The notes under the pieces: generated by a model
The model's input: the letters and a program-made list of their open reading frames with translations, nothing else
What the model was told of the DNA's origin: nothing
Database searches by the model: none
Part shown: positions 1 to 64,000 of the stretch, piece by piece
How positions within the stretch are numbered: position 1 is the first letter of the stretch
How the letters are laid out: the number at the start of each line of letters is the position of its first letter
Position numbers and translations under genes: made by a program
From: a virus
Strand: one strand, 5' to 3'
DNA length: 64,000 bases
Virus record (IMG/VR): IMGVR_UViG_3300022602_002157
Location: 13,383-77,382 of that record

Positions 1-3000
1 GCTAACTCAGTAGCAGGGGCTAATGTTACTGGTACAGTAGCCAATGCAACATATGCCACAAGTGCAGGTTCAATTGGTGGAACTGTTCCGGGTGCAAATG
101 TAACAGGTCAAGTAGGTAATGCATTAATTGCTGGTACTGTTTATACAAATGCACAACCTAATATTACAAGCGTTGGTACATTGACATCACTAGCAGTTAC
201 CGGTAATGTTTTAGCCGCAAATTTAACAGGTAACCATTATGGTGCTGGTAATAACTTAAGCAACATTCAAGGTAGTAATGTTTCAGGTGCAGTTGCTTAC
301 GCAACTACTGCAAACGCAGTAGCAGGGGCCAATGTTTCAGGTGCAGTTGCTTACGCAACTACTGCAAACGCAGTAGCAGGGGCCAATGTATCAGGTGCAG
401 TAGCATACGCAACAACAGCTAACTCAGTAGCTGGTGCTAACGTAACAGGTCAAGTAAGTTTTGCAGGTACTGCCAATGCAGTTGCTGGTGCCAATGTATC
501 AGGTATCGTAGCCAATGCAAATTATGCCGCATATTCAGGTGTAGCAGGATCAGCAAATAGTGTTACTGGTTCTAACGTAAGTGGACAAGTAGGTAATGCA
601 TTGATTGCAGGTACGGTGTATACAAACGCACAACCAAATATCACAAGTGTTGGTACACTATCAAATCTAGTTGTATCAAGTAGTGGTAACATTAGCGCAG
701 GTAACATTATAGCCAACACAGTGTTCATTGGTAATGGTGCAGGATTAACAAACTTAGCAGGTGCTAACGTTACTGGTGCAGTTGCATATGCAAGTACAGC
801 AAATAGTGTTGCTGGTGCAAATGTCTCAGGTGCAGTATCATATGCAACTACTGCTAACTCAGTTGCTGGTGCTAACGTAAGTGGAGCAGTCGCATACGCA
901 ACCACTGCAAACAGTGTTGCTGGCGCCAATGTAACAGGTACAGTAGCAAACGCCACATATGCATTAAATGCAGGTAATGCCACAGTAGCAAGTTCAGCCA
1001 ATAGTGTTACTGGTGCAAATGTCAGTGGTGCAGTCGCATATGCAACCACTGCGAACTCAGTTGCTGGCGCCAACGTCTCAGGTGCAGTATCATATGCTAC
1101 TACTGCTAACTCAGTAGCAGGTGCAAATGTTACAGGTACAGTAGCAAATGCCACATATGCAACTACAGCAGGCAGCGCAACTACATCAGGAACAGTAACG
1201 GCTAACGCACAAGGTAATATTACCAGTGTTGGTACATTAACTAATTTGTCAGTAACTGGCAACACAACTTCTGGAAACGTATATGCTAATAGTGGTATTG
1301 TAAAAGGTGAATATTTATATGGTGATGGTAGTAACATTACTAACATCTCAGTTGCAGCCGGCTCATATATTTTAAATGGCACAAGTGAAGCATCATTAGA
1401 TACTAATGGCAACTTTAATGTAACAATAGCAGGAAACGCCAATGTATTACAAGTTACAGGTAGCAATGTTATTGCAAGTACATTTGTTGGTAATTTAATA
1501 GGTACAATAAACACGGGAAGTCAGCCTAACATTACAAGTCTTGGTACATTAACTAGTTTGAATGTAACGGGTGTAAGTAATTTAGGAAACGTAGGTAACG
1601 TAAAAATCACAGGTGGTGTTAATAACCAATACTTAATTACAGATGGTACTGGCAATCTATTTTGGACTACATCTACTGCAAGCCCAGCCGTTGGTAGCAA
1701 CACACAAATCATCTTTAATGACGGTGGAACAACTTATAACGGCAGTGCTAACTTAACATTTAACAAAACAACTAACACATTAAGTACAGGCAATGTTACA
1801 GCATCTTATTTCACTGGAACATTAACTACAAATGCACAACCAAACATTACAAGTGTTGGTAGATTAACAAGTTTAATTGTTGATGGTAATATTAACGCAG
1901 GTAATATTGCAGGTGGTAACTTAGTAAGTGCAAATTATTTTGCAGGTAGTGGTGCAAACTTAACAGCAATACCGGGTGCAAATGTAACAGGTACCGTAGC
2001 AAATGCGGCTTTTGCTACTAATGCAATTGGTATTCAAACTAATACGTCAAGTGCAACATCTGCGTACCCAACATTTGTTACCTCATCATCAAATGGTAAC
2101 TCACAGAATTATATTAATTCAAGCATTAGTGCTAACTTAGCAAATGCTAGTATTACAGCAACAACATTTGTTGGTGCACTAAGTGGCGCCGCAACTACTG
2201 CTGGTACTGTAACAACTAATGCACAGCCTAACATCACTAGTGTAGGTACATTAACAAGTTTAATTGTACAAGGTAATATTAATGCTGCCAACGTAGCAGG
2301 TGGTAATTTAGTAAGTGCAAATTATTTTGCAGGTAACGGATCGTTGTTGACTGCCATTACCGGTGCAAATATAACAGGTACTGTAGCAAATGCAAATTAT
2401 TCTGTATACTCAGGTACTGCAAGTACAGCAAATGCGGTTGCAGGTGCAAACGTAACTGGCGCAGTAGCGTTTGCAACGACTGCTAACGCAGTCGCGGGAG
2501 CTAATGTATCAGGTGCTGTGGCATATGCAACTACAGCAAATGCGGTAGCAGGTGCTAACGTATCCGGTGTTGTTGCTAATGCCACTTATGCAGTTACAGC
2601 AGGTACAGCAAATAGTGTTGCCGGCGCTAACGTTACTGGAACTGTAGCAAATGCCACTTATGCAGTTACAGCAGGCAGCGCCACAACAGCAACTTCAGCA
2701 ACGACTGCTGGTACAGTAACAACTAATGCTCAACCAAATATTACAAGTACAGGTACATTAACATCATTAACTGTAACTGGTAACACAACATCAGGTAACT
2801 TTATTACAAGCGGCCAATTTGTATCACAATTGGCAACGGGTACTGCACCTTTAGTTATTGTTTCTACAACAAGAGTTCCAAACTTAAACGCAGACTTAGT
2901 AGATGGATATCAAACAGCAACAGTCGCTACAGCAAATACCCTTGCAACACGTGATACAAATGGTAGTATTACTGCTAATATTTTCATTGGTAACATAGCA

Positions 3001-3990
3001 GGAGCCAACGTAACTGGCACGGTAGCAAATGCAACGTATGCCGTAACGGCAGGTACTGCAAACTCGGTAACTGGTGCTAACGTAAGTGGTGCGGTAGCGT
3101 ATGCAACAACTGCAAATTCAGTAGCTGGCGCTAATGTAACAGGTGCAGTAGCATACGCAACAACTGCTAACTCAGTTGCTGGTGCTAATGTATCAGGTAC
3201 TGTAGCAAGTGCAAATAACTCAAGTTATTTAGGCGGAACGGCAGCCGCAAGTTACCTATTAACAAATGGTACTGGTAGTGGTTTAACAGCAATCACAGGT
3301 GCTAACGTAACAGGTGCAGTTGCTTACGCAACCACTGCTAACTCAGTAGCCGGAGGCAATGTAAGTGGTGCGGTTGGTCTTGCAACATATGCTACAACTG
3401 CTAATGCTGTGGCAGGTGCTAACGTGTCAGGTGCAGTTGCTTATGCGACTACAGCAAATGCGATAGCAGGTGCTAACGTATCAGGAGCCGTGGCATACGC
3501 AACCACTGCTAACTCAGTAGCCGGCGGCAATGTAAGTGGACAAGTTGGTAACGCACTAGTTGCAGGTACAGTATATACGAATGCGCAACCTAACATTACA
3601 AGTACAGGTACATTAACATCTATCAATTCAAGTGGTAATATTACTGGAGCAAACGTAATTGCAAATTCATATCATATTCGTTCAATTGGTACAGCAATAT
3701 CAGCCGCAGGTTCAACACAAGGTACCGCAACAGCATTAACTAAAGAAATTAACGTTGTCAGTACAGTAACATCAGGCGCTAATGGTGTACAATTACCAAA
3801 CGTAGCAGGTGCTGTGATTTATATTACAAACACAACAGGAAACACATTGAACGTTTACCCACAAACTGGTGCGGCAATCAATAATCAAACAGCAAATGCC
3901 GCATTTACAATGCCGGGTAATGGAGCAACACTACAGTTTATTGCACCTACTACAAGTCAGTGGTACACAGTAAGTGCAACATACTCATAA
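1..3990 (+). CDS. Tail fibre / long repetitive virion fibre protein (5' partial; frame open from position 1)
   Basis: Frame 1 is open from base 1. It has many ~18-aa repeats (ANSVAGANV[S/T]GAVAYATT) and recurring AQPNITSVGTLTSL motifs, is Ala/Gly/Asn/Thr-rich, and lies next to virion and lysis genes. Confidence 0.75.
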   Translation, partial: ANSVAGANVTGTVANATYATSAGSIGGTVPGANVTGQVGNALIAGTVYTNAQPNITSVGTLTSLAVTGNVLAANLTGNHYGAGNNLSNIQGSNVSGAVAYATTANAVAGANVSGAVAYATTANAVAGANVSGAVAYATTANSVAGANVTGQVSFAGTANAVAGANVSGIVANANYAAYSGVAGSANSVTGSNVSGQVGNALIAGTVYTNAQPNITSVGTLSNLVVSSSGNISAGNIIANTVFIGNGAGLTNLAGANVTGAVAYASTANSVAGANVSGAVSYATTANSVAGANVSGAVAYATTANSVAGANVTGTVANATYALNAGNATVASSANSVTGANVSGAVAYATTANSVAGANVSGAVSYATTANSVAGANVTGTVANATYATTAGSATTSGTVTANAQGNITSVGTLTNLSVTGNTTSGNVYANSGIVKGEYLYGDGSNITNISVAAGSYILNGTSEASLDTNGNFNVTIAGNANVLQVTGSNVIASTFVGNLIGTINTGSQPNITSLGTLTSLNVTGVSNLGNVGNVKITGGVNNQYLITDGTGNLFWTTSTASPAVGSNTQIIFNDGGTTYNGSANLTFNKTTNTLSTGNVTASYFTGTLTTNAQPNITSVGRLTSLIVDGNINAGNIAGGNLVSANYFAGSGANLTAIPGANVTGTVANAAFATNAIGIQTNTSSATSAYPTFVTSSSNGNSQNYINSSISANLANASITATTFVGALSGAATTAGTVTTNAQPNITSVGTLTSLIVQGNINAANVAGGNLVSANYFAGNGSLLTAITGANITGTVANANYSVYSGTASTANAVAGANVTGAVAFATTANAVAGANVSGAVAYATTANAVAGANVSGVVANATYAVTAGTANSVAGANVTGTVANATYAVTAGSATTATSATTAGTVTTNAQPNITSTGTLTSLTVTGNTTSGNFITSGQFVSQLATGTAPLVIVSTTRVPNLNADLVDGYQTATVATANTLATRDTNGSITANIFIGNIAGANVTGTVANATYAVTAGTANSVTGANVSGAVAYATTANSVAGANVTGAVAYATTANSVAGANVSGTVASANNSSYLGGTAAASYLLTNGTGSGLTAITGANVTGAVAYATTANSVAGGNVSGAVGLATYATTANAVAGANVSGAVAYATTANAIAGANVSGAVAYATTANSVAGGNVSGQVGNALVAGTVYTNAQPNITSTGTLTSINSSGNITGANVIANSYHIRSIGTAISAAGSTQGTATALTKEINVVSTVTSGANGVQLPNVAGAVIYITNTTGNTLNVYPQTGAAINNQTANAAFTMPGNGATLQFIAPTTSQWYTVSATYS
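277..384 (+). repeat. Exact 54-bp tandem duplication inside the fibre gene
   Basis: 277-330 and 331-384 are identical (aatgtttcaggtgcagttgcttacgcaactactgcaaacgcagtagcaggggcc). Other 54-bp units are diverged. Confidence 0.95.
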
Positions 3991-4007
3991 TAGGAAAGAA
4001 CAATACA

Positions 4008-4625
4008 ATGATTACACTTGATTTATTATCACACGTTTTCCCTAAAACACATCATGATGTGTTGGAAAGATATGTAGAACCATTATCAACAGTTGCACAA
4101 TACTATGACATGTATGACAATATACATAGAGTTGCATGTTTTGTAGCACAGACAGGCCATGAAAGTGGTGGTTTTAATTTTATCAAAGAAAATTTAAACT
4201 ACAGTGAAAAGGGTTTGTTAACAACGTTCCATAAATATTTTGACGCAGAAACAGCAAGTCAATATGCAAGACAACCTGAAAGAATCGCTAATCGTGTTTA
4301 TGCAAATCGCATGGGCAACGGTGACGAATCTAGTGGTGACGGTTACATGTTTTGCGGCAGAGGCTTAATTCAGTTAACAGGTCGCATTAATTATACAAAA
4401 TTTGCTCAAGCATTGGGAATGGGTCTAGAAGACACAGTTGCATATATGGAAACTAGTGAAGGCGCAACTGCAAGTGCAGGTTGGTTTTGGGACAGTAACA
4501 ATTTAAATCAATACTGTGACAGTGGTGATTTTGTAATGTTAACCAAACGTATCAATGGTGGTACAATTGGTATTGAAGAAAGACATCGCAATTATCAATT
4601 AGTATTACAAGCATTACAGGGATAA
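4008..4625 (+). CDS. Glycoside hydrolase family 19 lysozyme/endolysin
   Basis: Motifs FVAQTGHESGGF, ENLNYS, IANRVYANRMGNG, GRGLIQLTGR and TKRINGG. ATG 4008 is preferred over the overlapping upstream start. Confidence 0.9.
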   Translation: MITLDLLSHVFPKTHHDVLERYVEPLSTVAQYYDMYDNIHRVACFVAQTGHESGGFNFIKENLNYSEKGLLTTFHKYFDAETASQYARQPERIANRVYANRMGNGDESSGDGYMFCGRGLIQLTGRINYTKFAQALGMGLEDTVAYMETSEGATASAGWFWDSNNLNQYCDSGDFVMLTKRINGGTIGIEERHRNYQLVLQALQG

Positions 4626-4626
4626 T

Positions 4627-7248
4627 ATGGCACAACCAAATTGGATAACACCAGCCGGCGCAATAGCAACAATACCCAGTCAAATATTTTATAGTACAAC
4701 AGTTGTTGCTAATCCAGTTCTTCCAGCAACTGCTGTTAACTATACGCTATTAAGTGGAAGTTTACCTTTGGGTATGACTTTAACTTCAAACAATAATATA
4801 GGTGTAATATCAGGCACACCTGCATTAGTAATTAATTCTACTACATATACGTTTGCTATTAGAGCCACTGACAATTTGGGTAATATCAGAGACAGAACTT
4901 TTAGTTTAACAACCAATGGAGCGTCACTACCACAGTTTACTACTCCAACAGGAACTATATTAAGCACATATGATAGTACATGGGTAGATTTACCAATTCA
5001 GTATACTAATCCAGTTTCAAGTAATGCAGTTATTATTAGAGTTATTCAAGGACAACTTCCACCTGGTTTAGAAATTAATGACATAGGACGTATTCGTGGA
5101 TATGCACAACCTCCTATTGCTCAAGTTAATTTACCGTTGGTGGTAACATCTGCTGTTGCTACAACAACATCAAATACTATATCTTGTTTAAGTACAACAG
5201 GATTTAGTGTTGGTAGACCTATTGTTTTTACTGGAACAGTATTTGGTGGAATTACTGCAAGTCAAACATATTACATCAATTCAATTATTGATGCAAGTAC
5301 ATTTACAATTTCTACTACTGTTGGTGGACCTATCTTTACATTAAGTAATGCGGCAGGATACATGACCGCAACCTTACCTAACGTATCAGTTGGTCAACCT
5401 ACAATTGAAACATATACATTTACACTTAAATTAAGTAGTAGTCTTGGCAATGATTTACAATCATACAGCATTACTATCATCAATCAAAACGCACCACAAA
5501 GTCAAGGTGGTCCAGGACTACCTGCAAATACTAGAATACCTACAATCTATAATACTAGACCAGCAACTTATAATATAACACCTGACACAGTTGATTATGG
5601 ATATTTTGTATTGCCACCTGGTTCATTAGTAACAGGTGCAACATATAGTCCAACAGTTAATGCTAATATTGGAACTATTAATAGTGATGTGTTTTTTGCT
5701 TTTAAAGTAATAGGTCACGATTTTGATGGTACTGGATTAACTTATGTTTATGCTAATTTACCAATTGGATTAACAGGCGATCCTAATACAGGTTGGATTA
5801 CAGGTACTCCTGTTATCAATCCAGATAGTATTTCACAATTTAGTTTTAGTGTACAAGTTTATAAATCAAACAATCCCACAATCTTTACACCATTCTTTAA
5901 TTTTTCATATATCATTGAAAATCAAATCAATGGTATTGTAACATGGGTAAGTCCAACAGATTTAGGACAGATTTATAATGGTAGTACAAGTATTTTATAT
6001 GTAGAAGCAGAATCAGACGTTGTGTTACAATATAGATTAACTGGTGGAACACTACCTCCTAACTTAGTATTATTACCTAGTGGAGAAATCTCAGGAGTTG
6101 TTGCATTTCAACCAACTGATAATATTTTAACAGCAGGTACAACTACACAATTTACTTTTACAATAGAAGCATACAGTCCATTGTATCCAGTGGTACAAAG
6201 TTCACAAACATTTACAATAGAAGTATATCAAGAATATCAACAACCAACTGATACACTTTATATTTCATGTAATCCAAGTTTAAGTGATAGAAATTTAATC
6301 AATTCATTATTAACAAATACATCATTGATTCCACCTGAATATTTATATAGATCAGATGATCCTTATTTTGGAGTGGCAACAAGCGTTGTTTATGAACATG
6401 CTTATGGTATTAATGCCAGTGACTTTGAACAATATGTAGCCGCTGTAACACAGAATCATTATTGGAGAGACATTACGTTAGGTGAAATTAAAGTCGCACA
6501 GGCTATTAATGAAACAACAGGCGAAGTCATATATGAAGTTGTGTATAGCGAAGTAATAGATAATTTAGTTAATTTGGGTGAACAGTATCCTAATAATGCT
6601 AATATCTATGGTGCAAGTGTGCCGCAGTCAATTTATTGGCCAACATTTATTCCATTAGATTTAGGACCTTGGTATACTAGCGTAACTGAAATATACACAA
6701 GTTATGAAGTTAGCCCTTCAGGTCAACAGTTCTATACTAGTTTGACACCCGGAGAAGCAAGAACATTGTATCCAAACAGTTTACCAAATATGCGCAACAG
6801 AGTTGGTCAAGTGTTAGGTCAAGTATATGACAGCAATCTATTACCATTATGGATGACAAGTCAACAAGTCAATGGTAGTACATTGGGTTATACTCCTGCT
6901 TGGGTAATCTGTTATACACAACCTGGCACAGTTACATTGCCCGAAGCAATTACATTACCTGACGGGTCTACAACAAATGTTGTGACATATGCACAGTATA
7001 TACAATATCAGATTAATAATAACTGGGTAAATACTGTAGGAGAAAAACAATCACTTAACTCTGTTAATTTCACAATTGATAGATTCACAGTCAACAAGAG
7101 TATTACGTACAATTATGACAATAATTCTAGCCCACCCGCATGGACTGGATTGCCTAGCGCAACCCCTGTACCAAATCCATTAGACAGTAAAGATTTCTAT
7201 GTGTTGTTCCCTAGAAAAACTATTTTGCCAGATCAAACGCAATACTAA
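4627..7248 (+). CDS. Large virion (baseplate/tail) protein with putative Ig-like repeats
   Basis: Repeated LPxGLxLxxxGxIxGTP followed by YTF[A/T]I motifs, typical of phage Ig (He_PIG-like) domains. Confidence 0.65.
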   Translation: MAQPNWITPAGAIATIPSQIFYSTTVVANPVLPATAVNYTLLSGSLPLGMTLTSNNNIGVISGTPALVINSTTYTFAIRATDNLGNIRDRTFSLTTNGASLPQFTTPTGTILSTYDSTWVDLPIQYTNPVSSNAVIIRVIQGQLPPGLEINDIGRIRGYAQPPIAQVNLPLVVTSAVATTTSNTISCLSTTGFSVGRPIVFTGTVFGGITASQTYYINSIIDASTFTISTTVGGPIFTLSNAAGYMTATLPNVSVGQPTIETYTFTLKLSSSLGNDLQSYSITIINQNAPQSQGGPGLPANTRIPTIYNTRPATYNITPDTVDYGYFVLPPGSLVTGATYSPTVNANIGTINSDVFFAFKVIGHDFDGTGLTYVYANLPIGLTGDPNTGWITGTPVINPDSISQFSFSVQVYKSNNPTIFTPFFNFSYIIENQINGIVTWVSPTDLGQIYNGSTSILYVEAESDVVLQYRLTGGTLPPNLVLLPSGEISGVVAFQPTDNILTAGTTTQFTFTIEAYSPLYPVVQSSQTFTIEVYQEYQQPTDTLYISCNPSLSDRNLINSLLTNTSLIPPEYLYRSDDPYFGVATSVVYEHAYGINASDFEQYVAAVTQNHYWRDITLGEIKVAQAINETTGEVIYEVVYSEVIDNLVNLGEQYPNNANIYGASVPQSIYWPTFIPLDLGPWYTSVTEIYTSYEVSPSGQQFYTSLTPGEARTLYPNSLPNMRNRVGQVLGQVYDSNLLPLWMTSQQVNGSTLGYTPAWVICYTQPGTVTLPEAITLPDGSTTNVVTYAQYIQYQINNNWVNTVGEKQSLNSVNFTIDRFTVNKSITYNYDNNSSPPAWTGLPSATPVPNPLDSKDFYVLFPRKTILPDQTQY

Positions 7249-7251
7249 ATA
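7246..7251 (+). promoter_or_regulatory. Late-type promoter TAAATA
   Basis: Core of the T4 late promoter (TATAAATA), just upstream of 7272. The same motif precedes many genes in the window. Confidence 0.55.
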
Positions 7252-7271
7252 CAATACGGAATAGATAAATT

Positions 7272-8591
7272 ATGACAAGCCAAATCAACACAAACGGAAT
7301 CAATGTAAATTACCCAGTCCCGGGAAAAAACAATAGTTCTCAGGGATTCAGAGATAACTTTGCTCAAATTGCCAACGACTTAAACATTGCGGCAAACGAG
7401 ATTACTGATTTACAAAACAATGCAGTTCTTAAAGCCGCATTGGCCAATTCTGTATTGAATAATGACATGGCTAACACACTAATCAGTAATGCTAGCACTA
7501 GAGGATTTAGAGCCACAACTTACAATTTGGGTAACAGTCTTGCAGGAACCGTATTAGTTAATGTTGCTAGTGGAGATGTTCAATATGGCGCAGTTACTGG
7601 TAATGTAACATTACAGTTTGGTGGCTGGGCCCCTACAAATACAGTTAGCAACATTCAAATCAGATTGACATTTGCCAATGCTAACTCAACAGTTGCGTTA
7701 CCAAACGCATGTATTTCAAGCAATAACAACTTTGGCGTAACATTGTTAGAAAATGTAGAAATCATTAACAATGTTGCATATATCTCACCTCCTGCTAACA
7801 CACAAGTTTTAACATATAATATTTCATCGGCTGATTGTGGTAACTCAATCACTATGACTCCGTTGAATAGACCATTTGAATCTACCCAAATTCAATCACG
7901 CACAGTTATCCCAACTGGCGTACAAGGTGATATGAATGGCGCTGTTGCCGTAGGTCCAGGGTACAGTCAATTAAATATCATTTCTACTAGTTCAACTGGT
8001 AATATCTTTACTACAAGTTCACAAGACAACACTTCACAATTGTTTACTGATTTGCCTGTATGCTTTACAGGTGTATCAATTGATAGTAACGTAACAATTG
8101 GCACACAATACTATATTAGAAATGTAGTAAGTAGCAATACATTTACAGTATCATCAACTGTCGGTGGTGCTAATTTAGCATTAGCCGGTGGCAGTGGTAA
8201 TATGTATGCTAATCCTGTAAATTATCTATATGTTGCAACAGATTCATATGATGCAACAGAAACAGTAGTTTACACTCCTAGCGTTAGTGCTATGTACACA
8301 ACAGGTAATATCACTATTACTCCAACTAATAATTTAGTTGTAAATGCTCCAATCATCTTTACTGGTAATGTTGACACAGCAAACACTGGTATTGTATCAG
8401 GCAACGCATACTACATTAAATCTATCAGTGCGTCAACTGGTACAGCAAATATCACAATAAGCCAATCACGTACAAATGGTGTTGCTGGTACACAAACTGT
8501 TGTTAAAGGAAATAGCACTTCATTGACTGCAAACGCACAAGTGTATGTCGGGGATGACATTTGGCGTAGAGTCCCATTAACTGCATGGTAA
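7272..8591 (+). CDS. Virion structural protein
   Basis: N-terminal YPVPGKNNSSQGFRDNF then a coiled coil. Two P[I/V]xFTG...YYI beta modules are shared with the 4627 protein. C-terminal IWRRVPL. Confidence 0.6.
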   Translation: MTSQINTNGINVNYPVPGKNNSSQGFRDNFAQIANDLNIAANEITDLQNNAVLKAALANSVLNNDMANTLISNASTRGFRATTYNLGNSLAGTVLVNVASGDVQYGAVTGNVTLQFGGWAPTNTVSNIQIRLTFANANSTVALPNACISSNNNFGVTLLENVEIINNVAYISPPANTQVLTYNISSADCGNSITMTPLNRPFESTQIQSRTVIPTGVQGDMNGAVAVGPGYSQLNIISTSSTGNIFTTSSQDNTSQLFTDLPVCFTGVSIDSNVTIGTQYYIRNVVSSNTFTVSSTVGGANLALAGGSGNMYANPVNYLYVATDSYDATETVVYTPSVSAMYTTGNITITPTNNLVVNAPIIFTGNVDTANTGIVSGNAYYIKSISASTGTANITISQSRTNGVAGTQTVVKGNSTSLTANAQVYVGDDIWRRVPLTAW

Positions 8592-8595
8592 TATA

Positions 8596-8832
8596 ATGGA
8601 ACATCCTTTTATCAGCGACCTTTCAGAAAAAACTATGGAAGAGTTGCAGGATACAATAACTGATCTAAATAAAAAATTAAATTTTGCATATAGAACAGGA
8701 AATAGCGCATTATTGAATCAATTACAGATGGTTATTGAAAGTTACAAGAATCAACATAGAAAAAAGATGGATGAATTGTTTGATAAGCAAAAATTAAACG
8801 CACAAATTAATATTCAGTCTGACAAAAAATGA
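8596..8832 (+). CDS. Small helical-hairpin protein, hypothetical
   Basis: 78-aa ORF in an operon-like arrangement, with heptad patterning. Confidence 0.7.
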   Translation: MEHPFISDLSEKTMEELQDTITDLNKKLNFAYRTGNSALLNQLQMVIESYKNQHRKKMDELFDKQKLNAQINIQSDKK

Positions 8833-9392
8833 GTACTAGAATCGAAAAAGATTTTTATTTTCAAACTGCCGTACATTTTGAAAATAAATTTTATGTAAAT
8901 TCCTATGAATTAACTATATCCGTATTGGTAGAAACTGATTCACCAAGAGAACAAAATGTTGCTATGGATAGGGCAAGTTATTTCTTAATGTCAGAATTAC
9001 AAAACTCTGTATTGATTCATAAAAAAGAAATTGAAGCAATAGAAAAATACAAAAACGCAGGTATTAAAATCTGTGAAATTCCAGAAGAACCCTTTGATCA
9101 AATTATTGGAATGATATTGCTAATGAAATTAAATGCAATAATGGAAAACAGATTAAAAATTACTGATTTAGTTCTTGGCTCTAGTATGAGCGAAGGCGTA
9201 AGATTTAATATCGTATCCGAAGTTGCAGAAAGTTTATTTTCAGAAATGAATTGGTGGAATAAGCCCACAATTTGTATGACCGAAGAAGAATGCAAAGTAT
9301 CACCAGACAATGTAGTTAAACTGTTTGACGACAAAGATTGGAAAGAACTTGGACTATCTTGGAAAGAAAAACCCAAAAAGGGTAAAAAGTAA
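8829..9392 (+). CDS. Hypothetical protein
   Basis: 187-aa ORF with an ATGA overlap to the upstream gene. Confidence 0.75.
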   Translation: MSTRIEKDFYFQTAVHFENKFYVNSYELTISVLVETDSPREQNVAMDRASYFLMSELQNSVLIHKKEIEAIEKYKNAGIKICEIPEEPFDQIIGMILLMKLNAIMENRLKITDLVLGSSMSEGVRFNIVSEVAESLFSEMNWWNKPTICMTEEECKVSPDNVVKLFDDKDWKELGLSWKEKPKKGKK

Positions 9393-9393
9393 T

Positions 9394-9422
9394 TTGACTT
9401 TATCAAATGTCTGTGTTATCAT
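9394..9422 (+). promoter_or_regulatory. sigma70-like promoter
   Basis: TTGACT(9394)-N17-TATCAT(9417), with TG in the extended -10 position. Confidence 0.65.
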
Positions 9423-9428
9423 ACGTCA

Positions 9429-9935
9429 ATGATTGCAGATAAATTTAATCAACAAATATATACAGAACAAGACCTCTGCGACCTTTATCTAACAAATACT
9501 GAAACACAACTTAAAAACGTATTAGTTGAAAATGCAATCAAGTTCGACCCAGAACTAAATCTAAACAATATACCCGAAATTATTGAATATACACTATCTG
9601 ACGAATCCATTGAGGAATTTGACGAACGTTGTAGAAATAATTGGTTCATTCCCGAAAGTTACAAAAACTTTGACATTGCAAAATTTGTTTTGGAACAATG
9701 CAATGGTGAGGCCGAACTACAACGGGCAGGTGAAGAGTTGTTAATGTACCAAGAACGTGATATGTTTATACTACTCAAGTATCTCAAGTACCTTGTAGAC
9801 ACCATGCGTGAACATAACATTGTTTGGGGTGTGGGTCGTGGTAGTAGTGTAAGCAGTTTTGTATTATTTTTGATAGGAATTCACCGTATAAATAGTTTAC
9901 ACTATGATTTATCTATCACAGAGTTCTTGAAATAG
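9429..9935 (+). CDS. dnaE: Stand-alone fragment of DNA polymerase III alpha (DnaE-type, family C)
   Basis: YLVDTMREHNIVWGVGRGSSVSSFVLFLIGIHRIN matches the DnaE GRGS...LGIT motif. The ORF ends before the catalytic PDID motif. Confidence 0.8.
   Translation: MIADKFNQQIYTEQDLCDLYLTNTETQLKNVLVENAIKFDPELNLNNIPEIIEYTLSDESIEEFDERCRNNWFIPESYKNFDIAKFVLEQCNGEAELQRAGEELLMYQERDMFILLKYLKYLVDTMREHNIVWGVGRGSSVSSFVLFLIGIHRINSLHYDLSITEFLK
9887..9894 (+). promoter_or_regulatory. T4-type late promoter TATAAATA
   Basis: Full consensus inside the dnaE fragment, ~50 nt upstream of the SD (AGGAG) and ATG of 9947. Confidence 0.55.
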
Positions 9936-9946
9936 GAGAGAAACAA

Positions 9947-10324
9947 ATGGCAAAATATAGATCAGCAAAAGGTAAAACAGTCGATATGGGTGCGCTTGCA
10001 ACTAAAAACGAGCGTGTCAAGGCTGTAGGCAACATGAAGGTTAACGCTAGGGGTGATATCATTGACGCTAGCGGCAACATTGTTGTGCCTGTAAACAAGA
10101 AAGTTAGCGACAGATACGCTAAGACAGTTACAAATCGTGCGGCTAACATTGTTAAAAAGACACCGCAGCCAATTAAAACTGCACCTAAGCCAGAAATTGC
10201 AAAAGTACAGTTGACTAAAGAAGAAATTGAATTCATCATGGAAGATGAAGAAAATGAAGAAGTAGAAGCCATCAAGGCAGAAGAAGTAGCAAAAGAAGTA
10301 TCAACTAAAGAGACCAAAAAGTAA
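9947..10324 (+). CDS. Hypothetical protein (basic N-terminus, acidic C-terminus)
   Basis: Good SD (AGGAG); 125 aa. Confidence 0.75.
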   Translation: MAKYRSAKGKTVDMGALATKNERVKAVGNMKVNARGDIIDASGNIVVPVNKKVSDRYAKTVTNRAANIVKKTPQPIKTAPKPEIAKVQLTKEEIEFIMEDEENEEVEAIKAEEVAKEVSTKETKK

Positions 10325-10326
10325 TT

Positions 10327-10686
10327 ATGAGTTTAAGTTACACTAAAGCAAAAGTTAATAAATTAAAACCATTGCATGACACCATTATCGTAAGTGATAT
10401 GGAGTTCGGTGAGCGAATTACACAATCTGGATTGATCATGCCAAATGATGACATGAAGAGTTCAGGTATTCGTCCACGTTGGGCTAAAGTATATGCAATT
10501 GGGCCAAAGCAAAAAGATGTAAAAGTAGGACAATATATTTATATAGCACACGGTCGCTGGACTAGAGGTATCACTATTGAGACTCCTGAAGGCGAGAAAG
10601 TTATCCGTAAAGTAGACAACAATGATGTTTTATTAGTAAGTGATGAATATATTAGCGATTACAATATTAGTGACAAGGCAATCTAA
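10327..10686 (+). CDS. groES: Co-chaperonin GroES/Cpn10 (T4 gp31-like role)
   Basis: KLKPLHDTIIV, TQSGLIMP mobile loop, KVYAIGP and VKVGQ. Confidence 0.8.
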   Translation: MSLSYTKAKVNKLKPLHDTIIVSDMEFGERITQSGLIMPNDDMKSSGIRPRWAKVYAIGPKQKDVKVGQYIYIAHGRWTRGITIETPEGEKVIRKVDNNDVLLVSDEYISDYNISDKAI

Positions 10687-10695
10687 GGAAGACGA

Positions 10696-11619
10696 ATGAA
10701 GAACCAACTTTGGGTAGAAAAATACAGACCAAAAACTGTAAGTGATTATGTTTTTGTTGACGAGAATCAAAAGCAACAAGTAGAGAATTGGATCAATGCA
10801 GGTTCAATCCCTCACTTGTTGCTTAGTGGTGATCCTGGCACAGGCAAAACTACACTAGCCAAAGTTCTCATTCACGAACTTGGTATTGAAGAATATGATG
10901 TAATGGAAATCAACGCTAGTCGTGAGCGTGGTATTGATATTGTTAAAAACAAAATCAATTCATTCTCACAGACTATTCCGTTTGGTAAAATGAAGATCAT
11001 TCTGCTTGATGAGGCTGACTACACAACTCCTGACTTTCAGGCTGCATTGCGTAGCGATATGGAAGCATATGCCGAAACTGTGCGTTTTATTTTAACGTGT
11101 AACTATCAGCATAAGATTATCCCTGCGCTTAAGTCACGTTGCCATTCATTTCATATCGCAAAAACTGATATGACTGAATTTACTGCACGTGCCGCAACTG
11201 TATTAGTAACTGAAAACATTGACTTTGATTTAGATGTGTTGGACACATATGTTCGTGCAACATATCCTGATCTTAGAAAGTGTTTGAATCAGTTACAAGT
11301 TAACTCTGGAACTGGTAAGTTAGTTCCTCCTCATAAGGCAGGTCAAAGCGAAGACGAACTTCTTGTTACTGCAACTGACTTGTTCAAGTCAGGAAAGATT
11401 CTTGAAGGTCGTCAACAATTGATGCAGTACATTAGTCTATATCCAACACGTATTGAAGATACGTACAAGTGGATGTATGACAACTTAGATTTGTGGGGCA
11501 ACAGTAATGAAAAGCGTGATATGAGTATTGTGATTATTCGCAATGGTCTAGCACAACTTCCATTAGTGGGGATTCCAGAAATTAGTTTGGCTGCAACGTT
11601 AGTAGAGTTAACCTCATGA
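10696..11619 (+). CDS. Clamp loader AAA+ subunit (RFC small / T4 gp44-like)
   Basis: WVEKYRP, Walker A GDPGTGKT, INAS, Walker B LLDEAD and the SRC motif. Confidence 0.92.
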   Translation: MKNQLWVEKYRPKTVSDYVFVDENQKQQVENWINAGSIPHLLLSGDPGTGKTTLAKVLIHELGIEEYDVMEINASRERGIDIVKNKINSFSQTIPFGKMKIILLDEADYTTPDFQAALRSDMEAYAETVRFILTCNYQHKIIPALKSRCHSFHIAKTDMTEFTARAATVLVTENIDFDLDVLDTYVRATYPDLRKCLNQLQVNSGTGKLVPPHKAGQSEDELLVTATDLFKSGKILEGRQQLMQYISLYPTRIEDTYKWMYDNLDLWGNSNEKRDMSIVIIRNGLAQLPLVGIPEISLAATLVELTS

Positions 11620-11891
11620 GATACATGTTTTTGACGTTTTACCGCAAACCAGGCGGACAGATTGATGAACAGGTTACAGTATCTAAGCGAGTAAGACCTG
11701 CTGACCTTACAAACTGCAATGTAATCATTGATTATGCAGAAAAGAAAATTTTAAAATGTGTGATTGAAGGTAAGGTACATGACACTACCTTTGATTTAAT
11801 GAATGAATATTATAAAAAGATTTATCCTACAATGATTGCGCAACTTGAAAAAGAAGCGCCAATTGAGGCAAAGTCTAAAGACAAGAAATAA
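11616..11891 (+). CDS. Hypothetical protein
   Basis: 91 aa, ATGA overlap with the clamp loader. Confidence 0.7.
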   Translation: MRYMFLTFYRKPGGQIDEQVTVSKRVRPADLTNCNVIIDYAEKKILKCVIEGKVHDTTFDLMNEYYKKIYPTMIAQLEKEAPIEAKSKDKK

Positions 11892-11915
11892 TAAACGGGG
11901 CTTTCGCCCCGTTTA
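11892..11915. terminator. Bidirectional intrinsic terminator
   Basis: TAAACGGGGC-TTTC-GCCCCGTTTA, a 10-bp stem between convergent genes. Confidence 0.85.
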
Positions 11916-11917
11916 CT

Positions 11918-12703
11918 TTAAGCATACATGGTTAATACGTGTTCAATGATCTTATGTCTCCTAATATCACGTGTATCAAACTCACATGCTTTCATCCCAG
12001 GAACTTGATATTGCTCAATTCTACGCTTTAAATCAAGTAGTCCATTGTCAGGTGTTCTGCGGTCTGTTTGTTCCACATCACCAGTAATAACAATTTTACT
12101 ACCTTCGCTAATTCTAGTCATTAGCATTTTGATTTGACTAGGCGTTGCATTTTGAGCCTCATCTAAGATGATCCAACTATTTTTAAAGTTACGACCTCGA
12201 CAGAATGCCAATGGGGTAATTTCAATAATCTGTTCATCTAACATATAACTAATTTCTTTTACGCTATAATACTCCTTTAAAACGTCAAATAATGGTCTGA
12301 CCCAAGGTTCCATTTTTGAATTCAAGTCGCCGGGCAAGAACCCGTGCTTTTCATCATCAACTGCAACAGCAGGTCTTGTCAAAATAATTCTACTACACTC
12401 ACCACTTCTCATTGCTTGTATTGCTGCCAACATAGCAAGATAAGTTTTACCAGTACCCGCAGGTCCAGAAACCATGACAATATCTGTTTCAGGGTCGGTT
12501 AGTGCGATTATATATTTTTCCTGATTTATGCTCTTAGGCACTAGATTGATGGGTTTTCTGGCTTTCTTTTGAGGCTGAGTTTGTGTAAAGTCAATTGTTT
12601 TAGATTCGTTCATATAAAATACTTGACTTTCATTATTTTGATACTTTCTTTGTGAATATCGTGTGTCTTTCTGTCTGAGTTCGCTGGTTTTTCGTTTACT
12701 CAA
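11918..12703 (-). CDS. phoH: PhoH-family ATPase
   Basis: GPAGTGKT, LTRPAV, GFLPG, RGR, DEAQN and GDxxQxD. Likely TTG start at 12703 behind AGGAG, rather than 12805. Confidence 0.92.
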   Translation of the reverse strand: MSKRKTSELRQKDTRYSQRKYQNNESQVFYMNESKTIDFTQTQPQKKARKPINLVPKSINQEKYIIALTDPETDIVMVSGPAGTGKTYLAMLAAIQAMRSGECSRIILTRPAVAVDDEKHGFLPGDLNSKMEPWVRPLFDVLKEYYSVKEISYMLDEQIIEITPLAFCRGRNFKNSWIILDEAQNATPSQIKMLMTRISEGSKIVITGDVEQTDRRTPDNGLLDLKRRIEQYQVPGMKACEFDTRDIRRHKIIEHVLTMYA

Positions 12704-12756
12704 TGTGTTTCTCCTAGTTGATACACTTGTTGTGAGAGATAACCTTCTCTCAAAGA

Positions 12757-12762
12757 TATTTA
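12757..12762 (-). promoter_or_regulatory. Late-type promoter TAAATA for phoH
   Basis: TATTTA on the + strand, followed on the - strand by a 7-bp hairpin (12733-12752) and the SD. Confidence 0.5.
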
Positions 12763-12889
12763 AAGGCATACAGTAAGTAAACAATGCAGAACATACGGCC
12801 ATCAAACCTATGATAAATATTATGCTAACCCCAGAAATAATCCATTCGAAAGGTTTGTAAACAAAAACAAACTAGTGATAAATACATAT

Positions 12890-13498
12890 ATGAGTACTCT
12901 TCCAGCAGACAAATTTTTTAATGACGTTGACTTTGTAAGCATTGTAGACACCATTCGCGGTGTTTATATGAGCGACGGATCAATGTCTACCCTATTGGAC
13001 TTTGAACGAGTCCTAGATGAAGCAGATGTATATGCTTTTAAAAACTGGTTAATTGGTGAATTAGTAGACGGTCCAAAGATTGGTAGATACAATGCAAAAT
13101 GTGTATTCATGTGGCCTTATAAATTAATGCCCGATCCAAGAGCCGCATTAAGACTACTTAACGTTGGATGCAAAGTAAAGTTTGCTAAAACACGTATTGA
13201 AGTTCCTGTAGAAATTAAAGATTACGAAGATTTTGTGCAGGGTACACGTTATCCAAAGATGACAAAAAAGCGTGTTTGGATGGTAGAAATCACAATCCCA
13301 TTTGAATTGATGGATGATATCAAAGAAGGTAGTATTGATCTTGCTGACCAAACTATTGACTTGAGTGAGATTCAGGACGCATATGACGAAGACTTAGATG
13401 CGCCAACAAAAGATGAAAACGAATTAGAAACACAGCAAGATGAAAATCAAATGGCTGATCAAAATTCATCAAGTCCCAATCAACTAGCACAAATGTAA
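12890..13498 (+). CDS. Hypothetical protein with acidic tail
   Basis: ATG 12890 lies 5 nt after TAAATA (12879-12884). Confidence 0.75.
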   Translation: MSTLPADKFFNDVDFVSIVDTIRGVYMSDGSMSTLLDFERVLDEADVYAFKNWLIGELVDGPKIGRYNAKCVFMWPYKLMPDPRAALRLLNVGCKVKFAKTRIEVPVEIKDYEDFVQGTRYPKMTKKRVWMVEITIPFELMDDIKEGSIDLADQTIDLSEIQDAYDEDLDAPTKDENELETQQDENQMADQNSSSPNQLAQM

Positions 13499-13508
13499 GA
13501 GATAAAAT

Positions 13509-14048
13509 ATGACTATACTAAATGAAAGCCTTGACTATATGGACTTAGAAGGACAGATGTCTGACAGAGTTACCGTTGATGAGTATGCGGCTAAAATGGG
13601 TAAGGATAGTGATATTGTTACATTGGCATTTAAAGTATATTCAGAACTAGCCGCAGAAGATTTGGTTACATGGTTCGAGCGCGGATATGAATGGGTATTA
13701 GATTCAAGTGTAAGCGATGGTGAATTGCGCCCAGGAGTATATCTAGTATTCGTTGAAATGGACCGTCGTAGCAGAGTTCCTGAAAGAATCATTACATTAT
13801 TACAAGACTTAGAAACTCTTACAGGTCTTAAATTAAAAGACTGGACTGTAGAAATTGAAGGTGAAGACTATGAAGCAGACGAAGAAACAATTCGCAATCA
13901 TATGGTCTTGAACCCAAATGAATACAAGATGGAAAAAGAAAAAGACGAAAAGATAAATGAGTTCCGTACTATTGCAGGTTTAAAAACTAAGCCTTTGTAT
14001 GAGAACGATACATATATCAAAAACTTAAAGGCAATTGCAGGATTATAA
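13509..14048 (+). CDS. Hypothetical protein (possible head-associated)
   Basis: 179 aa; starts MTILNES; two C-terminal IAGL motifs. Confidence 0.7.
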   Translation: MTILNESLDYMDLEGQMSDRVTVDEYAAKMGKDSDIVTLAFKVYSELAAEDLVTWFERGYEWVLDSSVSDGELRPGVYLVFVEMDRRSRVPERIITLLQDLETLTGLKLKDWTVEIEGEDYEADEETIRNHMVLNPNEYKMEKEKDEKINEFRTIAGLKTKPLYENDTYIKNLKAIAGL

Positions 14049-14051
14049 TAT

Positions 14052-14804
14052 ATGGCGACTATTTTACCTACTACCAAAGCAACTACAGAAACTCCAATTG
14101 CAAAGAGTGACGATCATCACGATGCATTGGCTGCGGATCCAACAGTTCCGCAATTTCCTCAAGGGAGTACATTTGGAAATGCAACAGCATCAACAACCAA
14201 TACATCAACAAGTAGCCCAACAGCATTTGGCTCTACGCCATCAACTGGATTCGGTTCAACCAGTAGTTTTGGTTCACCAACAACAAGTAGTTTTGGCGGA
14301 GGCGGCTTTGGAGGCTCATCTTCAACAGGGTTCGGTGGATCGTCAGGTGGATTCGGCGGCGGCTCTACAGGTTTCGGCGGTGGCTCTACAGGTTTCGGCG
14401 GTGGAATGGGAAGTGGACAAATGGGGACTCCCGGCACAGCGAACATGAATGTAAGCATGAGCAATGGTCCAGTGTTAACTGGTGCTGGTGCCAATGCTGC
14501 CGAACAAGCAGACGTATTAGTTGCAAACACAAACGAAGATTGGCTAAACAAAAAGTGGCGTCCAATGATGGGTTGGATGTACATGGCTGTTTGTACAATG
14601 GACTTTATCGTGTTCCCAATCTTGTGGAGTTTATTACAAGCACATGATCATGGACAAGTTACAAGTCAATGGCAACCAGTTACACTACAAGGTGCTGGCT
14701 TGTTCCATATGGCAATGGGTGCTGTTCTAGGTATTGCGGCTTATGGTCGTACACAAGAAAAGATGGCAGGCGCAAACCAAACATCAACTTCATTTGGTAA
14801 ATAA
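14052..14804 (+). CDS. 3-TM holin-like membrane protein with Gly/Ser/Phe low-complexity N-terminus
   Basis: WRPMMGWMY...DF...LQGAGLFHMAMGAVLGIAAYGRTQEK resembles the GTA-type 3TM holin family. The N-terminus has GFGGGST repeats. Confidence 0.7.
   Translation: MATILPTTKATTETPIAKSDDHHDALAADPTVPQFPQGSTFGNATASTTNTSTSSPTAFGSTPSTGFGSTSSFGSPTTSSFGGGGFGGSSSTGFGGSSGGFGGGSTGFGGGSTGFGGGMGSGQMGTPGTANMNVSMSNGPVLTGAGANAAEQADVLVANTNEDWLNKKWRPMMGWMYMAVCTMDFIVFPILWSLLQAHDHGQVTSQWQPVTLQGAGLFHMAMGAVLGIAAYGRTQEKMAGANQTSTSFGK
14349..14405 (+). repeat. 21-bp tandem repeat (GFGGGST, about 2.7 copies)
   Basis: ggattcggcggcggctctaca / ggtttcggcggtggctctaca / ggtttcggcggtgga. Confidence 0.9.
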
Positions 14805-14809
14805 ATCGC

Positions 14810-14838
14810 TTGACTTTAGCAATCCGTTCTGTTAATAT
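14810..14838 (+). promoter_or_regulatory. sigma70-like promoter
   Basis: TTGACT(14810)-N17-TAATAT(14833), with an extended TG. Confidence 0.6.
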
Positions 14839-14844
14839 ATAACA

Positions 14845-15645
14845 ATGGATCATTATAGTACACTAGGTGTGTCAAAAACTGCCTCGCAAGAGGAAATAAA
14901 AAAGGCATATCGCAAACAAGCGATGCAACACCATCCTGATCGCACAGGTGGTGATGATACCAAATTCAAAGAAATCCAAACAGCATACGATACATTAAGT
15001 GACCCGCAAAAGCGTCAACAGTATGACAATCCTAGACCACAAATGCAGGGATTTCCTGGTGGGTTTGGTTTTAATGTAAATGGATTTGATTTAAACGATT
15101 TATTTGGTCAAGCGTTTGGGCATCAACATCCATTCAATCAGCAACGAAATCAAACACCAACTTATCGTACTAGACTAAACGTATCATTGATGGATGTTTA
15201 TAAAGAAAATGAACATGTACTACAATTAAACACACCAACTGGTTCTAACGTAGTAAACGTTAAAATACCACGTGGAACACAATCTGGCGACCATGTACGT
15301 TATGACAAAATTATTCCTGGCGCACAATTAATTGTAGAATTCATAGTACTAAGTGATTTAAAGTATGATCGTAAAGGTGATGACCTTTATGCAAACATGC
15401 CCGTTTCAGTACTTGATTTGATTGTGGGTAACAAAATTCAATTTGACACGATTAGTGGTAAAACATTAGATGTTACTATTAGACCCAAAACTCAACCATA
15501 TATGCAATTACGCATACCAGGTGAAGGTATGCCCTCACGAAATGGTGGGTATGGAGACCAAATACTATTGCTAAAACCCTATATACCTGATATAATAGAC
15601 AATGAAATAGTAGAAATTATTACTCGCCATCAGCAAACTAAATAA
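14845..15645 (+). CDS. dnaJ: DnaJ/CbpA-type co-chaperone (J domain plus C-terminal domain, no zinc finger)
   Basis: YSTLGV...IKKAYRK...HHPD...F.EIQ.AY..LSDP..R..YD, a G/F-rich linker and LRIPGEGMP. Confidence 0.9.
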
Positions 15646-15663
15646 ACTAAAAGGACTATTAAA

Positions 15664-17946
15664 TTGCAACAATCTCCTGAAATTCAGAACATCATTGAAC
15701 GTGCTATCGAAGCCGCTAAGGATAGAAAACACGCATATTGTACGATTGAGCATTTGTTACTTTCATTAGTAACACACCCTCCCTTTAAGAAATGCTTAAG
15801 TACATTTGGTGTTGATATGGATTTGATGATTTCAGAAATCGAGTCATATCTTAATGGACTCCACGCTATTGAATTAAAGCAGTCTGGTACTGCACCAAAG
15901 AAAACCAATTCAATTGAACGTGTGATCAATCGTAGTGTGACACAGGTATTGTTTACTGGTCGTCAAAAGGTTACCACTATCGACCTTTACATGAGCATTG
16001 CCGCTGAAAACAATAGCCATGCACATTACTTTTTACTAAAGTACGGTGTTACACGCAACGAATTTTTGCAACATTGGCAAAAGACTTATAAGGGCGGTGA
16101 CTATACAGGTTCATTGACTGATAATCAAGCAGACGAAATCCTTGACGAATACACAATCAATCTTACACAACTTGCACGTGAAGACAAACTAGAACCTGTT
16201 ATTGGTCGTAGCAAGGAAATTGATGATATCATTAACGTACTTGCAAAACGATTTAAGAGCAATGTATTAATGGTAGGCGACCCCGGTGTAGGTAAGACTG
16301 CTATTACTGAGGGTATTGCACGTGCAATCGTCAACGGTGAAGTTCCTGAATTCTTAAATGGTCATGAACTATACTCATTAGAGATTGGTAGTTTGCTTGC
16401 TGGTAGTCGCTATCGTGGTGACTTTGAAGAAAAGGTCAAGCATGTACTTGAGGCACTGAACCACAAAAAGAAAGCAATTCTATTCATTGACGAAGCCCAC
16501 ACTATGCAAGGTGCAGGTGGAACAAATAACGGTAGCGTTGACTTTAGTAATATGATTAAGCCAGCCATTACAAAGGGCACACTTAAGATTATTGCGTCAA
16601 CGACATGGGAAGAATTCTACGAGAGTTTTGAAAAGGATCGTGCTTTAATGCGTAGATTCTATAAAATTAGTGTTGATGAACCTTCTCAAGAATCCACAGT
16701 TCGTATTCTAAGTGGATTGGCTGCACGATTGAACGACTTCCATAGTGTTAATATCACTGATGAAGCCATTAACGCCGCAGTTGAAAGTGCAACACGATAT
16801 ATTCATGACCGTAAGAATCCTGACAAATCAATCGACCTATTGGATGCGGCATGTGCAAAGCAACGTGTACTTGAAAACAAAGATGCAATTATCACTAAGG
16901 AATTAATCCATGAGCAAGTGGAAAAGTATACAGGCGTACCTGCTGATAAATTGTCAGGAGATAATTTTGATCGCATTAACAATCTTGAACTAAACGTCAA
17001 GAACAAGTTATATGGTCAGGATGAAACTGTAGAGAAAGTACTTGAACGTGTTTATGTTAGTTTCGCTGGTATTGGCAACGAAACTAAACCAACCGCAAGT
17101 TTCTTGTTCTTGGGCCCAACAGGCACGGGTAAAACAGAATTGGCAAAACTACTGTCTAAGAATTTAGATATGCCTCTTCTCAAGTACGATATGAGTGAGT
17201 ACGGAGAGAAGCACAGCGTAAGTAGTTTGATCGGACCTCCCCCTGGCTATGTAGGCTTTGGTGATTCACAAGTGCAAGGTGGACGCCTAATTAGTGACTT
17301 GAGCAAGAATCCACACAGTATTCTACTGTTTGACGAAGTTGAAAAGGCACACCCAGATATCTTTAACATCTTTTTGCAGATGTTAGATGAAGGTCGTGTT
17401 ACTGGTAGTAATGGTAAAGAAGTATCAATGAAAAATACTATCATTATCTTGACTAGTAATTTGGGTAGTGCTGACAGCGAACGCAATAACATTGGTTTCG
17501 GTGCGCAAGAAAAGACAGGTGAAGATGATCGTGCATTAAAGCAATTCTTTAAGCCTGAATTTAGAAATCGTCTTGACATGGTATGCAAGTTCAACAAACT
17601 TGACTTGCTATCAATCAAAAAGATTGTTATTAAGTTCACTGATGATTTGAAGAAGTCATTGCTTGAAAAGCATAACATTACTCTTAACTTGAGTGAACCT
17701 GCTGTAGAGTATTTGGCTGACAAGGGTTATGATAGCAAGATGGGTGCTAGACCTTTAGCACGTAAAATTGATGAACTCATTCGTGTTCCTCTTTCAAAGA
17801 AGATTTTGTTTGAGAAAATTAAGGATACGAATATCATGGCAAATGTTGAAAACGATGAGATTGTTTTCAACATTACAACCAAGCAATCAGTAAGGGTTGG
17901 AGAAGATGGAATCATTGAAGTTATCGCCGAAGCAGGTAGACCGTAA
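15664..17946 (+). CDS. clpA: ClpA-like Hsp100 AAA+ chaperone
   Basis: Clp-N (EHLLL); two AAA domains (GDPGVGKT/IDEAH and GPTGTGKT/FDEVEKAH); IGF loop (NIGFG); GARPL. Confidence 0.92.
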   Translation: MQQSPEIQNIIERAIEAAKDRKHAYCTIEHLLLSLVTHPPFKKCLSTFGVDMDLMISEIESYLNGLHAIELKQSGTAPKKTNSIERVINRSVTQVLFTGRQKVTTIDLYMSIAAENNSHAHYFLLKYGVTRNEFLQHWQKTYKGGDYTGSLTDNQADEILDEYTINLTQLAREDKLEPVIGRSKEIDDIINVLAKRFKSNVLMVGDPGVGKTAITEGIARAIVNGEVPEFLNGHELYSLEIGSLLAGSRYRGDFEEKVKHVLEALNHKKKAILFIDEAHTMQGAGGTNNGSVDFSNMIKPAITKGTLKIIASTTWEEFYESFEKDRALMRRFYKISVDEPSQESTVRILSGLAARLNDFHSVNITDEAINAAVESATRYIHDRKNPDKSIDLLDAACAKQRVLENKDAIITKELIHEQVEKYTGVPADKLSGDNFDRINNLELNVKNKLYGQDETVEKVLERVYVSFAGIGNETKPTASFLFLGPTGTGKTELAKLLSKNLDMPLLKYDMSEYGEKHSVSSLIGPPPGYVGFGDSQVQGGRLISDLSKNPHSILLFDEVEKAHPDIFNIFLQMLDEGRVTGSNGKEVSMKNTIIILTSNLGSADSERNNIGFGAQEKTGEDDRALKQFFKPEFRNRLDMVCKFNKLDLLSIKKIVIKFTDDLKKSLLEKHNITLNLSEPAVEYLADKGYDSKMGARPLARKIDELIRVPLSKKILFEKIKDTNIMANVENDEIVFNITTKQSVRVGEDGIIEVIAEAGRP

Positions 17947-18592
17947 TAACTTATACTTTAACAAGTATCTGTATAAAGCCAGCCTAAAAACCGATTATTT
18001 AAATTTTATATACTATGCAAATAGTATTGAAGATTTTAATGAGAAAATCATAAAAGCCAGTAAAGAACGCAATTCTTGGAGCAGACATATTGATTTGAAT
18101 AAAGTTGATAGTGACTTAATAGAAAAGTTGATCAACTTTAGAAATCAAAATAGGTCTAACCAAAACGTAATTATTAGGCTTGAGTATAACTCAATGAGTA
18201 TCTATACCAATGAGATAGATTTGCTTAACTATTATTATGATTTGGCTCCAAAAAAGGTTAAATTTTACAGAGTGGGTTCATTTACCCCCGGGGTAATGCT
18301 TTTTGCTAAAGAACCAAAATTTAAGTATCGTGTATACTTGCGTAGCAAAAAAATGCCGGACAATTTTAGGGATGAATTCTATAAATTTATCACTACACAT
18401 CCTTCAGTTACACCATGTGATGCTCTAGTAGAAAATCTCAAAAAGTATTCGGGAACAATCAGTTGGCGCTATCCTATACCCCATCGTGGAATGTACTTAG
18501 AATACAACGAAGAAAGCACAGTTTTGCTAGTACATTTGATGTTTCCGGGCCTAGCAGGTAAGACCTTCAAATTAGAAAAGCGTCAAGGATAA
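17906..18592 (+). CDS. Hypothetical protein
   Basis: ATG 17906 behind GGAG; the KYLYK/KFKYR motif occurs in both halves. Confidence 0.7.
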   Translation: MESLKLSPKQVDRNNLYFNKYLYKASLKTDYLNFIYYANSIEDFNEKIIKASKERNSWSRHIDLNKVDSDLIEKLINFRNQNRSNQNVIIRLEYNSMSIYTNEIDLLNYYYDLAPKKVKFYRVGSFTPGVMLFAKEPKFKYRVYLRSKKMPDNFRDEFYKFITTHPSVTPCDALVENLKKYSGTISWRYPIPHRGMYLEYNEESTVLLVHLMFPGLAGKTFKLEKRQG

Positions 18593-18594
18593 GA

Positions 18595-18600
18595 TAAATA
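18595..18600 (+). promoter_or_regulatory. Late-type promoter TAAATA
   Basis: Intergenic, precedes the 18622 operon. Confidence 0.55.
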
Positions 18601-18621
18601 CTCTAATAAAATGGAGTATTT

Positions 18622-18789
18622 ATGGCCAAGATCGTAGAAGAAGTTGTAGTTGTTAAATTTAGCAGAATTGTTAAAGATAACGAAGACAATACCAATAGTA
18701 TAGCGACCCCTGACATCCAAACCGCACTAGAACAAGTCGCACAAGAACTTGCAGGTGACGGTGTTGTAGTTGAAGTGGAGAAGGCATAA
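18622..18789 (+). CDS. Small hypothetical protein (55 aa; not in the ORF track)
   Basis: GGAG SD; MAKIVEEVVVVKFSRIVKD...VVVEVEKA*. Its TAA overlaps the next ATG. Confidence 0.75.
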   Translation: MAKIVEEVVVVKFSRIVKDNEDNTNSIATPDIQTALEQVAQELAGDGVVVEVEKA

Positions 18790-19178
18790 TGGCACAAGGT
18801 GTAACACTTATCCTTCTCCCCGAGACTGCATATAATAATATGTACGGTAATGGTGCACCTTACAACGTTGTGGGTGATGAGCAACCAGCGGCTGCATTCT
18901 ATTTAGGCAATCAAGACTTGCAAACAGTTAACTATAAAAATGCAGAAGTTACTGGCAATATCATTATTCAAGCCACACTAGCAACTACGCCAGCAGATGG
19001 CGATTGGTTTAATGTCTTTGAAGTTGATGCTAATGCAAATGCCCCATCTGGCTCTAATAGTTATATCGCAAGTAATGCAAGCGCCTTCACTAACGTTGAC
19101 GGTACCTTTGTATACATGCGAGCATTGATTGAAGACTTCCAAGGTGGAGTTGTAAATTACGTTAAATTAAGTTACTAA
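18789..19178 (+). CDS. Probable virion beta-sandwich protein
   Basis: 129 aa, beta-rich, in a late operon. Confidence 0.55.
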   Translation: MAQGVTLILLPETAYNNMYGNGAPYNVVGDEQPAAAFYLGNQDLQTVNYKNAEVTGNIIIQATLATTPADGDWFNVFEVDANANAPSGSNSYIASNASAFTNVDGTFVYMRALIEDFQGGVVNYVKLSY

Positions 19179-19179
19179 T

Positions 19180-21357
19180 ATGAAACAAATAGTTGTAATG
19201 CCCGGTGGCTTTCACCCCTTTCATGCAGGGCATGCCAGCCTATATCAATCAGCATTAGAAGCATTTCCCGATGCTGATGTATACGTAGCCGCAACTAATG
19301 ATCAAAAGAAAAGACCTTTCCCCTTTGCAATTAAAGAAAAACTAGCAAAGGTAGCAGGCGTTGCTCCTGGCCATTTTGTTCAAGTTAAAAGTCCATTCAA
19401 AGCAGAAGAGATAACAAAAAACTACGATCCTAATGAAGATGTATTAATCTTTGTGCGTAGCGAAAAAGATAAAACAGAACAACCTAAACCAGGTGGTACA
19501 AAGAAAGATGGCAGTCCAGCTTACTTCCAACCATATACCGGCAAGGACCTACAACCATTCAGCAAACATGCATACATTGCATATTTACCAACTATAGAAT
19601 TTGGCCCCGGCATTACAAGTGCTAGTGAGATTCGTGAATTATGGCCTAGACTAAATGACAAACGCAAAACAGCAATGGTAATGAGTTTGTATCCGGCTGC
19701 TCAGAAGAATCCTAAACTTGCGGCTAACATTGTTGGTATGCTAGATCAGGTCATGGGTGGACAAGTTAATGAAGTATTAAATACTAAACCTAATAAAACC
19801 AACAAAGCTACATGGTCAGAACAAACTGAAGACTTGGTTCAATTAAACTTTGTGGCAAGTAATGGTCTTCCGTATAATCTATCTATCACTGCTCTTTATA
19901 TGTCACCAGATGAAATACAAGATTCTGTACCTGAAGAAATACCAAATGAAGTGGCAGAACGTGGTAGATTTGTAGAATTTTTCCAAGAATCTAAACCAGG
20001 CGCTGGATACGGTAAACAAGGAATTGAGGGTACTGGTGCAGCCGCTGAAGTACTTGCTATAGTATACAATGGTCTTAACCAGTACGTTAAAAAATATAAA
20101 CCAACTTTCTTAATGTTTCAAGCAGCAGAGCCTAGTCGTAGACGTTTGTACAGTGCATTAGTTAAAAAAATTCTACAAACTATGCCTAACTGGAAATACA
20201 CTGAAAATGATGGTATATTCTTTGTATATGATACTAGATATATTAAACAAGGTATGAAAGAAGGATTTGGTATCCCAATGCCAGGTACATACGAACAAGA
20301 ACAATTATCAGAATACAAAACTAAAGTACTAGATAAGCCTAAAACAACTAATGTTTATTACAAGCCTAGACATGGTAACAAAACATATTTGATTGGTAAA
20401 GATGTTCCCGGAGAACATATTGACAAATTTATTAATTTAGTAAAACACAAATATGCTGACTTACGTAATGCAGGTAAAGATGAAATCTTTTGGAACGTAG
20501 AAGTAAAAGAAGAAGTTTCATTAGATGCTATTACTGATGCCGCAGCCTATATTCCAAATGCTATCAATGATTATCTACAAAAGGCAATAGCAGTTTATGG
20601 TCAGGAAGCAAAAGAAAGTGCGCAAATGGTTAAATTATTACCATTGATGTACGCAGGCAAAGCAACTCCTGATCAATTAAAATTCATTAAAGATCAATTT
20701 GCAGACATTGGCAACATATTAGGAAAACAATTAAAAACATTAGGTACTGGTAGTGTAACTGGTCCTATTGCCGATGCTATATCAGATTCTCCAGTTGCAC
20801 AAAAAATAATTGACAAAACATTAGATAGTTTAGCAGATATTCCAGAAGAAAAAGGTCTATCAAAAGCAGAAAATTATTTTAAAAATAAATTTGGATTTAG
20901 TTTAGTTGGTAAAGTTGCCAATCTTTTAAAATTTGAAACTAGTAGTGATGTACAATACAAACAACAACAAAAAGCAGATCAGGCAGAAATTAATAAACAA
21001 CAAGCAACACCTCAATCTCAAGCAGTGAATAAGCAAGTCAATACTATGCGTAGACAACAACATTATGCTTATGAAGATGTGGCTAAGGGTAAGATGAAAC
21101 CCATGCATGTTACAGGCAAAGAAAAGCCCGGTGCCGTCGAGACACTAGAAAAGGCATTAGTAAAAGCCAAAGATCGTGGTATCAAATTAGACTATGACAA
21201 AATAGATAAAATGATGCAATTGATTTGTAAAGAACACAACTTAACAGGTGACAAACTACACAATGATTTTGTAAAGAAACATCATATGATCCCAGATAAT
21301 TGGATCAAAAAGCATTCTGATGTTACCGAATCAGTGGATTATTTAGAAGAAAAATAA
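19180..21357 (+). CDS. Multidomain protein with N-terminal HxGH cytidylyl/nucleotidyltransferase-like domain
   Basis: PGGFHPFHAGH and SASEIR. The C-terminal region is a string of modules separated by xxE motifs. Confidence 0.7.
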   Translation: MKQIVVMPGGFHPFHAGHASLYQSALEAFPDADVYVAATNDQKKRPFPFAIKEKLAKVAGVAPGHFVQVKSPFKAEEITKNYDPNEDVLIFVRSEKDKTEQPKPGGTKKDGSPAYFQPYTGKDLQPFSKHAYIAYLPTIEFGPGITSASEIRELWPRLNDKRKTAMVMSLYPAAQKNPKLAANIVGMLDQVMGGQVNEVLNTKPNKTNKATWSEQTEDLVQLNFVASNGLPYNLSITALYMSPDEIQDSVPEEIPNEVAERGRFVEFFQESKPGAGYGKQGIEGTGAAAEVLAIVYNGLNQYVKKYKPTFLMFQAAEPSRRRLYSALVKKILQTMPNWKYTENDGIFFVYDTRYIKQGMKEGFGIPMPGTYEQEQLSEYKTKVLDKPKTTNVYYKPRHGNKTYLIGKDVPGEHIDKFINLVKHKYADLRNAGKDEIFWNVEVKEEVSLDAITDAAAYIPNAINDYLQKAIAVYGQEAKESAQMVKLLPLMYAGKATPDQLKFIKDQFADIGNILGKQLKTLGTGSVTGPIADAISDSPVAQKIIDKTLDSLADIPEEKGLSKAENYFKNKFGFSLVGKVANLLKFETSSDVQYKQQQKADQAEINKQQATPQSQAVNKQVNTMRRQQHYAYEDVAKGKMKPMHVTGKEKPGAVETLEKALVKAKDRGIKLDYDKIDKMMQLICKEHNLTGDKLHNDFVKKHHMIPDNWIKKHSDVTESVDYLEEK

Positions 21358-21378
21358 TTTCACACCCCTCTCACCAAG

Positions 21379-21384
21379 TAAATA
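21379..21384 (+). promoter_or_regulatory. Late-type promoter TAAATA
   Basis: Upstream of the GAGG SD and ATG 21413. Confidence 0.55.
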
Positions 21385-21412
21385 ATAGTACTTGTACAAC
21401 AGAGAGGACTAC

Positions 21413-22345
21413 ATGGCTACAAAGAAAACTAAGGCAACTGGCGCAACTAAGGAAGCAAAGACTGTTCCCGTAGAAAAGGTTCAGGAGATTGCAGAACAGG
21501 CAGCGCAGAAGCCTGCAACAACTGAGGCAACGCCTCAACAAGGACAAATTCAAGTTAACGTAGATTTCTTACGTACTACTAAGGTGCATATTGCTATGCC
21601 CTGCTATGGTGGTATGTTAACTGAATCAACATTCATGAGTTTCATTAAGTGGGCTAACACAGCCCGTCAATTGGGTATTGACTGGACATTAGAAACAATG
21701 GTTAATGAATCACTTATTAGCCGCGCACGTAACACACTTACTGCTAAGTTCTTAGACATGCCCGATGCTACTCACTTGTTTTTCGTAGACGCTGACATTG
21801 GTTGGGAGCCATGGCACTTATTAGTTCTATTGAACCGTGACGTAGACGTTATCGCTGGATTGTATCCAATGAAGACTATGCCTATCAAATGGGTCGTTAA
21901 CGGCTTTGATGGCGCGGAAGAAGGTCCAGATGGATTGCAAGAAGTAAGCAAAGCAGGTACTGGTTTCTTGTTAATGAAGAAGCACGTATTTGGTAAGTTA
22001 AATAGTCACCCAGCAGTTAAGCAGTATAAGAACGACATTGGACTTGATCCAAAGTACGATCAATACTTGAAGACATACTTTGACACAGCAGTTCGTCAGA
22101 ATCGTTACTACAGTGAAGACTGGACATTCTGTGAAAACTGGCGTGATCTAGGCGGTCGTATTTGGGTTGACAAGCGTGTATTATTGCGTCACAGTGGTTC
22201 ATATGTATTCTGTCAAGAAAATCAACAACACTTGATGGACAACATTGGCCCAATGTATGTTGAGGCAAAGAAGGCCCAAGAAGCACAGGCCGCTCAGACT
22301 CTTCAACCAGATAGTAACGGAAACGTTACATTACCAACTACTTGA
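21413..22345 (+). CDS. GT-A fold glycosyltransferase-like protein
   Basis: IAMPCYGG, ESLISRARN, FVDAD (DxD), GTGFLL and SEDWTFC. Confidence 0.75.
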   Translation: MATKKTKATGATKEAKTVPVEKVQEIAEQAAQKPATTEATPQQGQIQVNVDFLRTTKVHIAMPCYGGMLTESTFMSFIKWANTARQLGIDWTLETMVNESLISRARNTLTAKFLDMPDATHLFFVDADIGWEPWHLLVLLNRDVDVIAGLYPMKTMPIKWVVNGFDGAEEGPDGLQEVSKAGTGFLLMKKHVFGKLNSHPAVKQYKNDIGLDPKYDQYLKTYFDTAVRQNRYYSEDWTFCENWRDLGGRIWVDKRVLLRHSGSYVFCQENQQHLMDNIGPMYVEAKKAQEAQAAQTLQPDSNGNVTLPTT

Positions 22346-22366
22346 TACTCTAGTAGTCATGCATGG

Positions 22367-22392
22367 AAAAGCCCCGTAACTGGGGCTTTTTT
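22367..22392 (+). terminator. Intrinsic terminator
   Basis: AAAAGCCCC-GTAACT-GGGGCTTTTTT. Confidence 0.9.
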
Positions 22393-22418
22393 ATTATGTT
22401 CCAAATTAATTTTATTGA

Positions 22419-22424
22419 TAAATA
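22419..22424 (+). promoter_or_regulatory. Late-type promoter TAAATA
   Basis: Between the terminator and ATG 22449. Confidence 0.55.
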
Positions 22425-22448
22425 TAGTATATTATTGGAATTCTCACT

Positions 22449-23207
22449 ATGAAAATCAACGACATCTTTGAATCAACAACAGCAGGATCAATTAGCACCG
22501 TGGCAATGCCAATTGGTGAAGTAAAAAAGCGTGAATCAACTAAAGTTGATGGGCTTGAACCTGTAGCAAAAGCAATCAAGGCCAAGAAAAAAGGCCCTTA
22601 CATGAATAGTCTTATCGAAGGTAAGATGAAAGAATTAGATTACGATCTAAAGAACATGAAGGATGCTGAATTTAAAAAGAAATATAAAATGTCTAAGGCT
22701 GAAATGAATAAAAGCCTAACTGAAGAAGAAGTTATTGAAAGTGATATCATTCTTGTTCCAGGCCAAGGTCGTTCACAAAAAACAGGATTTATTAAACATG
22801 ATCCTGATCGTGCAGAACACGAAGGTGAAACATTAAAGAATAGTCTACACACTATTGCACGTTCGGCAATGAAATTAGATAAACACTTACAGACTAAGGA
22901 TGAATTCCCTGAATGGGTAAGTGAAAAAATTGGCGCTGTTAAAGCCATGATGACTAGTGTAATGCAATATTTAGTGAGCAAGGGTGAAATGCAAGGTGAT
23001 GGTGACCTAGAAGAAGTACGAGCACCAAGCACAGGTGGTACAATTGCAGGTGGCGTTGCTTTTGAAGGTAAAAAAGTTGACCGTTTTGTTAAACATGTTG
23101 AAAAGTCAGAAGAAAAAGCTGGCAAGTCAAAGAAAGATGCTGAGAGCATTGCATGGGCTACTGCTAACAAACGTGGCATGTTAGATAACAAGAATAAGAA
23201 GAAATAA
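22449..23207 (+). CDS. Lys/Glu-rich probable internal head protein
   Basis: N-terminal MKINDIFES resembles T4 capsid-targeting sequences. Motifs PEWVSEKI and IAWATANK. Confidence 0.55.
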   Translation: MKINDIFESTTAGSISTVAMPIGEVKKRESTKVDGLEPVAKAIKAKKKGPYMNSLIEGKMKELDYDLKNMKDAEFKKKYKMSKAEMNKSLTEEEVIESDIILVPGQGRSQKTGFIKHDPDRAEHEGETLKNSLHTIARSAMKLDKHLQTKDEFPEWVSEKIGAVKAMMTSVMQYLVSKGEMQGDGDLEEVRAPSTGGTIAGGVAFEGKKVDRFVKHVEKSEEKAGKSKKDAESIAWATANKRGMLDNKNKKK

Positions 23208-23209
23208 TC

Positions 23210-26200
23210 ATGAGTTCAATATTAAAAGGTATAACCATTAATGAAAGTCTGCAAGATGACTTTATTGAGTTAATGAAGTCTAAAGGTTACAATGTTAAGC
23301 CGCGTGGCAGTATTGAACAACAAAAAGCAGAGCGTGACGCAATGTTGGCACAACGTGCTAAGGATCAGGCCAATGCGCCGGCGCCGGCTGCTCCAAGTCC
23401 AGAAGAAATTGCCAATGCTAAAGAAAAACTAGCACAACTAGAACGTGTGTTTGATAAGAATTATCAATACAGTGATGATCATAGTGTGTGGAGTAAAAAC
23501 CACGATATCGCACAACAAATCGGTAGTCTTAAAAAATTAATTGCACGTGGTGAGCAAGGTGTGGCGGAAGGCTCCGAGAACTTCAACGGCATAGACATTG
23601 ACATGGACCTAGAAGGTGACGAAATCATGGTGCGAGCCATGGCAAATGGTCGTGAACTGGGCCATGTGATTTTTGTGGAAGACGGAGAATATTTACTACC
23701 GCAGGATTTAGAAGTAGACGAACGCTATCAAGGTCAAGGCATTGCCGCTACCATGTACGACTATGTAAAAAGCAAAGGTTATAAAATACGCCGCAGTTGC
23801 CGACAAACAGATGCAGGTGCTGGATTTTGGGCAAAACACCGTCCTAAACAAAATGTCTGGGAACAAGGTGTGGCGGAAGGCTCGGGCATGAATGTAGTCA
23901 AATCAGTCAAGGTAGGAAACTTCAGACACGATTTGGTCAATACTGGAATGGGTTGGCAGGTTCGTATCTATAACGGTGATGAACTTTATGATACTGGGTT
24001 GAGCAAGAACTCTGAAGAAAAAGGTTTAGCCGCATTGGATAACTCAGTGGCATACACTAAAAAGCAACTAAACATTAAAGAGCAAGGTGTAGCGGAAAGT
24101 GAAAATAATAGTATTCCACCCATTGGGATTAATGTGCGAAGCGACGGTGATATTGACTATGCTGATCTAATTGTTGATGGTAAAAAGAAATATGAATCCA
24201 GAAACACTGATAGCCTCAACCCATATGTTGGGAAAACAGTTGGCATTATTAGAACCGGTAGTGGACCCGCAGTTGCAATTGGTCAAGCAACAATAGGCGA
24301 ACCCATAGTAGCAGATGAAGAAAAGTTTAACAAACTTAGAAAAAAGCATCTAGTTCCAAAAGGTAGTAGGTTTGATATAGATAGCAATGGTACAAAATAC
24401 TTGTATCCAATCATTGATCCTGTACGCTGGGACGATGAAAAGTTGGTAAAGCAAAGGGGCATAGTTGCTAGAAAGATCGAAGAGCAAGGAGTGGCGGAAG
24501 GCGTTCCTCAACCTGGTAAATCATCTGGCAAACCTATATCTTGGATTGATCCTACCAAAGTTGTAACAAAATATCTAACGCTAGACGAGATATTCGATTC
24601 AGTATCAGGCATACCATACTATAACAATGTTGTTGATGATCGTGACAAAAAAGACTTTACTTGGGGAGTAACTAAAAGAGTAATTCAATATGCAAAAGAA
24701 TTAGTCACACGACCTGATTCCTACAAAAACTGGCCTCCTATAATAGTCTTAGATGGCAAACTACAGGACGGGGCACATCGTATATCCACTATATACTTGA
24801 TGCAACAAAGAGTTCAGCCAAACGACCCAATTTGGAAAAATGCTAAACTAAAAGTAGAATTTGGATCAAAAAATAATGTAAAGCAAGATATGGCGGAAGG
24901 CTCTTTGAATGAGTTCTCGATGGGCGATGACGGAGAAGATCCAACCGATAACTATCCTTGTTACGATTGCGGTAGCACTATATTCTTGCATCATACTAAA
25001 CTATGTGATTTAGCAGAAGATAATGCCATACGAGATTTGCCAGCAAAACCAGGATCACAACATTGGACTGGTCAAATTCCAAAAGGATTACATCCTATTC
25101 CGGGATTACAGGAAGGACAAGGTGTGGCGGAAGAAAAATGCCCACATTGCGGTGGTGAGTTAGTCAGTGAAGATATGATTAACGAAAAGAAAGATGCCTG
25201 CTACTACAAAGTCAAGAGCCGTTATAAAGTATGGCCCAGTGCATATGCAAGTGGTGCATTAGTTAAGTGCCGCAAAGCTGGTGCTAGTAACTGGGGCAAT
25301 GGTGGAAAGAAAAATGAAAGTTCTATACTAGAAGGTATCGAGCAAGTTGATGAAAACTTACACCAATGGTTCAAAGAAAAGTGGGTACGATTTGGCCCCG
25401 ATGGAAAGATTCGCGGTGACTGTGCTAGAGGTAGTGATAGTGAAGGTAAGCCAAAATGTTTGCCACAAAGTAAAGCACATGCATTAGGTAAAAAAGGTCG
25501 TGCAAGTGCCGCTGCCAGAAAACGCAGAGAGGATCCTAATCCAGAACGTCATGGCCCAGCACACAATGTTGCCACTAAAAAGAAATCAAATGAAGCCGCT
25601 AATCCAGCACAACAGGCTGCTATTGCTATCAATATGAAAAAGCATCATCAAAAGCCAAAGAATGAGGCTGTTGGTGATGTCGATTTAGAATCAGCATATA
25701 GACGAGCCTTAGAAATTACAAAACAAATTAAGTATGATGACACTGCAACACAAATCATTGTAGAAATTCAAATGCTTGCAGAAAAAACAGGCATCGATAT
25801 GAAACAACTTAATTGGGCTATTGATGATGTGCGTGAAGCAAAAAATCAATTAGAAAGCGCCGTATATGGTCTTGATGAAGTATTCAAAGAGGCTATGGAA
25901 CAACAGCAATATCGTGATGAAGAAGGTATTGACGAAGATACAGCATATGGCGGTGGTATGGGTCAAGGTCACACAGGACAATCATATCGTAAGTTTACTC
26001 CAAAGAGTGCAGGTACATTTAATGAAATGGATAGTTTCGATAACGGAACACACTATACACCTAAAATGGCAGGCACGTTTAAAGAAAGCAAATTAAAAGA
26101 AGAGCCAGATACATCAGGCCCAATTGGAACACAACCGGGTGGTTGGAGAACATATAGAGCAAAAAGTGCCGGCACAAAAATGAAAAAAGAAAGTTCTATT

Positions 26201-26368
26201 ATGAAAGGTCTTAAAGAGACTGATAGTACAGGAACTAGTGTAGGTTCAGCAGGTGCAGGTGGTGGTGCAATGGTAGGTGGCCCAACAACATACGAACAAG
26301 AGTTTGATCCTTTCAAGCGTAAGGGCGCAAGACGTATTACAGCAATGACATATGAAGGCAAAAAATAA
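23210..26368 (+). CDS. Modular polyprotein-like protein (GNAT, ASCH, ParB-like and Zn-finger modules separated by QGVAE(G) repeats)
   Basis: EVDERYQGQGIA (GNAT motif A); YADLIVDGKKKYESR (ASCH); PPIIV...DGAHRI (ParB/Srx); CYDC..H..C; CPHC; six linker repeats. Confidence 0.75.
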   Translation: MSSILKGITINESLQDDFIELMKSKGYNVKPRGSIEQQKAERDAMLAQRAKDQANAPAPAAPSPEEIANAKEKLAQLERVFDKNYQYSDDHSVWSKNHDIAQQIGSLKKLIARGEQGVAEGSENFNGIDIDMDLEGDEIMVRAMANGRELGHVIFVEDGEYLLPQDLEVDERYQGQGIAATMYDYVKSKGYKIRRSCRQTDAGAGFWAKHRPKQNVWEQGVAEGSGMNVVKSVKVGNFRHDLVNTGMGWQVRIYNGDELYDTGLSKNSEEKGLAALDNSVAYTKKQLNIKEQGVAESENNSIPPIGINVRSDGDIDYADLIVDGKKKYESRNTDSLNPYVGKTVGIIRTGSGPAVAIGQATIGEPIVADEEKFNKLRKKHLVPKGSRFDIDSNGTKYLYPIIDPVRWDDEKLVKQRGIVARKIEEQGVAEGVPQPGKSSGKPISWIDPTKVVTKYLTLDEIFDSVSGIPYYNNVVDDRDKKDFTWGVTKRVIQYAKELVTRPDSYKNWPPIIVLDGKLQDGAHRISTIYLMQQRVQPNDPIWKNAKLKVEFGSKNNVKQDMAEGSLNEFSMGDDGEDPTDNYPCYDCGSTIFLHHTKLCDLAEDNAIRDLPAKPGSQHWTGQIPKGLHPIPGLQEGQGVAEEKCPHCGGELVSEDMINEKKDACYYKVKSRYKVWPSAYASGALVKCRKAGASNWGNGGKKNESSILEGIEQVDENLHQWFKEKWVRFGPDGKIRGDCARGSDSEGKPKCLPQSKAHALGKKGRASAAARKRREDPNPERHGPAHNVATKKKSNEAANPAQQAAIAINMKKHHQKPKNEAVGDVDLESAYRRALEITKQIKYDDTATQIIVEIQMLAEKTGIDMKQLNWAIDDVREAKNQLESAVYGLDEVFKEAMEQQQYRDEEGIDEDTAYGGGMGQGHTGQSYRKFTPKSAGTFNEMDSFDNGTHYTPKMAGTFKESKLKEEPDTSGPIGTQPGGWRTYRAKSAGTKMKKESSIMKGLKETDSTGTSVGSAGAGGGAMVGGPTTYEQEFDPFKRKGARRITAMTYEGKK
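23552..25134 (+). repeat. Six dispersed in-frame ~20-bp direct repeats, consensus GAGCAAGGTGTGGCGGAAGGCTC
   Basis: Copies start at 23552, 23861, 24080, 24482, 24881 and 25115. The spacers (~0.2-0.4 kb) are unrelated to each other. Confidence 0.92.
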
Positions 26369-26808
26369 TGTTAGCAGATCAATTAAAAGTTTTATTAGGT
26401 AGTACATTTGTAGTTTATACAAAAACACATGGATTTCACTGGAATATTGAAGGCCCTGATTTCCCACAGTATCATAAGTTTTTGAAAAAAATGTATGAAG
26501 AAACTTATGAAACAATAGATGTTATTGCTGAATACATTAGAACATTAGATAGTTATAGCCCAGGTAGTTTAGGTCGTATGCTTGAACTAACTATCATTGA
26601 AGAACAATATAAAATTCCACGTGCTGAGTTAATGTTAGCAGAACTATTAGCAGACTGTGAAAAAATGATTGCGTTAGTTGTAGAAATTTTTAATGTTGCT
26701 ACGCAAGAAAATCAACAAGGCATTGCAAATTACATGGCAGAGTTACAAGACCTTTATTCACAGAAGGCTTGGATGTTAAAAGCAACACTTAAGAAACAAC
26801 GTGCATAA
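26368..26808 (+). CDS. dps: Dps / mini-ferritin
   Basis: HGFHWNIEGPDFPQYH, DxIAExI and WML. Confidence 0.9.
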   Translation: MLADQLKVLLGSTFVVYTKTHGFHWNIEGPDFPQYHKFLKKMYEETYETIDVIAEYIRTLDSYSPGSLGRMLELTIIEEQYKIPRAELMLAELLADCEKMIALVVEIFNVATQENQQGIANYMAELQDLYSQKAWMLKATLKKQRA

Positions 26809-27278
26809 TGAAACCCAGTGAAATTGTTGACGAGTACAAAGTAGACAATAAAGAAGGTTGGGGTGCAGTACCTTATAATCAAGACGTTGATTACTTTGGC
26901 TTACGTGTATTAATGAAACCTAGCACATTTTTAAAACTAGCATTACCATTAAATGCTCCTGTTAGTGTGAACAAAATTATCAAACATTTAGAAGGTGGTG
27001 GTTCATTAGGGGCGCCCTTTTTAGATATATCTATTCCAATGAATTGGGACAATGGAGATTTCAGCGAACCTGCTAAAGTCAAAGGACATGAAGGTAGAAA
27101 TCGTATGATGGCTATTCAACATGTCGATGGTGATAAACCTGTTGAAGTTCATATCTTCCCTAAGGGAGGATATCGTAACAGAGATATGACACCTGATTTT
27201 GTAAAAAACTTAAATAAACACTTGACAAATCAAGCCGGCACTGATATAATCAAGGGACCGTTGTTTACTGTAGAGTAA
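26808..27278 (+). CDS. ParB/Srx-like domain protein
   Basis: GHEGRNR motif; N-terminal MKPSEIVDE. Confidence 0.55.
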   Translation: MKPSEIVDEYKVDNKEGWGAVPYNQDVDYFGLRVLMKPSTFLKLALPLNAPVSVNKIIKHLEGGGSLGAPFLDISIPMNWDNGDFSEPAKVKGHEGRNRMMAIQHVDGDKPVEVHIFPKGGYRNRDMTPDFVKNLNKHLTNQAGTDIIKGPLFTVE

Positions 27279-27280
27279 TC

Positions 27281-27877
27281 ATGAACCGAAAAGATTATAC
27301 AAATTTTTTACAAAAGAATTTTCTACCACAAGATTTGTTTGATTCTTTGTTACAAACTAAAGAATCATATGTGACTAGAAAAAATATTTTTGTAAATGCT
27401 GATGAAACTATAGAATATGTTGATGAAGGCTCAGAAGGTTGGGTTCGTAATCGCGCCACTGATTTAGATGCATTATCTCCCATCTTTAATGAATATTTTA
27501 TTCAATTATTTAAAACAACTAAACAACGTCTAATACAAGAGGGAGCAGTAAACCCTAGATTACACGGAGTACGTTTTTATCGTAACAATGAATCTATGCC
27601 CTGGCATAAAGATTATAACGTAGAAGAAATCCCCGAACTTAAAAGATTACTTACAGTTTATATGATAAATCCTGTTCTTCCTCAAGAACAATATGATAAA
27701 TTTATAGTAAGTGTTTATCCAAACAGTCCCGGACATTGGGGATTGGGATTTAAAACTGATTTAGAACCAAACTTAATTTTAGGACACAATCAATTATTTG
27801 GTCATGAATTTATTAATTCTGGAGCACCATATGACGTAAATCGTGATGTTTTAACTATGCTTTGGTGGGACGAATAA
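27281..27877 (+). CDS. 2OG-Fe(II) oxygenase-like protein
   Basis: WHKD (HxD), a distal H (GHE) and R before the final strand. Confidence 0.55.
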   Translation: MNRKDYTNFLQKNFLPQDLFDSLLQTKESYVTRKNIFVNADETIEYVDEGSEGWVRNRATDLDALSPIFNEYFIQLFKTTKQRLIQEGAVNPRLHGVRFYRNNESMPWHKDYNVEEIPELKRLLTVYMINPVLPQEQYDKFIVSVYPNSPGHWGLGFKTDLEPNLILGHNQLFGHEFINSGAPYDVNRDVLTMLWWDE

Positions 27878-27920
27878 AATAAATAATATGATAAATACTA
27901 TTTGAATCAGGGAAACTATT

Positions 27921-28259
27921 ATGAAAATTAATGAACTTTTTGAAAGCAAGCACGATGAATGGGATGAGGACGATGTTCCTAGTGTTCCTAGTGATCCTGA
28001 TTCAGACAAAATTCCTCATATTCTAATGCAAATGAAAAAAGCAATAGATGTACAGGGCAATTATCCTATCACATTTAAAGATGGCACTAAGACAAAAATT
28101 CCTCTTAGTGATATCGTTAAGTTTGTAGAAAAATACGTAACCCTTAAACCCATGGACCGCGAAAAAATGCAAGACGTAGCAGGTCAAAGCAAAGAAAACT
28201 TTGACATGATTCTAAAACATTTCCGCGGCGAAACAGCACCAAAGAGTATTTACCAATGA
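27921..28259 (+). CDS. Probable internal head protein
   Basis: MKINELFES start; TAAATA at 27892-27897. Confidence 0.55.
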   Translation: MKINELFESKHDEWDEDDVPSVPSDPDSDKIPHILMQMKKAIDVQGNYPITFKDGTKTKIPLSDIVKFVEKYVTLKPMDREKMQDVAGQSKENFDMILKHFRGETAPKSIYQ

Positions 28260-29089
28260 AAAAAATTATTTTAATGTTATCATTAGTCCTATCAGGACTA
28301 ATCTATAGTACACCTAGTTTTGCTTGGAATCAGCGTCAGCCATTCCCAGTACAGCAATGTCAAGCACATGCCCCATATGGCTTTCCTAATGCACAAGGTG
28401 TACAACCATTGTGTCAGCAAGCGTATCTAGTTGGTTACGATGCGGCTGCAAAACTTCCTAAATTTGTAACTTATGAACTACTTCCACAAAACGCTATTGG
28501 CTGTGTTGCTCGCACAAATGCTTTTGCTACTAATCAATTTGTACCAAATGGAGCCACTCCCGGCGATTACGCTGGTACAGGATACGACAAAGGGCACATG
28601 GCTCCAGATGGAGACTTATCATGGGACACTCAAGTTGAATTTGAATCCTTTTTAATGACTAACATGAGTCCACAAGCAGGCTCATTAAATCGCGGTATTT
28701 GGAAGTTGTTAGAAACTAGTGTACGTGGTTGGGCAGTACAGCGCAATCAAAGTTACACAGTTTATGTTGGTGGTATCTATGGCCCCGGCGACAAGACAAT
28801 TGGTAAGGGCGTAGTTGTTCCTCATGCTTTCTATAAGATTGTTATCAACAATCAAACTAAAGAGATTGCAGGTTGGGCATTCCCACACGTTGCACCATAT
28901 CCTAACTTAGGTAATGATTTAACTAAGTTCCGTGTTCCAGTACAACAGATTGAACAGCAAGCAGGTGTTCAATATGCATTCCCACAAGGTGCAATTGAAT
29001 TGCAACCTGGCAAAGAATGGCCTGTTGACTTCGGTGCTCTTACAAATGCAAAACGTGCCAAATGCGGCGCAAATGCAAGTAACGATTGA
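28256..29089 (+). CDS. Secreted DNA/RNA non-specific endonuclease (NucA/EndoG family)
   Basis: Signal peptide; GYDKGHMAP, TNMSPQ, NRGIWKLLE and VPHAFYK. Confidence 0.9.
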   Translation: MKKIILMLSLVLSGLIYSTPSFAWNQRQPFPVQQCQAHAPYGFPNAQGVQPLCQQAYLVGYDAAAKLPKFVTYELLPQNAIGCVARTNAFATNQFVPNGATPGDYAGTGYDKGHMAPDGDLSWDTQVEFESFLMTNMSPQAGSLNRGIWKLLETSVRGWAVQRNQSYTVYVGGIYGPGDKTIGKGVVVPHAFYKIVINNQTKEIAGWAFPHVAPYPNLGNDLTKFRVPVQQIEQQAGVQYAFPQGAIELQPGKEWPVDFGALTNAKRAKCGANASND

Positions 29090-29159
29090 TAATCAATATC
29101 CGGTGTATCCTGAGGACGATGGCACAGATCGTCCCAGGAACCCATACAGCCCAGTATAG
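29073..29159 (+). CDS. Possible 28-aa peptide
   Basis: MQVTIDNQYPVYPEDDGTDRPRNPYSPV* fills the gap to the next SD. It has no strong SD of its own. Confidence 0.3.
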   Translation: MQVTIDNQYPVYPEDDGTDRPRNPYSPV

Positions 29160-29167
29160 GAGTCTCA

Positions 29168-29560
29168 ATGAAAAAACTTACTGCATTACTAGTTTTAATA
29201 TCACTAACAGGCTGCGCACAAGTAGGTAAACTCACAGATATGATTCCAAGTCGTTGGGATCCTAATCAAAGCAAAATTGTTACAGACCTTCGTCAAAGCA
29301 CACAAAATTTTGATTGTTCACAAGATGTTTCTAGTCAGTTAAAAAACATCTATGCTGAAGTTCAATGGTTTGAATTATACAGCGAAAGCAAGAACACAAA
29401 AGACGTACTACACCTTGTAGAAACACTAAAAGACACAACAACTGAATTCAATGATAGATTGAAACAGGGACCAGTAAGTCCATTGTATTGTGATCTAAAG
29501 AAAAAAATCTTAATACAAGAAGCCGATACAATTGCACATACTGTGCAAGGGAGATGGTAA
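29168..29560 (+). CDS. Lipoprotein
   Basis: MKK, a hydrophobic stretch and lipobox LTGC. Confidence 0.8.
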   Translation: MKKLTALLVLISLTGCAQVGKLTDMIPSRWDPNQSKIVTDLRQSTQNFDCSQDVSSQLKNIYAEVQWFELYSESKNTKDVLHLVETLKDTTTEFNDRLKQGPVSPLYCDLKKKILIQEADTIAHTVQGRW

Positions 29561-29561
29561 C

Positions 29562-29798
29562 ATGCAACAACAATTAGAACAACTAGCAACAGTTAACGCA
29601 CCATGGGCACAACAACGTGCCCAATATGCATTGCAAGTAGGACAGGCTGTTCAACAAGGACAGTTAAGTCCAAGTGAGGCTAAAGAAATATTAGCCGATT
29701 TAATCAACGTAGATAAACTAAACCAAGAAGCCTCAGACGATGAAATGAGAGCGGCATTAGTGTTTGGTGTTACACAACTAGCAATGATGCTAGGTTAA
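29562..29798 (+). CDS. Small hypothetical protein
   Basis: ATG 29562 lies just after the lipoprotein stop. Confidence 0.7.
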   Translation: MQQQLEQLATVNAPWAQQRAQYALQVGQAVQQGQLSPSEAKEILADLINVDKLNQEASDDEMRAALVFGVTQLAMMLG

Positions 29799-29802
29799 AA
29801 GA

Positions 29803-29876
29803 ACTCAGCCTTAGGACCGAGTACGCGGCTACTGCGTGAACAAATAGAATTCGCTACTCTATTTGTCAAAGTGAGC
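29803..29876 (+). ncRNA. Candidate structured RNA with two pseudoknots
   Basis: P1 ACTC/GAGT, P2 ACGC/GCGT, loop-loop AGCC/GGCT, P3 ACAAATAGA/TCTATTTGT, loop TTCGCT pairing with downstream AGTGAG. GC-rich intergenic island. Confidence 0.5.
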
Positions 29877-29971
29877 ACCTACCAACTTATTGTATACATA
29901 TATTTCGCTTGCCGGTTGTATTAAATACATACTCATATTGTACTTACAACAATAATAATAAAGGTGAAAAT

Positions 29972-31486
29972 ATGAAAAGAATACTAAAAGCAATTGGTAC
30001 ATCAGTCCTTATGGCCGCATTGTCAGTCAATGCCCTAGCACAATCTACCAGTACTACGGGAACATCTTCTGCAAACAGCAGTGGAACCATTACAAATAAT
30101 AATACATTAATCAATCAAGGTGGATATAGTTCAAGTTCACTGGTTGATACTAATAGCACAAGCAACAGTACTAGTGCTGTTTTTACAAATAGCAATACAA
30201 ACAGCAACAGTAATAGCACAAGTACTTCAACTGTTAATAGTAACAGTAACTCAACTGCTACGGCTACAAATAACAATAATAACGTTAGCACCAGTACTAG
30301 CACTTCAGTTAATACAAACAACAATATTCAAAGTGGTACTGTAACTAACATCAATCAGAATACCAACAATGGTACTATGACGTATAACAATAACAACGTC
30401 AATAGTGGTACAATGACCTATAATAACAACAACGTTAATACAGGTACAATGACCAACAACAATAATAACGTTAATACATCAACTTCATCAAGCACTAGTG
30501 TTAATACAAACAACAATGTTAATACTGGTACTATGACATATAATAACAACAACGTTAATGCGTCAACTTCAACTAGTACAAACGTTAATACAAATAATAA
30601 TATTAACAGTGGTACTATGACATATAACAATAATAATGCAAGTACTTCATCAAGCACTAACGTTAATACAAATAACAATATTAACAGTGGTACAATGACT
30701 TACAATAATAACAATGTAAGCACAAGTAACAATGTTAATACAAACAACAATATTAACAGCGGTACAATGACATATAATAACAATAATGTCACAACTAGCA
30801 ACAACGTTAATCAAAATAATAACGTCAATACTAGTACGAGTACAGCAACCAACACCAATAACAATAATAATGTAAGCACCAGTAACAATGTTAACCAAAA
30901 TATTAACACTGGTACAATGACTAACATTAACCAAAATACATCTGCGGTAACAAGTCAAAACACTAATACTAACAATAACAACAATAATAGTACTAGCAAC
31001 AACGTCAACCAAAACATTCAAAGTGGTAGTATGACAAATAACAATAACAATAACAGTAACATTACTGAAAAAGTTATTCAGCCTCCACCAACAGCAGTTG
31101 CTCCTGCAATGTTAAGTGGTGGTAACCCTGATCTATGTACAACAGGTACTAGTGGTTCAGTACAAACACAAATCTTTGGCGTTGCTAGTGGTGGTACTAA
31201 CCGTGACATGAATTGCGAAAGATTAAAAATCTCTAAAACACTTTATGACATGGGCATGAAAGTAGCCGCTGTTGCTACAATGTGTCAAGACCGTCGTGTA
31301 TTTGACGCTATGATGGCAGCAGGCACCCCTTGCCCATACGAAGGTAAAATTGGTGATCAAGCCAAAGACGAGTGGGAAACACATCCAGAAAAACTACCAA
31401 AAGTAGAAAAGGAAAAGAGAGATGACACATATGAAAAAGTGGGCATTGGCGCTTTGCTTGGTGCTCTTGTCTTCAAACTTTTCTAA
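29972..31486 (+). CDS. Secreted/membrane-anchored Asn-rich repeat protein
   Basis: Signal peptide; repeats of N[I/V]N[S/T]GTMTYNNNN; Cys-containing C-terminal domain and terminal hydrophobic helix. TAAATA at 29922-29927. Confidence 0.8.
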   Translation: MKRILKAIGTSVLMAALSVNALAQSTSTTGTSSANSSGTITNNNTLINQGGYSSSSLVDTNSTSNSTSAVFTNSNTNSNSNSTSTSTVNSNSNSTATATNNNNNVSTSTSTSVNTNNNIQSGTVTNINQNTNNGTMTYNNNNVNSGTMTYNNNNVNTGTMTNNNNNVNTSTSSSTSVNTNNNVNTGTMTYNNNNVNASTSTSTNVNTNNNINSGTMTYNNNNASTSSSTNVNTNNNINSGTMTYNNNNVSTSNNVNTNNNINSGTMTYNNNNVTTSNNVNQNNNVNTSTSTATNTNNNNNVSTSNNVNQNINTGTMTNINQNTSAVTSQNTNTNNNNNNSTSNNVNQNIQSGSMTNNNNNNSNITEKVIQPPPTAVAPAMLSGGNPDLCTTGTSGSVQTQIFGVASGGTNRDMNCERLKISKTLYDMGMKVAAVATMCQDRRVFDAMMAAGTPCPYEGKIGDQAKDEWETHPEKLPKVEKEKRDDTYEKVGIGALLGALVFKLF

Positions 31487-34130
31487 CGCACAAACTGTTA
31501 GTGTAAATAGTACCAGTGGTCAAGTAGATACTGCTGGTACTGTAGCAAGTTCAGGTAATGTGCTAAACCTAGGTGGTGGATTACCATGGGATAATACTGT
31601 AACAGGACAAGCAGGTGGTCTTAGCGGTGGTTGGACTCCTGCGTATAATCCCAATACTGGCAATATCATTTTTGGTTATAACAATCAAACAGTAAGTCAA
31701 ACAGTTGCAATCAATCAAGCACTATCTAAAGCAGGTACAGGTATACAACTATCAGGATATAGTTATTCATGGGGTATCAACAACGACTTGAACAATGGTA
31801 GTGGTAACAGAGGCACACTAACCGGCAATGTTAGTTTAAATAATCCAAATGGGTATTCATTAGAAAGTTACAACTATGATTATAGTGGTGTAAACACAGG
31901 TGGAAACTTTCAAACATTTAACGGTACGCAAATGTTTTCTAATCAATATCAACTATCTCAAGTGTCTTCAATTACAGTAAGTTTTACAGGTCATGATCAA
32001 AACTGGTGGGCTGGTTATTGGGGCCCTAGAGTTCACGTTAATGATTTTAGTTTATTGTATAGTGTAAACCCTTGTACTACTAATCCTGCATATAGTCCTA
32101 GTTGTTCAGGTTTTAGTAAGATTGTTACCAGTGATAACTTATTACCAAATCCAAATCTAGTAGTTAGCGGTGATGCTGTAGGATACAATAGTTTTGCAGT
32201 TAATACTGCACTTAAAAATAGTGGTTCAGGTGTTGAAGTTTACGGATTTAATTATGGTTACAATTATAGTTTAGGCAACGGCACATATGGATGTACTGCT
32301 ACTAACCAAGATGGTTCTTGCAGTTGGTATATGACAACTAATCCATCTGCACAGGTAAAAGTACGATTAACAGATAGTTCTAATAATCAAATTTATCTAG
32401 CAGGACAAAATTGGTCAACACCGAATACTGCGGCAAATGTGTCATATCAATTTTTACTTCCCAGCACAACAAATTCAACATCATTAGGTACATTTACTAT
32501 GGGCGCATTGACCTCAGGTAATGCGGCAGTTCAAAATATGTTTGCTACTGCATTATATAAACCTGATCCATGTGTATCAAATCCATTATCTAGTACAAGT
32601 TGTCCTGGTTATGCAGCCGCGTATGCTCAACAATTAGCATTAAATTCTATTTCATCATCATCTACATCATCAGGTAATAGTAATGCTAACACAGCACAGA
32701 CTGTGGCAAATCAAGCACAGCAGGCTGCACAGCCTGCTCCCGCACCGGCAAATCCTGCACCACAACCTGCTCCTCAACCACAACAGCAACAAAGTGATCC
32801 AACTCAACAGGCAGCGGCACCTGCAACACAATCACAACCTGCTCCTCAACAACAACAGCAACAAGCACAGAACTCTGGGCAACAACAAGCACAACCTGCA
32901 GGTCAAGTTCAAGTTGTGCAAACAAGTGATCCCAAAGCAAATTTACCAGCCGCACCACAACAGGCTGCAAATCAACCAGGAGCACCTAGTGCTGGCACAC
33001 AACCAGTTGCGCAAGCAGGACAGCCTCAACAATCTGCACCAAAAGCAGGTGGTCCAAGTAATTTGTCTACAGCATTAAGTACAATTGCTAAAAACCAAGA
33101 ACAACAAAAACAAATTGAAACTACCACTGTACAAGCGTCAATTGCGCAAGCAAATCAAGCAAGTGCAACTGCACAACAAACTGCACTAAATGTTGTAAGT
33201 GCTGTTAATAATTCAGTTGCCGCAAGTTCTGCCCAATCAGTATCAACTGCAAACGCTGTTGCTACCACTTCAGTTGCTAGTGGTTCTTCAAGTACTTCAA
33301 GTTATAATAGTAACTCACAAATGAGTATTCAAACAGGTGTTACTAGTTCAACTCAATCAGTATTAAGCGCATCACAAGCATTAGCAAGTTCAAGTAGCAC
33401 TAGAACTTCTACAACTAATCAAAATAACATAGTAAGTACAAATGTTACTCAAACTACACAAACTACTAGTGTGTTTGCTCCTACAACTACACAAGTTACA
33501 TCTACAAGTAATGCAACAAATACCAATACAAACATTCAAGCAAGTAATCCAGTTGCTAATGTTCAACAAACTCAAACTGTAGCAACTAGTACTTCAACGT
33601 TACCAACTAATAATACACCTACTGTGCAAAATAGTTTACAGCAAAATCAAAATGCAGGTGCTGTTGCGATTCAAACACCTCAACAGCAATCTACAATGGT
33701 AGCAAGTGTTCAACAATCTTCATTATATTCACTAACACCAAACACTACTTTTGGTACAACAGTAGAAACAATCAATAATAACAATGTTAATCTATTGAGT
33801 AGAACAAGTCCTATTGCTGAGGCAATAAATAAAGCACCAACAATAGATACAAATACCAAAACTGAAACAGCAAATAATCAACCTGCTGTTAATCAGAAAG
33901 TAGAACAGAATGAATTAGCAGGTAAAGTAGAACTTGCTAAAATGGCAATTGCCCCTACTAACTATGGAAGTTACTTAAACTTCACATTAAAGGATGCGGC
34001 ATTCTATGCGCCAAAAGAAATTTATAGAAATCAATCTACGGTTGATAATAGCAGAGCGTTAAGGAAGTTAAGTTCAGACAGTTTATTTGAAAAAATGGTC
34101 GAACTACAATACAAGGAGAGTAAACAATGA
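31431..34130 (+). CDS. Large secreted protein with duplicated domain and Gln/Pro/Ser/Thr-rich stalk
   Basis: Signal peptide MKKWALALCLVLLSSNFSNA; two domains each ending PCxxNPxxSxSCxG[F/Y]. Confidence 0.8.
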   Translation: MKKWALALCLVLLSSNFSNAQTVSVNSTSGQVDTAGTVASSGNVLNLGGGLPWDNTVTGQAGGLSGGWTPAYNPNTGNIIFGYNNQTVSQTVAINQALSKAGTGIQLSGYSYSWGINNDLNNGSGNRGTLTGNVSLNNPNGYSLESYNYDYSGVNTGGNFQTFNGTQMFSNQYQLSQVSSITVSFTGHDQNWWAGYWGPRVHVNDFSLLYSVNPCTTNPAYSPSCSGFSKIVTSDNLLPNPNLVVSGDAVGYNSFAVNTALKNSGSGVEVYGFNYGYNYSLGNGTYGCTATNQDGSCSWYMTTNPSAQVKVRLTDSSNNQIYLAGQNWSTPNTAANVSYQFLLPSTTNSTSLGTFTMGALTSGNAAVQNMFATALYKPDPCVSNPLSSTSCPGYAAAYAQQLALNSISSSSTSSGNSNANTAQTVANQAQQAAQPAPAPANPAPQPAPQPQQQQSDPTQQAAAPATQSQPAPQQQQQQAQNSGQQQAQPAGQVQVVQTSDPKANLPAAPQQAANQPGAPSAGTQPVAQAGQPQQSAPKAGGPSNLSTALSTIAKNQEQQKQIETTTVQASIAQANQASATAQQTALNVVSAVNNSVAASSAQSVSTANAVATTSVASGSSSTSSYNSNSQMSIQTGVTSSTQSVLSASQALASSSSTRTSTTNQNNIVSTNVTQTTQTTSVFAPTTTQVTSTSNATNTNTNIQASNPVANVQQTQTVATSTSTLPTNNTPTVQNSLQQNQNAGAVAIQTPQQQSTMVASVQQSSLYSLTPNTTFGTTVETINNNNVNLLSRTSPIAEAINKAPTIDTNTKTETANNQPAVNQKVEQNELAGKVELAKMAIAPTNYGSYLNFTLKDAAFYAPKEIYRNQSTVDNSRALRKLSSDSLFEKMVELQYKESKQ

Positions 34131-34693
34131 CAGAAGAAATTAAAAGTGTTGATGAAAAAATCGACCAAGTAGAAGACGCAGTAAAGAAGTATGCGAGTAA
34201 AGATACAGTTATTAGCATTGGTGGGTATGAATTTACACCAGCAAAACTAATGGTTGCATTCACAATTGCATCTTCAATACTAGGTGGACTTTATGGTTGC
34301 TTTGAAGTGTATAAAGACTATCAAAGTATGAGATACAAAATTGACCATTACGTTGCACCAGACTTGTCAGAATTTGACAAGCGTTTAGCAGTACTAGAAA
34401 AGAATAGCCAACAGGCTACTGACTATACTTCAGAAATCAAGACAGATTTGAAAAACGATATCCGTCGTTTGGATACTGTTGTTGATGATGTTGAACGTAA
34501 TGCTAAACAAAGCCAACGTGAAACTGATGCCCAAGTAAGAGATATGCGTACCGAAATGCGTAGTATCCATACTGATGTTGATGCTACACTAAAAGCCAAT
34601 ACTAAAGAAACTCAAGCCCAAATGAAAGAGTTGAAAGCAGAATTGGATAGTAAAATCAAAAAGGCATTGGATAACCCATTAGCAAACAAGTAA
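34127..34693 (+). CDS. Single-TM coiled-coil protein
   Basis: TM segment LMVAFTIASSILGGLYG followed by a long heptad region. Confidence 0.75.
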   Translation: MTEEIKSVDEKIDQVEDAVKKYASKDTVISIGGYEFTPAKLMVAFTIASSILGGLYGCFEVYKDYQSMRYKIDHYVAPDLSEFDKRLAVLEKNSQQATDYTSEIKTDLKNDIRRLDTVVDDVERNAKQSQRETDAQVRDMRTEMRSIHTDVDATLKANTKETQAQMKELKAELDSKIKKALDNPLANK

Positions 34694-34785
34694 TGCAATA
34701 ACTATTAATTTTATTGTCATGTTTGACATGCTAAATATTATTAGTGTTGTCTCAAAAACAACACGTTAACTTAAAAAGGAAAATT

Positions 34786-35340
34786 ATGAAAAACTTAGTA
34801 ACAGCGTTAGTATTGGCAGTAGCGATTCCTACAATGGCACTCGCAGGTGAAGTATCTGGTGAGTATCGTGCAGGAACAAATTCAGGCCCAACTGGATACG
34901 ACTTTCAGGCAGCAGGTTCTATAGGCAAGATCAATTTGGGTGCAGAAGTTGAATCAATTCAACCTAAGCATGAAGGTGCAGTTGCCGATTTGTTCGCAGT
35001 TAAAGCCGGTCCTCAATTACCAGAAGTCGCTGGATTCAAGCCAGTCGCTAATTTGCAATTGGGTCGTAGCGAAACAACAGGTAAGGACTTTGATTTCTAC
35101 GGTGTAGATTTAGGAGTTTCACACTCTGTATTTGGTCCAGTATCAGCATCAGTTGAATATCGCCGTCGTCAAGGCTTTAAGGCTGAAAACTTAAAGCAAG
35201 ACCGTTTAAGCGCAGGCTTAGAAATGGCTTTCAACAAGAAGACTGCTTTAACAGCAACTTACTACCGTGATCGTAACGATCTAGTTGCTACAAATAAAGA
35301 TAGCAACGTAATCGGTGTTGGTTTAAAGCATAGTTTCTAA
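34786..35340 (+). CDS. Outer-membrane beta-barrel (porin-like) protein
   Basis: Signal peptide, alternating amphipathic strands and a C-terminal beta-signal IGVGLKHSF. TAAATA at 34732-34737. Confidence 0.8.
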   Translation: MKNLVTALVLAVAIPTMALAGEVSGEYRAGTNSGPTGYDFQAAGSIGKINLGAEVESIQPKHEGAVADLFAVKAGPQLPEVAGFKPVANLQLGRSETTGKDFDFYGVDLGVSHSVFGPVSASVEYRRRQGFKAENLKQDRLSAGLEMAFNKKTALTATYYRDRNDLVATNKDSNVIGVGLKHSF

Positions 35341-35342
35341 TA

Positions 35343-36080
35343 TTAGAGTTTCGTATATACGAAATATAGTCTATTATTAGCATCTTTCTTGAATTCGTCA
35401 AGCGATAAATTAAATTTCTTGGCGAATTCATGTGCTACTTCAAAAGACCAAGCAAAAACGTCAACCCAGGGACCTTTCACATGTTGAATCCCTGGGTTTA
35501 CTCTAAAGAACATCTTTCCATTAGCCGCTAACATTTTCACACAGTTAGCAATTCTTGCTTCAATATCTTGTTTGCTATTAAAATTAATTGACCCAAGGGC
35601 AATAATAGCATCATAACTTTCATCTACTGCTGAAAATTCCAAAATATCAACCATATAATCTGCGCAGTTATTGTATGGATCAATACCAATAAGATTATTG
35701 ATTCTGCCCTTAAATTGATTATATCCACATCCAACATCTAGTACAGCCCTAGGATTAAGTCTATTGACTTCTTCAACTAGTTGCCATCCTGTATAACCAT
35801 ATATTTCAGTTTGCGGTTTCCAAATTTCTCCAAAGAACATTCCTGAATACTTGATATCTAAGTCATTAACGATTTGTTCTACAGTACCAGCATCAATATT
35901 AAAAGGTACACTAAGTGTGTTTTCTAATTTATTTTTTAATTTTGTAAGTCTAGCAGGTGTCAATGGTAACGCATTAACTACTGTGTTTTTACACAATTGG
36001 TTACGAATTTCGTCATACTTAGGTAAATTCAACGCCTCTGTCAAATTTTCCATTACAAGTTTATAAATTTTGTTGTTCAT
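35343..36080 (-). CDS. Class I SAM-dependent methyltransferase with extra N-terminal helical domain
   Basis: VLDVGCG, GIDP and YDAIIALGS. Confidence 0.85.
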   Translation of the reverse strand: MNNKIYKLVMENLTEALNLPKYDEIRNQLCKNTVVNALPLTPARLTKLKNKLENTLSVPFNIDAGTVEQIVNDLDIKYSGMFFGEIWKPQTEIYGYTGWQLVEEVNRLNPRAVLDVGCGYNQFKGRINNLIGIDPYNNCADYMVDILEFSAVDESYDAIIALGSINFNSKQDIEARIANCVKMLAANGKMFFRVNPGIQHVKGPWVDVFAWSFEVAHEFAKKFNLSLDEFKKDANNRLYFVYTKL

Positions 36081-36179
36081 TGGAATTTCCTCTATTTAAT
36101 GATAAATATTTCATGTGATATGAATTTTCATTAAATACTTATCACATACATGCATGATTCAATAAAAAGGAGAATACTC

Positions 36180-36878
36180 ATGAGTTCAGCAAAAGAATTT
36201 GTTGCGAAAATCGTAGCAGACAACCAAGCACTTTTCGAAGCATCAAAGATTAATGTCAAGGCTTACTTTGACAGCAATCCTAGCCAAGAAGCGTTAGTTG
36301 AGCATTTCGTTGGCCGTATGGTTAACGAGCGTATGAACATGGTAGAAATCAGCAAAGCAATTGCTGATATGCCTGCAAACGCAGACCCAGTAGAGTTACA
36401 ATTGTTAACTCAACAAGCACATGATGAAGCAGTACACTTCCGTTTAGTTAAGGAAGTTATTGAACACATCACTGGTTCAGAATTAGACGTTGAAGCCGCA
36501 ATCGCTGCCGAGGCTGCAAAGCCAACAGCAAAAGGTGCTGGTCTTCTTGCTAAGTATGAAGCAGAAACAGATGCAGCCGCATTAGCAGCCTATCAATTAG
36601 TTGCTGAAGGTCGTGCTGAAGCCGTTTGGAATCAAATGGCAGAATGCATTTCTGATGAATTCATCAGTGGCGCATATGCTAAGATTGCTAAGGACGAAGG
36701 TTTCCACAGCAAGATTGGCGCACGTAAATTAGAAACTTTAGTATCAGACGAAGCAACACAAGTTCGTATTGAGAAGTTAGTTGCTAATATGCGTAAAGAC
36801 TTATTCGAAATTAGTTGCAAGAACACAATGGAAGTTCCAGCTGCTAAAGAATTAGTTTCAGCCGCTTACGGATGGTAA
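36180..36878 (+). CDS. Ferritin-like di-iron protein
   Basis: Two DExxH motifs (DEAVH, DEGFH) with upstream Glu ligands. ATG 36180 behind AGGAG; TAAATA at 36132-36137. Confidence 0.8.
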   Translation: MSSAKEFVAKIVADNQALFEASKINVKAYFDSNPSQEALVEHFVGRMVNERMNMVEISKAIADMPANADPVELQLLTQQAHDEAVHFRLVKEVIEHITGSELDVEAAIAAEAAKPTAKGAGLLAKYEAETDAAALAAYQLVAEGRAEAVWNQMAECISDEFISGAYAKIAKDEGFHSKIGARKLETLVSDEATQVRIEKLVANMRKDLFEISCKNTMEVPAAKELVSAAYGW

Positions 36879-36879
36879 T

Positions 36880-37431
36880 TTGAAAATAGGATTAAGTCAA
36901 CGAATCCTATTTCATAAAGGGAGGGCGTATGATTGTATAGAACATGGTTGGTACAACCTGTTAAGCGATCATACGCTTTTCTATTTGCCTAATAGATTAG
37001 ATCAGGATTTTGATAGTATAGCAGACAACTTGGATGCGTTCATTATCACAGGTGGTGATGACAGCACACTAAGACGTACAGTTGAGATTAAGTTAGCAAC
37101 TAAAGTTATGCAACGTAATAAACCAGTGATTGGAGTATGCCATGGTGCATTTTTAATTACTGATTTATTAGGTGGTGTAGTAGAAGAAGTTGAACATCAC
37201 ATGGATACTACTCATTTTGTAATGTACAATGGTGATGTAGTAGATGTGAATAGTTATCACAACTTAGCAATTAAAAAATTACATAATAGCGGTACAGCAT
37301 TATGTATAGATGAATCGGGAAACATAGAATCATTTATCGATGGCAAATTAGCAGGTATAGTATGGCACCCAGAAAGAATGAAGACACCGTGGATGCCTAA
37401 TGAAATTAAACAATTGATTGGAGTAAAATAA
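36880..37431 (+). CDS. Class I glutamine amidotransferase / peptidase C26 (PuuD-like)
   Basis: TGGDD, GVCHG (nucleophile Cys), VNSYH and WHPE. Confidence 0.85.
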   Translation: MKIGLSQRILFHKGRAYDCIEHGWYNLLSDHTLFYLPNRLDQDFDSIADNLDAFIITGGDDSTLRRTVEIKLATKVMQRNKPVIGVCHGAFLITDLLGGVVEEVEHHMDTTHFVMYNGDVVDVNSYHNLAIKKLHNSGTALCIDESGNIESFIDGKLAGIVWHPERMKTPWMPNEIKQLIGVK

Positions 37432-37432
37432 A

Positions 37433-38098
37433 ATGATGCGAAATGTTAAAGGTGTTTTTAACACAAGCGATAGATGGCCATTAAAACTCACCAAAGTTGA
37501 AAGTAATGAATCTAAAAAGATGGATAAAACGCCCGGTACATATTATGTACTTACACGTAATGCTGACTTGATCGGAGACAATGTAAAGTTTGAAAAAGTT
37601 AACGGGGCATTTTGTTTTAATCATCATTTTACTGTTAGATGCGGGCCGCAATCATCTGCTGTCATCATTGAATATTTAGGATTACATTTAGAAGAAAGCA
37701 GATATTATGTACAGCAAGATTTGGGTATAGGAAACTTAAGTTATATGGATGGTGGTACAAACACAACTGCTGTTAATCCAGGTCGTTTAGGAGATCCAGT
37801 AGTTAACTATGTACACTTTCCTGCAAACATGTACCAAACATTGCATACACATCCAAGCCATAGAATTGGGATGATATTAAAAGGCAATGGTAAAATCGAA
37901 TTAGATAACGAAGAATACTTTGACGTAAATGAGGGTGAAGTATTTTTTATGCAAAGAAACGTATTACACAATTTTATCACAGAAGACGAACCTGTAGTAT
38001 TATATGTGTTTGCTCCTGACAGTGGTACAGGTCCTACCGATGAAGTCAATCCATTAAAGATCAGAACTTACGTTGGACAACAACGATATACAAGATGA
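37433..38098 (+). CDS. Cupin-domain protein
   Basis: HTHPSHR...G.G...GEVFFM..NVLHNF cupin motifs 1 and 2. Confidence 0.8.
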   Translation: MMRNVKGVFNTSDRWPLKLTKVESNESKKMDKTPGTYYVLTRNADLIGDNVKFEKVNGAFCFNHHFTVRCGPQSSAVIIEYLGLHLEESRYYVQQDLGIGNLSYMDGGTNTTAVNPGRLGDPVVNYVHFPANMYQTLHTHPSHRIGMILKGNGKIELDNEEYFDVNEGEVFFMQRNVLHNFITEDEPVVLYVFAPDSGTGPTDEVNPLKIRTYVGQQRYTR

Positions 38099-38799
38099 AC
38101 TTTGATGCAGACAACTTTGTTATAGTTGCATTTCCTAGATACGCAGGTGGAAAATTTTTAATCAACTGTTTAGGTCTTAGTGATGATGCAGTATTACAAG
38201 ATAAATCATTGGCAGAAAAACAATTAAATGGTAATTTTTCACATGATGATAAAATCAATTATATACTCATCAAATTATCTAATGAAGCAGATTATAAAAA
38301 TCAAAAAAACTGGATGGATTTAGATTTAGGATGTGATCTTTTGCTAGGGCATCATGAAACTTGGTATGAAAAAAAAGAACCTATACAATATTTTGATATA
38401 GTTAATACATTATCAAATAGAAGTGAAAAATTTTTTATTGTTGCACATAAGTCATACAATGTTGCAAACATAATTAAAATTTGGAAAAATGCCAAAATAA
38501 TATTTTTTACCAATACATTACATTTTAGACATTTACGAATAGGTATGGATAACCATTCAGTTCTTGACCCTAAATGGGAAACTAAATGCAAACAATTAAT
38601 TAAAGAAGAAAATTTTAAAAACCTGTATTACTTTGACACTAATAATTATTTTAGTGAAGAGAAAACAGTTAATGGTGTAAAAGAATTATACCAACAATTA
38701 AATTTAAAAGGGTTTAATGAAACATCGATTTCACTATATTATAAAGAATGGATTAAAAAATGTCTGCCATTGGAACTAGTAAAACTAAAAAACTCTTGA
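38095..38799 (+). CDS. Hypothetical, sulfotransferase/P-loop-like (AT-rich insert)
   Basis: N-terminal FPRYAGGKFL resembles a 5'-PSB loop. Confidence 0.4.
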   Translation: MNFDADNFVIVAFPRYAGGKFLINCLGLSDDAVLQDKSLAEKQLNGNFSHDDKINYILIKLSNEADYKNQKNWMDLDLGCDLLLGHHETWYEKKEPIQYFDIVNTLSNRSEKFFIVAHKSYNVANIIKIWKNAKIIFFTNTLHFRHLRIGMDNHSVLDPKWETKCKQLIKEENFKNLYYFDTNNYFSEEKTVNGVKELYQQLNLKGFNETSISLYYKEWIKKCLPLELVKLKNS

Positions 38800-39434
38800 T
38801 TATTACAGGTCCCCAAGGATCAGGTAATCATTTATTCAGTAGACTATTAAGTTTACACCCGGATGTAAGTGGATGGGAAGAATTGCTTGACAAATATTGG
38901 GTACCGAGTGATCAAGAACCCTTCGCTGAATATTGGGTAAATTCAGATAAGTTAACTATTGATCAATTTAAAGACAAAGACTTTCATTTAGCAAACGTAA
39001 GTTGTCCATTCTTTTTCGATGGCGTAAGATATGTACCTGATATCATTGGAGTTGCCAATAAAGCAAAAAGTTTGGGCATTGATGTCACTATTGCTATTAT
39101 TGTTAGAGACAAGAATATTAATAGCGAACAACAACTGCGTGTTAGAAAACAAGTAACATTACCTATCGCACAAGACTATTATTACAACACCTTATTAACT
39201 AGTGATTTTAATGTTCACTTTTTAGACCATGAGGCATTCTTTTTGCATAAACAACATTACTTGAAATATGTTGCACGTATTTTAGATTTCCCTGTTGCGT
39301 GGGATGATCCAAACATTATGAAATTTATAGACCAAGATGCAAACAGTAAATACGTAAAATACGTGGAAGAATATTGGCTCGATGAACAAGTGTTAAAAGG
39401 TTGTGAGCCTAAAGCGTTTAGGGAGCAAAAATGA
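38760..39434 (+). CDS. Sulfotransferase-like P-loop protein
   Basis: IITGPQGSGNHL..RLLSLHPDV and IIVRD. Confidence 0.6.
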   Translation: MSAIGTSKTKKLLIITGPQGSGNHLFSRLLSLHPDVSGWEELLDKYWVPSDQEPFAEYWVNSDKLTIDQFKDKDFHLANVSCPFFFDGVRYVPDIIGVANKAKSLGIDVTIAIIVRDKNINSEQQLRVRKQVTLPIAQDYYYNTLLTSDFNVHFLDHEAFFLHKQHYLKYVARILDFPVAWDDPNIMKFIDQDANSKYVKYVEEYWLDEQVLKGCEPKAFREQK

Positions 39435-39664
39435 AATTCTATGAAACTAAAAAACGAAGTTTTGTTAAGGGTGTTAGTTGGAAAATCATAGGTGGTTTAA
39501 TCACTGCTTTTATCGTTTATCAATTAGCAAAACTAGGATATGATGCAGCCAAGACAGCAACAATAGTTTTAATCTGTCAGTTTAGTGTCAATGTTGTAGC
39601 ATTCTTTATACATGACCGCGTATGGAATAAATTTATGTGGGGTAGAGAGGTAATAGAAGAATGA
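39431..39664 (+). CDS. Small 2-TM membrane protein (DUF2061-like)
   Basis: ETKKRSFVKGVSWK...HDRVWNKFMWG. Confidence 0.7.
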   Translation: MKFYETKKRSFVKGVSWKIIGGLITAFIVYQLAKLGYDAAKTATIVLICQFSVNVVAFFIHDRVWNKFMWGREVIEE

Positions 39665-40287
39665 AATATATTTTTGTAGCAGGTGCTCCTGGCAGTAAAT
39701 GGAGCAGTGTTTGTAAAAACATTTATTATAGTGATAGCATTGATAGATCAGATTACAGTAATGAAAGAACTTACTACCATGACGCATCAGGCGTAAGAGA
39801 CTTAATGCACATGGGTGCATACTTTGATCCGGGTATGGAGTTCGGAGACTTCTTCGGGGAACTCAATAAATATAGCAAAGAGGATTGTGAAGCAGAATTT
39901 GACAGGCCCTTTACAGGGGAAGGAGTTAGAATTGTCAAGAGCCACGTATTTGCACATCATATTGGATATCTTAAAAAAAATTGGCCTGATTGCCCTATTG
40001 TCCTTGTGCATCGCCCTAATGATGCTTGCTTGGGTTGGTGGGTACGTTGTGGACAGTTTACTATAACATATCCTAGTTACAACAGTTATTATAAAGATTT
40101 GAGGCATATGGCCAAACAAATCGATTTACAAAACAAAGATATTAGTGATGCTCTGTATACTCATAGATACAGAGGAGTAAAACTAGTTAACACAAATTTA
40201 CAATTATGCGATGCATTAGGAATTAAAAGAACTAAAAAGTATCGCCAAGACTATAGAAAAAACGACATAACAGTGGGTGTATTATGA
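39661..40287 (+). CDS. Sulfotransferase-like P-loop protein
   Basis: IFVAGAPGSKWS, VKSH and IVLVHR. Confidence 0.55.
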   Translation: MKYIFVAGAPGSKWSSVCKNIYYSDSIDRSDYSNERTYYHDASGVRDLMHMGAYFDPGMEFGDFFGELNKYSKEDCEAEFDRPFTGEGVRIVKSHVFAHHIGYLKKNWPDCPIVLVHRPNDACLGWWVRCGQFTITYPSYNSYYKDLRHMAKQIDLQNKDISDALYTHRYRGVKLVNTNLQLCDALGIKRTKKYRQDYRKNDITVGVL

Positions 40288-40976
40288 AAAGTAGTTGGGA
40301 CGAGACAAAAGCAAAAAGTAAGTATCACTTTGATTCTAAAAAGATAGATCCAAAGTATGACACAGTAACTAAGTTAGGTAACCTAGTAGGTGATTGGTCT
40401 AATGAATTAACAGACATTATTGCCAATGCTAAGCCTGCAACTTGGGAAACACGTGGCTATAAGGGAAAAGGAAATGACATTCCTTCACAAGATTTAGCCG
40501 CAGAAGAATATGATCTAGAACGCTATGGCATGGATCCTAAAATGACAATAACTCATATGAATTGGGAATTACCTCCTGTGTTACAAAAGATGAGTGATTT
40601 GTTTGGATTAGATGATTGTATGAATCGTATCCATGTGCAGATGCCAGGTGAAGTATGGAATCTACACATTGACAAATTACAGAAGTGGAATCCTGAACAT
40701 CCCTACTTAGTACATCGTATTATGATTCACTTAAATGATTGGGAAATGGGTCATTTTTGGGGATATGGGAATTATATTCATAGTCATTGGAAAGCAGGTG
40801 ATGTGACTACATTTGATTGGCAGAACGTTCCACATTGCACAGCAAACGCAGGACATACTCCACGTGTAACACTACAGATTACGGGTGTAGAAACTGAAAA
40901 AACTAGAGAGTTTATGAATAGATTGCGTAGATATGACAAGTATACTCTTAACCTAAACGACGGTGGTTGGTTCTAA
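40284..40976 (+). CDS. 2OG-Fe(II)/Asp-hydroxylase-like double-stranded beta-helix oxygenase
   Basis: HID (HxD), WKAGD...FD...PHCTANAG..PRVTLQITG. Confidence 0.7.
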   Translation: MKSSWDETKAKSKYHFDSKKIDPKYDTVTKLGNLVGDWSNELTDIIANAKPATWETRGYKGKGNDIPSQDLAAEEYDLERYGMDPKMTITHMNWELPPVLQKMSDLFGLDDCMNRIHVQMPGEVWNLHIDKLQKWNPEHPYLVHRIMIHLNDWEMGHFWGYGNYIHSHWKAGDVTTFDWQNVPHCTANAGHTPRVTLQITGVETEKTREFMNRLRRYDKYTLNLNDGGWF

Positions 40977-40996
40977 AAGTTAAGATAAATATATTA

Positions 40997-41584
40997 ATGC
41001 AAGCAAAAGAATTTATAACCGAGTCAGCAGCCAGTGAACTAGCGCAACGTTTGCCTGGTTTGCGTAAGCATAACTATGATACCATTGATGCATTAATGCG
41101 TCAAGTATCACAGAAGCATAAAATGACTACCAAAGCCTTGCATGATTTATTTGTTAGAAAATACAAGAAAACTCCTGATCTTTGGATCAAGCATAAACTA
41201 GATGAAAAGAATATTACTGAAAGCAAAGATTTAGATATTGAGCAGGAAGTAAAAAGATTTGTTGCTTGGGCCGCTGATAGATTGCATTTAAAACGTGTTC
41301 CAAAAATTGAATTAAGTCACGATACCAAAGACGCACAGGATAACCATCACACTGGAGCACATGTGCAAGGTGAAGACACAATTTGGGTATACGCCAAAAA
41401 TCGCAACTTAGTTGACATATTAAGAACTGTATTCCACGAATTGGTTCATGTTAGACAAGACGAAATTGGTATGCTAAAGCCAGGTGATAGTTACCCGGGT
41501 AGCCCAGTTGAAGCCATGGCAGATATGATTGCGGGCAAATTCATTAAGATTTATGGTGAAAAGCACCATCACATTTTCCAATAA
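40997..41584 (+). CDS. Zincin-like metallopeptidase with probable capsid-targeting N-terminus
   Basis: HELVH with downstream E (VEAMAD); starts MQAKEFITE; TAAATA at 40986-40991. Confidence 0.7.
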   Translation: MQAKEFITESAASELAQRLPGLRKHNYDTIDALMRQVSQKHKMTTKALHDLFVRKYKKTPDLWIKHKLDEKNITESKDLDIEQEVKRFVAWAADRLHLKRVPKIELSHDTKDAQDNHHTGAHVQGEDTIWVYAKNRNLVDILRTVFHELVHVRQDEIGMLKPGDSYPGSPVEAMADMIAGKFIKIYGEKHHHIFQ

Positions 41585-41600
41585 ACGGTACACAAAGTAG

Positions 41601-41628
41601 TTGACTTATCTACGCATTCTGTTATAAT
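41601..41628 (+). promoter_or_regulatory. sigma70-like promoter
   Basis: TTGACT-N16-TATAAT with an extended TG. Confidence 0.7.
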
Positions 41629-41650
41629 AACTATATTATAAGGAGTAACA

Positions 41651-41911
41651 ATGTCGGATAGAACTTTTAACGCAGAAGCAAAAATTAAACTTACCCAACT
41701 TATCAACGAAGGTATGCAAGTTATGCATGAAGTTGAAACACTAAACGAGGGTTTGGCTGATACAGTCAAGGCAATTGCAGAAGAATTGGAAATCAAGCCC
41801 AGTATTCTTAAGAAAGCAATTCGTGTTGCACACAAGGCCCGTCTCGGTGAGACAAACAAAGAGAATGAAGAACTTAATACTATTCTCGAAACCGTAGGTA
41901 AAACACTTTAA
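41651..41911 (+). CDS. Small dsDNA-binding protein (T4 DsbA/GapR-like)
   Basis: 86-aa helical protein, pattern ..D.VK..AEEL.I.P..LKK.IR..HK; strong SD AAGGAG. Confidence 0.55.
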   Translation: MSDRTFNAEAKIKLTQLINEGMQVMHEVETLNEGLADTVKAIAEELEIKPSILKKAIRVAHKARLGETNKENEELNTILETVGKTL

Positions 41912-41914
41912 TAC

Positions 41915-42526
41915 ATGCCAAGATTGGTAACATTTGGCTGTAGTTTTACCAGAGGTTGGGATTTACACGATACTCATCCTAGCAATCATACTCCTAGTAA
42001 GTTTGCATGGCCCAATGTGTTGGCTAAAAAATTAGGCTATAGTGTAGACAATCAAGCAGAGGGTGGCGCCGGTAACAGAGAAATCTTTAATAATATATTA
42101 AACTATGATTTTAAATCAGACGATTTATGTATCATAGGCTGGTCACTATTTGTAAGACTAGATGGGTTTAAATATATATCACCTACCGAGACTAAAAGAA
42201 TTTCAGTAAAAGAATTTGATAAAAACTTGGCTTTTCAAAATGCTGATTATGATTATGATCTTAGTATGAAAAACTATTTGGTTATGCAACATACTAATTT
42301 TTTACTGGATCGTAGAAACATCAAGTCTTTTAGCATTCTTTGGTCACATGATTTACATTTAAATCCAAAGCCTGATCATATTGAAATTCCCAATTTCATT
42401 GATACTGTTAGGCCTTTTAATTGTGTTTTGGATAAAGCAATTGACAATCAACACCCAGGTATACGCAGTCACAACTTGCTTGCCGACAAAATTTATGATA
42501 AAATAAAAGAATATGTCTTACATTGA
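41915..42526 (+). CDS. SGNH/GDSL-like hydrolase paralog
   Basis: FGCSFT, WP..LA, GAGN, WS...R and HPG...H. Confidence 0.6.
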   Translation: MPRLVTFGCSFTRGWDLHDTHPSNHTPSKFAWPNVLAKKLGYSVDNQAEGGAGNREIFNNILNYDFKSDDLCIIGWSLFVRLDGFKYISPTETKRISVKEFDKNLAFQNADYDYDLSMKNYLVMQHTNFLLDRRNIKSFSILWSHDLHLNPKPDHIEIPNFIDTVRPFNCVLDKAIDNQHPGIRSHNLLADKIYDKIKEYVLH

Positions 42527-45227
42527 TGCTATCCACGACAATAACGCTGACCGCATTTATGTGGTAGAGCGTAACCCACAGGGTAAACGTGAATATAAAG
42601 AATATTCTACTAACTATGTTCTTTATTATACTGACCCTAAGGGCAAGTATCGTTCACTCTATGGAGACCCTGTAAGCAGATTTAGTACACGTAAGCGTAG
42701 TGAATTTGAAAAAGAAAAGCGTATCCATAGCAGTAAAAAACTATTTGAAAGCGATATCAACGTAGTGTTTCGTTGCCTAAGCGAGAACTATCTTAAAGTT
42801 GATGCACCTAAACTACACACATGTTTCTTTGACATTGAAGTAGACTTTGATCCTGAACGTGGTTTTAGTCCCACTAGTGATCCATTCAATCCTGTTACTG
42901 CAATCAGTATGTATTTGGATTGGTTAGATCAACTAGTAACACTAGTAATTGCTCCGCGACACATGAGCAATGAAACTGCCGCACAGATTACCAGTGAGTT
43001 TGAAAACTGTATTCTGTTTACTAGTGAAGTAGAAATGTTTGAAATATTCTTTCAACTAATTGAAGATGCAGATGTATTAACTGGTTGGAACTCTGAAGGG
43101 TACGATATTCCCTACATGGTAAATCGTGTTACACGTGTGATGAGCAAGGACGACACACGTAAGTTTTGTTTAATGGGGCAATTGCCTAAAGCAAGAACAT
43201 ATGAACGTTTTGGTAAAGAAGAAACAACTTACGACTTAGTTGGTCGTATTCATATGGACTATTTGCAGTTGTACAAGAAGTATAACTATGAAAGTCGCCA
43301 CAGTTATAAACTAGACTTCATTGGTGAAATGGAAGTTGGTGAAAACAAAACTCAGTATGAAGGTACACTTGATCAATTGTATAACAAAGACTTTAAAAAG
43401 TTTATTGAATACAATCGTCAGGATACTATGTTGTTGGTGAAGATTCACAACAAACTTAAGTTTTTAGAATTGGCAAATCAACTAGCACATGAAAATACTG
43501 TGCTGTTGCCAACAGTCATGGGTAGTGTTGCAATGATTGAAATGGCAATCATGAACGAAGCCCATGAAAGGGGATTGGTTGTCCCAGATAAAAAACGAAA
43601 GGATATTCATGCAGAAGAAAGTCAGCAGGCAGCAGGTGCCTTTGTTGCTACTCCCAAAAGGGGAATCCACGAATGGGTGGGCGCAGTGGATATTAACTCA
43701 CTCTATCCCTCGGCAATTAGATCACTCAACATGGCGCCAGAAACCATCGTTGCTCAGGTCAGACAAACCCTCACAGAACAGTACATGAAAGAAAAAGGCT
43801 TACGCCTTGCAATGGAAAAGAAACGTCACAAAGATGGCGATGACGCAGTTACTGGAAGTATTCTCTGGGAAGGTTTGTTTGGTTGTTTAGAGTATACTGC
43901 CATTATGGCACAAGAGCGTGGTACAATTCTTACACTAGATTATGAAGATGGTCGTAGTGTTGAGATGAGTGCCGCAGAGATATGGAAATTGGTTTTTGAT
44001 AGTCATAATCCATATATCATCAGCGCAAACGGTACTATCTATACGTATGAGAAAGAGGGTGTGATTCCTGGTCTGCTTACACGTTGGTATAATGATCGTA
44101 AGGTAATGCAGAAGAAACTTAAAGAGGCAACCACTACTGAAGAACGTGAGTATTGGGATAAGCGACAACTGGTTCGCAAAATTTTGCTTAACTCTGCATA
44201 TGGCGCATTGTTGAATGAACATTGCCGTTTCTATGACAAGCGTATTGGTCAAAGCGTAACACTTAGTGGTCGTCAGATTGTTAAACATATGATGAGCCAA
44301 ATCAATGAGATTGTCACTGGTCAATATACACACGAAGGTGATGCTATTGTGTATGGTGATACTGATAGTTGTTATTTCAGTGCCTATGAATCGTTGAAAG
44401 ATCAAATTGAAAAAGGTGAGTTAAGTTGGAATAAAGAGTTGTGCATTAGTTTATATGACAATATTGCTGATGAAACCAATTCAACTTTCCCAGCATTCAT
44501 GGAACGTGCATTTCATGCGCCACGTAAGAACGGTGAGATCATCAAAGCAGGTCGTGAATTGATTGGTGATCGTAGTCTGTTCATCACTAAGAAACGCTAT
44601 GCTATTAATATCTTTGATAAAGAAGGCGAGCGTAAAGATGTCAATGGTAAGTTGGGTGATATCAAGGCTATGGGTCTTGACTTGAAACGTGCTGATACGC
44701 CCAAGTATGTTCAAACGTTTTTAATGGAAGTACTTGAAATGGTGCTTGGTGGTAAGGGTCGTGAAGACGTTATTGAACATATCAAAAACTTTAAGGTAGA
44801 ATTGAGTAAGCAAGACAGTTGGACTAAAGGCTCGCCCAAATCAGTGAATAAACTCACTATGTATGGAGAACTAGAAGCCAACAGTAAAACTGGTCGTGCA
44901 AATATGCCAGGTCACGTTCGTGGTGCATTGAATTACAACTATCTACGTAAAGTTAACAACGACAACTACAGCATGAAGATTGTTGATGGTATGAAGGTTA
45001 TTGTGTGTAAACTCAAAACTAATCCATTGAACTTCACAAGTATTGCGTATCCAACTGACGAACTAAGACTACCTCAATGGTTCTGTGAATTGCCATTTGA
45101 TGACAAGGCTATGGAACAAACATTGGTAGACGAAAAGATTGACAACTTGTTAAGCGTATTAGGTTGGGACTTGCGTAGCAATACTGACACTAACAGTACG
45201 TTTGACAGTTTGTTTAGTTTCGGTTAA
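42513..45227 (+). CDS. Family B DNA polymerase with 3'-5' exonuclease
   Basis: FDIE, GWNSEGYD, YNRQD, DINSLYPS, KILLNSAYG, YGDTDS and KKRY. Confidence 0.97.
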   Translation: MSYIDAIHDNNADRIYVVERNPQGKREYKEYSTNYVLYYTDPKGKYRSLYGDPVSRFSTRKRSEFEKEKRIHSSKKLFESDINVVFRCLSENYLKVDAPKLHTCFFDIEVDFDPERGFSPTSDPFNPVTAISMYLDWLDQLVTLVIAPRHMSNETAAQITSEFENCILFTSEVEMFEIFFQLIEDADVLTGWNSEGYDIPYMVNRVTRVMSKDDTRKFCLMGQLPKARTYERFGKEETTYDLVGRIHMDYLQLYKKYNYESRHSYKLDFIGEMEVGENKTQYEGTLDQLYNKDFKKFIEYNRQDTMLLVKIHNKLKFLELANQLAHENTVLLPTVMGSVAMIEMAIMNEAHERGLVVPDKKRKDIHAEESQQAAGAFVATPKRGIHEWVGAVDINSLYPSAIRSLNMAPETIVAQVRQTLTEQYMKEKGLRLAMEKKRHKDGDDAVTGSILWEGLFGCLEYTAIMAQERGTILTLDYEDGRSVEMSAAEIWKLVFDSHNPYIISANGTIYTYEKEGVIPGLLTRWYNDRKVMQKKLKEATTTEEREYWDKRQLVRKILLNSAYGALLNEHCRFYDKRIGQSVTLSGRQIVKHMMSQINEIVTGQYTHEGDAIVYGDTDSCYFSAYESLKDQIEKGELSWNKELCISLYDNIADETNSTFPAFMERAFHAPRKNGEIIKAGRELIGDRSLFITKKRYAINIFDKEGERKDVNGKLGDIKAMGLDLKRADTPKYVQTFLMEVLEMVLGGKGREDVIEHIKNFKVELSKQDSWTKGSPKSVNKLTMYGELEANSKTGRANMPGHVRGALNYNYLRKVNNDNYSMKIVDGMKVIVCKLKTNPLNFTSIAYPTDELRLPQWFCELPFDDKAMEQTLVDEKIDNLLSVLGWDLRSNTDTNSTFDSLFSFG

Positions 45228-45235
45228 ACTCGCTA

Positions 45236-45286
45236 TTGACATTCGCAATAAAATCCACTATTATACATGATAGAACTGCCTAAATA
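45236..45286 (+). promoter_or_regulatory. Tandem sigma70-like and late-type promoters
   Basis: TTGACA(45236)-N17-TATTAT(45259), then TAAATA (45281). Confidence 0.6.
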
Positions 45287-45306
45287 TTACTTACAAAGGA
45301 AAAAAT

Positions 45307-46038
45307 ATGAAAGACAATTTACTTGATTTAATTCAACATACACATGGTCTAGGTGTTATCGATCTTATTAAGGTCGTTGGTACTGATACCGAAACTAATA
45401 TCTCTGCTGTTGCAGAAGATAAGTCAGTTGTTGTAAACGCTAAGTTTAAAAATCCAATCGCTGATTTCATTGGCACGTTTGGTATGCCGCAACTATCAAA
45501 GTTAAAGACTATTGTTAGTTTTGATGACTATGATGATACTTCAATCATCAATGTCACACGTGTTAACAAAGACGGAGCAGACGTTCCCAGCGCAATTCAC
45601 TTTGAAACTAAGACTGGAGACTTTGTTAACGATTATCGACTAATGGCTAAGGGCATGGTCGAAGATAAGGTTAAGGCAGTTACATTCCGTGGTGCTACAT
45701 GGAACGTTGAGTTTGAACCAACTGTTGCTGGTATCATGCGTTTGAAGAAACAGGCTAGTGCTAACAGCGATGAGCCTAATTTTACAACTAAGACTGAAAA
45801 TGGCGATCTAAAGATTTATTTTGGTGATCCTTCAACTCACAGTGGTAACTTTGTATTTCAGCCAGATGTTACTGGCACATTAAGCCGTCAATGGCAGTGG
45901 CCCGTAAAGGTCTTCTTGGCAATCATGGACTTGCCTGGTGACAAGACTGTACGTATTGCTGATGCAGGTGCCGCAGAAATCACAGTTGACAGTGGCATTG
46001 CAGTTTATCAATACCTATTACCTGCACAAAGTAAATGA
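45307..46038 (+). CDS. Probable sliding clamp (gp45/PCNA-like)
   Basis: 243 aa with a two-domain alpha/beta pattern and C-terminal YLLP; adjacent to the polymerase; a clamp loader is in the window. Confidence 0.6.
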   Translation: MKDNLLDLIQHTHGLGVIDLIKVVGTDTETNISAVAEDKSVVVNAKFKNPIADFIGTFGMPQLSKLKTIVSFDDYDDTSIINVTRVNKDGADVPSAIHFETKTGDFVNDYRLMAKGMVEDKVKAVTFRGATWNVEFEPTVAGIMRLKKQASANSDEPNFTTKTENGDLKIYFGDPSTHSGNFVFQPDVTGTLSRQWQWPVKVFLAIMDLPGDKTVRIADAGAAEITVDSGIAVYQYLLPAQSK

Positions 46039-46700
46039 TAATAACTTATCCTACCCAATATGGTGGTTTTGAATCTGACGACCACAATCTAGTTTATTTC
46101 CCAATAAACAAAAATGCACATACTTGGGCAGAGAAATTCTTTGAAAAGAATTTCAATATGGATAAGAAAATTATAAAAACAACCGAGAACTCTGAGAGTA
46201 TACTAAAAGATAAAATTTCTATAGTAATTCTCAGAGACCCTCTGTTACGTTGGTTATCTGGTATTACTCAATATCTTATTGATAGCCCTACACTTGAACT
46301 ATTAGACAATAGTTTGTTTCAACAAGCAATAAAAGATGCATTGTGTTTTGACAATCACACTGGATTACAAATAGTTAATTTATTGGGCATTGATACTGAC
46401 AAAACAATATTTTTTAATTGTGATAAACACTTAGAAGATAATATGTATGAGTTTAGCAGATTATGGTTTGGAAAAATATCTGTTAGTGTAGGTCAACATC
46501 AAGTATTGACACAGAACCCTGTTAAAGTTATAATCTACAATAAGATCAAAGACATTGTTAAGAACGATAGTTTGTTAATTAAAAGAATTAGAGATTTCTA
46601 TGCCCCTGATTATAAAATCTTTTCAGAGGTTAAATTTTTTAATCAACAGAATATTTCATTCTATAAAAATTTAAAGGAAGTTTATGCTAAGGGGAATTAA
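46035..46700 (+). CDS. Sulfotransferase family 2-like protein
   Basis: PINKNAHT (5'-PSB), LRDPLLRWLSG (3'-PB) and DNHT..Q. Confidence 0.65.
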   Translation: MIITYPTQYGGFESDDHNLVYFPINKNAHTWAEKFFEKNFNMDKKIIKTTENSESILKDKISIVILRDPLLRWLSGITQYLIDSPTLELLDNSLFQQAIKDALCFDNHTGLQIVNLLGIDTDKTIFFNCDKHLEDNMYEFSRLWFGKISVSVGQHQVLTQNPVKVIIYNKIKDIVKNDSLLIKRIRDFYAPDYKIFSEVKFFNQQNISFYKNLKEVYAKGN

Positions 46701-47052
46701 TAGTCGTAGTAAGTATTTACAAGTTAACAGCGGTACGTCTAGTACCTATGTCAATAATTATGGCGGCAGTGTTGGAGTAGGCAATATGCGCTATAATACA
46801 AGTACACAAACTATGGAAGTGTATGATGGTACAACTTGGATTATGTTGAATATGAGTTATGCAGATGTTAACTTATCCGGTGAAGCAGAAAGTTTGCTTG
46901 ACTGGGTGCAGAAAAAGCGTGATGAAGAGTTTAGGCGTCAAGCACTAGCAGAAAGTAATCCTGCTATCAAAGACTTAGTAGAACAGATTAAAGAAAAAGA
47001 AGATCAAATCAAAATGATACAAACATTAATTAAAAAAGAGGTAACTGCTTGA
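46684..47052 (+). CDS. Hypothetical protein
   Basis: SD AAGGA; 122 aa. Confidence 0.7.
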   Translation: MLRGINSRSKYLQVNSGTSSTYVNNYGGSVGVGNMRYNTSTQTMEVYDGTTWIMLNMSYADVNLSGEAESLLDWVQKKRDEEFRRQALAESNPAIKDLVEQIKEKEDQIKMIQTLIKKEVTA

Positions 47053-48596
47053 ATCAAATAGACTTATCAGCACAGCACAAACCGGACTGGGCATTATTCT
47101 TACCCGCAGTCAGTAGTTTCTTTATTACTGGCTTGGGTAAACAACGTGAAGGTGAAAATTATTTTGACCAAACACGTATTCCTGCAGGCTTCAATGGTGA
47201 TGTTGAATGCTTGAACTTTTTGAATAGCAAGCAAGGTCTATACACTTATAAGTGGGGTTTGTATAGTGCAGGTCATGCCAACTTAGATACAACTGTTGAT
47301 GACCATGCTGAAAGTATTATTCGTAAACGTGAAAGTGGTACTTTCATGTTGGGTGATAGTGGTGGTTTTCAGATTCTTAAGTGTCAATGGCCTGCTGATT
47401 GGAAGGATCCCAACTGCCCACGTGCTATGAAAAAGCGTCAGCAAGTATTGAAGTGGATGGACACATACATGGACTATGGTATGTGTTTAGATATCCCTTC
47501 ACAATCATTAAGCACGTTTCATATCAAGGATCCAAAGACTGGTAAAAGTGCGCATGGTATCAGTACAATTGAGGAAGCGATTACTGCTACACATATTAAC
47601 AACGAATACTTTATTAAGAATCGTACAGGTGAATGTAAGTTCTTAAATGTTCTTCAAGGTCGCAATCACAGTCAAAGTGATAGTTGGTATGAAGAAATGA
47701 AAAAGTATTGTGACCCAAACATCTATCCCGACAATCATTTCAATGGTTGGGCATTTGGGGGTCAGAACAAGATTGACGTTGAATTGATGTTGAATCGACT
47801 TGTTGGCATTATCCACGATGGTTTGTTACAAGAAGGTAAGCATGACTTGATTCACTGTTTGGGTGTAAGCATTATGGAATATGCTGTATTGTTTACAGAT
47901 ATTCAACGTGCTATTCGAAAGTATCACAATCCAAAACTACAAATTACTTTTGACTGCGCAAGCCCATTCTTTAGTGCGGCTAAAGGTCTTGCATACTTTA
48001 ACAACAGTATTGAGCATGGCAAGAAATGGTCATACAGTATGGAAAAGACTGCTGAAAACAAAAACTATGCTAATGACAATCGCAAGTTTAGTGATGCAGT
48101 ATTGGCTGATGGTATTCACGATGTGTTTACTGATAGCCCAATTACTGACCGTATGATGGTTAAGGACCTTTGCTATCGTGGTCATGGCTTTATCAACCAG
48201 CAAGGTAAAGAAACCAAAACTAGTTGGGATACATTAAGTTATACACTATTGCAAGCACATAATGTTTATCAACACATTACTGCTGTGCAGGAAGCCAATC
48301 GTAAATATGAAACGGGTATTATGCCCAAGATGGTTATGAGCAAGTTTGATGATAATCATTTTGGTAGTATCATTGAAGAAATCTTTAGCCTAAACGATAG
48401 AAAAAAGAGTTTGGATTTGATTAAGCAACACTCAAGTCTTTGGACACAAATGCAAAGTGGTAGTCAAGGATTTAGTGGTAAGCGTACTGTTAATGCAATG
48501 ACCATGTTTGATCAACTGTTTGCCGTTGAACAAGAACCTGAACAGGATGAAGTCATTGAAGATGCAGACGATGAAATGGCTAATCTCATTGAATAA
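47049..48596 (+). CDS. dpdA: TGT-family DNA 7-deazaguanine transglycosylase (DpdA-like)
   Basis: DSGGFQ, LDIP, VLQG, GWAFGG, HCLG and TFD TGT-type motifs; clustered with folE/queD/queE. Confidence 0.75.
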   Translation: MNQIDLSAQHKPDWALFLPAVSSFFITGLGKQREGENYFDQTRIPAGFNGDVECLNFLNSKQGLYTYKWGLYSAGHANLDTTVDDHAESIIRKRESGTFMLGDSGGFQILKCQWPADWKDPNCPRAMKKRQQVLKWMDTYMDYGMCLDIPSQSLSTFHIKDPKTGKSAHGISTIEEAITATHINNEYFIKNRTGECKFLNVLQGRNHSQSDSWYEEMKKYCDPNIYPDNHFNGWAFGGQNKIDVELMLNRLVGIIHDGLLQEGKHDLIHCLGVSIMEYAVLFTDIQRAIRKYHNPKLQITFDCASPFFSAAKGLAYFNNSIEHGKKWSYSMEKTAENKNYANDNRKFSDAVLADGIHDVFTDSPITDRMMVKDLCYRGHGFINQQGKETKTSWDTLSYTLLQAHNVYQHITAVQEANRKYETGIMPKMVMSKFDDNHFGSIIEEIFSLNDRKKSLDLIKQHSSLWTQMQSGSQGFSGKRTVNAMTMFDQLFAVEQEPEQDEVIEDADDEMANLIE

Positions 48597-48611
48597 TGTT
48601 AGCCATAACTG

Positions 48612-48639
48612 TTGCATTATACACAAAACAATGTATAAT
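48612..48639 (+). promoter_or_regulatory. sigma70-like promoter
   Basis: TTGCAT-N16-TATAAT. Confidence 0.5.
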
Positions 48640-48662
48640 AGTTAAAGACTCTGGAGACAGAT

Positions 48663-48845
48663 ATGTACAAAGAACGAATCAGTAAATTACAAGATATGTT
48701 TGAAGATTTAACCAAACGTTCGAACGAAGGTAGCGACTTAGCCAATGCTGAACGTGCAAAGGTCTATGAGGAATTAGTTAGACTTAGACGTTTGCAATGG
48801 GAACACGATCATGACACGGTGAATTTTGATGAACACGATTACTAA
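48663..48845 (+). CDS. Small hypothetical protein
   Basis: GGAG SD; 60 aa. Confidence 0.65.
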   Translation: MYKERISKLQDMFEDLTKRSNEGSDLANAERAKVYEELVRLRRLQWEHDHDTVNFDEHDY

Positions 48846-49287
48846 TAGAAAACAAACACTTATGGAAACACGTAATAGAATTAAAGAACAGGCTAAACGC
48901 ATGATCTTTGTTACCTTTCAGAAAGAAGGTATTCATTGTTATCCGGCAGCCGCATCAGACTCTAATCTGTCAACAGGTGATGAATATGATGTTAGTTTCT
49001 TAGCAACTCCACATCGTCACATTTTTCACTTTAACGTGGCGATTGAAGTATTTCACAACGATAGGGATATTGAGTTTATTCAATTTAAGAGATGGCTTGA
49101 GAATCAATACTCTCAGGGCATTCTTGAATTGAATTTCAAAAGTTGTGAAATGATTAGTGATGACCTCTATGAAGTTATTGCTAGTCGATATCCCGAACGT
49201 AACATTGAAATCACTGTAAGCGAAGACGGTGAGAACGGTGCTACGATTTATTATTATACTCACAAACCTCAACTTATTAGCATTTAA
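48829..49287 (+). CDS. dpdL: QueD-paralog T-fold protein, DpdL-like (proposed CDG decarboxylase)
   Basis: LATPHRHIF matches LxxxHRHxF, which replaces the QueD CxxxHGH. Also DIEF, SCE and EDGENG. Confidence 0.7.
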   Translation: MNTITNRKQTLMETRNRIKEQAKRMIFVTFQKEGIHCYPAAASDSNLSTGDEYDVSFLATPHRHIFHFNVAIEVFHNDRDIEFIQFKRWLENQYSQGILELNFKSCEMISDDLYEVIASRYPERNIEITVSEDGENGATIYYYTHKPQLISI

Positions 49288-49298
49288 AGGAAAAATCA

Positions 49299-49511
49299 AT
49301 GGCTAAGTATGAACACAAGTCTAACCCTAAGGTCAATCAAATCTTTAAGGACCTAGAAGCATATCTAGGATTCTGTAAGGATTATGGCTATAGGTTCGAT
49401 GAAGGTGATCTATATAGCACACGTAGTTACGTGTGGCGTCAGTATCAAAAGTTTCTCACAGGAAAGCCCTTTAAGGACATGTGGGAATTAGATATGAAAC
49501 CACGTGTCTAA
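49299..49511 (+). CDS. Hypothetical protein
   Basis: AAGGA SD; 70 aa. Confidence 0.7.
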   Translation: MAKYEHKSNPKVNQIFKDLEAYLGFCKDYGYRFDEGDLYSTRSYVWRQYQKFLTGKPFKDMWELDMKPRV

Positions 49512-49515
49512 ATAT

Positions 49516-49541
49516 TATATGGGTTAGTGCTAACCCATATA
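49516..49541. repeat. 12-bp perfect inverted repeat
   Basis: TATATGGGTTAG-TG-CTAACCCATATA, directly after TAAATA (49509-49514). Confidence 0.85.
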
Positions 49542-49553
49542 TAATCATGACGA

Positions 49554-50303
49554 ATGAAACATAGTATATCAGCACCTGCAGGAGCATTTAAAAACCATCT
49601 TAGATGGTTGATGCTCCTGTCTGATTATTACAATAGTGAACTAAAAAATACATGCTTACCTACAAATTTAAATGATAAAATTTCTTTTATCAAAGAAAAA
49701 ATATACCCTGATACTAGGGACTGTATTTCTTGGTTAGATTATGAGTGGACATATAAATTAGACTTAGATAAAGTAATGTATATTGACTTTTCTCCTAGAG
49801 TGGTTTCAGCACAGGGAAAAGACGAACCACAACATAAGATTATAACAATGTGGGCCACTCCTTTAGAATGTCTTCTTGGATATGCAAAATTTGAGCCAGG
49901 TATATTACAGTTTAAATCCAAAGAAGAGTTTTTTGTACAAATTACAAAAGAAAACATTTATACAAAAAACTATTTTAAGAATAAATTACCGAACGAAGAA
50001 ATTTTATTACTACATTCTTATACCTTATTTAATCCTATATTAAGTAGAGCGTTTTACAATCAAGTTGTAGATTTTTTTGGAGTTGATGATCAATACGAAT
50101 CTGCCTGCGAAATACATAACATATGGTACAATAAACAAATCGATGCAAGAAAACAAGCGTATTATTTAATGAAAGATGCTGTATGGCCCAATTTTGCTTG
50201 GCGATTTGATCCAAAAAATCTTTTATCTTCACATCCAAGAACTGAAGACGAATTTAATAGAATGAAGAAAATGATTTTAGAAATATATGCAGGAGATATT
50301 TAA
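49554..50303 (+). CDS. Hypothetical (AT-rich insert, weak sulfotransferase-like N-terminus)
   Basis: ISAPAGAFKNHLRWL; 249 aa. Confidence 0.55.
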   Translation: MKHSISAPAGAFKNHLRWLMLLSDYYNSELKNTCLPTNLNDKISFIKEKIYPDTRDCISWLDYEWTYKLDLDKVMYIDFSPRVVSAQGKDEPQHKIITMWATPLECLLGYAKFEPGILQFKSKEEFFVQITKENIYTKNYFKNKLPNEEILLLHSYTLFNPILSRAFYNQVVDFFGVDDQYESACEIHNIWYNKQIDARKQAYYLMKDAVWPNFAWRFDPKNLLSSHPRTEDEFNRMKKMILEIYAGDI

Positions 50304-50308
50304 TTTTA

Positions 50309-51064
50309 ATGCGTAAAATAGTTTTGATTACTGGGGGATTCGATCCAATTCACAGTGGGCATTTAAATTACATTAAGTCTGCTAGTGAATTGGGCGATAC
50401 CCTTGTCGTAGGAGTCAATAGCGATGAATGGTTGACCCGTAAAAAAGGTCGACCATTTATGCCATTAGATGAACGAATGGCAATTGTTGAATCATTAAGA
50501 CATGTAGATGCGGCAATACGTTTTAATGATAGTGATGGCAGCAGTAAAAATGCTATAAAAATTGTACGTGAAATGTGGCCCAAAGCAAAAATTGTTTTTG
50601 CCAATGGAGGAGATCGTACTCAAAATAATATTCCAGAAATGGATACTACTGACCAAAACATTGAATTTGTATTTGGTGTTGGTGGCACAAACAAAAAGAA
50701 TAGCAGTAGTTGGATATTAGAAGAATGGAAGAATCCTAAAACCGTTAGACCATGGGGCTGGTATCGTGTTTTAGATGACAAGATTGGTTACAAAGTTAAA
50801 GAACTTGTAATTGAACCGGGTAAGAGTTTAAGTATGCAACGTCACTTTAAACGTAGTGAACATTGGTATATACTTAAGGGTAATTGTGATATTGCAACTG
50901 TATACAATAATGATATAATAGTAATATCTAAAGAGGAAAATGAAACATATAATATTTCGCAAGGTGTTTGGCATCAAGGTCAAAATAATTATTCTGATTA
51001 TTGCCACATACTTGAAGTACAATATGGATCATCTTGCATTGAAGAAGACATTGAGAGAAAATAA
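50309..51064 (+). CDS. Cytidylyltransferase-like domain fused to type II mannose-6-P isomerase-like cupin
   Basis: TGGFDPIHSGH, VGVNSD and NSSS; then RPWG, SMQRHFKRSEHW and EVQYG...EEDIER. Confidence 0.85.
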   Translation: MRKIVLITGGFDPIHSGHLNYIKSASELGDTLVVGVNSDEWLTRKKGRPFMPLDERMAIVESLRHVDAAIRFNDSDGSSKNAIKIVREMWPKAKIVFANGGDRTQNNIPEMDTTDQNIEFVFGVGGTNKKNSSSWILEEWKNPKTVRPWGWYRVLDDKIGYKVKELVIEPGKSLSMQRHFKRSEHWYILKGNCDIATVYNNDIIVISKEENETYNISQGVWHQGQNNYSDYCHILEVQYGSSCIEEDIERK

Positions 51065-52251
51065 TGCGTAAACTATACTACATGGGCTTAGAGCCTTACA
51101 AAGACAGATACACACTTCAATTAACTGATTGGAACGTTGAAGTATTCAAACGCCGTGGCATTGATTATGTTATCGTTCCCGGTGACACACTTGACAACAG
51201 TAAAAGTATTGTTACTGGTCAAGTATTAGATGCACATGGTCGTAGTTATTTTGGCATGAGCCAAATGATGAACTTAGTTAAATTGATGAAAGAAGGGGAG
51301 GTCACTAGTGATGATGTTATATATTTTGAAGATATGTTTCAGCCCGGAATCGAAAGCCTTCCTTACATTCTTAATCAGGTTACTGACGATATGCGTCCTA
51401 GGGTATTTGTCCGTTGTCTTGCTCAGTCAATTGATCCAGATGATTTCGTACATGTATGGGGCATGAGCAAATGGATGGGCTTGTACGAAAAGATGGTCAA
51501 TGAATTTGTTGATGGCGTACTTGCAAGTAACGAAGAAATGGTAATGCACATGAAGATTGCAGGCTGGGAAGCACCAATCTATAATATCAGTGGGTTAGCA
51601 TTTGGTAAAGAAGAAGTAAGACGCAGAGTTCTTGATAGTGGTCAAGACATTAAATTGTTTGATGAACGTGCTATGCGTGTTGCATTTGCCGCACGTTGGG
51701 ATCAAGAAAAGCAACCAGACTTTTACATGGACTTGATTGACAAGTGGAATAACTTGTATCCAAATTCAGGTGTAGAGTTTGCTGTATTCAGTGGTAGTAC
51801 ATTACGTAGTAATAACAGTAGTTACATGGAACGCACTAACAAAATGCGTGACGAAGGTACACTTAAAGTCTATGAAAACTTAGACAAAACTAATTACTAT
51901 CTAATGTTGAATGACACCCGTGTATTGTTTAACTGTGCATTACAAGACTGGGTAAGTAATACTGTAAGCGAGGCTGATGCATTGCGTTGTAATGTGTTAT
52001 ATCCTGCTTATCGTAGTTTCCCTGAAACTTTCAGTAATGATCCTGAACGATTGTATATCCCATGGTCATTAGATGATGCAATTGCAAAGTTGCATAAACT
52101 ATTAACTGTTCAACATCCAAATATTGACAAGATCAGTACTCACACAGATGGAACCATTGATCGTATTTGTAATATTTTAGAAGGTCGTGGTCAACATTTG
52201 TTGCGTATGGATACTGATTATCGCAAGCACACAAAAGAAAGAAAGTATTAA
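51064..52251 (+). CDS. GT-B fold glycosyltransferase
   Basis: [11 protein letters not shown], and a C-terminal [11 protein letters not shown]...YP..RSFPE donor-binding-like region. Confidence 0.7.
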
Positions 52252-52252
52252 A

Positions 52253-53326
52253 ATGCGTATTGAAAATGAAGTTAAGTTAGATTTTAGTGACGTATTGATT
52301 CGTCCAAAGCGTAGCACATTGGTTAGCCGTAAAGAAGTTTTCTTAAATAGAACTTATAAGTTTAAGCATAGTCAAAATGAATACACCGGCATTCCAATCA
52401 TGGCTGCTAACATGGATGGCGTTGGTACTATTGAAATGAGTACTGAATTGAGTAAGCATGGATTGTTTACGTGTTTAGTAAAAAGTTACAACGTTGAAAA
52501 CTACGCCACTAATGAATTAAATTTTAATAACATAGCAGTTAGTACAGGCACAAGCGACAGGGACTTAAAAAAGTTAAATGAAATTCTATCAATATTTGAT
52601 GAAATCAGATACATTTGTATTGACGTTGCAAATGGTTACAGCGATCATTTTGGTGTTTTTGTTAGTAAGGTACGTGATCTTTGGCCTCTTCATACTATTG
52701 TGGCCGGTAATGTGGTTACTGCTGACATGACACAAGAATTGATTTTAAGAGGAGCAGACATTGTTAAGGTAGGCATTGGCCCCGGTAGTGTATGTACTAC
52801 ACGTATTCAAACTGGGGTAGGCTATCCCCAACTTAGTGCTATCATGGAATGTGCTGATGCCGCACATGGTCTTGGTGGACATATTATTGCTGATGGTGGT
52901 TGCACATGCCCTGGAGACGTTGCTAAGGCGTTTGGGGCTGGTGCGGACTTTGTAATGCTTGGTGGTATGCTTGCTGGTCATGATGAAGGTGGTGGCAAGG
53001 TTATCGAAGAAATGCATGAACTATCTAGACTACAAGAAAACAGTTATGCGCACGATTATGAAATCAAAAAGTTTGTAGAGTTTTATGGTATGAGTAGTGA
53101 TACTGCCATGAACAAGCATCACGGCGGCATTGCTGAATATCGTAGTAGTGAAGGTCGTACTGTGCGTGTACCTTATCGTGGGCCTGTAAAGAATACTGTA
53201 CTAAACATTCTTGGTGGATTGCGTAGTAGTTGCACATATGTTGGTGCTCAATCATTAAAGCAATTAAGTAAATGCACTACCTTTGTTCGTGTAAATAATC
53301 AATACAACAGAGTTTATGCAGGATAA
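52253..53326 (+). CDS. guaC: GMP reductase
   Basis: MRIE...[47 protein letters not shown] and LRS.CTYVGA. Confidence 0.93.
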
Positions 53327-53328
53327 CA

Positions 53329-54099
53329 ATGACAAAGAATGTAAAATGTTTAATTACTGGTGGATGTAGTTTTAGTCAACCTAACAATACTGATATAACT
53401 TGGGTTCATCATTTACAAGATTATATACAACCCGACAAAGTAGTACACACTGGTATAGGAGCGGCTGGTAATGGATTGATCAGTCGTAGAATTATTTCAG
53501 CAGTAACAGAACAACTTAAAACATATAAACCTGATGAAATGTTAGTGGGTATTATGTGGAGTGAGTTTAAAAGGCGTGATTACTACTCAATTGCTGACTT
53601 AGAAACTACCAATACAGCACCTAGACGCTATTACTGGTATAGTAATCCCACGGCAGGATATGTACCTGAAGAGTATTATTGGTATGTTATTAATCCACAT
53701 TGGTCTGATCCTCTTACTACTAAATTCAAAGAAAACTTTTATAATTATGAGGACAGTTTAATTAATTGCTTTGAACATGTATTAAGGGTTCAATGGTTCT
53801 TACAGGCAAATAACATTCCGTATTTTATGACTGAGTTTGATTATAGCGCATTTGATGAATTTCCTTTTGCTAGGAATTGGAAAAATAACGCTGAAATTAA
53901 ATTCCTTTGGGACCAAATTGATAAATCACATTGGTTACCCGTTGAGAATTGTTATCAGTGGTGCAAAGAAAAATCAGGCAAAGAATTTGCTAGACCCCCT
54001 GATCCGCACCCCAGTACAGCACAACATAGAGAATTTGTAAATAAGGTAATAGTGCCCTATTTACTTGAAAAACATATGTTATATGATATAATCGTATAA
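53329..54099 (+). CDS. SGNH/GDSL-like hydrolase paralog
   Basis: GGCSFS, GAAGN, MWS...R and DPHPS...H. Confidence 0.6.
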   Translation: MTKNVKCLITGGCSFSQPNNTDITWVHHLQDYIQPDKVVHTGIGAAGNGLISRRIISAVTEQLKTYKPDEMLVGIMWSEFKRRDYYSIADLETTNTAPRRYYWYSNPTAGYVPEEYYWYVINPHWSDPLTTKFKENFYNYEDSLINCFEHVLRVQWFLQANNIPYFMTEFDYSAFDEFPFARNWKNNAEIKFLWDQIDKSHWLPVENCYQWCKEKSGKEFARPPDPHPSTAQHREFVNKVIVPYLLEKHMLYDIIV

Positions 54100-54102
54100 A
54101 TA
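54065..54102 (+). promoter_or_regulatory. Tandem sigma70-like and T4-late promoters for folE
   Basis: TTGAAA-N16-TATAAT(54087), then TATAAATA (54095-54102). Confidence 0.6.
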
Positions 54103-54164
54103 CTTTTGTAACACAAAGGTTACAACACAATTGACAATTATCCGTGTAAGGAAGGAGAACAATA

Positions 54165-54842
54165 ATGTCATACAATAAAACAAAAACCGATCCAGAATTA
54201 GGACGCAAAGTCCATGAACATCTAGTAAGTGTAGGAGTTGAAACTCCCACATTCAATACTGCATTAGACCGCAAAGACAAAATTGAGTTAATTGAAAAAG
54301 ATTTTGCTCATATTATGCATGTATTAGGTCTAGACCTAAATGATGACAGTTTAATGGAAACACCTAAGCGTGTTGCTAAGATGTATGTTAATGAAATCTT
54401 TTGGGGCTTAGATTATGATGCATTTCCAAAGTGTACGACTGTCGATAACAAGATGCATTACAATGAAATGGTCGTTGAACGCAACGTTAATGTCCAAAGC
54501 AATTGCGAACATCACTTTGTTATCATTGATGGTCTCGCTACTGTGGCATATGTTCCTAAACAGAAAGTCCTCGGACTATCAAAAATTAACCGTATTGTTG
54601 AGTATTTCAGCAAGCGCCCTCAAATCCAAGAGCGACTCACCGAACAAATCTTCCACACTCTCCAATTTATATTGGAGACTGAAGATGTTGCGGTAATGAT
54701 TGACGCACGACACTATTGTGTTAAGTCACGCGGTGTTGAGGATACTGGCAGTTCAACTGTAACTGTTCGTTTAGGCGGCGGATTTAAAAGTGATCCTGCG
54801 GCACGTAATGAATTCTTAAGCATTGCACGTATGGGCAAATGA
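54165..54842 (+). CDS. folE: GTP cyclohydrolase I
   Basis: TPKRVAKM, CEHH, GLSKINR, QIQERLT and HYCVKSRG. Confidence 0.96.
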   Translation: MSYNKTKTDPELGRKVHEHLVSVGVETPTFNTALDRKDKIELIEKDFAHIMHVLGLDLNDDSLMETPKRVAKMYVNEIFWGLDYDAFPKCTTVDNKMHYNEMVVERNVNVQSNCEHHFVIIDGLATVAYVPKQKVLGLSKINRIVEYFSKRPQIQERLTEQIFHTLQFILETEDVAVMIDARHYCVKSRGVEDTGSSTVTVRLGGGFKSDPAARNEFLSIARMGK

Positions 54843-54843
54843 T

Positions 54844-55002
54844 ATGGATTATATCATAGTTTTGATTATCGTAGCATATTCATTTATTAGATTATGGAGT
54901 ATATTGCGTAATCCAAATTGTGGTAGTTGCGGCAAAGAAAAAGCCAAGGGTTGCTGTACACCAGAACCCAAAGAACAAACTATTAAATTTTATAAAAAAT
55001 GA
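54844..55002 (+). CDS. Small TM plus Cys-rich peptide (52 aa; not in the ORF track)
   Basis: MDYIIVLIIVAYSFIRLWSILRNPNCGSCGKEKAKGCC...; starts 2 nt after the folE stop and has an ATGA overlap with the next gene. Confidence 0.65.
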   Translation: MDYIIVLIIVAYSFIRLWSILRNPNCGSCGKEKAKGCCTPEPKEQTIKFYKK

Positions 55003-55463
55003 TATTTAACAAAATTAAAAAACTCAGAGACCAAGGTAAAAAGATAGGTATTACTTTTAGTACCTTTGATTTACTACATGCCGGGCATATTGCTATGCTT
55101 AGTGAGGCAAAGAACCACTGTGATTATTTGATTGCAGGATTACAAACAGACCCAACAATTGATCGTCCTGATACCAAGAATAAACCTATTCAAAGTATTG
55201 TAGAACGTCAAATTCAACTTAGTGCCTGTCGCTATGTTGACGAAGTAGTAGTATATCAAACTGAGCAAGACTTGATTGACTTACTATTAATTTTGCCATT
55301 GAATGTTCGTGTATTGGGTGTTGAATATGAAGGCAAAAAATTCACAGGTGACGAAGCATGTTATCACCGTGGCATCGATATTGTGTTTAACGGTCGTGAT
55401 CATAGTTTCAGTAGTTCAAGTTTACGTAAGCGTGTTGCAGAAGCACAACCTAAGGCAAAATGA
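54999..55463 (+). CDS. Cytidylyltransferase (TagD/RfaE-II-like)
   Basis: TFDLLHAGH, GLQTD, ER...L.ACRYVDEV and SSS.LR. Confidence 0.88.
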   Translation: MIFNKIKKLRDQGKKIGITFSTFDLLHAGHIAMLSEAKNHCDYLIAGLQTDPTIDRPDTKNKPIQSIVERQIQLSACRYVDEVVVYQTEQDLIDLLLILPLNVRVLGVEYEGKKFTGDEACYHRGIDIVFNGRDHSFSSSSLRKRVAEAQPKAK

Positions 55464-55654
55464 TAATGGAAAATTATACTGTAGAAAATAGACTTGCTGA
55501 ATTAATGCAACCTGTTGATCAACAATTGTTTTTGTGTAATGATGGACAGGAAGAATTGTTATTCGCATGTGGTATGCTACAGCGTATTAGAGAAATCTTT
55601 GACGCACAATTAGGCGTGGAAGGTAGAAAACTTATGTTTAAAGATTTGTCATGA
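55460..55654 (+). CDS. Hypothetical protein
   Basis: 64 aa with overlapping start/stop. Confidence 0.65.
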   Translation: MIMENYTVENRLAELMQPVDQQLFLCNDGQEELLFACGMLQRIREIFDAQLGVEGRKLMFKDLS

Positions 55655-55875
55655 TGAATGAGACCAACAAGTTAGACCTACACGGTATAAGACATGAGGA
55701 TGTAAACCGTTTAGTAGAAAACTTTATTCTAATGAATCAAGGAAAAATGCCACTTACAATTGTTTGTGGCAATAGTAATAAAATGATTGAGTTAGTAGAG
55801 GCTACTATTAAACATATTGGTTGCAAAACGTTTGTTCCTAGATATGGTACTATTATTGTTAGGGACTTGTCATGA
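55651..55875 (+). CDS. Stand-alone Smr-like domain protein
   Basis: LDLHG...IVCG. Confidence 0.6.
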   Translation: MMNETNKLDLHGIRHEDVNRLVENFILMNQGKMPLTIVCGNSNKMIELVEATIKHIGCKTFVPRYGTIIVRDLS

Positions 55876-56294
55876 GAATTCTTATCATGGGTTTGCCCGG
55901 TTCAGGCAAAACAACATTAGCGGCCGCTATTGGTGCCCGTTTGTTTTTTAATAAAAAATTTACATGGTTCAATGCCGACGCTATTAGAGAACGATATAAC
56001 GATTGGGATTTTAGTGAAGAAGGACGCATACGTCAAGCAAAACGAATGCGAGAACTTTCTGATAAAGAAATAGAACAGGGTCGATTGGCAATCTGTGATT
56101 TTGTTGCGCCTACTAATGAGATTAGAGATATATTTAACGCAGACTATACAATTTGGCTTGATACCATCCGTGAAGGTCGGTATGCTGATACCAATGCTAT
56201 ATTTGTACCTCCCGAACAATATGATATTCGTGTTACAGAACAAAACGCAGAATATTGGGCAGAAGTTATTACACAGGATCTTTTAAAAAGGTAA
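55872..56294 (+). CDS. Adenylylsulfate kinase-like P-loop kinase (short)
   Basis: GLPGSGKTT, NADAIR, FSEEGR..Q..R and FVAP. Confidence 0.7.
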   Translation: MRILIMGLPGSGKTTLAAAIGARLFFNKKFTWFNADAIRERYNDWDFSEEGRIRQAKRMRELSDKEIEQGRLAICDFVAPTNEIRDIFNADYTIWLDTIREGRYADTNAIFVPPEQYDIRVTEQNAEYWAEVITQDLLKR

Positions 56295-56327
56295 ATAAAG
56301 ATAGCGGTCTTTTGGCATCATTCCCGC

Positions 56328-56356
56328 TTTACAAATTCTGCTGCCTATGCTATAAT
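56328..56356 (+). promoter_or_regulatory. sigma70-like promoter inside the structured queD leader
   Basis: TTTACA(56328)-N17-TATAAT(56351) with TG. An upstream TAAATA lies at 56292-56297. Confidence 0.6.
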
Positions 56357-56373
56357 TAACATAGGAGATAAAA

Positions 56374-56880
56374 ATGGCAACTAATCAATCAGTACAATAC
56401 AAGTACACAAGTACAAAAGAGTACGTAAATCAATTCCCATGCGCTTATCGTCAATGGCGTGCAGACAGTCATTGTAATTTGATTCATGGATATTCATTTA
56501 GTTTTAAATTTTACTTTGGAACTAATGACTTAGACGTTCGCAATTGGGCGGCTGACTATGGCGGTCTTAAAGAACTCAAAGGACTACTTGAAGACCAATT
56601 CGATCATACACTACTTGTAGCAGAAGATGATCCAGACCTTGAAACATTTAAGTTGTTACAAGAAAAGAAAATGGCTAAACTTACTATTCTTCCACGCTTA
56701 GGCTGTGAGAGTTTAGCAGACATGTTATACAAATATATCAATGGAGTTTATATTCCTGATATGTGGGGACCAAGTGAGGCTGCAAGACTTTGGTGTTATC
56801 GTGTAGAAGTACGTGAAACACAAAGTAACATGGCTTATCGTGAAGGGCATCGTGAATGGAATGAGGATTTATTGTCATGA
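56374..56880 (+). CDS. queD: 6-carboxy-5,6,7,8-tetrahydropterin synthase
   Basis: [20 protein letters not shown] and VRET..N.A; folE/queE context. Confidence 0.85.
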
Positions 56881-57080
56881 AATTTAAGTTAGGCGATATG
56901 GTTAAGAAGGTTTCTGGGTCACAATGGCATGGCACAATTGTTGGAACATACTCAACTGAACTAACTCCAGAGGGTTATGCAGTTGAAAGTTATACTGAAA
57001 AGGGTTCAGTGCAGATTTATCCTGCAAAGGCTCTTGAACTTTGGAATGTTGATGAAAAGACTTTGGAGAATTTGGGCTAA
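56877..57080 (+). CDS. dfrB: R67/DfrB-type (type II) dihydrofolate reductase homolog
   Basis: [52 protein letters not shown] aligns without gaps to the R67 SH3 core ([50 protein letters not shown]). VQIY is intact. Confidence 0.88.
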
Positions 57081-57216
57081 AGCCCTAGGTGAAAAATCAG
57101 GCAATACAGATAAAGAATCAGATCGTATTGCCTGTATTAGAACAGCAATTGTGTTATCCTACATCATAACAAATTGTTTTATTGTAGCAGGCGTAGTGAG
57201 GCATTGGAATGGTTAG
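57052..57216 (+). CDS. Small membrane protein
   Basis: [15 protein letters not shown]...[24 protein letters not shown]. Confidence 0.65.
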
Positions 57217-57700
57217 AAAAGTTTGGTATTCAGATGAAACTGTAAATGGGTTTATACATTACATTATTAGAAAAATGTCTATGGATAACTATAAGCCTGA
57301 TTATGTAGTGGGTATTAATCGTGGTGGACTAGTCCCTGCATTAAAGATTAGTCACTATCTAAACGTTCCAATGCACACACTTAATGTTAGTTTGCGTGAT
57401 AACATAGATACAGAAAGTAACTGTTGGATGGCAGAAGATGCATTCAATGGTAAAAATATTCTTATTGTTGATGATATCAATGACACAGGTGCTACATTAA
57501 ATTGGATTAAAAATGACTGGCAAACAAGTTGTATGCCACTTGATAATAAATGGGATACTGTTTGGCATAACAATGTTAAGTTTGCAGTTGCCGTAGATAA
57601 TCAGTCCAGTGACTTTGAAATAGATTACGAAGGTACAACTATCAACAAAATGGAAGAAGATGTTTGGGTAATCTTTCCTTGGGAAGAATGGTGGAAATAA
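57209..57700 (+). CDS. Type I purine phosphoribosyltransferase (Gpt/Hpt-like)
   Basis: VGINRGG, PRPP-binding loop ILIVDDINDTGAT and WVIFPWE. Confidence 0.88.
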   Translation: MVRKVWYSDETVNGFIHYIIRKMSMDNYKPDYVVGINRGGLVPALKISHYLNVPMHTLNVSLRDNIDTESNCWMAEDAFNGKNILIVDDINDTGATLNWIKNDWQTSCMPLDNKWDTVWHNNVKFAVAVDNQSSDFEIDYEGTTINKMEEDVWVIFPWEEWWK

Positions 57701-57703
57701 CTA

Positions 57704-57732
57704 TTGACAATAGTAATTGATTATCATATAAT
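57704..57732 (+). promoter_or_regulatory. Consensus sigma70 promoter
   Basis: TTGACA-N17-TATAAT, an exact match. Confidence 0.85.
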
Positions 57733-57751
57733 CACAATAGAGGTATAATTT

Positions 57752-57910
57752 ATGTCAACGTTTTTAAGTTTGCTTGGGGACTTCATCAATTTTATTTTTG
57801 GTGTTGCGCTTCTAGCCTTTTCAGTTTGGTTCATGTATGGTATCTATCTAATTCAAAAGGATAGAGACATTGCACGTAAGAAAGCAAAAGATGAATATAA
57901 AAATCAGTGA
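57752..57910 (+). CDS. Small single-TM protein (52 aa; not in the ORF track)
   Basis: GAGG SD; MSTFLSLLGDFINFIFGVALLAFSVWFMYGIYLIQKDRD... Confidence 0.7.
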   Translation: MSTFLSLLGDFINFIFGVALLAFSVWFMYGIYLIQKDRDIARKKAKDEYKNQ

Positions 57911-58724
57911 ACTGTTTTACAGTATACAAGGGGAAGGTCGCTACATGGGCGTGCCTTCTGTCTTTTTAAGAACATATGGTTGCAATTTTACATGCAGTGG
58001 CTTTGGTATGCCCCGTGGTCTACTATCTAATGAAAGGAATAATATAAATGCAAGAGATTATAAGCAATATAAGGATCTTCCCCTTGTTAGTACCGGCTGC
58101 GATAGTTACGCTAGTTGGGATCCTAGGTTCAAACATCTTTCACCGTTTCTTACGACAGAGGCAATTGCGCAAGCAATCGTTGAACAACTCCCAAACAAAG
58201 AATGGCGGGACGAACATTTAGTCATCACAGGTGGCGAGCCACTACTAGGTTGGCAACGTGCATATCCTGAACTACTTGATCATCCATTGATGGATGGTTT
58301 AACTGAGATCACATTTGAGACAAATGGCACTCAAAAACTAAATCCAAAGTTTGCTGATTACTTGCGTGACTGGAACAAAGTAGGTCGTGAAATTACATTT
58401 AGTGTAAGTGCTAAACTGCCTGGCAGCGGTGAGAGTTGGGAAGATGCAATCAAGCCAGAAGTTGTAGCAAGTTATGAAGATGTTGGTACAGCATATTTGA
58501 AGTTTGTAGTAGCGACTGATCGTGATATGGTTTATGCTGACATGGCAGTACATGAATATCGCAAAGCAGGTTTCACAGGTCATGTATACTTAATGCCAGT
58601 TGGTGGTGTTGAAAGTGTTTATAACTTAAACGCAAAGAATGTCGCAATGGCTGCGTTACAACGTGGATATCGTTATAGTGATAGACTTCAGGTACCTCTT
58701 TTCCGCAACGCTTGGGGAACTTGA
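57891..58724 (+). CDS. queE: 7-carboxy-7-deazaguanine synthase (radical SAM)
   Basis: ISELFYSIQGEG, FLRTYGCNFTC...CDS, TGGEP, ETNGT and SDRLQ. Confidence 0.92.
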   Translation: MNIKISELFYSIQGEGRYMGVPSVFLRTYGCNFTCSGFGMPRGLLSNERNNINARDYKQYKDLPLVSTGCDSYASWDPRFKHLSPFLTTEAIAQAIVEQLPNKEWRDEHLVITGGEPLLGWQRAYPELLDHPLMDGLTEITFETNGTQKLNPKFADYLRDWNKVGREITFSVSAKLPGSGESWEDAIKPEVVASYEDVGTAYLKFVVATDRDMVYADMAVHEYRKAGFTGHVYLMPVGGVESVYNLNAKNVAMAALQRGYRYSDRLQVPLFRNAWGT

Positions 58725-59479
58725 TGCATCGATTGTTTGCGTTTGGTTGTAGTTTCACACAATTTTATTGGCCTACATGGGCTGATATACTAGGTCATAG
58801 TTATGATTATTTTGAAAACTGGGGCTTAGTTGGCGCAGGCAATTTATACATTTCAAGTGCTGTAGCAGAAGCCTCAGTCAGACACAACTTTACAAAAGAC
58901 GATACCATAATGATCATGTGGTCTAACGTAATGCGTGAAGACCGTTACACCGATAGATGGCTCAACGTGGGCAGTATCTATAATCAAAATATTTACAACA
59001 AAGAGTTTGTTAGAGATTTTGTAACTATTCGTGGATGTTATATTAGAGACTTAGCACAGATTCAGTTAACAACACAATTGTTAGAAAACATAGGTTGTAA
59101 CTATGAATACATGAGCATGGTTGATTTAACTAATCCCAATCAATACGAGAATTTAGACGCATCTGAAATGATAGAAGATTCTTTGAATCTATACAAGAAT
59201 ACCTTAGACAAATTCAAACCCAGTGTACATAAAACTGTTTTTAATAATGATTGGTATAGTAGAAAAATAAATGGAAAAACAAGAGTAGACTTACATTCTA
59301 CTCCATTAGAGCATTTAGAATACCTTGATAAAGTTTTACCAAACAGTGTAGATATTTCAACAAGACAATGGGTAGAAAAGGTAAATACAGATGTGTTGAA
59401 TTTCTTAAAAGACAATGATAAGGTGTACACCTACAATGGGTGGAATAACACTAGCAATTTGCCTAAACATAGATTATAA
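58724..59479 (+). CDS. SGNH/GDSL-like hydrolase paralog
   Basis: FGCSFT, WADIL, GAGN, MWS..RED and H.TP.EH. Confidence 0.6.
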   Translation: MHRLFAFGCSFTQFYWPTWADILGHSYDYFENWGLVGAGNLYISSAVAEASVRHNFTKDDTIMIMWSNVMREDRYTDRWLNVGSIYNQNIYNKEFVRDFVTIRGCYIRDLAQIQLTTQLLENIGCNYEYMSMVDLTNPNQYENLDASEMIEDSLNLYKNTLDKFKPSVHKTVFNNDWYSRKINGKTRVDLHSTPLEHLEYLDKVLPNSVDISTRQWVEKVNTDVLNFLKDNDKVYTYNGWNNTSNLPKHRL

Positions 59480-59505
59480 TAAACATTGAGATTTTAAGGA
59501 ACCTT

Positions 59506-59745
59506 ATGTCGATTGAAGCAATGATTGATAGAGATAAAATGATAGATGATCTGTGGTTTTATAAGGGAGCCACAGTAAAGTATTCATTTGCACTACTACC
59601 CAAACGTTGTGTATTGTCTGGGAAACTTATTTGGTTGAAGAAGGGCTATAAACTCACTAGGATGATTACCGGTCCAGGTGACCCTGTATATATGTATAGG
59701 TGGCATGATAGGTATGAACATTTACTTTGGAGAATTAGGAGTTAA
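59506..59745 (+). CDS. Hypothetical protein
   Basis: AAGGA SD; 79 aa. Confidence 0.7.
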   Translation: MSIEAMIDRDKMIDDLWFYKGATVKYSFALLPKRCVLSGKLIWLKKGYKLTRMITGPGDPVYMYRWHDRYEHLLWRIRS

Positions 59746-59747
59746 TT

Positions 59748-60224
59748 ATGGCTATTTGGACAATTAAACCCGCATGGAAGAAATCACTTATTGAACGCAA
59801 CTATCTAACTAAGGGTGACAACACCGTTATGATTGAGACAGGTTGGCGTTGGGGTGAGTTTACTGTTGAAACAGAAGACGATAACCCTCCTGTACTAGAA
59901 CCAGGTGTTGATCTATATAACTGTGACTACGATGTTGAACTAGTTGAAACAAGCGATGGCTGTTGGGAAGAAGTTGATAGTGATGAATGTGACGAAGAAA
60001 CACAAGAATGGCTAGAAGAATTCTTAGAAGAAAACAGTTGGCTTGATTTAGAAGAGCATGGATGGATTCAAGATGAATGTGAAATGATTATTGACTGTGA
60101 TATCATTATTGAAGACGAAGACGGTAATGTTGTAGAACAGCCACAATCAGAAACACCTGATGAAGTTTATGAAGAACCAGCAACACTAACCCCTAAAGCA
60201 CCTTGGCCTTTTGATACAAAATGA
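59748..60224 (+). CDS. Acidic hypothetical protein
   Basis: AGGAG SD; D/E-rich; ends WPF. Confidence 0.75.
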   Translation: MAIWTIKPAWKKSLIERNYLTKGDNTVMIETGWRWGEFTVETEDDNPPVLEPGVDLYNCDYDVELVETSDGCWEEVDSDECDEETQEWLEEFLEENSWLDLEEHGWIQDECEMIIDCDIIIEDEDGNVVEQPQSETPDEVYEEPATLTPKAPWPFDTK

Positions 60225-61555
60225 AAACATACACTCGCAGAATTGGGTTCCTAGTCAGTTATCAAACACTAATACCCCATGGGGGTATTGGACAATTCAC
60301 TAAAAGTTTTTGTGAATTGATGGATGAACATAACATTAAAGTTGATATCATAACTGACAAAGAACCCAAGGATAATGAGTTTATTAAATCCTTGAAGGCT
60401 AATATCATTGCTCCAGTGGAATCATTGCCATATACAACACATAGCAATATCTTTATGTATGGCGATACATATTGCTATGAACGCATGGCTAACTTCCGTA
60501 ATGCAATTGTAAAGGCACTTGAACATAATTTGTATGATGCGTTTATTTGTAATACATACGAATCTGTTCAAGTGGCAAGCACCATGGGACTCGATGATTG
60601 TATTCAAATAATTGCATATACGCATTTAGAAAGTCAAATTTTTAAAGACACTAAGAATCCATTTCTTGATACAACCAATGAAATGATGCGTAAGCAACTA
60701 GAAATGAGTTCTGTATATGTGGGTACGCAAAGTAAGTTCAATCAATTAGAAATAGACAACGGTGCTTGGCATTTGCCTATTCCTATCAGCGAACGTGGAC
60801 TATTAGAAAAACACAACAAACCACGTGAAGGTGTACTCTTTGTTGGTCGTTGGGAAGAAGGTAAAAATCCTGAACTATTCCTAGAATTAATTGAGCAAAC
60901 ACAGTTACCTGCTAAGGTAATGACTAGCGCAAATGGTGCTAAAAAGTTTGAAGAACGATTAAAGAAGATCGGTGTAACTTATGATATTCGTGTAGGCATC
61001 ATTGGTAAAGAAAAAGTTGACTTTATGACAAGTGCTAGAGTTGCATTCAATCCTAGCACAGTTGAAAGTTATGGTATGGCTTTCTATGAACAACACATTC
61101 AGTTACCTACATTTGTGTTAGAAAATCAACGTTGGACTAAAAACTTTGATGGACATTTTTTCTTTGAGACTAACAAGAAAGATATGGCGTCTGATGTCAA
61201 AGGCGCATACGATATGTTTGCAAACAGTAGTGATTGGTATGTTAAAGGATCATTAGATCATGCTATTGCACAAGAGAATACAGTATTTCACAAATGGAAT
61301 AAATGCTTTAGTGAGTTTAAAACAAAACAAAGCAATTCAAATACTGCGGCAATCTGTAAAGAACATACAGTAAAGCATAGTGATTTTATTAAAGGTTTAT
61401 GTCGTAATGTAATTTGTATTGATGATGTAAGATCGGTTCTTTCAAACAAACATAAATTTACAGTCACTTATACTGATAATGATACATACTTGAGCAAGGA
61501 TCCACATTTTGTTCCCACAGAAGAAGTAAGTGGTGCAGGATTATTTGAATTTTAA
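60221..61555 (+). CDS. GT-B (GT4-like) glycosyltransferase
   Basis: HGGIG, LFVGRWEEGKNP and PSTVESYGMAFYE. Confidence 0.85.
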   Translation: MKTYTRRIGFLVSYQTLIPHGGIGQFTKSFCELMDEHNIKVDIITDKEPKDNEFIKSLKANIIAPVESLPYTTHSNIFMYGDTYCYERMANFRNAIVKALEHNLYDAFICNTYESVQVASTMGLDDCIQIIAYTHLESQIFKDTKNPFLDTTNEMMRKQLEMSSVYVGTQSKFNQLEIDNGAWHLPIPISERGLLEKHNKPREGVLFVGRWEEGKNPELFLELIEQTQLPAKVMTSANGAKKFEERLKKIGVTYDIRVGIIGKEKVDFMTSARVAFNPSTVESYGMAFYEQHIQLPTFVLENQRWTKNFDGHFFFETNKKDMASDVKGAYDMFANSSDWYVKGSLDHAIAQENTVFHKWNKCFSEFKTKQSNSNTAAICKEHTVKHSDFIKGLCRNVICIDDVRSVLSNKHKFTVTYTDNDTYLSKDPHFVPTEEVSGAGLFEF

Positions 61556-61628
61556 TATGAAGTTATGTTAACAAACCTAAAGTTAATGCTATTGTTGATG
61601 AAATTTATAAAAATAAAGGTCGCTAATT

Positions 61629-62414
61629 ATGAAAACTGAAACAGTTGTCTTTGGTGACAGTTTTGGTACTCCTCACACAGATTGGGAAAACTGTTGGTCT
61701 ACATTAATATCACATAACGTATATGCAATGCCGGGCACAAACCTATGGTATTCATATCAAAAATTTTTAAAACATTATAAAAGTTACGATTATGTTGTTT
61801 TTGTTTATACACACAAGTGTAGATGGTATACAATAGCCGAACATTTGTTACCTTATTCTAATTGTATAAACAAAGAGAAATTAGATGTGTATCATGGCAT
61901 ACCCAAGTATGCATATGATGATATGGCAAAACTAGTTGAAGTATATAAACTCATCTATGATGAAGATTTTGAACAATTTTTATATCAAACTATTTTTGAC
62001 AAAGTTAACACACTATGCAGAAAACGTAACATAAAACTTATCAATGTTCTTCCATTTGAACCGGGAACAAATGTAAAAAGTCGTTGGACTATTACAAAAG
62101 AAATAGGATTGGATATTAGCAACATGCATGGTTCGTGTTTAGTTGGTTTAGGAGATATCTCATGGGCAGAGTTGACTGATGCAGACGTAGGTGGGCATCG
62201 TCATCCTTTACTAAAAAAATACACAGTAGATATGCCTGATGCTAGACCTTGTCATTTATCACCGTGGAATAACAAAGCATTGGCTGAAATAATAACAGAA
62301 GAATTTGCAAACAATAATCCAAGACTCATTGATTTAACATTCGATGATAGATTTTCATATGACATATCTATATTGTTGGATTATTTTAATAAAATGTACA
62401 AGAGTAAATTATGA
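61629..62414 (+). CDS. SGNH/GDSL-like hydrolase paralog
   Basis: VFGDSF, W and CHLS..NN. Confidence 0.5.
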   Translation: MKTETVVFGDSFGTPHTDWENCWSTLISHNVYAMPGTNLWYSYQKFLKHYKSYDYVVFVYTHKCRWYTIAEHLLPYSNCINKEKLDVYHGIPKYAYDDMAKLVEVYKLIYDEDFEQFLYQTIFDKVNTLCRKRNIKLINVLPFEPGTNVKSRWTITKEIGLDISNMHGSCLVGLGDISWAELTDADVGGHRHPLLKKYTVDMPDARPCHLSPWNNKALAEIITEEFANNNPRLIDLTFDDRFSYDISILLDYFNKMYKSKL

Positions 62415-63262
62415 AAAAAGTATTGATAACAGGTTGTTCAGGATATATTGGTAGTCATCTTGCCAAGATGCTAATGAACTCTATGAAGTATGAGGTACAT
62501 GGATTAGATATTCGTGATCCTCAGCAACCAATGCATAAATTTTATCGACAAGATATCAATAGATTGTTTACACTTAACGAAGAGTTTGATTGTGTAATTC
62601 ATTTGGCTGCATTGGTTAAAGTCAATGAAAGCGAACAAATGCCTATTCCATATTACATTACTAACCTGAATGGCACTATGAATGTTATCAACAAAGTTAA
62701 CACAAAAAACTTTGTGTTTGCTAGCACAGGCGCCGCGGAAAGTTGCAATAGTGCATATGGCGTAAGTAAACGTGCGGCAGAAGATGTTGTACGTGAATAC
62801 TACACACAACACAAGCCCACACCATATACTATTTTTAGATTCTATAATGTAATCGGTAGTTCGGGTTTCGAGCCAACTAACCCTGATGGCTTGATGTATA
62901 ATCTATTGAAGTCTAGTTATACACGTGAGTTTACAATTTACGGTAACGATTATAACACAGTTGATGGTACATGTGTGCGTGACTATGTTCACGTAGATGA
63001 AATCTGTGATGCACTTATGACTGCAATTGAAAAGTCAAGCAATCAAATTGAATGCTTGGGTCATGGAGTAGGCCATACTGTATCTGAGATGTTTGAGATG
63101 TTTAAGCGTGTTAACCATGACGCATTATATCAGGATACTGACACGCCTATCTTGCGTAAGATTGGCCCACGTAGAAAAGGTGATGTAGAAAGTTCTGTTC
63201 TTTCTAATGTGTCAAGTTATATGAAAAATTTGTATAGTTTTGAAGATTTACTTAAGGTGTAA
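62411..63262 (+). CDS. NAD-dependent nucleotide-sugar epimerase/dehydratase (GalE-like)
   Basis: TGCSGYIG, HLAA, YGVSK, RFYNV and RDYVHV. Confidence 0.9.
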   Translation: MKKVLITGCSGYIGSHLAKMLMNSMKYEVHGLDIRDPQQPMHKFYRQDINRLFTLNEEFDCVIHLAALVKVNESEQMPIPYYITNLNGTMNVINKVNTKNFVFASTGAAESCNSAYGVSKRAAEDVVREYYTQHKPTPYTIFRFYNVIGSSGFEPTNPDGLMYNLLKSSYTREFTIYGNDYNTVDGTCVRDYVHVDEICDALMTAIEKSSNQIECLGHGVGHTVSEMFEMFKRVNHDALYQDTDTPILRKIGPRRKGDVESSVLSNVSSYMKNLYSFEDLLKV

Positions 63263-63470
63263 CCTTAACATATACGTTAGATAATTCGTGCGGTCTAAAT
63301 GCAAAACAACTTGTACCAAATTGAATTGCTATAGGTCCATTAAACAGACTACGACTTATCACACGTAACCTAGTACCTGCACATAACCCTAAATCAACTT
63401 GCCTTTCGTTTGAATTACTAACAATGATTGCATCAGTATTGATTGGCAATTTGTCTAGGGTTGTTGTCAT
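63252..63470 (-). CDS. feoA: FeoA-like SH3 protein
   Basis: L..L...AII...R..DLGL..GT.L.V......GPI.I......FA.R. Confidence 0.7.
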   Translation of the reverse strand: MTTTLDKLPINTDAIIVSNSNERQVDLGLCAGTRLRVISRSLFNGPIAIQFGTSCFAFRPHELSNVYVKVTP

Positions 63471-63896
63471 TTATACTTGTTCAGGTTCCCAATGCATAAC
63501 TTTACCGCCTTTTTGTAATGGTTTATAACCTTGCTTGCGATAAAACTTAATTAAATTACCCTGTTTGACTTGACCTTTGTCCCATGGATAAAGTGTTAAT
63601 GCAATACCATCTTCACGTGCTAAGTCTTGTAGTATCTTCATAGCCTTAGTGCCGGCGCCTTTGCGCAGTGGATAAGCCTGAATCCATTTGATTTCAACTG
63701 CATCACGTTTACTAAAACTAGGTGTCAATTCAAACATAGCAAACTGCTGATCATCACCCTCACCACCTAACGGCATTACGTGGTTGTTTTGAAACTGTTG
63801 CGAGAATTTATCGTATACCTTTTTTATCCAGGCTTTAGCCTTGTCACTACTAGGTGACAATTTAAGGACTTCGGTTACGAACTCACTTGCTCTCAT
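63471..63896 (-). CDS. GNAT-like acetyltransferase with capsid-targeting-like N-terminus
   Basis: RKGAGT..M, LIKFYRKQGY; starts MRASEFVTE. Confidence 0.7.
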   Translation of the reverse strand: MRASEFVTEVLKLSPSSDKAKAWIKKVYDKFSQQFQNNHVMPLGGEGDDQQFAMFELTPSFSKRDAVEIKWIQAYPLRKGAGTKAMKILQDLAREDGIALTLYPWDKGQVKQGNLIKFYRKQGYKPLQKGGKVMHWEPEQV

Positions 63897-64000
63897 TATG
63901 TGTACACCAAACTGTCTATTCTTTTGTAACGGATGTTAAATGCGTTCATCAATAATTCTACTTCACGCAAACATTGATCTCTTGCCCCGCCAACTATATA
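63896..64000 (-). CDS. 3' end of a gene extending beyond the window (possibly isochorismatase-like)
   Basis: Open frame YIVGGARDQCLREVELLMNAFNIRYKRIDSLVYT*; its TAA overlaps the next ATG. Confidence 0.55.
   Translation of the reverse strand, partial: YIVGGARDQCLREVELLMNAFNIRYKRIDSLVYT

What the first reader, a model, noticed from the sequence alone, without database searches (positions are those of the whole stretch)
29803..29876. Candidate double-pseudoknot non-coding RNA
Seen: in a 170-nt intergenic gap, most bases of a 74-nt GC-rich island can pair. P1 is 29803-06/29819-22, P2 is 29823-26/29834-37, a kissing pair is AGCC 29807-10/GGCT 29827-30, and P3 is 29840-48/29858-66 (9 bp). The P3 loop TTCGCT can pair with AGTGAG 29870-75. 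There is no U-tract, so it is not a terminator. Inference: ribozyme, exonuclease-blocking element or small RNA. I cannot assign an Rfam family.
Basis: partly seen in the sequence, partly recalled or inferred. Interest (0 to 1): 0.7.

Follow-up and report, generated by a model that had tools for sequence, protein, structure and literature searches.

The report
Phage RNA with loops antisense to ribosomal RNA
The spacer encodes a three-hairpin RNA from a large, phage-only family that I found in no database or paper; its unchanging loops are exact complements of universally conserved stretches of host ribosomal RNA, so these phages may contact the ribosome directly through an RNA.

Summary
In a 74-sequence family alignment, all 16 modelled pairs show compensatory changes. 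The two proposed pseudoknot contacts are not supported.

The element belongs to a phage-restricted RNA family. Only 3 MAG contigs matched among 185,579 prokaryote genomes. Eight of nine related jumbo-phage records, and this one, hold one copy. It always sits just after a stop codon, between unrelated genes. Rfam and the paper library gave nothing.

The invariant loops are antisense to rRNA:
- CCUUAGGACCG pairs with 23S 1920-1930, at the 3' side of helix 69.
- UUCGCUAC pairs with the adjoining 23S 1930-1937.
- The family's second loop, CGGCUGCUG, pairs with 16S 519-527 (530 loop). This window carries one mismatch there.

Relatives that swapped the third loop carry complements of 23S 1968-1979 instead. 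In one subtype the third hairpin is a normal terminator; here it has no U-tract.

Best reading: an RNA that pairs with host rRNA, with unknown effect. This scan noted the same family earlier on other DNA.

The parts
29562..29798 (+). Upstream 78-aa gene. Its stop codon lies 4 nt before P1. It is context only and is not conserved across the RNA family.
   Evidence: Homologues in other phages are followed by other DNA. Upstream genes of family members fall into 31 clusters.
29803..29822 (+). Hairpin P1/H1: stem ACUC/GAGU with a 12-nt loop.
   Evidence: Compensatory change U-A to A-U in L260. Across the family, 4 of 4 pairs change on both sides.
29809..29819 (+). CCUUAGGACCG, an exact antisense of 23S rRNA 1920-1930 (E. 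coli numbering): the 3' strand of helix 69 plus the junction after it.
   Evidence: Duplex energy -23.3 kcal/mol. Exact in 48 of 72 sequences that were selected without using this motif.
29823..29837 (+). Hairpin P2: stem ACGC/GCGU with loop GGCUACU. The family consensus loop is GGCUGCU.
   Evidence: 14 distinct stems among the 27 type-A sequences analysed. 99% of cells pair, and 3 of 4 pairs change on both sides.
29826..29834 (+). CGGCUACUG. The family form CGGCUGCUG is an exact antisense of 16S rRNA 519-527 (530 loop). This window has one central mismatch, A29831.
   Evidence: L115 carries the consensus G. A random 9-mer matches by chance at about 0.017.
29840..29866 (+). Hairpin P3/H3: a 9-bp stem with loop AUUCGCUAC. 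It is homologous to the intrinsic-terminator hairpin of subtype B.
   Evidence: (19 distinct stems).
29850..29857 (+). UUCGCUAC, antisense of 23S rRNA 1930-1937, directly adjoining the H1 target.
   Evidence: This core, or a close variant, is present in 47 of 72 sequences selected without it.
29868..29876 (+). Conserved tail AAAGUGAGC, which marks subtype A. Its partner is unknown.
   Evidence: The best rRNA antisense match is only 7 nt.
29919..29927 (+). TATTAAATA, a variant of this phage's recurrent intergenic promoter-like motif TGATAAATA. It is the probable promoter of the 504-aa gene, which would place the RNA upstream of that transcription start.
   Evidence: 8 of 9 + strand copies of [GT]ATAAATA lie in or at the edges of intergenic regions. 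The motif is kept in L115. The promoter role is an inference.
29972..31486 (+). Downstream 504-aa signal-peptide gene. It is context only and is not linked to the RNA in other phages.

Best explanation
Bases 29799-29878 (+) encode a roughly 80-nt, three-hairpin RNA. It is the compact 'subtype A' form of a single-copy, phage-specific RNA family.

In this phage it is most likely made as the 3' end of the transcript that carries the 78-aa gene. This is inferred: I saw no convincing promoter directly upstream, and a promoter-like motif for the next gene lies 40 nt downstream.

The stems serve to display short unpaired sequences:
- The H1 loop can pair with 23S rRNA 1920-1930.
- The H3 loop can pair with the adjoining 23S 1930-1937.
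- The P2 loop can pair, imperfectly in this window, with the 16S 530 loop.

I propose that the RNA acts by pairing with host rRNA, either on nascent rRNA or on free subunits. Helix 69 forms the subunit-joining bridge B2a and the 530 loop is part of the decoding site, so pairing would disturb or exploit subunit joining or assembly.

Shown here: the structure, its conservation, the complementarity, the phage restriction and the copy number. Inferred: expression, the RNA ends, actual binding and the physiological effect.
For: - Structure: covariation in all three stems.
- Strand: the strand is set by the U-tract terminators of subtype B. In paired columns there are 54 G-U cells against 28 A-C cells.
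The same pattern found only 3 MAG contigs among 185,579 species genomes, and one of those has the same length as an IMG/VR phage contig.
- Copy number: a covariance model finds exactly one copy in the own record and in 8 of 9 related jumbo-phage records, and one per locus in 78 of 80 sources searched.
- Context: neighbouring genes are unrelated, with 31 upstream and 27 downstream clusters, so the conserved unit is the RNA itself.
The H1 loop is an exact 10-11-nt antisense of it and the H3 core an adjoining 8-nt antisense. In many members the antisense match runs on through helix 69 for 18-26 nt; local alignment scores reach 34 against a maximum of 22 for shuffles.
- Swapped loops: among 72 sequences selected only by the P2 loop and tail, 10 carry a different H3 loop. 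The 7 distinct versions tested all find their best antisense match at 23S 1968-1979, and two versions extend in opposite directions from a shared core.
- 16S: the P2 loop consensus is an exact 9-nt antisense of 16S 519-527.
- Local conservation: the element diverges 10% from L115, against 29% for the rest of the spacer.
Against:
- The H1 target includes the base-paired 3' strand of helix 69. A 9-12-nt loop cannot pair along its whole length without opening its own stem.
- The two 23S-antisense segments occur in permuted order, so they cannot form one continuous duplex.
- The H3 loop lacks one U relative to 23S GCGAAAUUC, so only 8 nt pair perfectly. One H3 variant (GGAAUCGCUA) is also a 10-nt sense match to 16S 1336-1345.
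- P2-loop variants, including this window's A29831, create mismatches rather than wobble pairs with 16S. The 9-mer match has a chance probability of about 0.02 per motif tested.
- Two other swapped H3 loop classes (GGGAGUCGUGCCC and GGCCGGGAAUCC) and the invariant tail have no rRNA complement beyond chance.
- rRNA is far more abundant than any phage sRNA is likely to be.
- Whole-element duplex energy against 16S 505-540 is no better than shuffled sequence (107 of 500 shuffles as good).
Confidence: 0.5

Rival explanations
1. The RNA is real and conserved, but its loops are recognised by a protein or by an RNA other than rRNA. On this view the rRNA complementarity is a relic of ancestry, for example a captured antisense piece of rDNA, and not the working principle.
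For: The tail and two swapped H3 loop classes have no rRNA complement beyond chance. P2-loop variants mismatch 16S. The permuted order and the loop geometry are awkward for a simple duplex.
Against: Relic sequence would drift, yet the complementary bases are the least variable positions while the stems turn over completely. Independently swapped loops again complement 23S domain IV at 1968-1979. Different scaffolds, subtypes A and B, keep the same antisense bases.
Confidence: 0.22
2. It is just the transcription-terminating or 3'-end-protecting structure of the upstream operon.
For: It always lies a few bases after a stop codon on the gene strand. In subtype B the third hairpin plus its U-tract is a textbook intrinsic terminator. 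In many subtype-A loci a promoter follows immediately.
Against: This window and all of subtype A lack a U-tract, while the phage uses canonical terminators elsewhere, for example at 22369-22393. A terminator needs no invariant loop sequences. There is exactly one copy per 300-350-kb genome.
Confidence: 0.12
3. It is a DNA-level site: an rDNA-like target or decoy for a homing endonuclease or recombinase. The matched 23S stretch holds the core of the I-CeuI recognition sequence (my recollection of the site, not a tool result).
For: The matched rDNA segment is a hotspot for site-specific elements (established knowledge). The RNA occupies different genomic positions in related phages.
Against: The two rDNA-like pieces are permuted and separated by covarying stems that include G-U pairs, 54 against 28 A-C. 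That points to selection on an RNA. The orientation relative to genes and terminators is fixed. No endonuclease gene is consistently adjacent.
Confidence: 0.05
4. It is a cis-regulatory leader (riboswitch or attenuator) for the downstream 504-aa gene.
For: It lies upstream of a gene, and subtype B ends in a terminator, as riboswitch expression platforms do.
Against: Downstream genes fall into 27 unrelated clusters. Homologues of the 504-aa gene in 80 other loci lack the element upstream. A promoter-like motif lies between the element and the gene.
Confidence: 0.03
5. It is a double-pseudoknotted self-cleaving ribozyme or exonuclease-resistant RNA.
For: The proposed tertiary pairs can be drawn in this one sequence, and the loop and tail are both conserved.
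Against: No ribozyme or xrRNA family matches, even at E<=10. The kissing pair is absent from 19 of 27 relatives without compensation. The tail is kept when the loop is swapped, and the loop is kept in subtype B, which has no tail. The connecting linker is too short to cross the stem.
Confidence: 0.03

Closest known systems
Loop-presenting antisense RNAs of plasmids and phages (CopA/CopT of R1, RNA I/RNA II of ColE1, Sok/hok)
   Same: A small, stably folded RNA whose hairpin loops carry the complementary bases. In subtype B the helix-69-antisense hairpin could kiss the helix 69 loop.
   Different: Those RNAs are cis-encoded against one mRNA or primer. This one is trans-encoded and its complement lies in universally conserved rRNA. 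No binding has been shown here.
3'-UTR-derived and stand-alone base-pairing sRNAs with a seed plus an intrinsic terminator
   Same: It sits directly after a stop codon and shares the mRNA's terminator in subtype B. It carries short conserved unpaired segments.
   Different: This window's form has no terminator. The putative targets are rRNAs, not mRNAs. Nothing is known about any chaperone.
Eukaryotic and archaeal snoRNAs and U3 snoRNA
   Same: They are RNAs that act by base pairing to conserved rRNA segments, often on nascent rRNA.
   Different: There are no C/D or H/ACA boxes and no known protein partners. It is encoded by a virus of bacteria, where no rRNA-pairing guide RNAs are known.
Viral mRNA elements that pair with rRNA (calicivirus TURBS, luteovirus BTE, other 3' cap-independent translation elements)
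   Same: A virus-encoded untranslated element next to a stop codon or in a 3' UTR, with complementarity to rRNA.
   Different: Those are eukaryotic, target 18S, and promote reinitiation or initiation in cis. Here the neighbouring genes vary, and many copies end in a terminator.
Synthetic antisense PNAs and oligomers against rRNA functional sites (own knowledge: Good and Nielsen, PNAS 1998)
   Same: They show that short antisense molecules against conserved rRNA loops can bind ribosomes and inhibit translation.
   Different: They are artificial. The sites used there were the peptidyl-transferase centre and the sarcin loop, not helix 69-70 or the 530 loop.
EBS1/EBS2 loops of group II introns
   Same: Two separate loops, in the same 5'-to-3' order as their targets, pair with adjacent target segments. 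This is the same 'permuted' topology seen here.
   Different: Those loops belong to a ribozyme of about 400 nt or more. This RNA is about 80 nt and has none of the intron domains.

Membership tests
Unnamed phage RNA family with rRNA-antisense loops (defined here by model R1 and two motif patterns) | Three-hairpin architecture with covarying stems | tested here: met
   The window scores 99 bits, E = 2.8e-27, over the full model length. Covariation is shown. Caveat: the window is one of the 10 sequences the model was built from.
Unnamed phage RNA family with rRNA-antisense loops (defined here by model R1 and two motif patterns) | H1 loop CCUUAGGACC and H3 loop (G)AAUUCGCUAC(UC) | tested here: met
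   Both are exact at 29809-18 and 29847-59.
Unnamed phage RNA family with rRNA-antisense loops (defined here by model R1 and two motif patterns) | Subtype A marks: P2 loop GGCUGCU and 3' tail AAAGUGAGC | tested here: met
   The tail is exact at 29868-76. The P2 loop has one substitution (GGCUACU), and the sister sequence L115 has the consensus.
Unnamed phage RNA family with rRNA-antisense loops (defined here by model R1 and two motif patterns) | Position just after a stop codon, on the same strand, single copy | tested here: met
   The stop codon ends at 29798. There is one match in the window and one in the own 77-kb record.
Rho-independent (intrinsic) terminator | G+C-rich hairpin immediately followed by a U-tract on the transcribed strand | tested here: not met
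   No + strand site was found. P3 is followed by CAAAGUGAGC. Homologous hairpins in subtype B do meet the criterion.
Any Rfam 15 family, including self-cleaving ribozymes and xrRNAs | Covariance-model match at or near the gathering score | tested here: not met
   There were 0 matches at gathering score in the window. At E<=10 only two irrelevant weak hits appeared, both outside the element.
HDV-like or other double-pseudoknot ribozymes | Conserved nested pseudoknot pairings | tested here: not met
   The kissing pair is not conserved. The loop-tail pairing shows no covariation and the two parts can be separated. Catalysis could not be tested.
Trans-acting base-pairing sRNA | Expressed as a discrete RNA that pairs with a target | not testable with these tools
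Only complementarity is shown.
tRNA or tmRNA | Cloverleaf recognised by ARAGORN | tested here: not met
   No tRNA or tmRNA gene was found in the window.

The most novel reading that the evidence does not exclude
Large freshwater phages, and many others including the cultured Ralstonia phage RSP15, encode a dedicated modular 'anti-ribosomal' RNA. Its exchangeable hairpin loops each grip a different universally conserved rRNA site: 23S helix 69/70, 23S 1968-1979 and the 16S 530 loop. This would let the virus sequester, mark or re-tool host ribosomal subunits or their precursors. It would be a natural RNA-based attack on, or hijack of, the ribosome, with no described counterpart in bacteria or their viruses.
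Probability: 0.35. Interest if true: 0.9.

Novelty: new variant of a known kind. Interest (0 to 1): 0.8.

Why it matters
If the loops do pair with rRNA, this would be the first natural case I know of in which a bacterial virus addresses the ribosome through RNA-RNA base pairing rather than through proteins.

The proposed targets are two of the most conserved and functionally central rRNA sites: bridge B2a and its flank, and the decoding-site 530 loop. That would open a testable route to phage control of translation or ribosome biogenesis. It would also explain why one tiny gene is kept in single copy across very different phages, and it would point to rRNA sites that nature has found accessible to antisense molecules.

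Even if the target proves to be something else, this is a large, strongly covarying RNA family that Rfam lacks. It has a cultured member, Ralstonia phage RSP15, that is available for experiments.

Tried and rejected
- Single-sequence folding gave no signal.
- No second copy of the P3 core exists in the window with up to 3 mismatches, and the whole 173-nt spacer matches only itself in the own record.
- Eighty loci with homologues of the 504-aa gene, and 33 plus 78 loci with homologues of the upstream genes, lack the element. Only L115 and L116 are syntenic.
- Exact 27-mer and 21-mer searches for the P3 and H1 regions found nothing or one locus. The family appeared only after I combined the two loop motifs with a variable gap.
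- The INPHARED blast with the element itself gave only chance hits.
- A weak Qrr match in L195 (19 bits against a gathering score of 50) rests on the terminator stem alone.
- ARAGORN found no tRNA.
- I considered a minus-strand terminator at 29822-29803 and a 47-aa minus-strand ORF at 29859-30002. I dropped both because the family's orientation is fixed by the subtype-B terminators and the gene strand.
- The 8-nt match of a single swapped loop (L329) to 23S was within chance expectation on its own. It became meaningful only when seven distinct loops hit the same site.
- rRNA complements for the tail, for the subtype-B first hairpin and for loop classes i and iii do not exceed chance.
- I saw 5S-like sense similarity (GAACUCAG, AAGUGA) and RNase P-like words, and judged them chance.
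- Literature searches by sequence and by topic found nothing relevant.
The 86%-identical relatives P0002 and P0003 therefore could not be fetched, and no read evidence was obtained.
- My scripts numbered 23S one base too low. The coordinates in this report are corrected against C1920, U1939 and C1962.

Full report
**Setting**

The window is part of a 77-kb IMG/VR virus record that CheckV rates 22% complete, so it is a fragment of a jumbo phage of roughly 350 kb. Nearly all genes lie on the + strand.

The finding sits in the 173-nt spacer between a 78-aa gene (29562-29798) and a 504-aa signal-peptide gene (29972-31486).

**The observation**

The island has 47% G+C, against 27% in the rest of the spacer.

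As a lone sequence the fold is unremarkable: z = -0.6 on the + strand and -2.3 on the - strand. Rfam has no match at gathering score in the window, and none at E<=10 in the spacer. There is no tRNA.

**Close relatives**

Homologues of the flanking genes are common in lake phage contigs, but the junction is not conserved. In 80 loci with the downstream gene and 33 loci with the upstream gene pair, the element is absent.

Two metagenome contigs, L115 and L116, are syntenic at about 84% nucleotide identity. There the element diverges by 10%, against 29% for the rest of the spacer. Six of the eight differences rebuild the base of P3 (A-U to U-A plus an added pair), and one lies in the P2 loop.

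**A large family**

An exact 21-mer from P3 hit an unrelated, complete 391-kb phage. In that phage the same hairpin, with the same loop, is followed by eight U's, and CUUAGGACC lies upstream. That phage has no homologue of the two flanking genes I tested, the 130-aa and 504-aa genes.

The same pattern found only three MAG contigs among 185,579 prokaryote species genomes. One of these has the same length as an IMG/VR phage contig.

Two subtypes emerge:
- **Subtype A**, as in this window: P1 encloses CCUUAGGACC, with or without an inner hairpin. P2 carries the loop GGCUGCU. P3 carries the loop AAUUCGCUAC. A tail AAAGUGAGC follows, and there is no U-tract.
- **Subtype B**: the same first and last loops and a variable middle hairpin. 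P3 plus a U-tract forms an intrinsic terminator.

A covariance model built from ten compact subtype-A sequences finds one copy per locus in 78 of 80 sources, always on the expected strand. It also finds exactly one copy in the own record and in eight of nine related 235-352-kb phage records. The one miss is a record rated 50% complete.

The element always starts within a few to about 45 nt after a stop codon. However, upstream genes fall into 31 clusters and downstream genes into 27.

One member lies in the cultured Ralstonia phage RSP15, between PhoH and ORF210, and is not annotated.

**Structure**

- P2: 99% of cells pair, and 3 of 4 pairs change on both sides.
- P3: 7 of 9 pairs change on both sides.
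- On the model-fitted alignment of 74 distinct sequences, all 16 pairs show compensatory changes. 89.5% of cells pair against 57% in shuffles, and the covariation score is 0.685 against 0.17 in shuffles and at most 0.11 for slid registers. Because this alignment is fitted to the model, it leans towards the structure.
- G-U cells outnumber A-C cells 54 to 28 in paired columns. Together with the subtype-B terminators, this assigns the RNA to the gene strand.

In the P3-loop/tail pseudoknot both partners are invariant. The loop is equally conserved in subtype B, which lacks the tail. The tail is unchanged in members whose P3 loop has been replaced. In this window the 2-3-nt linker is too short to cross the 9-bp stem. 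I therefore reject the double-pseudoknot model.

**What the loops are**

From memory I recognised that the complements of the two loop motifs lie next to each other in 23S rRNA. I then checked this.

In E. coli numbering, anchored on C1920, U1939 and C1962 (my script output is one base too low):
- CCUUAGGACCG (29809-19) is the exact antisense of 23S 1920-1930. This is the 3' strand of helix 69 plus the junction after it.
- UUCGCUAC (29850-57) is the antisense of the adjoining 23S 1930-1937.

In many relatives the antisense match runs on through helix 69 for 18-26 nt. Local alignment scores reach 34, against a maximum of 22 for shuffled sequences. This window has lost that inner hairpin.

The subtype-A P2 loop with its closing pair, CGGCUGCUG, is the exact antisense of 16S 519-527 in the 530 loop. 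A random 9-mer would match at about 0.017. This window has A in place of the central G, which creates a mismatch; L115 has the consensus.

**An ascertainment-free check**

I selected 72 distinct subtype-A sequences using only the P2 loop and the tail.
- CCUUAGGACC is exact in 48, and the rest differ at one or two positions.
- The CGCUAC-type H3 loop is present in 47.
- Ten carry a different H3 loop, ACGCCA with various flanks. The seven distinct versions I tested all find their best antisense match at 23S 1968-1979. Two sub-versions extend the match in opposite directions from the shared core (UGGCGUAAU and GAAUGGCGU). A random 14-mer gives any 9-nt rRNA antisense match only 7% of the time.

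This repeated re-targeting to 23S domain IV is the strongest argument that complementarity itself is under selection.

Two other loop classes and the tail have no rRNA complement beyond chance.

Predicted duplex energies are -23.3 kcal/mol for H1, -14.3 for H3, and -16.3 for this window's P2 loop against -21.1 for the family form.

**Mechanism**

I commit to an RNA that displays rRNA-antisense loops and acts by pairing with host rRNA. In this phage it is probably made as the 3' end of the upstream transcript.

The phage's recurrent promoter-like motif TGATAAATA (8 of 9 + strand copies lie in or at the edges of intergenic regions) appears in variant form at 29919-27. That would place the RNA upstream of the next gene's transcription start.

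Expression, RNA ends, binding and effect are all inferred.

Weak points:
- Part of the target is base-paired in mature 50S subunits.
- Loop geometry limits how many bases can pair.
- The two 23S segments are in permuted order. Group II intron EBS1/EBS2 loops share this topology.
- P2-loop variants mismatch 16S.
- rRNA is in vast excess over any likely amount of this RNA.

**Known or new**

I found nothing in Rfam, nothing in the annotation of RSP15, and nothing in the searchable paper library.

This scan's notebook shows that other agents noted the same family on other genomes with the same reading. I reached the 23S complementarity independently before reading those notes. They are unchecked AI notes.

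This report adds:
- the subtype-A anatomy;
- the 16S 530-loop complement;
- the swapped H3 loops aimed at 23S 1968-1979;
- the single-copy status in related jumbo phages;
- the rejection of the pseudoknots.

Noticed in passing
window 29108-29137 (spacer 29090-29167): A strong G+C-rich hairpin, CCUGAGGACGAU-GGCACAG-AUCGUCCCAGG, lies between the nuclease gene and the 130-aa gene and has no U-tract. The syntenic relative L115 conserves it with a single change in the loop. Its function is unknown.
   Followed up: partly
window 12812, 12877, 18593, 22417, 27890, 36101, 40984, 54095 (+ strand): The motif TGATAAATA, or GATAAATA, recurs 30-70 nt upstream of genes. Eight of nine + strand copies lie in or at the edges of intergenic regions, and only 3 copies lie on the - strand. 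It resembles the T4 late promoter TATAAATA and is probably this phage group's middle or late promoter. The same motif directly follows the RNA in many subtype-A relatives.
   Followed up: partly
window 14805-14844, 41585-41650, 45228-45306, 48597-48640, 56295-56373, 57701-57740: There are near-consensus sigma-70 promoters, for example TTGACA-17-TATAAT at about 57705. The phage therefore appears to use both host-type and phage-type promoters.
   Followed up: no
window 22369-22393: A canonical intrinsic terminator, AAAAGCCCCGUAACUGGGGCUUUUUU, is followed by a TGATAAATA motif. This shows that the phage does use U-tract terminators elsewhere.
   Followed up: no
window 29972-31486, and loci L003-L081: The 504-aa protein has a signal peptide, an S/T/N-rich repeat region and a conserved C-terminal domain (phrog_20531). 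Its homologues are very common in lake phages. In many of them the gene lies directly after a gene whose C-terminus reads like a lysozyme or chitinase-type endolysin (my reading of the upstream translation, not a database hit), which hints at a role at the cell envelope or in lysis.
   Followed up: partly
window 41652-41914: An unlisted small gene of about 87 aa (MSDRTFNAEAKIKL...) has a sigma-70-like promoter. In 15 other phage loci its homologue is the gene directly downstream of the RNA element. In this phage the two are 12 kb apart.
   Followed up: partly
loci L333, L338, L341, L348, L363, L367, L371, L375, L376, L385, L386, L389, L393, L396, L330 (H3 loop): A recurrent replacement of the third loop by a nested mini-hairpin, GGGAGUCGUGCCC(C). 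A second replacement, GGCCGGGAAUCC, occurs in L347, L358 and L399. Neither has an rRNA complement beyond chance, so their targets are unknown.
   Followed up: partly
subtype-B loci such as L209, L210, L216, L237, L251, L255, L264: A conserved leader AAAGAUACC followed by a hairpin GGGUUUGAAGACCC precedes the CUUAGGACC motif. The sequence before it often resembles a T4-type late promoter. In L195, TATAAATA lies a few bases upstream. Some members may therefore be stand-alone genes.
   Followed up: no
window 28256-29089: A DNA/RNA non-specific endonuclease (Pfam Endonuclease_NS, E = 3e-42) is encoded two genes upstream of the RNA.
   Followed up: no

What the first reader, a model, noticed from the sequence alone, without database searches (positions are those of the whole stretch)
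35343..40976. Compact unexplained biosynthetic-type enzyme cluster in a phage
Seen: a divergent SAM methyltransferase, then a tightly overlapping run behind a TAAATA promoter. The run contains a di-iron ferritin-like protein (two DExxH), a class I glutamine amidotransferase, a cupin, two or three sulfotransferase-like proteins, a DUF2061-like membrane protein and a 2OG-type oxygenase. This does not match a pathway I recognise. Inference: oxidation, amidation/deamidation, methylation and sulfation chemistry together suggest synthesis or tailoring of a small molecule, or modification of a host or virion surface.
Basis: partly seen in the sequence, partly recalled or inferred. Interest (0 to 1): 0.8.

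Follow-up and report, generated by a model that had tools for sequence, protein, structure and literature searches.

The report
Jumbo-phage oxidation and sulfotransferase-type tailoring cassette
An uncultured giant phage carries a tightly packed set of oxidising, methylating and sulfotransferase-like enzymes that hundreds of related phages share in shuffled form; its product is unknown and I found no paper describing it.

Summary
The nine genes are real and sit at the stated coordinates, in a 77-kb fragment of a roughly 350-kb RaK2/Atu_ph07-like jumbo phage.

Synteny across about 160 IMG/VR loci splits the run into two modules.
- **Module A, near-universal:** a divergent SAM methyltransferase, the sulfotransferase-fold protein 39661-40287 and the Fe/2OG-type oxygenase 40284-40976. 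It usually comes with a secreted TctC-type carboxylate-binding protein. Natural fusions of 39661 with the oxygenase, the methyltransferase and another cluster protein tie these together.
- **Module B, optional:** the di-iron protein plus a C26-type amidotransferase, always adjacent, seen only alongside A.

The window lacks TctC and has a cupin at that position. Cupin and TctC never co-occur (0 of 16 against 38 of 59 loci).

Only one of the "two or three" sulfotransferase-like proteins is supported by fold. The APS-kinase-like partner lies 15 kb away and also occurs in cultured phages that lack the rest, so a PAPS donor is unproven.

My best reading is stepwise hydroxylation, sulfate-type group transfer and methylation of a carboxylate metabolite that is either imported or made in the cell (confidence 0.4). 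A Campylobacter-type phosphoramidate pathway is not supported.

This scan had already flagged the cluster in other genomes, and two follow-ups reached similar verdicts. I found no publication describing it.

The parts
35343..36080 (-). Divergently transcribed class I SAM methyltransferase with an extra N-terminal domain of about 100 aa (module A).
   Evidence: Invariant VLDVGCGY motif and D134. Weak Methyltransf_25/11 hits. Present in 76/80 and 27/27 related loci. Found fused to the 39661 family in P0240 and P0244.
36081..36179 (+). Divergent intergenic region, with TAAATA at 36132-36137 and an AGGAG ribosome-binding site ahead of the ATG at 36180.
   Evidence: Sequence read directly. The motif is not enriched in the window, so promoter function is not shown.
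36150..36878 (+). Di-iron helical-bundle oxygenase-type protein (module B); probable true start at 36180.
   Evidence: Invariant E / DExxH / E / DExxH. AF2 pLDDT 91.3. Fold matches both heme-oxygenase-like and ferritin-like di-metal enzymes, Z 13-16. 70-86% identical across 227 IMG/VR contigs. Distant cellular relatives sit next to FNR-type 2Fe-2S reductases.
36880..37431 (+). Stand-alone class I glutamine amidotransferase / peptidase C26-type gamma-glutamyl-amide hydrolase (module B).
   Evidence: Pfam Peptidase_C26 4e-13 and GATase 1e-11. Best NCBIfam hit is gamma-glutamyl-CDP-amidate hydrolase at 76 bits, below the 250-bit cut-off. Best PDB hit is Lin1909/3fij. Invariant C87-H163-E165. In the same locus as the di-iron gene in 78/80 loci, usually directly downstream.
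37433..38098 (+). Cupin-domain metalloenzyme (accessory). It occupies the slot that holds TctC in other loci.
   Evidence: Cupin_2 3e-9 and AraC_binding 6e-9. Present in 16/80 loci. Never seen together with TctC/TctA: 0/16 against 38/59, Fisher p 1.5e-6, not corrected for relatedness.
38095..38799 (+). Accessory protein of unknown fold.
   Evidence: Only a weak Glyco_transf_61 hit, E 0.01. Present in 5/80 loci. No profile similarity to the other P-loop families.
38760..39434 (+). P-loop-like protein with invariant GPQGSGNH and an RD motif; possible second sulfotransferase-fold transferase.
   Evidence: Alignment A4. No Pfam hit in any of 19 members. TPST at E 0.5. hhalign to the 39661 family gives E 0.014 over 122 collinear columns. 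Present in 58/80 and 11/27 loci.
39431..39664 (+). DUF2061 small membrane protein (accessory).
   Evidence: Pfam PF09834, 9.5e-9. Present in 8/80 loci.
39661..40287 (+). Sulfotransferase-fold transferase (module A core).
   Evidence: AF2 pLDDT 89.8. VIA-align top 8 hits are all sulfotransferases: TPST1 Z 11.4, TPST2 10.9, olefin-synthase ST domain 9.8, Stf9 9.1; kinases reach at most 8.2. Foldseek top hits are TPST2, 3rnl and Cpz8. Weak Sulfotransfer_3 hit. Found fused to the oxygenase, the methyltransferase and F33.
40284..40976 (+). Fe(II)/2-oxoglutarate-type oxygenase, Asp/Asn-beta-hydroxylase-like (module A core).
   Evidence: Invariant H128-x-D130, H184, R194. Atlas neighbours are viral PF05118 clusters, score 0.96. 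Start overlaps the 39661-family stop (ATGA) in 74 of 116 adjacent pairs. Fusion protein P0239 has 12 member sequences.
40967..41584 (+). HExxH (FHELVH) protein overlapping the oxygenase gene by 10 nt; membership of the cassette uncertain.
   Evidence: ORF and motif. Follows the oxygenase in 24/80 and 12/27 loci, on the DNA-polymerase side. Only a PHROG of unknown function matches.
55872..56294 (+). APS-kinase-like P-loop kinase, 15 kb downstream between folE and queD; a possible donor-supplying partner.
   Evidence: Pfam APS_kinase 4.6e-11. PDB APS kinases at E 2e-5 with P-loop, NADxxR and DFVAP motifs aligned. The orthologue lies inside the cassette in 27/80 relatives, often fused to an HxGH nucleotidyltransferase. 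It also occurs in cultured phages that lack the cassette.

Best explanation
This is a conserved, operon-like tailoring cassette of an uncultured clade of RaK2/Atu_ph07-related jumbo phages. It is built from two modules.

**Module A** is the methyltransferase 35343-36080, the sulfotransferase-fold protein 39661-40287 and the Fe/2OG oxygenase 40284-40976. I infer that they work together, possibly as a complex, on one acceptor. The steps would be hydroxylation, transfer of a sulfate-type group from a 3'-phosphonucleotide donor (PAPS or a look-alike), and methylation. The acceptor is most likely a small carboxylate metabolite. In most relatives it would be captured outside the cell by a phage-encoded secreted TctC binding protein and imported through a TTT transporter. 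In this window the cupin enzyme 37433-38098 sits in TctC's place and would instead make the acceptor from a cellular metabolite.

**Module B** is the di-iron oxygenase 36180-36878 plus the C26 gamma-glutamyl-amide hydrolase/amidotransferase 36880-37431. It is an optional add-on that oxidises and de-glutamylates (or amidates) a precursor or the same scaffold.

- **Shown:** gene presence, co-conservation, fusions, folds and catalytic motifs.
- **Inferred:** the order of steps, the donor, the acceptor and the product, which remains unknown.
For: - **Co-conservation in shuffled order.** This holds across 80 plus 79 IMG/VR loci.
- **Natural fusions.** 39661 is found fused to the oxygenase (P0239, 12 members), to the methyltransferase (P0240, P0244) and to F33 (P0241-3). 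ATGA start-stop overlap occurs in 74/116 pairs of 39661 and the oxygenase.
- **Fold and motifs.** 39661 has a sulfotransferase fold. The oxygenase has an invariant HxD...H...R and AspH-like Atlas neighbours.
- **Transporter.** TctC with a Sec signal peptide sits inside the cassette in 32/80 and 24/27 loci, and TctA in others. Cupin and TctC are mutually exclusive at the same position.
- **Module B.** It is seen only where module A is also present, while A often occurs without B. The GATase triad is intact and the protein is C26/PuuD-like. The di-iron ligands are invariant, and distant cellular relatives pair with FNR-type reductases, as O2-activating oxygenases do.
- **Possible donor supply.** An APS-kinase-like gene lies in the cassette in 27/80 loci and is present in 3/3 near-complete genomes.
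- **Strength of selection.** The di-iron protein is as conserved as the DNA polymerase, median 77% against 78%.
Against: - No substrate, donor or product is identified.
- 39661 misses the Pfam threshold, and its 3'-phosphate-binding Ser is not conserved.
- The APS-kinase-like/nucleotidyltransferase fusion has a full-length orthologue in Xylella phage Sano. Kinase-domain homologues occur in other cultured phages where tblastn finds no 39661, oxygenase or di-iron homologue, so it is not dedicated to this cassette.
- No ATP sulfurylase was found among the window proteins scanned.
- The best structural matches of 39661 are protein-tyrosine sulfotransferases, and the oxygenase resembles protein/lipid hydroxylases. 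A macromolecular acceptor is therefore not excluded.
- The cupin/TctC exclusion is not corrected for shared ancestry.
- The window itself has no transporter.
Confidence: 0.4

Rival explanations
1. The cassette modifies a macromolecule on the cell envelope or the virion: lipid A/LPS, a capsule glycan, or a secreted or structural protein. Modification would be by hydroxylation, sulfation and methylation, for example to block superinfection or to decorate particles.
For: The best structural matches of 39661 are tyrosylprotein sulfotransferases. The oxygenase's nearest named relatives are Asp/Asn beta-hydroxylase-family proteins. From established knowledge, that family includes the lipid A hydroxylase LpxO and the ornithine-lipid hydroxylase OlsC. 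The same window carries heptose-1-phosphate adenylyltransferase-like, GDP-mannose-type, epimerase and glycosyltransferase genes. Several different P-loop transferase families per phage fit multi-site decoration.
Against: A secreted solute-binding protein and TctA inside the cassette point to uptake of a small carboxylate. 39661 and the oxygenase show no signal peptide or membrane anchor on inspection of their sequences. No conserved candidate acceptor protein or glycosyltransferase travels with the cassette.
Confidence: 0.25
2. The cassette is catabolic or nutrient-scavenging. The phage imports an organic acid (for example a sulfonated or N-containing carboxylate) and oxidatively strips it of sulfur, nitrogen or carbon to feed replication.
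For: TTT transporter parts sit in the cassette. There are three O2-dependent metalloenzyme types. The C26 hydrolase resembles the last step of gamma-glutamyl-mediated amine catabolism, the PuuD type. Distant cellular relatives of the di-iron protein lie in regulator/binding-protein/reductase neighbourhoods typical of catabolic loci.
Against: A sulfotransferase-fold protein fused to a methyltransferase or an oxygenase is typical of tailoring, not breakdown. No lyase, dehydrogenase or sulfite/ammonia-assimilating enzyme is conserved with it. The window's version has no transporter.
Confidence: 0.12
3. The cassette elaborates the phage's nucleic-acid modification. It would be an extension of the 7-deazaguanine pathway encoded 6-20 kb downstream.
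For: The cassette lies between structural and envelope genes and the DNA polymerase, near folE, queD and a radical-SAM gene. The APS-kinase-like gene sits either inside the cassette or inside the deazaguanine cluster (window and G405). All five large relatives carry both gene sets.
Against: Co-occurrence is clade-wide and therefore uninformative. A periplasmic binding protein and TctA make no sense for DNA chemistry. No DNA-binding, glycosylase or transglycosylase domain is part of the cassette.
Confidence: 0.08
4. The cassette is a rewired Campylobacter-type phosphoramidate (MeOPN) pathway. The GATase would release an amidate from a gamma-glutamyl nucleotide. The APS-kinase-like enzyme would add the 3'-phosphate. 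The sulfotransferase-fold proteins would transfer the phosphoramidate, and the methyltransferase would cap it.
For: The best NCBIfam hit of the GATase is gamma-glutamyl-CDP-amidate hydrolase, 76 bits over nearly its full length, with the next family at 35 bits. A kinase-plus-nucleotidyltransferase fusion mirrors the logic of Cj1415/Cj1416. A methyltransferase is present.
Against: The GATase score is far below the 250-bit equivalog cut-off. In the oxygenase-seeded set the kinase fusion occurs in 7 loci, none of which has the GATase. No glutamine-kinase family matched any protein scanned. The nucleotidyltransferase domain matches NMNAT-type models; from memory, not checked here, Cj1416 is a different, sugar-nucleotidyltransferase type. 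The fusion also exists alone in Sano-like phages.
Confidence: 0.05

Closest known systems
Natural-product tailoring sets that pair a 2OG hydroxylase, a PAPS sulfotransferase and a dedicated APS kinase (e.g. cylindrospermopsin CyrI/CyrJ/CyrN; Nod-factor NodS/NodH/NodPQ). Cited from general knowledge, not tested here.
   Same: The same enzyme classes are combined: Fe/2OG oxygenase, sulfotransferase-fold transferase, SAM methyltransferase and an APS-kinase-like gene nearby.
   Different: There is no detectable sequence membership in those families. The cassette is phage-encoded. It has no scaffold-building enzyme (PKS, NRPS or glycosyltransferase). It is coupled to a TTT solute-binding protein or a cupin, and to a di-iron/C26 pair. 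The kinase is not exclusive to the cassette.
Tyrosylprotein sulfotransferases and bacterial Stf/olefin-synthase sulfotransferase domains (PDB 5wri, 3ap3, 4gox, 2z6v)
   Same: These are the best fold matches of 39661-40287: Z 11.4-9.1, with 157-172 aligned residues spanning model residues 1-202. The protein has an N-terminal strand-loop-helix with a conserved Gly/Ser-rich loop.
   Different: Identity is 11-14%. The protein falls below the Pfam thresholds. The 3'-phosphate-binding Arg...Ser pair is only half conserved (R118 invariant, Ser not). At 208 aa it is smaller than these enzymes.
Di-metal helical-bundle oxidases: heme-oxygenase-like (CADD, HrmI, UndA, BesC) and ferritin-like (aldehyde-deformylating oxygenase, PaaA, R2)
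   Same: The helical bundle has six invariant carboxylate/His ligand candidates. Z is 15.9 to CADD, 15.2 to an ADO-type protein and 15.0 to HrmI.
   Different: The two fold classes cannot be told apart at these Z values for an all-helical protein. The E/ExxH/E/ExxH pattern is the ferritin-like one. Only 107 clusters at 50% identity exist in 1.84 billion representatives, and no characterised member is among them.
Campylobacter jejuni Cj1417 (gamma-glutamyl-CDP-amidate hydrolase) and other peptidase C26 enzymes (PuuD, Lin1909)
   Same: A stand-alone class I GATase fold with a Cys-His-Glu triad. It gives the best family-level hits.
   Different: The score is well below the equivalog cut-off. The rest of the MeOPN pathway is absent or does not co-vary with it.
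Tripartite tricarboxylate transporters (TctABC / Bug proteins)
   Same: Relatives of this cassette encode a bona fide TctC (Pfam 2e-18; PDB 7ndr 2e-12) with a signal peptide, and in 9 loci a TctA (Pfam 3e-84).
   Different: The proteins are virus-encoded. Identity to proteobacterial TctC in the 400 genomes sampled is at most 30%. TctC is absent from this window, where a cupin occupies the slot.

Membership tests
PAPS-dependent sulfotransferase (P-loop sulfotransferase fold), protein 39661-40287 | Sulfotransferase fold | tested here: met
   AF2 pLDDT 89.8. The VIA-align top 8 of 48,161 chains are all sulfotransferases, Z 11.4-8.2. The best kinases tie the lowest two of these at Z 8.2, about 3 units below the top match. 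Foldseek's top hits agree.
PAPS-dependent sulfotransferase (P-loop sulfotransferase fold), protein 39661-40287 | 5'-phosphosulfate-binding loop (PKxGTTW-like) after strand 1 | tested here: inconclusive
   An invariant G8-x-P10-G11-S12-[KR]-W14-S15 sits at the equivalent position. Its order differs from the canonical motif.
PAPS-dependent sulfotransferase (P-loop sulfotransferase fold), protein 39661-40287 | 3'-phosphate-binding Arg...Ser motif | tested here: inconclusive
   R118 after a beta-strand is invariant. The Ser about 8 residues on is not conserved; W126 and W127 are invariant instead.
PAPS-dependent sulfotransferase (P-loop sulfotransferase fold), protein 39661-40287 | Reaches the Pfam gathering score for a Sulfotransfer family | tested here: not met
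   Sulfotransfer_3 scores 17.9 bits against a cut-off of 27. A PDB profile search found nothing.
PAPS-dependent sulfotransferase (P-loop sulfotransferase fold), protein 39661-40287 | Uses PAPS as donor | not testable with these tools
   This needs binding or activity assays.
Sulfotransferase-like, proteins 38760-39434 and 38095-38799 | Detectable relation to sulfotransferases or to 39661 | tested here: inconclusive
   38760: no Pfam hit in 19 members, TPST at E 0.5, hhalign to the 39661 family at E 0.014. 38095: nothing found.
Fe(II)/2-oxoglutarate dioxygenase (Asp/Asn beta-hydroxylase-like), protein 40284-40976 | HxD/E...H iron triad and a basic residue for the 2OG C5 carboxylate | tested here: met
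   H128, D130, H184 and R194 are invariant in 18 diverse homologues.
Fe(II)/2-oxoglutarate dioxygenase (Asp/Asn beta-hydroxylase-like), protein 40284-40976 | Pfam membership or double-stranded beta-helix fold | tested here: inconclusive
   Asp_Arg_Hydrox at E 0.028 and PhyH at E 0.08, each in 1 of 18 members. Atlas feature neighbours are PF05118 clusters at 0.96. No structure was predicted.
Class I glutamine amidotransferase / peptidase C26, protein 36880-37431 | Cys-His-Glu triad and Pfam gathering score | tested here: met
   Peptidase_C26 scores 50 bits (cut-off 20.5) and GATase 45 bits (cut-off 22.8). C87, H163 and E165 are invariant.
Gamma-glutamyl-CDP-amidate hydrolase (Cj1417 equivalog, NF045546) | Equivalog cut-off score | tested here: not met
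   76.3 bits against a cut-off of 250.
C. jejuni MeOPN donor pathway | Co-occurrence of the hydrolase with the 3'-kinase and nucleotidyltransferase; presence of a glutamine kinase | tested here: not met
   The kinase fusion is present in 7 oxygenase-seeded loci, all without the GATase. No glutamine-kinase family matched any protein scanned.
Ferritin-like di-iron carboxylate oxygenase, protein 36180-36878 | E / ExxH / E / ExxH ligands on a four-helix core | tested here: met
   E60, E93/H96, E153 and E183/H186 are invariant. They are also kept in distant cellular relatives. The bundle is helical at pLDDT 91.
Heme-oxygenase-like di-iron oxidase (CADD/UndA/BesC/SznF type), protein 36180-36878 | HO-like seven-helix fold with a 3-His/3-carboxylate site | tested here: inconclusive
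   The top Z of 15.9 is to CADD, but ferritin-like chains score 13-15 as well, and that range is common for helical bundles. The ligand pattern fits the ferritin-like type better.
Class I SAM-dependent methyltransferase, protein 35343-36080 | Motif I (VLDxGCG) and an acidic residue at the end of strand 2 | tested here: met
   VLDVGCGY and D134 are invariant. Pfam hits are only sub-threshold, 19.6 bits against 27.
Adenylyl-sulfate (APS) kinase, protein 55872-56294 | Pfam gathering score and the P-loop/DGD/ISP motifs | tested here: inconclusive
   The Pfam score of 43 bits exceeds the cut-off of 21. However, only the first 90 of 152 profile positions match, and DGD reads NAD and ISP reads VAP.

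The most novel reading that the evidence does not exclude
The phage runs an import-and-tailor pathway of its own. It secretes a periplasmic binding protein, or in this window uses a cupin enzyme, to obtain a carboxylate. A coupled oxygenase/sulfotransferase-fold/methyltransferase machine, helped in some lineages by a new di-iron enzyme family and a gamma-glutamyl hydrolase, then converts it into a previously unknown sulfated or otherwise nucleotide-donor-derived metabolite that the infection needs. Such a metabolite could be a signal, a protectant or an inhibitor of host or rival functions.
Probability: 0.25. Interest if true: 0.85.

Novelty: new variant of a known kind. Interest (0 to 1): 0.62.

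Why it matters
Phage auxiliary genes are usually single enzymes borrowed from central metabolism. A multi-enzyme tailoring pathway is different, for several reasons:
- It is as conserved as the DNA polymerase.
- It recurs in hundreds of aquatic jumbo-phage contigs.
- It comes with its own solute-binding protein.

Such a pathway would mean these viruses make or remodel a specific metabolite during infection.

The cassette also contains an almost virus-only di-iron enzyme family (107 clusters among 1.84 billion representatives) and at least two orphan P-loop families. The TctC protein offers a direct experimental handle, because ligand screening could name the substrate.

Tried and rejected
Contexts of distant di-iron relatives came from a genome-contig scan instead.
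- **PDB sequence searches gave nothing significant.** This applies to profile searches for the di-iron protein, 39661, 38760, the oxygenase and the methyltransferase.
- **Pfam scans gave no usable hits.** I scanned every member of the 38760 and oxygenase alignments.
- **A joint fold of the 39661-oxygenase fusion was abandoned.** MAFFT misaligned the half-length rows.
- **Paralogy among the P-loop candidates could not be shown.** hhalign was tried on 38095, 38760, 39661 and F33.
- **Host inference failed.** A TctC search over 400 proteobacterial genomes found at most 30% identity and returned no taxon names.
- **Late-promoter motifs are not enriched, and no convincing terminator lies inside the run**.
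- **No longer, fused form of the di-iron protein was found**.
- **The MeOPN phosphoramidate idea was tested by co-occurrence and rejected.** It arose.
- **The view that the APS-kinase/nucleotidyltransferase fusion is a dedicated donor-maker was weakened.** Sano-like cultured phages carry it alone.
- **No cultured phage carries the cassette.** tblastn against 50,697 phage records found no di-iron or oxygenase homologue, and only a 33%-identical 39661 relative in a marine single-cell virus.
- **Six literature searches and two targeted paper look-ups found no description of the cassette**.

Full report
**Where the window comes from.** The window is bases 13383-77382 of a 77-kb IMG/VR virus record that CheckV rates 22% complete, which implies a genome of roughly 350 kb. 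Almost all long ORFs run on the + strand. A T4-type DNA polymerase (phrog_262, E 3.5e-201) lies at 42513-45227. Its nearest cultured relatives, at 42-48% identity, are the jumbo phages Sinorhizobium Phosso, Agrobacterium Atu_ph07 and Klebsiella RaK2. Near-complete relatives of 345-354 kb exist in IMG/VR.

**The observation.** They are separated by 1 nt or overlap by 4-40 nt from 36878 to 40976. Family scans confirm the following:
- a class I GATase / peptidase C26 (above the Pfam cut-offs);
- a cupin (Cupin_2, 3e-9);
- DUF2061 (9.5e-9);
- only sub-threshold hits for the methyltransferase, the ferritin-like protein and 39661 (Sulfotransfer_3, E 0.004).

Alignments of diverse homologues supply the missing evidence:
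- The methyltransferase keeps VLDVGCGY and D134.
- The di-iron protein keeps E60, DE93xxH96, E153 and DE183xxH186.
- The GATase keeps C87/H163/E165.
- 40284-40976 keeps H128-x-D130, H184 and R194, the Fe/2OG signature. Its nearest named ESM-Atlas clusters are viral Asp/Asn beta-hydroxylase families.

The di-iron gene most likely starts at 36180, behind an AGGAG site. TAAATA is present at 36132. However, neither TAAATAC nor TATAAATA is enriched in the window, and I found no convincing terminator in the run, so the promoter remains an assumption.

**Folds.**
- *Di-iron protein.* It folds confidently (pLDDT 91.3) into a helical bundle. This matches heme-oxygenase-like di-metal oxidases (CADD Z 15.9, HrmI 15.0, UndA 13.9, BesC 13.1). 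It matches ferritin-like enzymes about equally well (an ADO-type protein 15.2, R2 13.3, PaaA-type 13.1). For all-helical models this Z range does not separate the two classes. The ligand pattern is the ferritin-like one.
- *39661-40287.* It folds at pLDDT 89.8. Its eight best matches among 48,161 representative chains are all sulfotransferases: TPST1 Z 11.4, TPST2 and tick TPST 10.9, olefin-synthase ST domain 9.8, Stf9 9.1, Stf1 8.9, NDST1 and 3-OST5 8.2. Nucleotide kinases reach at most 8.2. Foldseek agrees. So it is not an ordinary kinase. The canonical 3'-phosphate-binding Ser is not conserved, however.
- *38760-39434.* It has an invariant GPQGSGNH loop and an RD motif. There is no Pfam hit in 19 members. 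Similarity to TPST (E 0.5) and to the 39661 family (hhalign E 0.014) is only marginal.
- *38095-38799.* It shows no such signal.

Thus one of the three proposed sulfotransferases is supported, one is possible and one is not supported.

**Synteny.**
- *Di-iron-seeded scan.* A scan of IMG/VR seeded with the di-iron protein found 227 relatives at 70-86% identity. In the 80 loci fetched, the counts were methyltransferase 76, GATase 78, 39661 77, oxygenase 58, 38760 58, cupin 16, DUF2061 8 and 38095 5. Gene order is shuffled.
- *Oxygenase-seeded scan.* An independent scan seeded with the oxygenase found at least 551 relatives. Among 27 loci with at least 6 kb on both sides, the methyltransferase was present in 27 and 39661 in 25. 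The di-iron protein was present in only 4 and the GATase in 8.

The run is therefore composite. Module A is the methyltransferase, 39661 and the oxygenase, and it is near-universal. Module B is the di-iron protein plus the GATase. The two B genes share a locus in 78 of 80 cases, usually directly adjacent. Module B was seen only alongside A.

**Extra genes in relatives.** Relatives carry genes the window lacks:
- a TctC-type binding protein (Pfam 2e-18; PDB 7ndr 2e-12) with a clear Sec signal peptide, in 32/80 and 24/27 loci;
- TctA (3e-84) plus a second secreted binding protein, in 9 loci;
- DUF6552;
- a 340-aa P-loop-like family, F33.

**New evidence for functional coupling.** A search for longer relatives of 39661 found three kinds of natural fusion:
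- 39661 + oxygenase (P0239, 433 aa, a cluster of 12 sequences; the same architecture as L004:4695-5996);
- 39661 + the cassette's methyltransferase (P0240, P0244);
- F33 + 39661 (P0241-P0243).

In 74 of 116 adjacent pairs the oxygenase start overlaps the 39661-family stop as ATGA. These proteins therefore almost certainly act on one substrate, perhaps as a complex.

A second new pattern concerns the cupin. The cupin and the TctC/TctA genes occupy the same slot after the GATase and never co-occur: 0 of 16 cupin loci against 38 of 59 others. Fisher p is 1.5e-6, uncorrected for relatedness, and the cupin loci span di-iron identities down to 67%. I read this as two alternative ways to obtain the acceptor: import it, or make it. 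This window uses the cupin and has no TctC.

**The donor question.** An APS-kinase-like gene lies inside the cassette in 27/80 relatives. It is often fused to an HxGH (NMNAT-like) nucleotidyltransferase. In the window the kinase-only form sits at 55872-56294, between folE and queD. It aligns to solved APS kinases over its first 87 residues, with P-loop, NADxxR and DFVAP in place of DGDxxR and ISP.

All three near-complete genomes carry both the kinase and 39661, between 2 and 82 kb apart. However, the kinase has 47-53% identical homologues in cultured Xylella, Stenotrophomonas, Xanthomonas, Clavibacter and Ralstonia phages. Xylella phage Sano gp35 is a full-length orthologue of the fusion (40% identity, E 1e-61). 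tblastn finds no 39661, oxygenase or di-iron homologue in those phages. The kinase is thus not dedicated to this cassette, and a PAPS donor is plausible but unproven. No ATP sulfurylase was seen among the window proteins scanned.

**The phosphoramidate idea.** The GATase's best NCBIfam hit is the Campylobacter gamma-glutamyl-CDP-amidate hydrolase, at 76 bits with the next family at 35. Together with a kinase, a nucleotidyltransferase and a methyltransferase, this suggested a MeOPN-like pathway. It fails on four counts:
- The score is far below the 250-bit cut-off.
- The kinase fusion occurs in seven oxygenase-seeded loci, none of which has the GATase.
- No glutamine kinase was found.
- The nucleotidyltransferase is NMNAT-like.

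By PDB profile the GATase is closest to the C26 enzyme Lin1909 and to GuaA-type subunits. Being stand-alone, it is more likely a gamma-glutamyl-amide hydrolase than an ammonia-channelling subunit.

**The di-iron family.** An exhaustive profile search of 1.84 billion representatives found only 107 clusters. Most are fragments of the viral clade. A few distant full-length cellular relatives (23-25% identity) keep the ligands. They occur in Pseudonocardia, Saccharopolyspora, Gaiellales, Nitratireductor, Mesorhizobium and a Bacillus. In nine of those loci they sit beside an FNR-type NAD-binding/2Fe-2S reductase, along with regulators and a periplasmic binding protein. That arrangement is typical of an O2-activating oxygenase that needs an electron donor. 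The substrate is unknown. No fused form was found.

**Context and rivals.**
- The same window encodes folE, a PTPS/QueD-like protein, a radical-SAM protein, a phosphoribosyltransferase, heptose-phosphate adenylyltransferase-like and mannose-type enzymes, an epimerase and a glycosyltransferase.
- All five large relatives also carry folE and the 515-aa protein at 47049-48596. Co-occurrence with the deazaguanine genes is therefore clade-wide and uninformative.
- The TPST-like and AspH-like resemblances leave a macromolecular target (envelope lipid or glycan, or a protein) as the main rival.
- The secreted binding protein and TctA favour a small carboxylate.

**Novelty.** Six full-text literature searches and two targeted paper look-ups found no description of the cassette. 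This scan's own index shows the same cluster noted in dozens of other windows. Two earlier follow-ups reached similar verdicts: a sulfation-type tailoring operon, and not a phosphoramidate pathway. I read those notes only after forming my own view.

- the two-module split;
- the fusion evidence;
- the cupin/TctC exclusion;
- the finding that the kinase fusion also lives alone in cultured phages;
- the reductase-linked cellular relatives of the di-iron protein.

**Verdict.** The feature is real, strongly conserved and unexplained. Its enzyme classes are known, but the combination, the viral setting and the product are not.

Noticed in passing
window 54165-58724: There is a 7-deazaguanine-type gene set: folE (GTP_cyclohydroI, 3e-61), a PTPS/QueD-like gene (56374-56880) and a radical-SAM gene (57870-58724). 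Interleaved with it are a heptose-1-P adenylyltransferase-like gene (54999-55463), the APS-kinase-like gene and a phosphoribosyltransferase (57209-57700). An IMPDH/GMP-reductase-family gene lies at 52187-53326.
   Followed up: partly
L285 (Xylella phage Sano NC_042344.1) 5992-6729: Sano gp35, annotated 'kinase', is a full-length orthologue (40% identity) of the APS-kinase-like + HxGH nucleotidyltransferase fusion. Kinase-domain homologues (39-53% identity) also occur in Salvo, Bacata, Stenotrophomonas, Xanthomonas and Clavibacter phages, RsoM2USA and phiRSL1. The function of this widespread phage enzyme is unknown; NadR-like NAD salvage is one possibility.
   Followed up: partly
L090, L091, L092, L111 (Nitratireductor, Mesorhizobium, Hyphomicrobiales, Prauserella) around 7900-9760: Distant cellular relatives of the phage di-iron protein are followed by an FNR-type NAD-binding/2Fe-2S reductase with a DmmA-like N-terminal domain. 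This looks like an uncharacterised two-component oxygenase family.
   Followed up: partly
window 19180-21357: A 725-aa protein whose first ~90 residues form a cytidylyltransferase-like HxGH domain. That domain weakly resembles the nucleotidyltransferase half of the kinase fusion. The rest matches only DUF6934.
   Followed up: no
window 40967-41584: An HExxH (FHELVH) protein overlaps the oxygenase gene by 10 nt. In many relatives it travels between the cassette and the DNA polymerase. Only a PHROG of unknown function matches it.
   Followed up: partly
window 41601-41628: The best sigma-70-like promoter match of the region (11/12, extended -10 TG) lies just after the HExxH gene and ahead of the small conserved ORF 41651-41911.
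   Followed up: no
L123 (IMGVR_UViG_3300006128_000563): A second IMG/VR contig, from a different sample, encodes a 100% identical oxygenase protein. It is probably the same or a near-identical virus.
   Followed up: no
L052, L061, L079 about 10700-13600: Some relatives carry tandem duplications of module A genes, in the order oxygenase, methyltransferase, oxygenase, methyltransferase, 39661. In this arrangement the methyltransferase is co-directional with the other genes.
   Followed up: no

Follow-up and report, generated by a model that had tools for sequence, protein, structure and literature searches.

An R67-type dihydrofolate reductase gene beside queD in an uncultured freshwater giant phage: a likely stand-in for FolA

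What does a dihydrofolate reductase (DHFR) of the R67 type (DfrB) do in a phage? Clinical DfrB genes are integron cassettes, whereas the copy described here sits on a phage contig, between queD and a phosphoribosyltransferase (PRTase) gene, so that both folate metabolism and the pterin chemistry next door have to be considered. Phage homologues of DfrB were described in 2023 (PMC9835603), and Lemay-St-Denis et al. 2025 covered 20 viral homologues, proposing that they contribute to dTMP synthesis in genomes with ThyA but no FolA (PMC12486381). Neither the latter study nor the paper on deazaguanine phages (PMC10516641) mentions a queD or folE context of DfrB.

The window, i.e., the whole stretch of DNA analyzed, is a 64-kb part of an IMG/VR viral contig that is 77 kb long, with a GC content of 37% and a CheckV completeness of 22%. 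The nearest cultured relatives of its family B polymerase (PolB) are 42–48% identical and belong to giant phages such as Atu_ph07, Phosso, and the RaK2 group, while megablast of positions 54000–59000 against GenBank phages returns no match. The lineage is one of uncultured freshwater giant phages; its relative G001 has a 367-kb genome that is 100% complete.

The dfrB homologue (56877..57080, plus strand) encodes a 67-residue R67-type (type B) dihydrofolate reductase, an assignment based on the open reading frame, Pfam and PDB matches, conservation, a homotetramer model, and dN/dS. The product is the SH3-like core alone and lacks the ~20-residue N-terminal tail of DfrB1. A preliminary description of this DNA had reported a 67-codon frame overlapping queD, and this is confirmed: at the ATGA of 56877..56880 (plus strand), the dfrB ATG (56877–56879) overlaps the TGA stop of the queD-like gene (56878–56880), allowing possible translational coupling. 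A GAGGA Shine–Dalgarno-like site (56863..56867, plus strand) lies inside queD, 9 nt 5′ of the dfrB ATG. dfrB is a real gene under strong purifying selection, because its median dN/dS is 0.034 at a dS of ~1.1 among 33 distinct DNA versions from related phages (372 pairs).

Between lineages A and B, the dfrB protein is ~91–94% identical, as compared with 62% for PolB and ~49% for the DpdA-like protein encoded in the same region. Recent horizontal transfer was considered as the source of this high identity and is ruled out by the saturation of the lineage-to-lineage synonymous sites (pS 0.84); the association is thus old and not a recent hop. The same figures bear on the idea that dfrB is a drifting small cassette gene of little function to the phage, lodged in a hypervariable slot. 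Its sporadic occurrence among close relatives and its setting among many small lineage-specific ORFs (c6, c8, c46, c105, and c111) would agree with such drift, but a dN/dS this low across lineages saturated at synonymous sites, and a conservation exceeding that of PolB and the DpdA-like protein, make it scarcely credible.

In the 128-nt gap 3′ of dfrB, neither a terminator nor significant RNA structure was found (z −1.35); a 10-bp hairpin at ~57098–57135 has no T-run behind it. A 79-codon ORF in another frame (56977–57216) runs over the 3′ half of dfrB and across the gap before the PRTase gene. It encodes a hydrophobic tail and has tblastn matches of 71–83% in loci L003–L006, which may merely be conserved dfrB DNA.

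By its sequence, the window protein is a genuine R67/DfrB relative. It matches the Pfam DHFR_2 profile (PF06442) with 76 bits (cut-off, 25 bits; E 2e-21; profile positions 24–75 of 78), in line with the proposal of an R67 homologue carried by a phage rather than an integron, and it also matches PHROG 31682. R67 chains in the PDB (1vie, 2rk1, and others) match at E 5.6e-17, query residues 3–55 aligning without gaps to R67 24–76 (query n = R67 n+21). The SH3-like core is shared, ungapped, with R67/DfrB1 and the clinical DfrB2, B3, B4, and B10, and overall identity to DfrB1–4/10 is 61–67%. Residues K32 (K11 in the window protein), W38 (W17), S65-V66-Q67-I68-Y69 (S44–Y48), and P70 are identical to those of R67/DfrB1 and the clinical cassettes, and the protein contains [10 protein letters not shown] and GSVQIYP. 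The published “cluster I”, which is clinical and active, has the same VQIY motif (PMC12486381). Eight residues are invariant in 60 homologues of 64–91% identity (in window numbering, K11, W17, G43, S44, V45, Q46, Y48, and P49). Against NF000331 (trim_DfrB), the NCBIfam model for AMR naming, the protein scores 85.2 bits, under the cut-off of 137, and so does not count among the named clinical DfrB proteins.

R67 is a homotetramer with two interfaces, and the same assembly is predicted for the window protein. A four-copy model reaches an ipSAE of 0.89 (best control, 0.00) with a pLDDT of at least 87, and at least 91% of its contacts recur between runs. In the calibration of the ipSAE mark, which used two copies whereas four are modeled here, 20 of 30 solved homomeric pairs passed, as did 1 of 23 single chains; the pass of the window protein is perhaps in part memory of R67 structures. 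The modeled contact sets are those of the R67 monomer–monomer (43–51, 56, 58, 66, and 68) and dimer–dimer (32, 35–39, 59, and 61–67) faces. The window protein is probably an active tetramer and would be expected to assemble in this form in vivo.

The alignment to the R67 core is gapless and departs from it in two places exactly as had been claimed, W45 being replaced by T (T24) and H62 by E (E41). The sequence GTYST stands at the W45 position in nearly all phage copies, and W45 is unconserved among active homologues (PMC9835603). Because H62 is replaced by E, the pH-dependent histidine switch found at the dimer–dimer face of R67 is missing. A close parallel is DfrB-H4 of Vibrio phage 1.030.O, for which a trimethoprim MIC of >600 µg/ml in E. 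coli has been reported (PMC9835603). DfrB-H4 is 67% identical to the window protein and carries Y45 and E62 (“[11 protein letters not shown]”); both are phage-borne with a non-Trp residue at 45 and Glu62. However, DfrB-H4 is the C-terminal domain of a 218-residue protein, whereas the window copy is a bare domain. By analogy, the T45 and E62 substitutions are harmless, because DfrB-H4 with Y45/E62 confers trimethoprim resistance. On the same grounds, the window DfrB would be insensitive to trimethoprim and would carry out NADPH-dependent reduction of dihydrofolate (DHF).

If the protein is a working DHFR, the question becomes why its gene is found where it is. dfrB lies inside a 7-deazaguanine DNA-modification module with DpdA-like, DpdL-like, folE, queD, and queE genes. 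FolE, GTP cyclohydrolase I, is encoded at 54165..54842 (plus strand; Pfam, 206 bits). The queD-like T-fold gene (56374..56880, plus strand) encodes a divergent CPH4 synthase type with the motif HCxxxHGY, as judged from Pfam PTPS (57 bits), phrog_2389 (QueD-like, E 6e-37), and alignment; the protein falls under the NCBIfam QueD cut-off and has no match in a PDB sequence search. Throughout this phage group, the queD-like proteins have HCxxxHGY where CxxxHGH is canonical, a tyrosine occupying the position of the first zinc-binding histidine of E. coli QueD. They form two subtypes of ~58% mutual identity, located in different loci, and occur in at least 598 viral contigs. The queE-like radical-SAM gene (57891..58724, plus strand), of CDG synthase type, is recognized by phrog_2076 (QueE-like, E 4e-51), its NCBIfam QueE matches being below the cut-off. 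The purine-type PRTase (57209..57700, plus strand; Pfam Pribosyltran, 55 bits) occupies, together with dfrB, a queD–queE slot that is empty in close relatives.

Farther upstream, a DpdA-like transglycosylase with a TGT fold (47049..48596, plus strand; 515 residues with an acidic tail) is recognized by fold only, as it has no match in Pfam, PHROGs, NCBIfam, or a PDB profile search. Its AF2 model (pLDDT 75, pTM 0.80) retrieves exclusively tRNA-guanine transglycosylases among the top 50 Foldseek matches (E ~2e-7), and a GDSGGFQ motif is invariant. The DpdL-like QueD paralogue (48829..49287, plus strand) was identified by alignment, its LATPHRHIF fitting the motif LxxxHRHxF (defined in PMC10516641). 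Pfam searches for TGT and QueC were negative on the contig and five relatives, and QueC was found neither on the window contig nor in the complete relative G001. A DpdA/DpdL/FolE/QueD/QueE set without QueC is the published pattern giving 7-deazaguanine in DNA (PMC10516641), and the module fits such a phiST-type route. G001 also lacks folP, SHMT, and formyltransferase, which indicates that the phage FolE serves the deaza pathway.

A GMP reductase gene (52253–53326), likewise located within the module, passes the NCBIfam equivalog with 550 bits. Together with the PRTase, FolE, QueD, and QueE, and in the absence of QueC, it resembles the tubercidin set TubC/A/B, TubE, and TubD (PMC6112128). A tubercidin-like free-nucleotide route, which retains some probability, was set aside once the TGT-fold DpdA-like and the DpdL-like proteins were confirmed. 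Several genes that relatives have also conserved lie among the deazaguanine genes (54999–55463, 50309–51064, 55872–56294, 51064–52251, and 60221–61555); they encode two cytidylyltransferase-like proteins (heptose-adenylyltransferase-like PHROG), an APS-kinase-like kinase, and two glycosyltransferase-like proteins, which may further decorate the modified base or a glycan.

A promoter-like site 5′ of queD (TTTACA-17-TATAAT with a TG; 56328..56356, plus strand) matches 11 of 12 positions and is a possible start of a queD–dfrB–PRTase unit; it is weak, the regional total of such sites being no more than expected by chance. A perfect sigma-70 consensus (TTGACA-17-TATAAT) is present at 57704–57732, between the PRTase gene and a small ORF/queE, and because of it queD–dfrB–PRTase and queE are suggested to be separate transcription units.

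The setting allows for DfrB being an accessory enzyme of 7-deazaguanine synthesis, which would reduce a pterin intermediate at the expense of NADPH, for instance by re-reducing oxidized 6-carboxy-7,8-dihydropterin to CPH4, the QueE substrate, or would protect the pterin/folate pool under high FolE flux. Comparison of 80 viral loci with close DfrB homologues, ~43 of them from related giant phages, lends this some substance. In ~40 of the 43 giant-phage loci, dfrB directly adjoins a deazaguanine-module gene in one of four arrangements: after queD (14 loci), after folE (15 loci), after the DpdA-like gene (6 loci, in the sister lineage B), or before queE. The 4-nt overlap with the queD or folE gene recurs and is common among relatives, and the queD–dfrB pair is retained even where folE is 10–12 kb away. 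The age of the association, seen in its saturated synonymous sites, and the gene content of G001, by which FolE would feed the deaza pathway, point the same way. Chance and local plasticity may not fully account for the wedging of dfrB against module genes.

The converse comparison argues against such a role. The queD-type module was found in at least 598 viral contigs, and among the 80 with the most similar QueD (82–92% identical to that of the window, as close as the QueD of DfrB-bearing contigs or closer), none has dfrB within 10 kb. In L196, L199, and L173, queD is followed directly by queE, and L162 has the gene order of the window minus both dfrB and PRTase. Thus, dfrB is an optional insert in the queD–queE slot. 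A core component would be present wherever the module is; dfrB fails to be so, and two complete module-bearing genomes lack it along with any other kind of DHFR. Nor is a DHFR gene close to queD special to DfrB, since a FolA-type DHFR gene and thyA lie ~4–5 kb from queD in G036. No such component is reported for the published deazaguanine phages (PMC10516641), and the GenBank phage records hold no DfrB match in any Cellulophaga phage. The pterin-linked native role that the preliminary description drew from the position of the gene is not supported, as DfrB follows ThyA without FolA instead (see below). QueD chemistry, moreover, requires no external reductant. An accessory role in 7-deazaguanine synthesis is on balance unlikely.

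A narrower form of the same idea is that a 7,8-dihydropterin from the deazaguanine route is reduced by DfrB, either alongside DHF or in its place, for example in salvaging air-oxidized CPH4 for QueE. This would explain the long wedging of dfrB against four different module genes, and, if true, it would give the DfrB fold its first physiological substrate other than a folate and shed light on the debated native function of the family. A literature search on alternative pterin substrates of R67 yielded nothing usable, and we regard the proposal as distinctly improbable. The coupling to queD is real, yet it is most likely positional, an accident of the cassette slot.

The presence of DfrB follows the type of thymidylate synthase rather than the module. 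ThyA generates dihydrofolate, whereas ThyX does not. All of the records compared in this respect (G001, G009, G034–G041, and G044) share the queD-type module. Complete G001 (367 kb) encodes DfrB and a ThyA that passes the NCBIfam thymidylate synthase equivalog (353 bits), and has neither ThyX nor FolA; G009 (79 kb, 23% complete) likewise has DfrB and ThyA without FolA, the search of this record covering ThyA and FolA. In G036, G040, G041, and G044 (103–217 kb, 20–59% complete), which lack DfrB, ThyA is accompanied by FolA encoded 30 bp to 1.6 kb from thyA. ThyX replaces ThyA in the complete G034 and G037 (364 and 223 kb) as well as in G035 and G039 (286 and 192 kb, 82% and 55% complete), and none of the four has FolA or DfrB. 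G038 (214 kb, 62% complete) has ThyA with neither DHFR. Overall, FolA occurs in 0 of 26 DfrB-bearing and 4 of 12 DfrB-less records (hypergeometric p ~0.007, with kinship ignored and many records being fragments).

Because DHF is a product of ThyA but not of ThyX, the three states are those expected of a working DHFR that replaces FolA, and since DfrB presence tracks the synthase type and not the module, DfrB most likely replaces FolA as the partner of ThyA. The pattern agrees with the published role of viral DfrB as the DHFR of ThyA where FolA is missing (PMC12486381). The surroundings differ, however, in that published viral DfrB genes lie near thyA or DNA methylases (PMC9835603, PMC12486381), whereas the window dfrB is coupled to queD within a giant-phage deazaguanine module, remote from thyA.

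Some observations sit less easily with a partnership with ThyA. No thyA is found within 10 kb of dfrB in any of the 80 viral loci; the two genes never adjoin, being 112 kb apart in G001 and 15 kb apart in G009, and it is a deazaguanine-module gene that dfrB abuts in nearly all giant-phage loci. Five small temperate phages with complete genomes encode DfrB but no ThyA, which shows that a phage ThyA does not always accompany it. G038 has ThyA and no DHFR, though at 62% completeness. The 77-kb window contig itself, a 22% fragment, carries no ThyA, ThyX, or FolA gene, and we infer that ThyA is encoded elsewhere in the genome of this phage, of which ~22% has been sampled.

The best explanation, which we consider likely, nevertheless remains that the window gene encodes a functional type B DHFR recycling folate for the phage ThyA, a stand-in for FolA whose place beside queD reflects insertion into a plastic slot. 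In this scheme, inferred from the family, four 67-residue SH3-like protomers would form a ring, the central pore of which takes up NADPH and dihydrofolate. DfrB would then re-reduce the dihydrofolate that the phage ThyA makes with every dTMP, in support of a large AT-rich genome, and would substitute, in this freshwater giant-phage branch, for the FolA that sister phages keep beside thyA. The ATGA junction with queD would result from the gene having entered a plastic slot in the region devoted to replication and nucleotide metabolism, with no role in 7-deazaguanine synthesis. The job expected of the window DfrB, re-reduction of DHF for ThyA, is that of T4 Frd, the FolA-type phage DHFR that acts with Td (ThyA). 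However, the FolA fold is unrelated to that of DfrB and the genes are non-homologous, so the likeness is one of functional replacement and not of family membership.

More widely, uncultured freshwater phages carry DfrB-type genes in abundance, with 160 matches in IMG/VR and 442 clusters in the protein collection. Homologues also occur in 26 GenBank phage records, several already annotated as R67 DHFR, and a 45-kb podovirus carries its DfrB gene among polymerase and RNR genes. In small temperate phages and proviruses (L056–L081; e.g., L076:8660–10171 and L070:10203–11366), DfrB is the C-terminal ~57 residues of proteins of 200–500 residues that have no other Pfam domain, keep His62, and are encoded a few kb from lambda-type integrases. 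Among 68 bacterial genome loci, no folE, queD, queE, or thyA was found near DfrB; the deazaguanine context is thus confined to these giant phages.

Larger proteins of this kind bear on a view argued family-wide by Lemay-St-Denis et al. 2025 for the “principal function” of bacterial homologues (PMC12486381), in which the DfrB fold is mainly a non-catalytic binding or oligomerization module for nucleotides or other ligands and DHF reduction is a side activity. The many temperate-phage homologues that end long proteins near integrases would suit it. The window copy, in contrast, is a bare 67-residue domain in which VQIY, K32, and the pore residues are invariant or nearly so under strong purifying selection, and the distribution of ThyA, FolA, and ThyX is that expected of a catalytic DHFR. 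For the window protein, a mainly non-catalytic function is very improbable.

In a short, weakly resolved tree of 56 columns, the clinical DfrB1/4/10 group with His62-bearing viral and temperate-phage forms (98/94), and the window protein lies outside this clade. The same tree places a cassette from the Pseudomonas aeruginosa plasmid p1160-VIM with the Glu62-type viral copies (98/91). This 67-residue DfrB gene (L089; NZ_MF144194, 44515–44718; WP_257792703) is found in a resistance array (aadA1, catB3, and ISPa62), between aadA1 and catB3. Its product carries Glu62 (“TTERGSVQIYP”), as does the window DfrB, but keeps W45 where the latter has T45. Its identity is 72–75% with the window protein and 79% with the viral copies L053–L055, and its nearest relatives are uncultured phage copies, not DfrB1–10. 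The suggestion that such phages are a reservoir of dfrB is thus sound in a general sense, and already published, but does not extend to a direct source of DfrB1–4/10, whose closest viral relatives in the analyzed set are 70–73% identical, with no viral copy above 73%; the lineage of the window is ~61–62% identical to them.

The locus reveals no new enzyme, pathway, or mechanism, and the link of dfrB to pterin chemistry most likely goes no further than its position. Phage copies of DfrB, one of them trimethoprim-resistant with E62, and the link to ThyA are already published (PMC9835603, PMC12486381). What the analysis adds is one clinical integron cassette, on p1160-VIM, that is nearest to Glu62-type phage copies, and a clean comparative case for the open debate on the purpose of DfrB outside antibiotic resistance. 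Within one clade of freshwater giant phages, three states are found, ThyX with no DHFR, ThyA with FolA, and ThyA with DfrB, and they sort as would be expected if DfrB replaces FolA.
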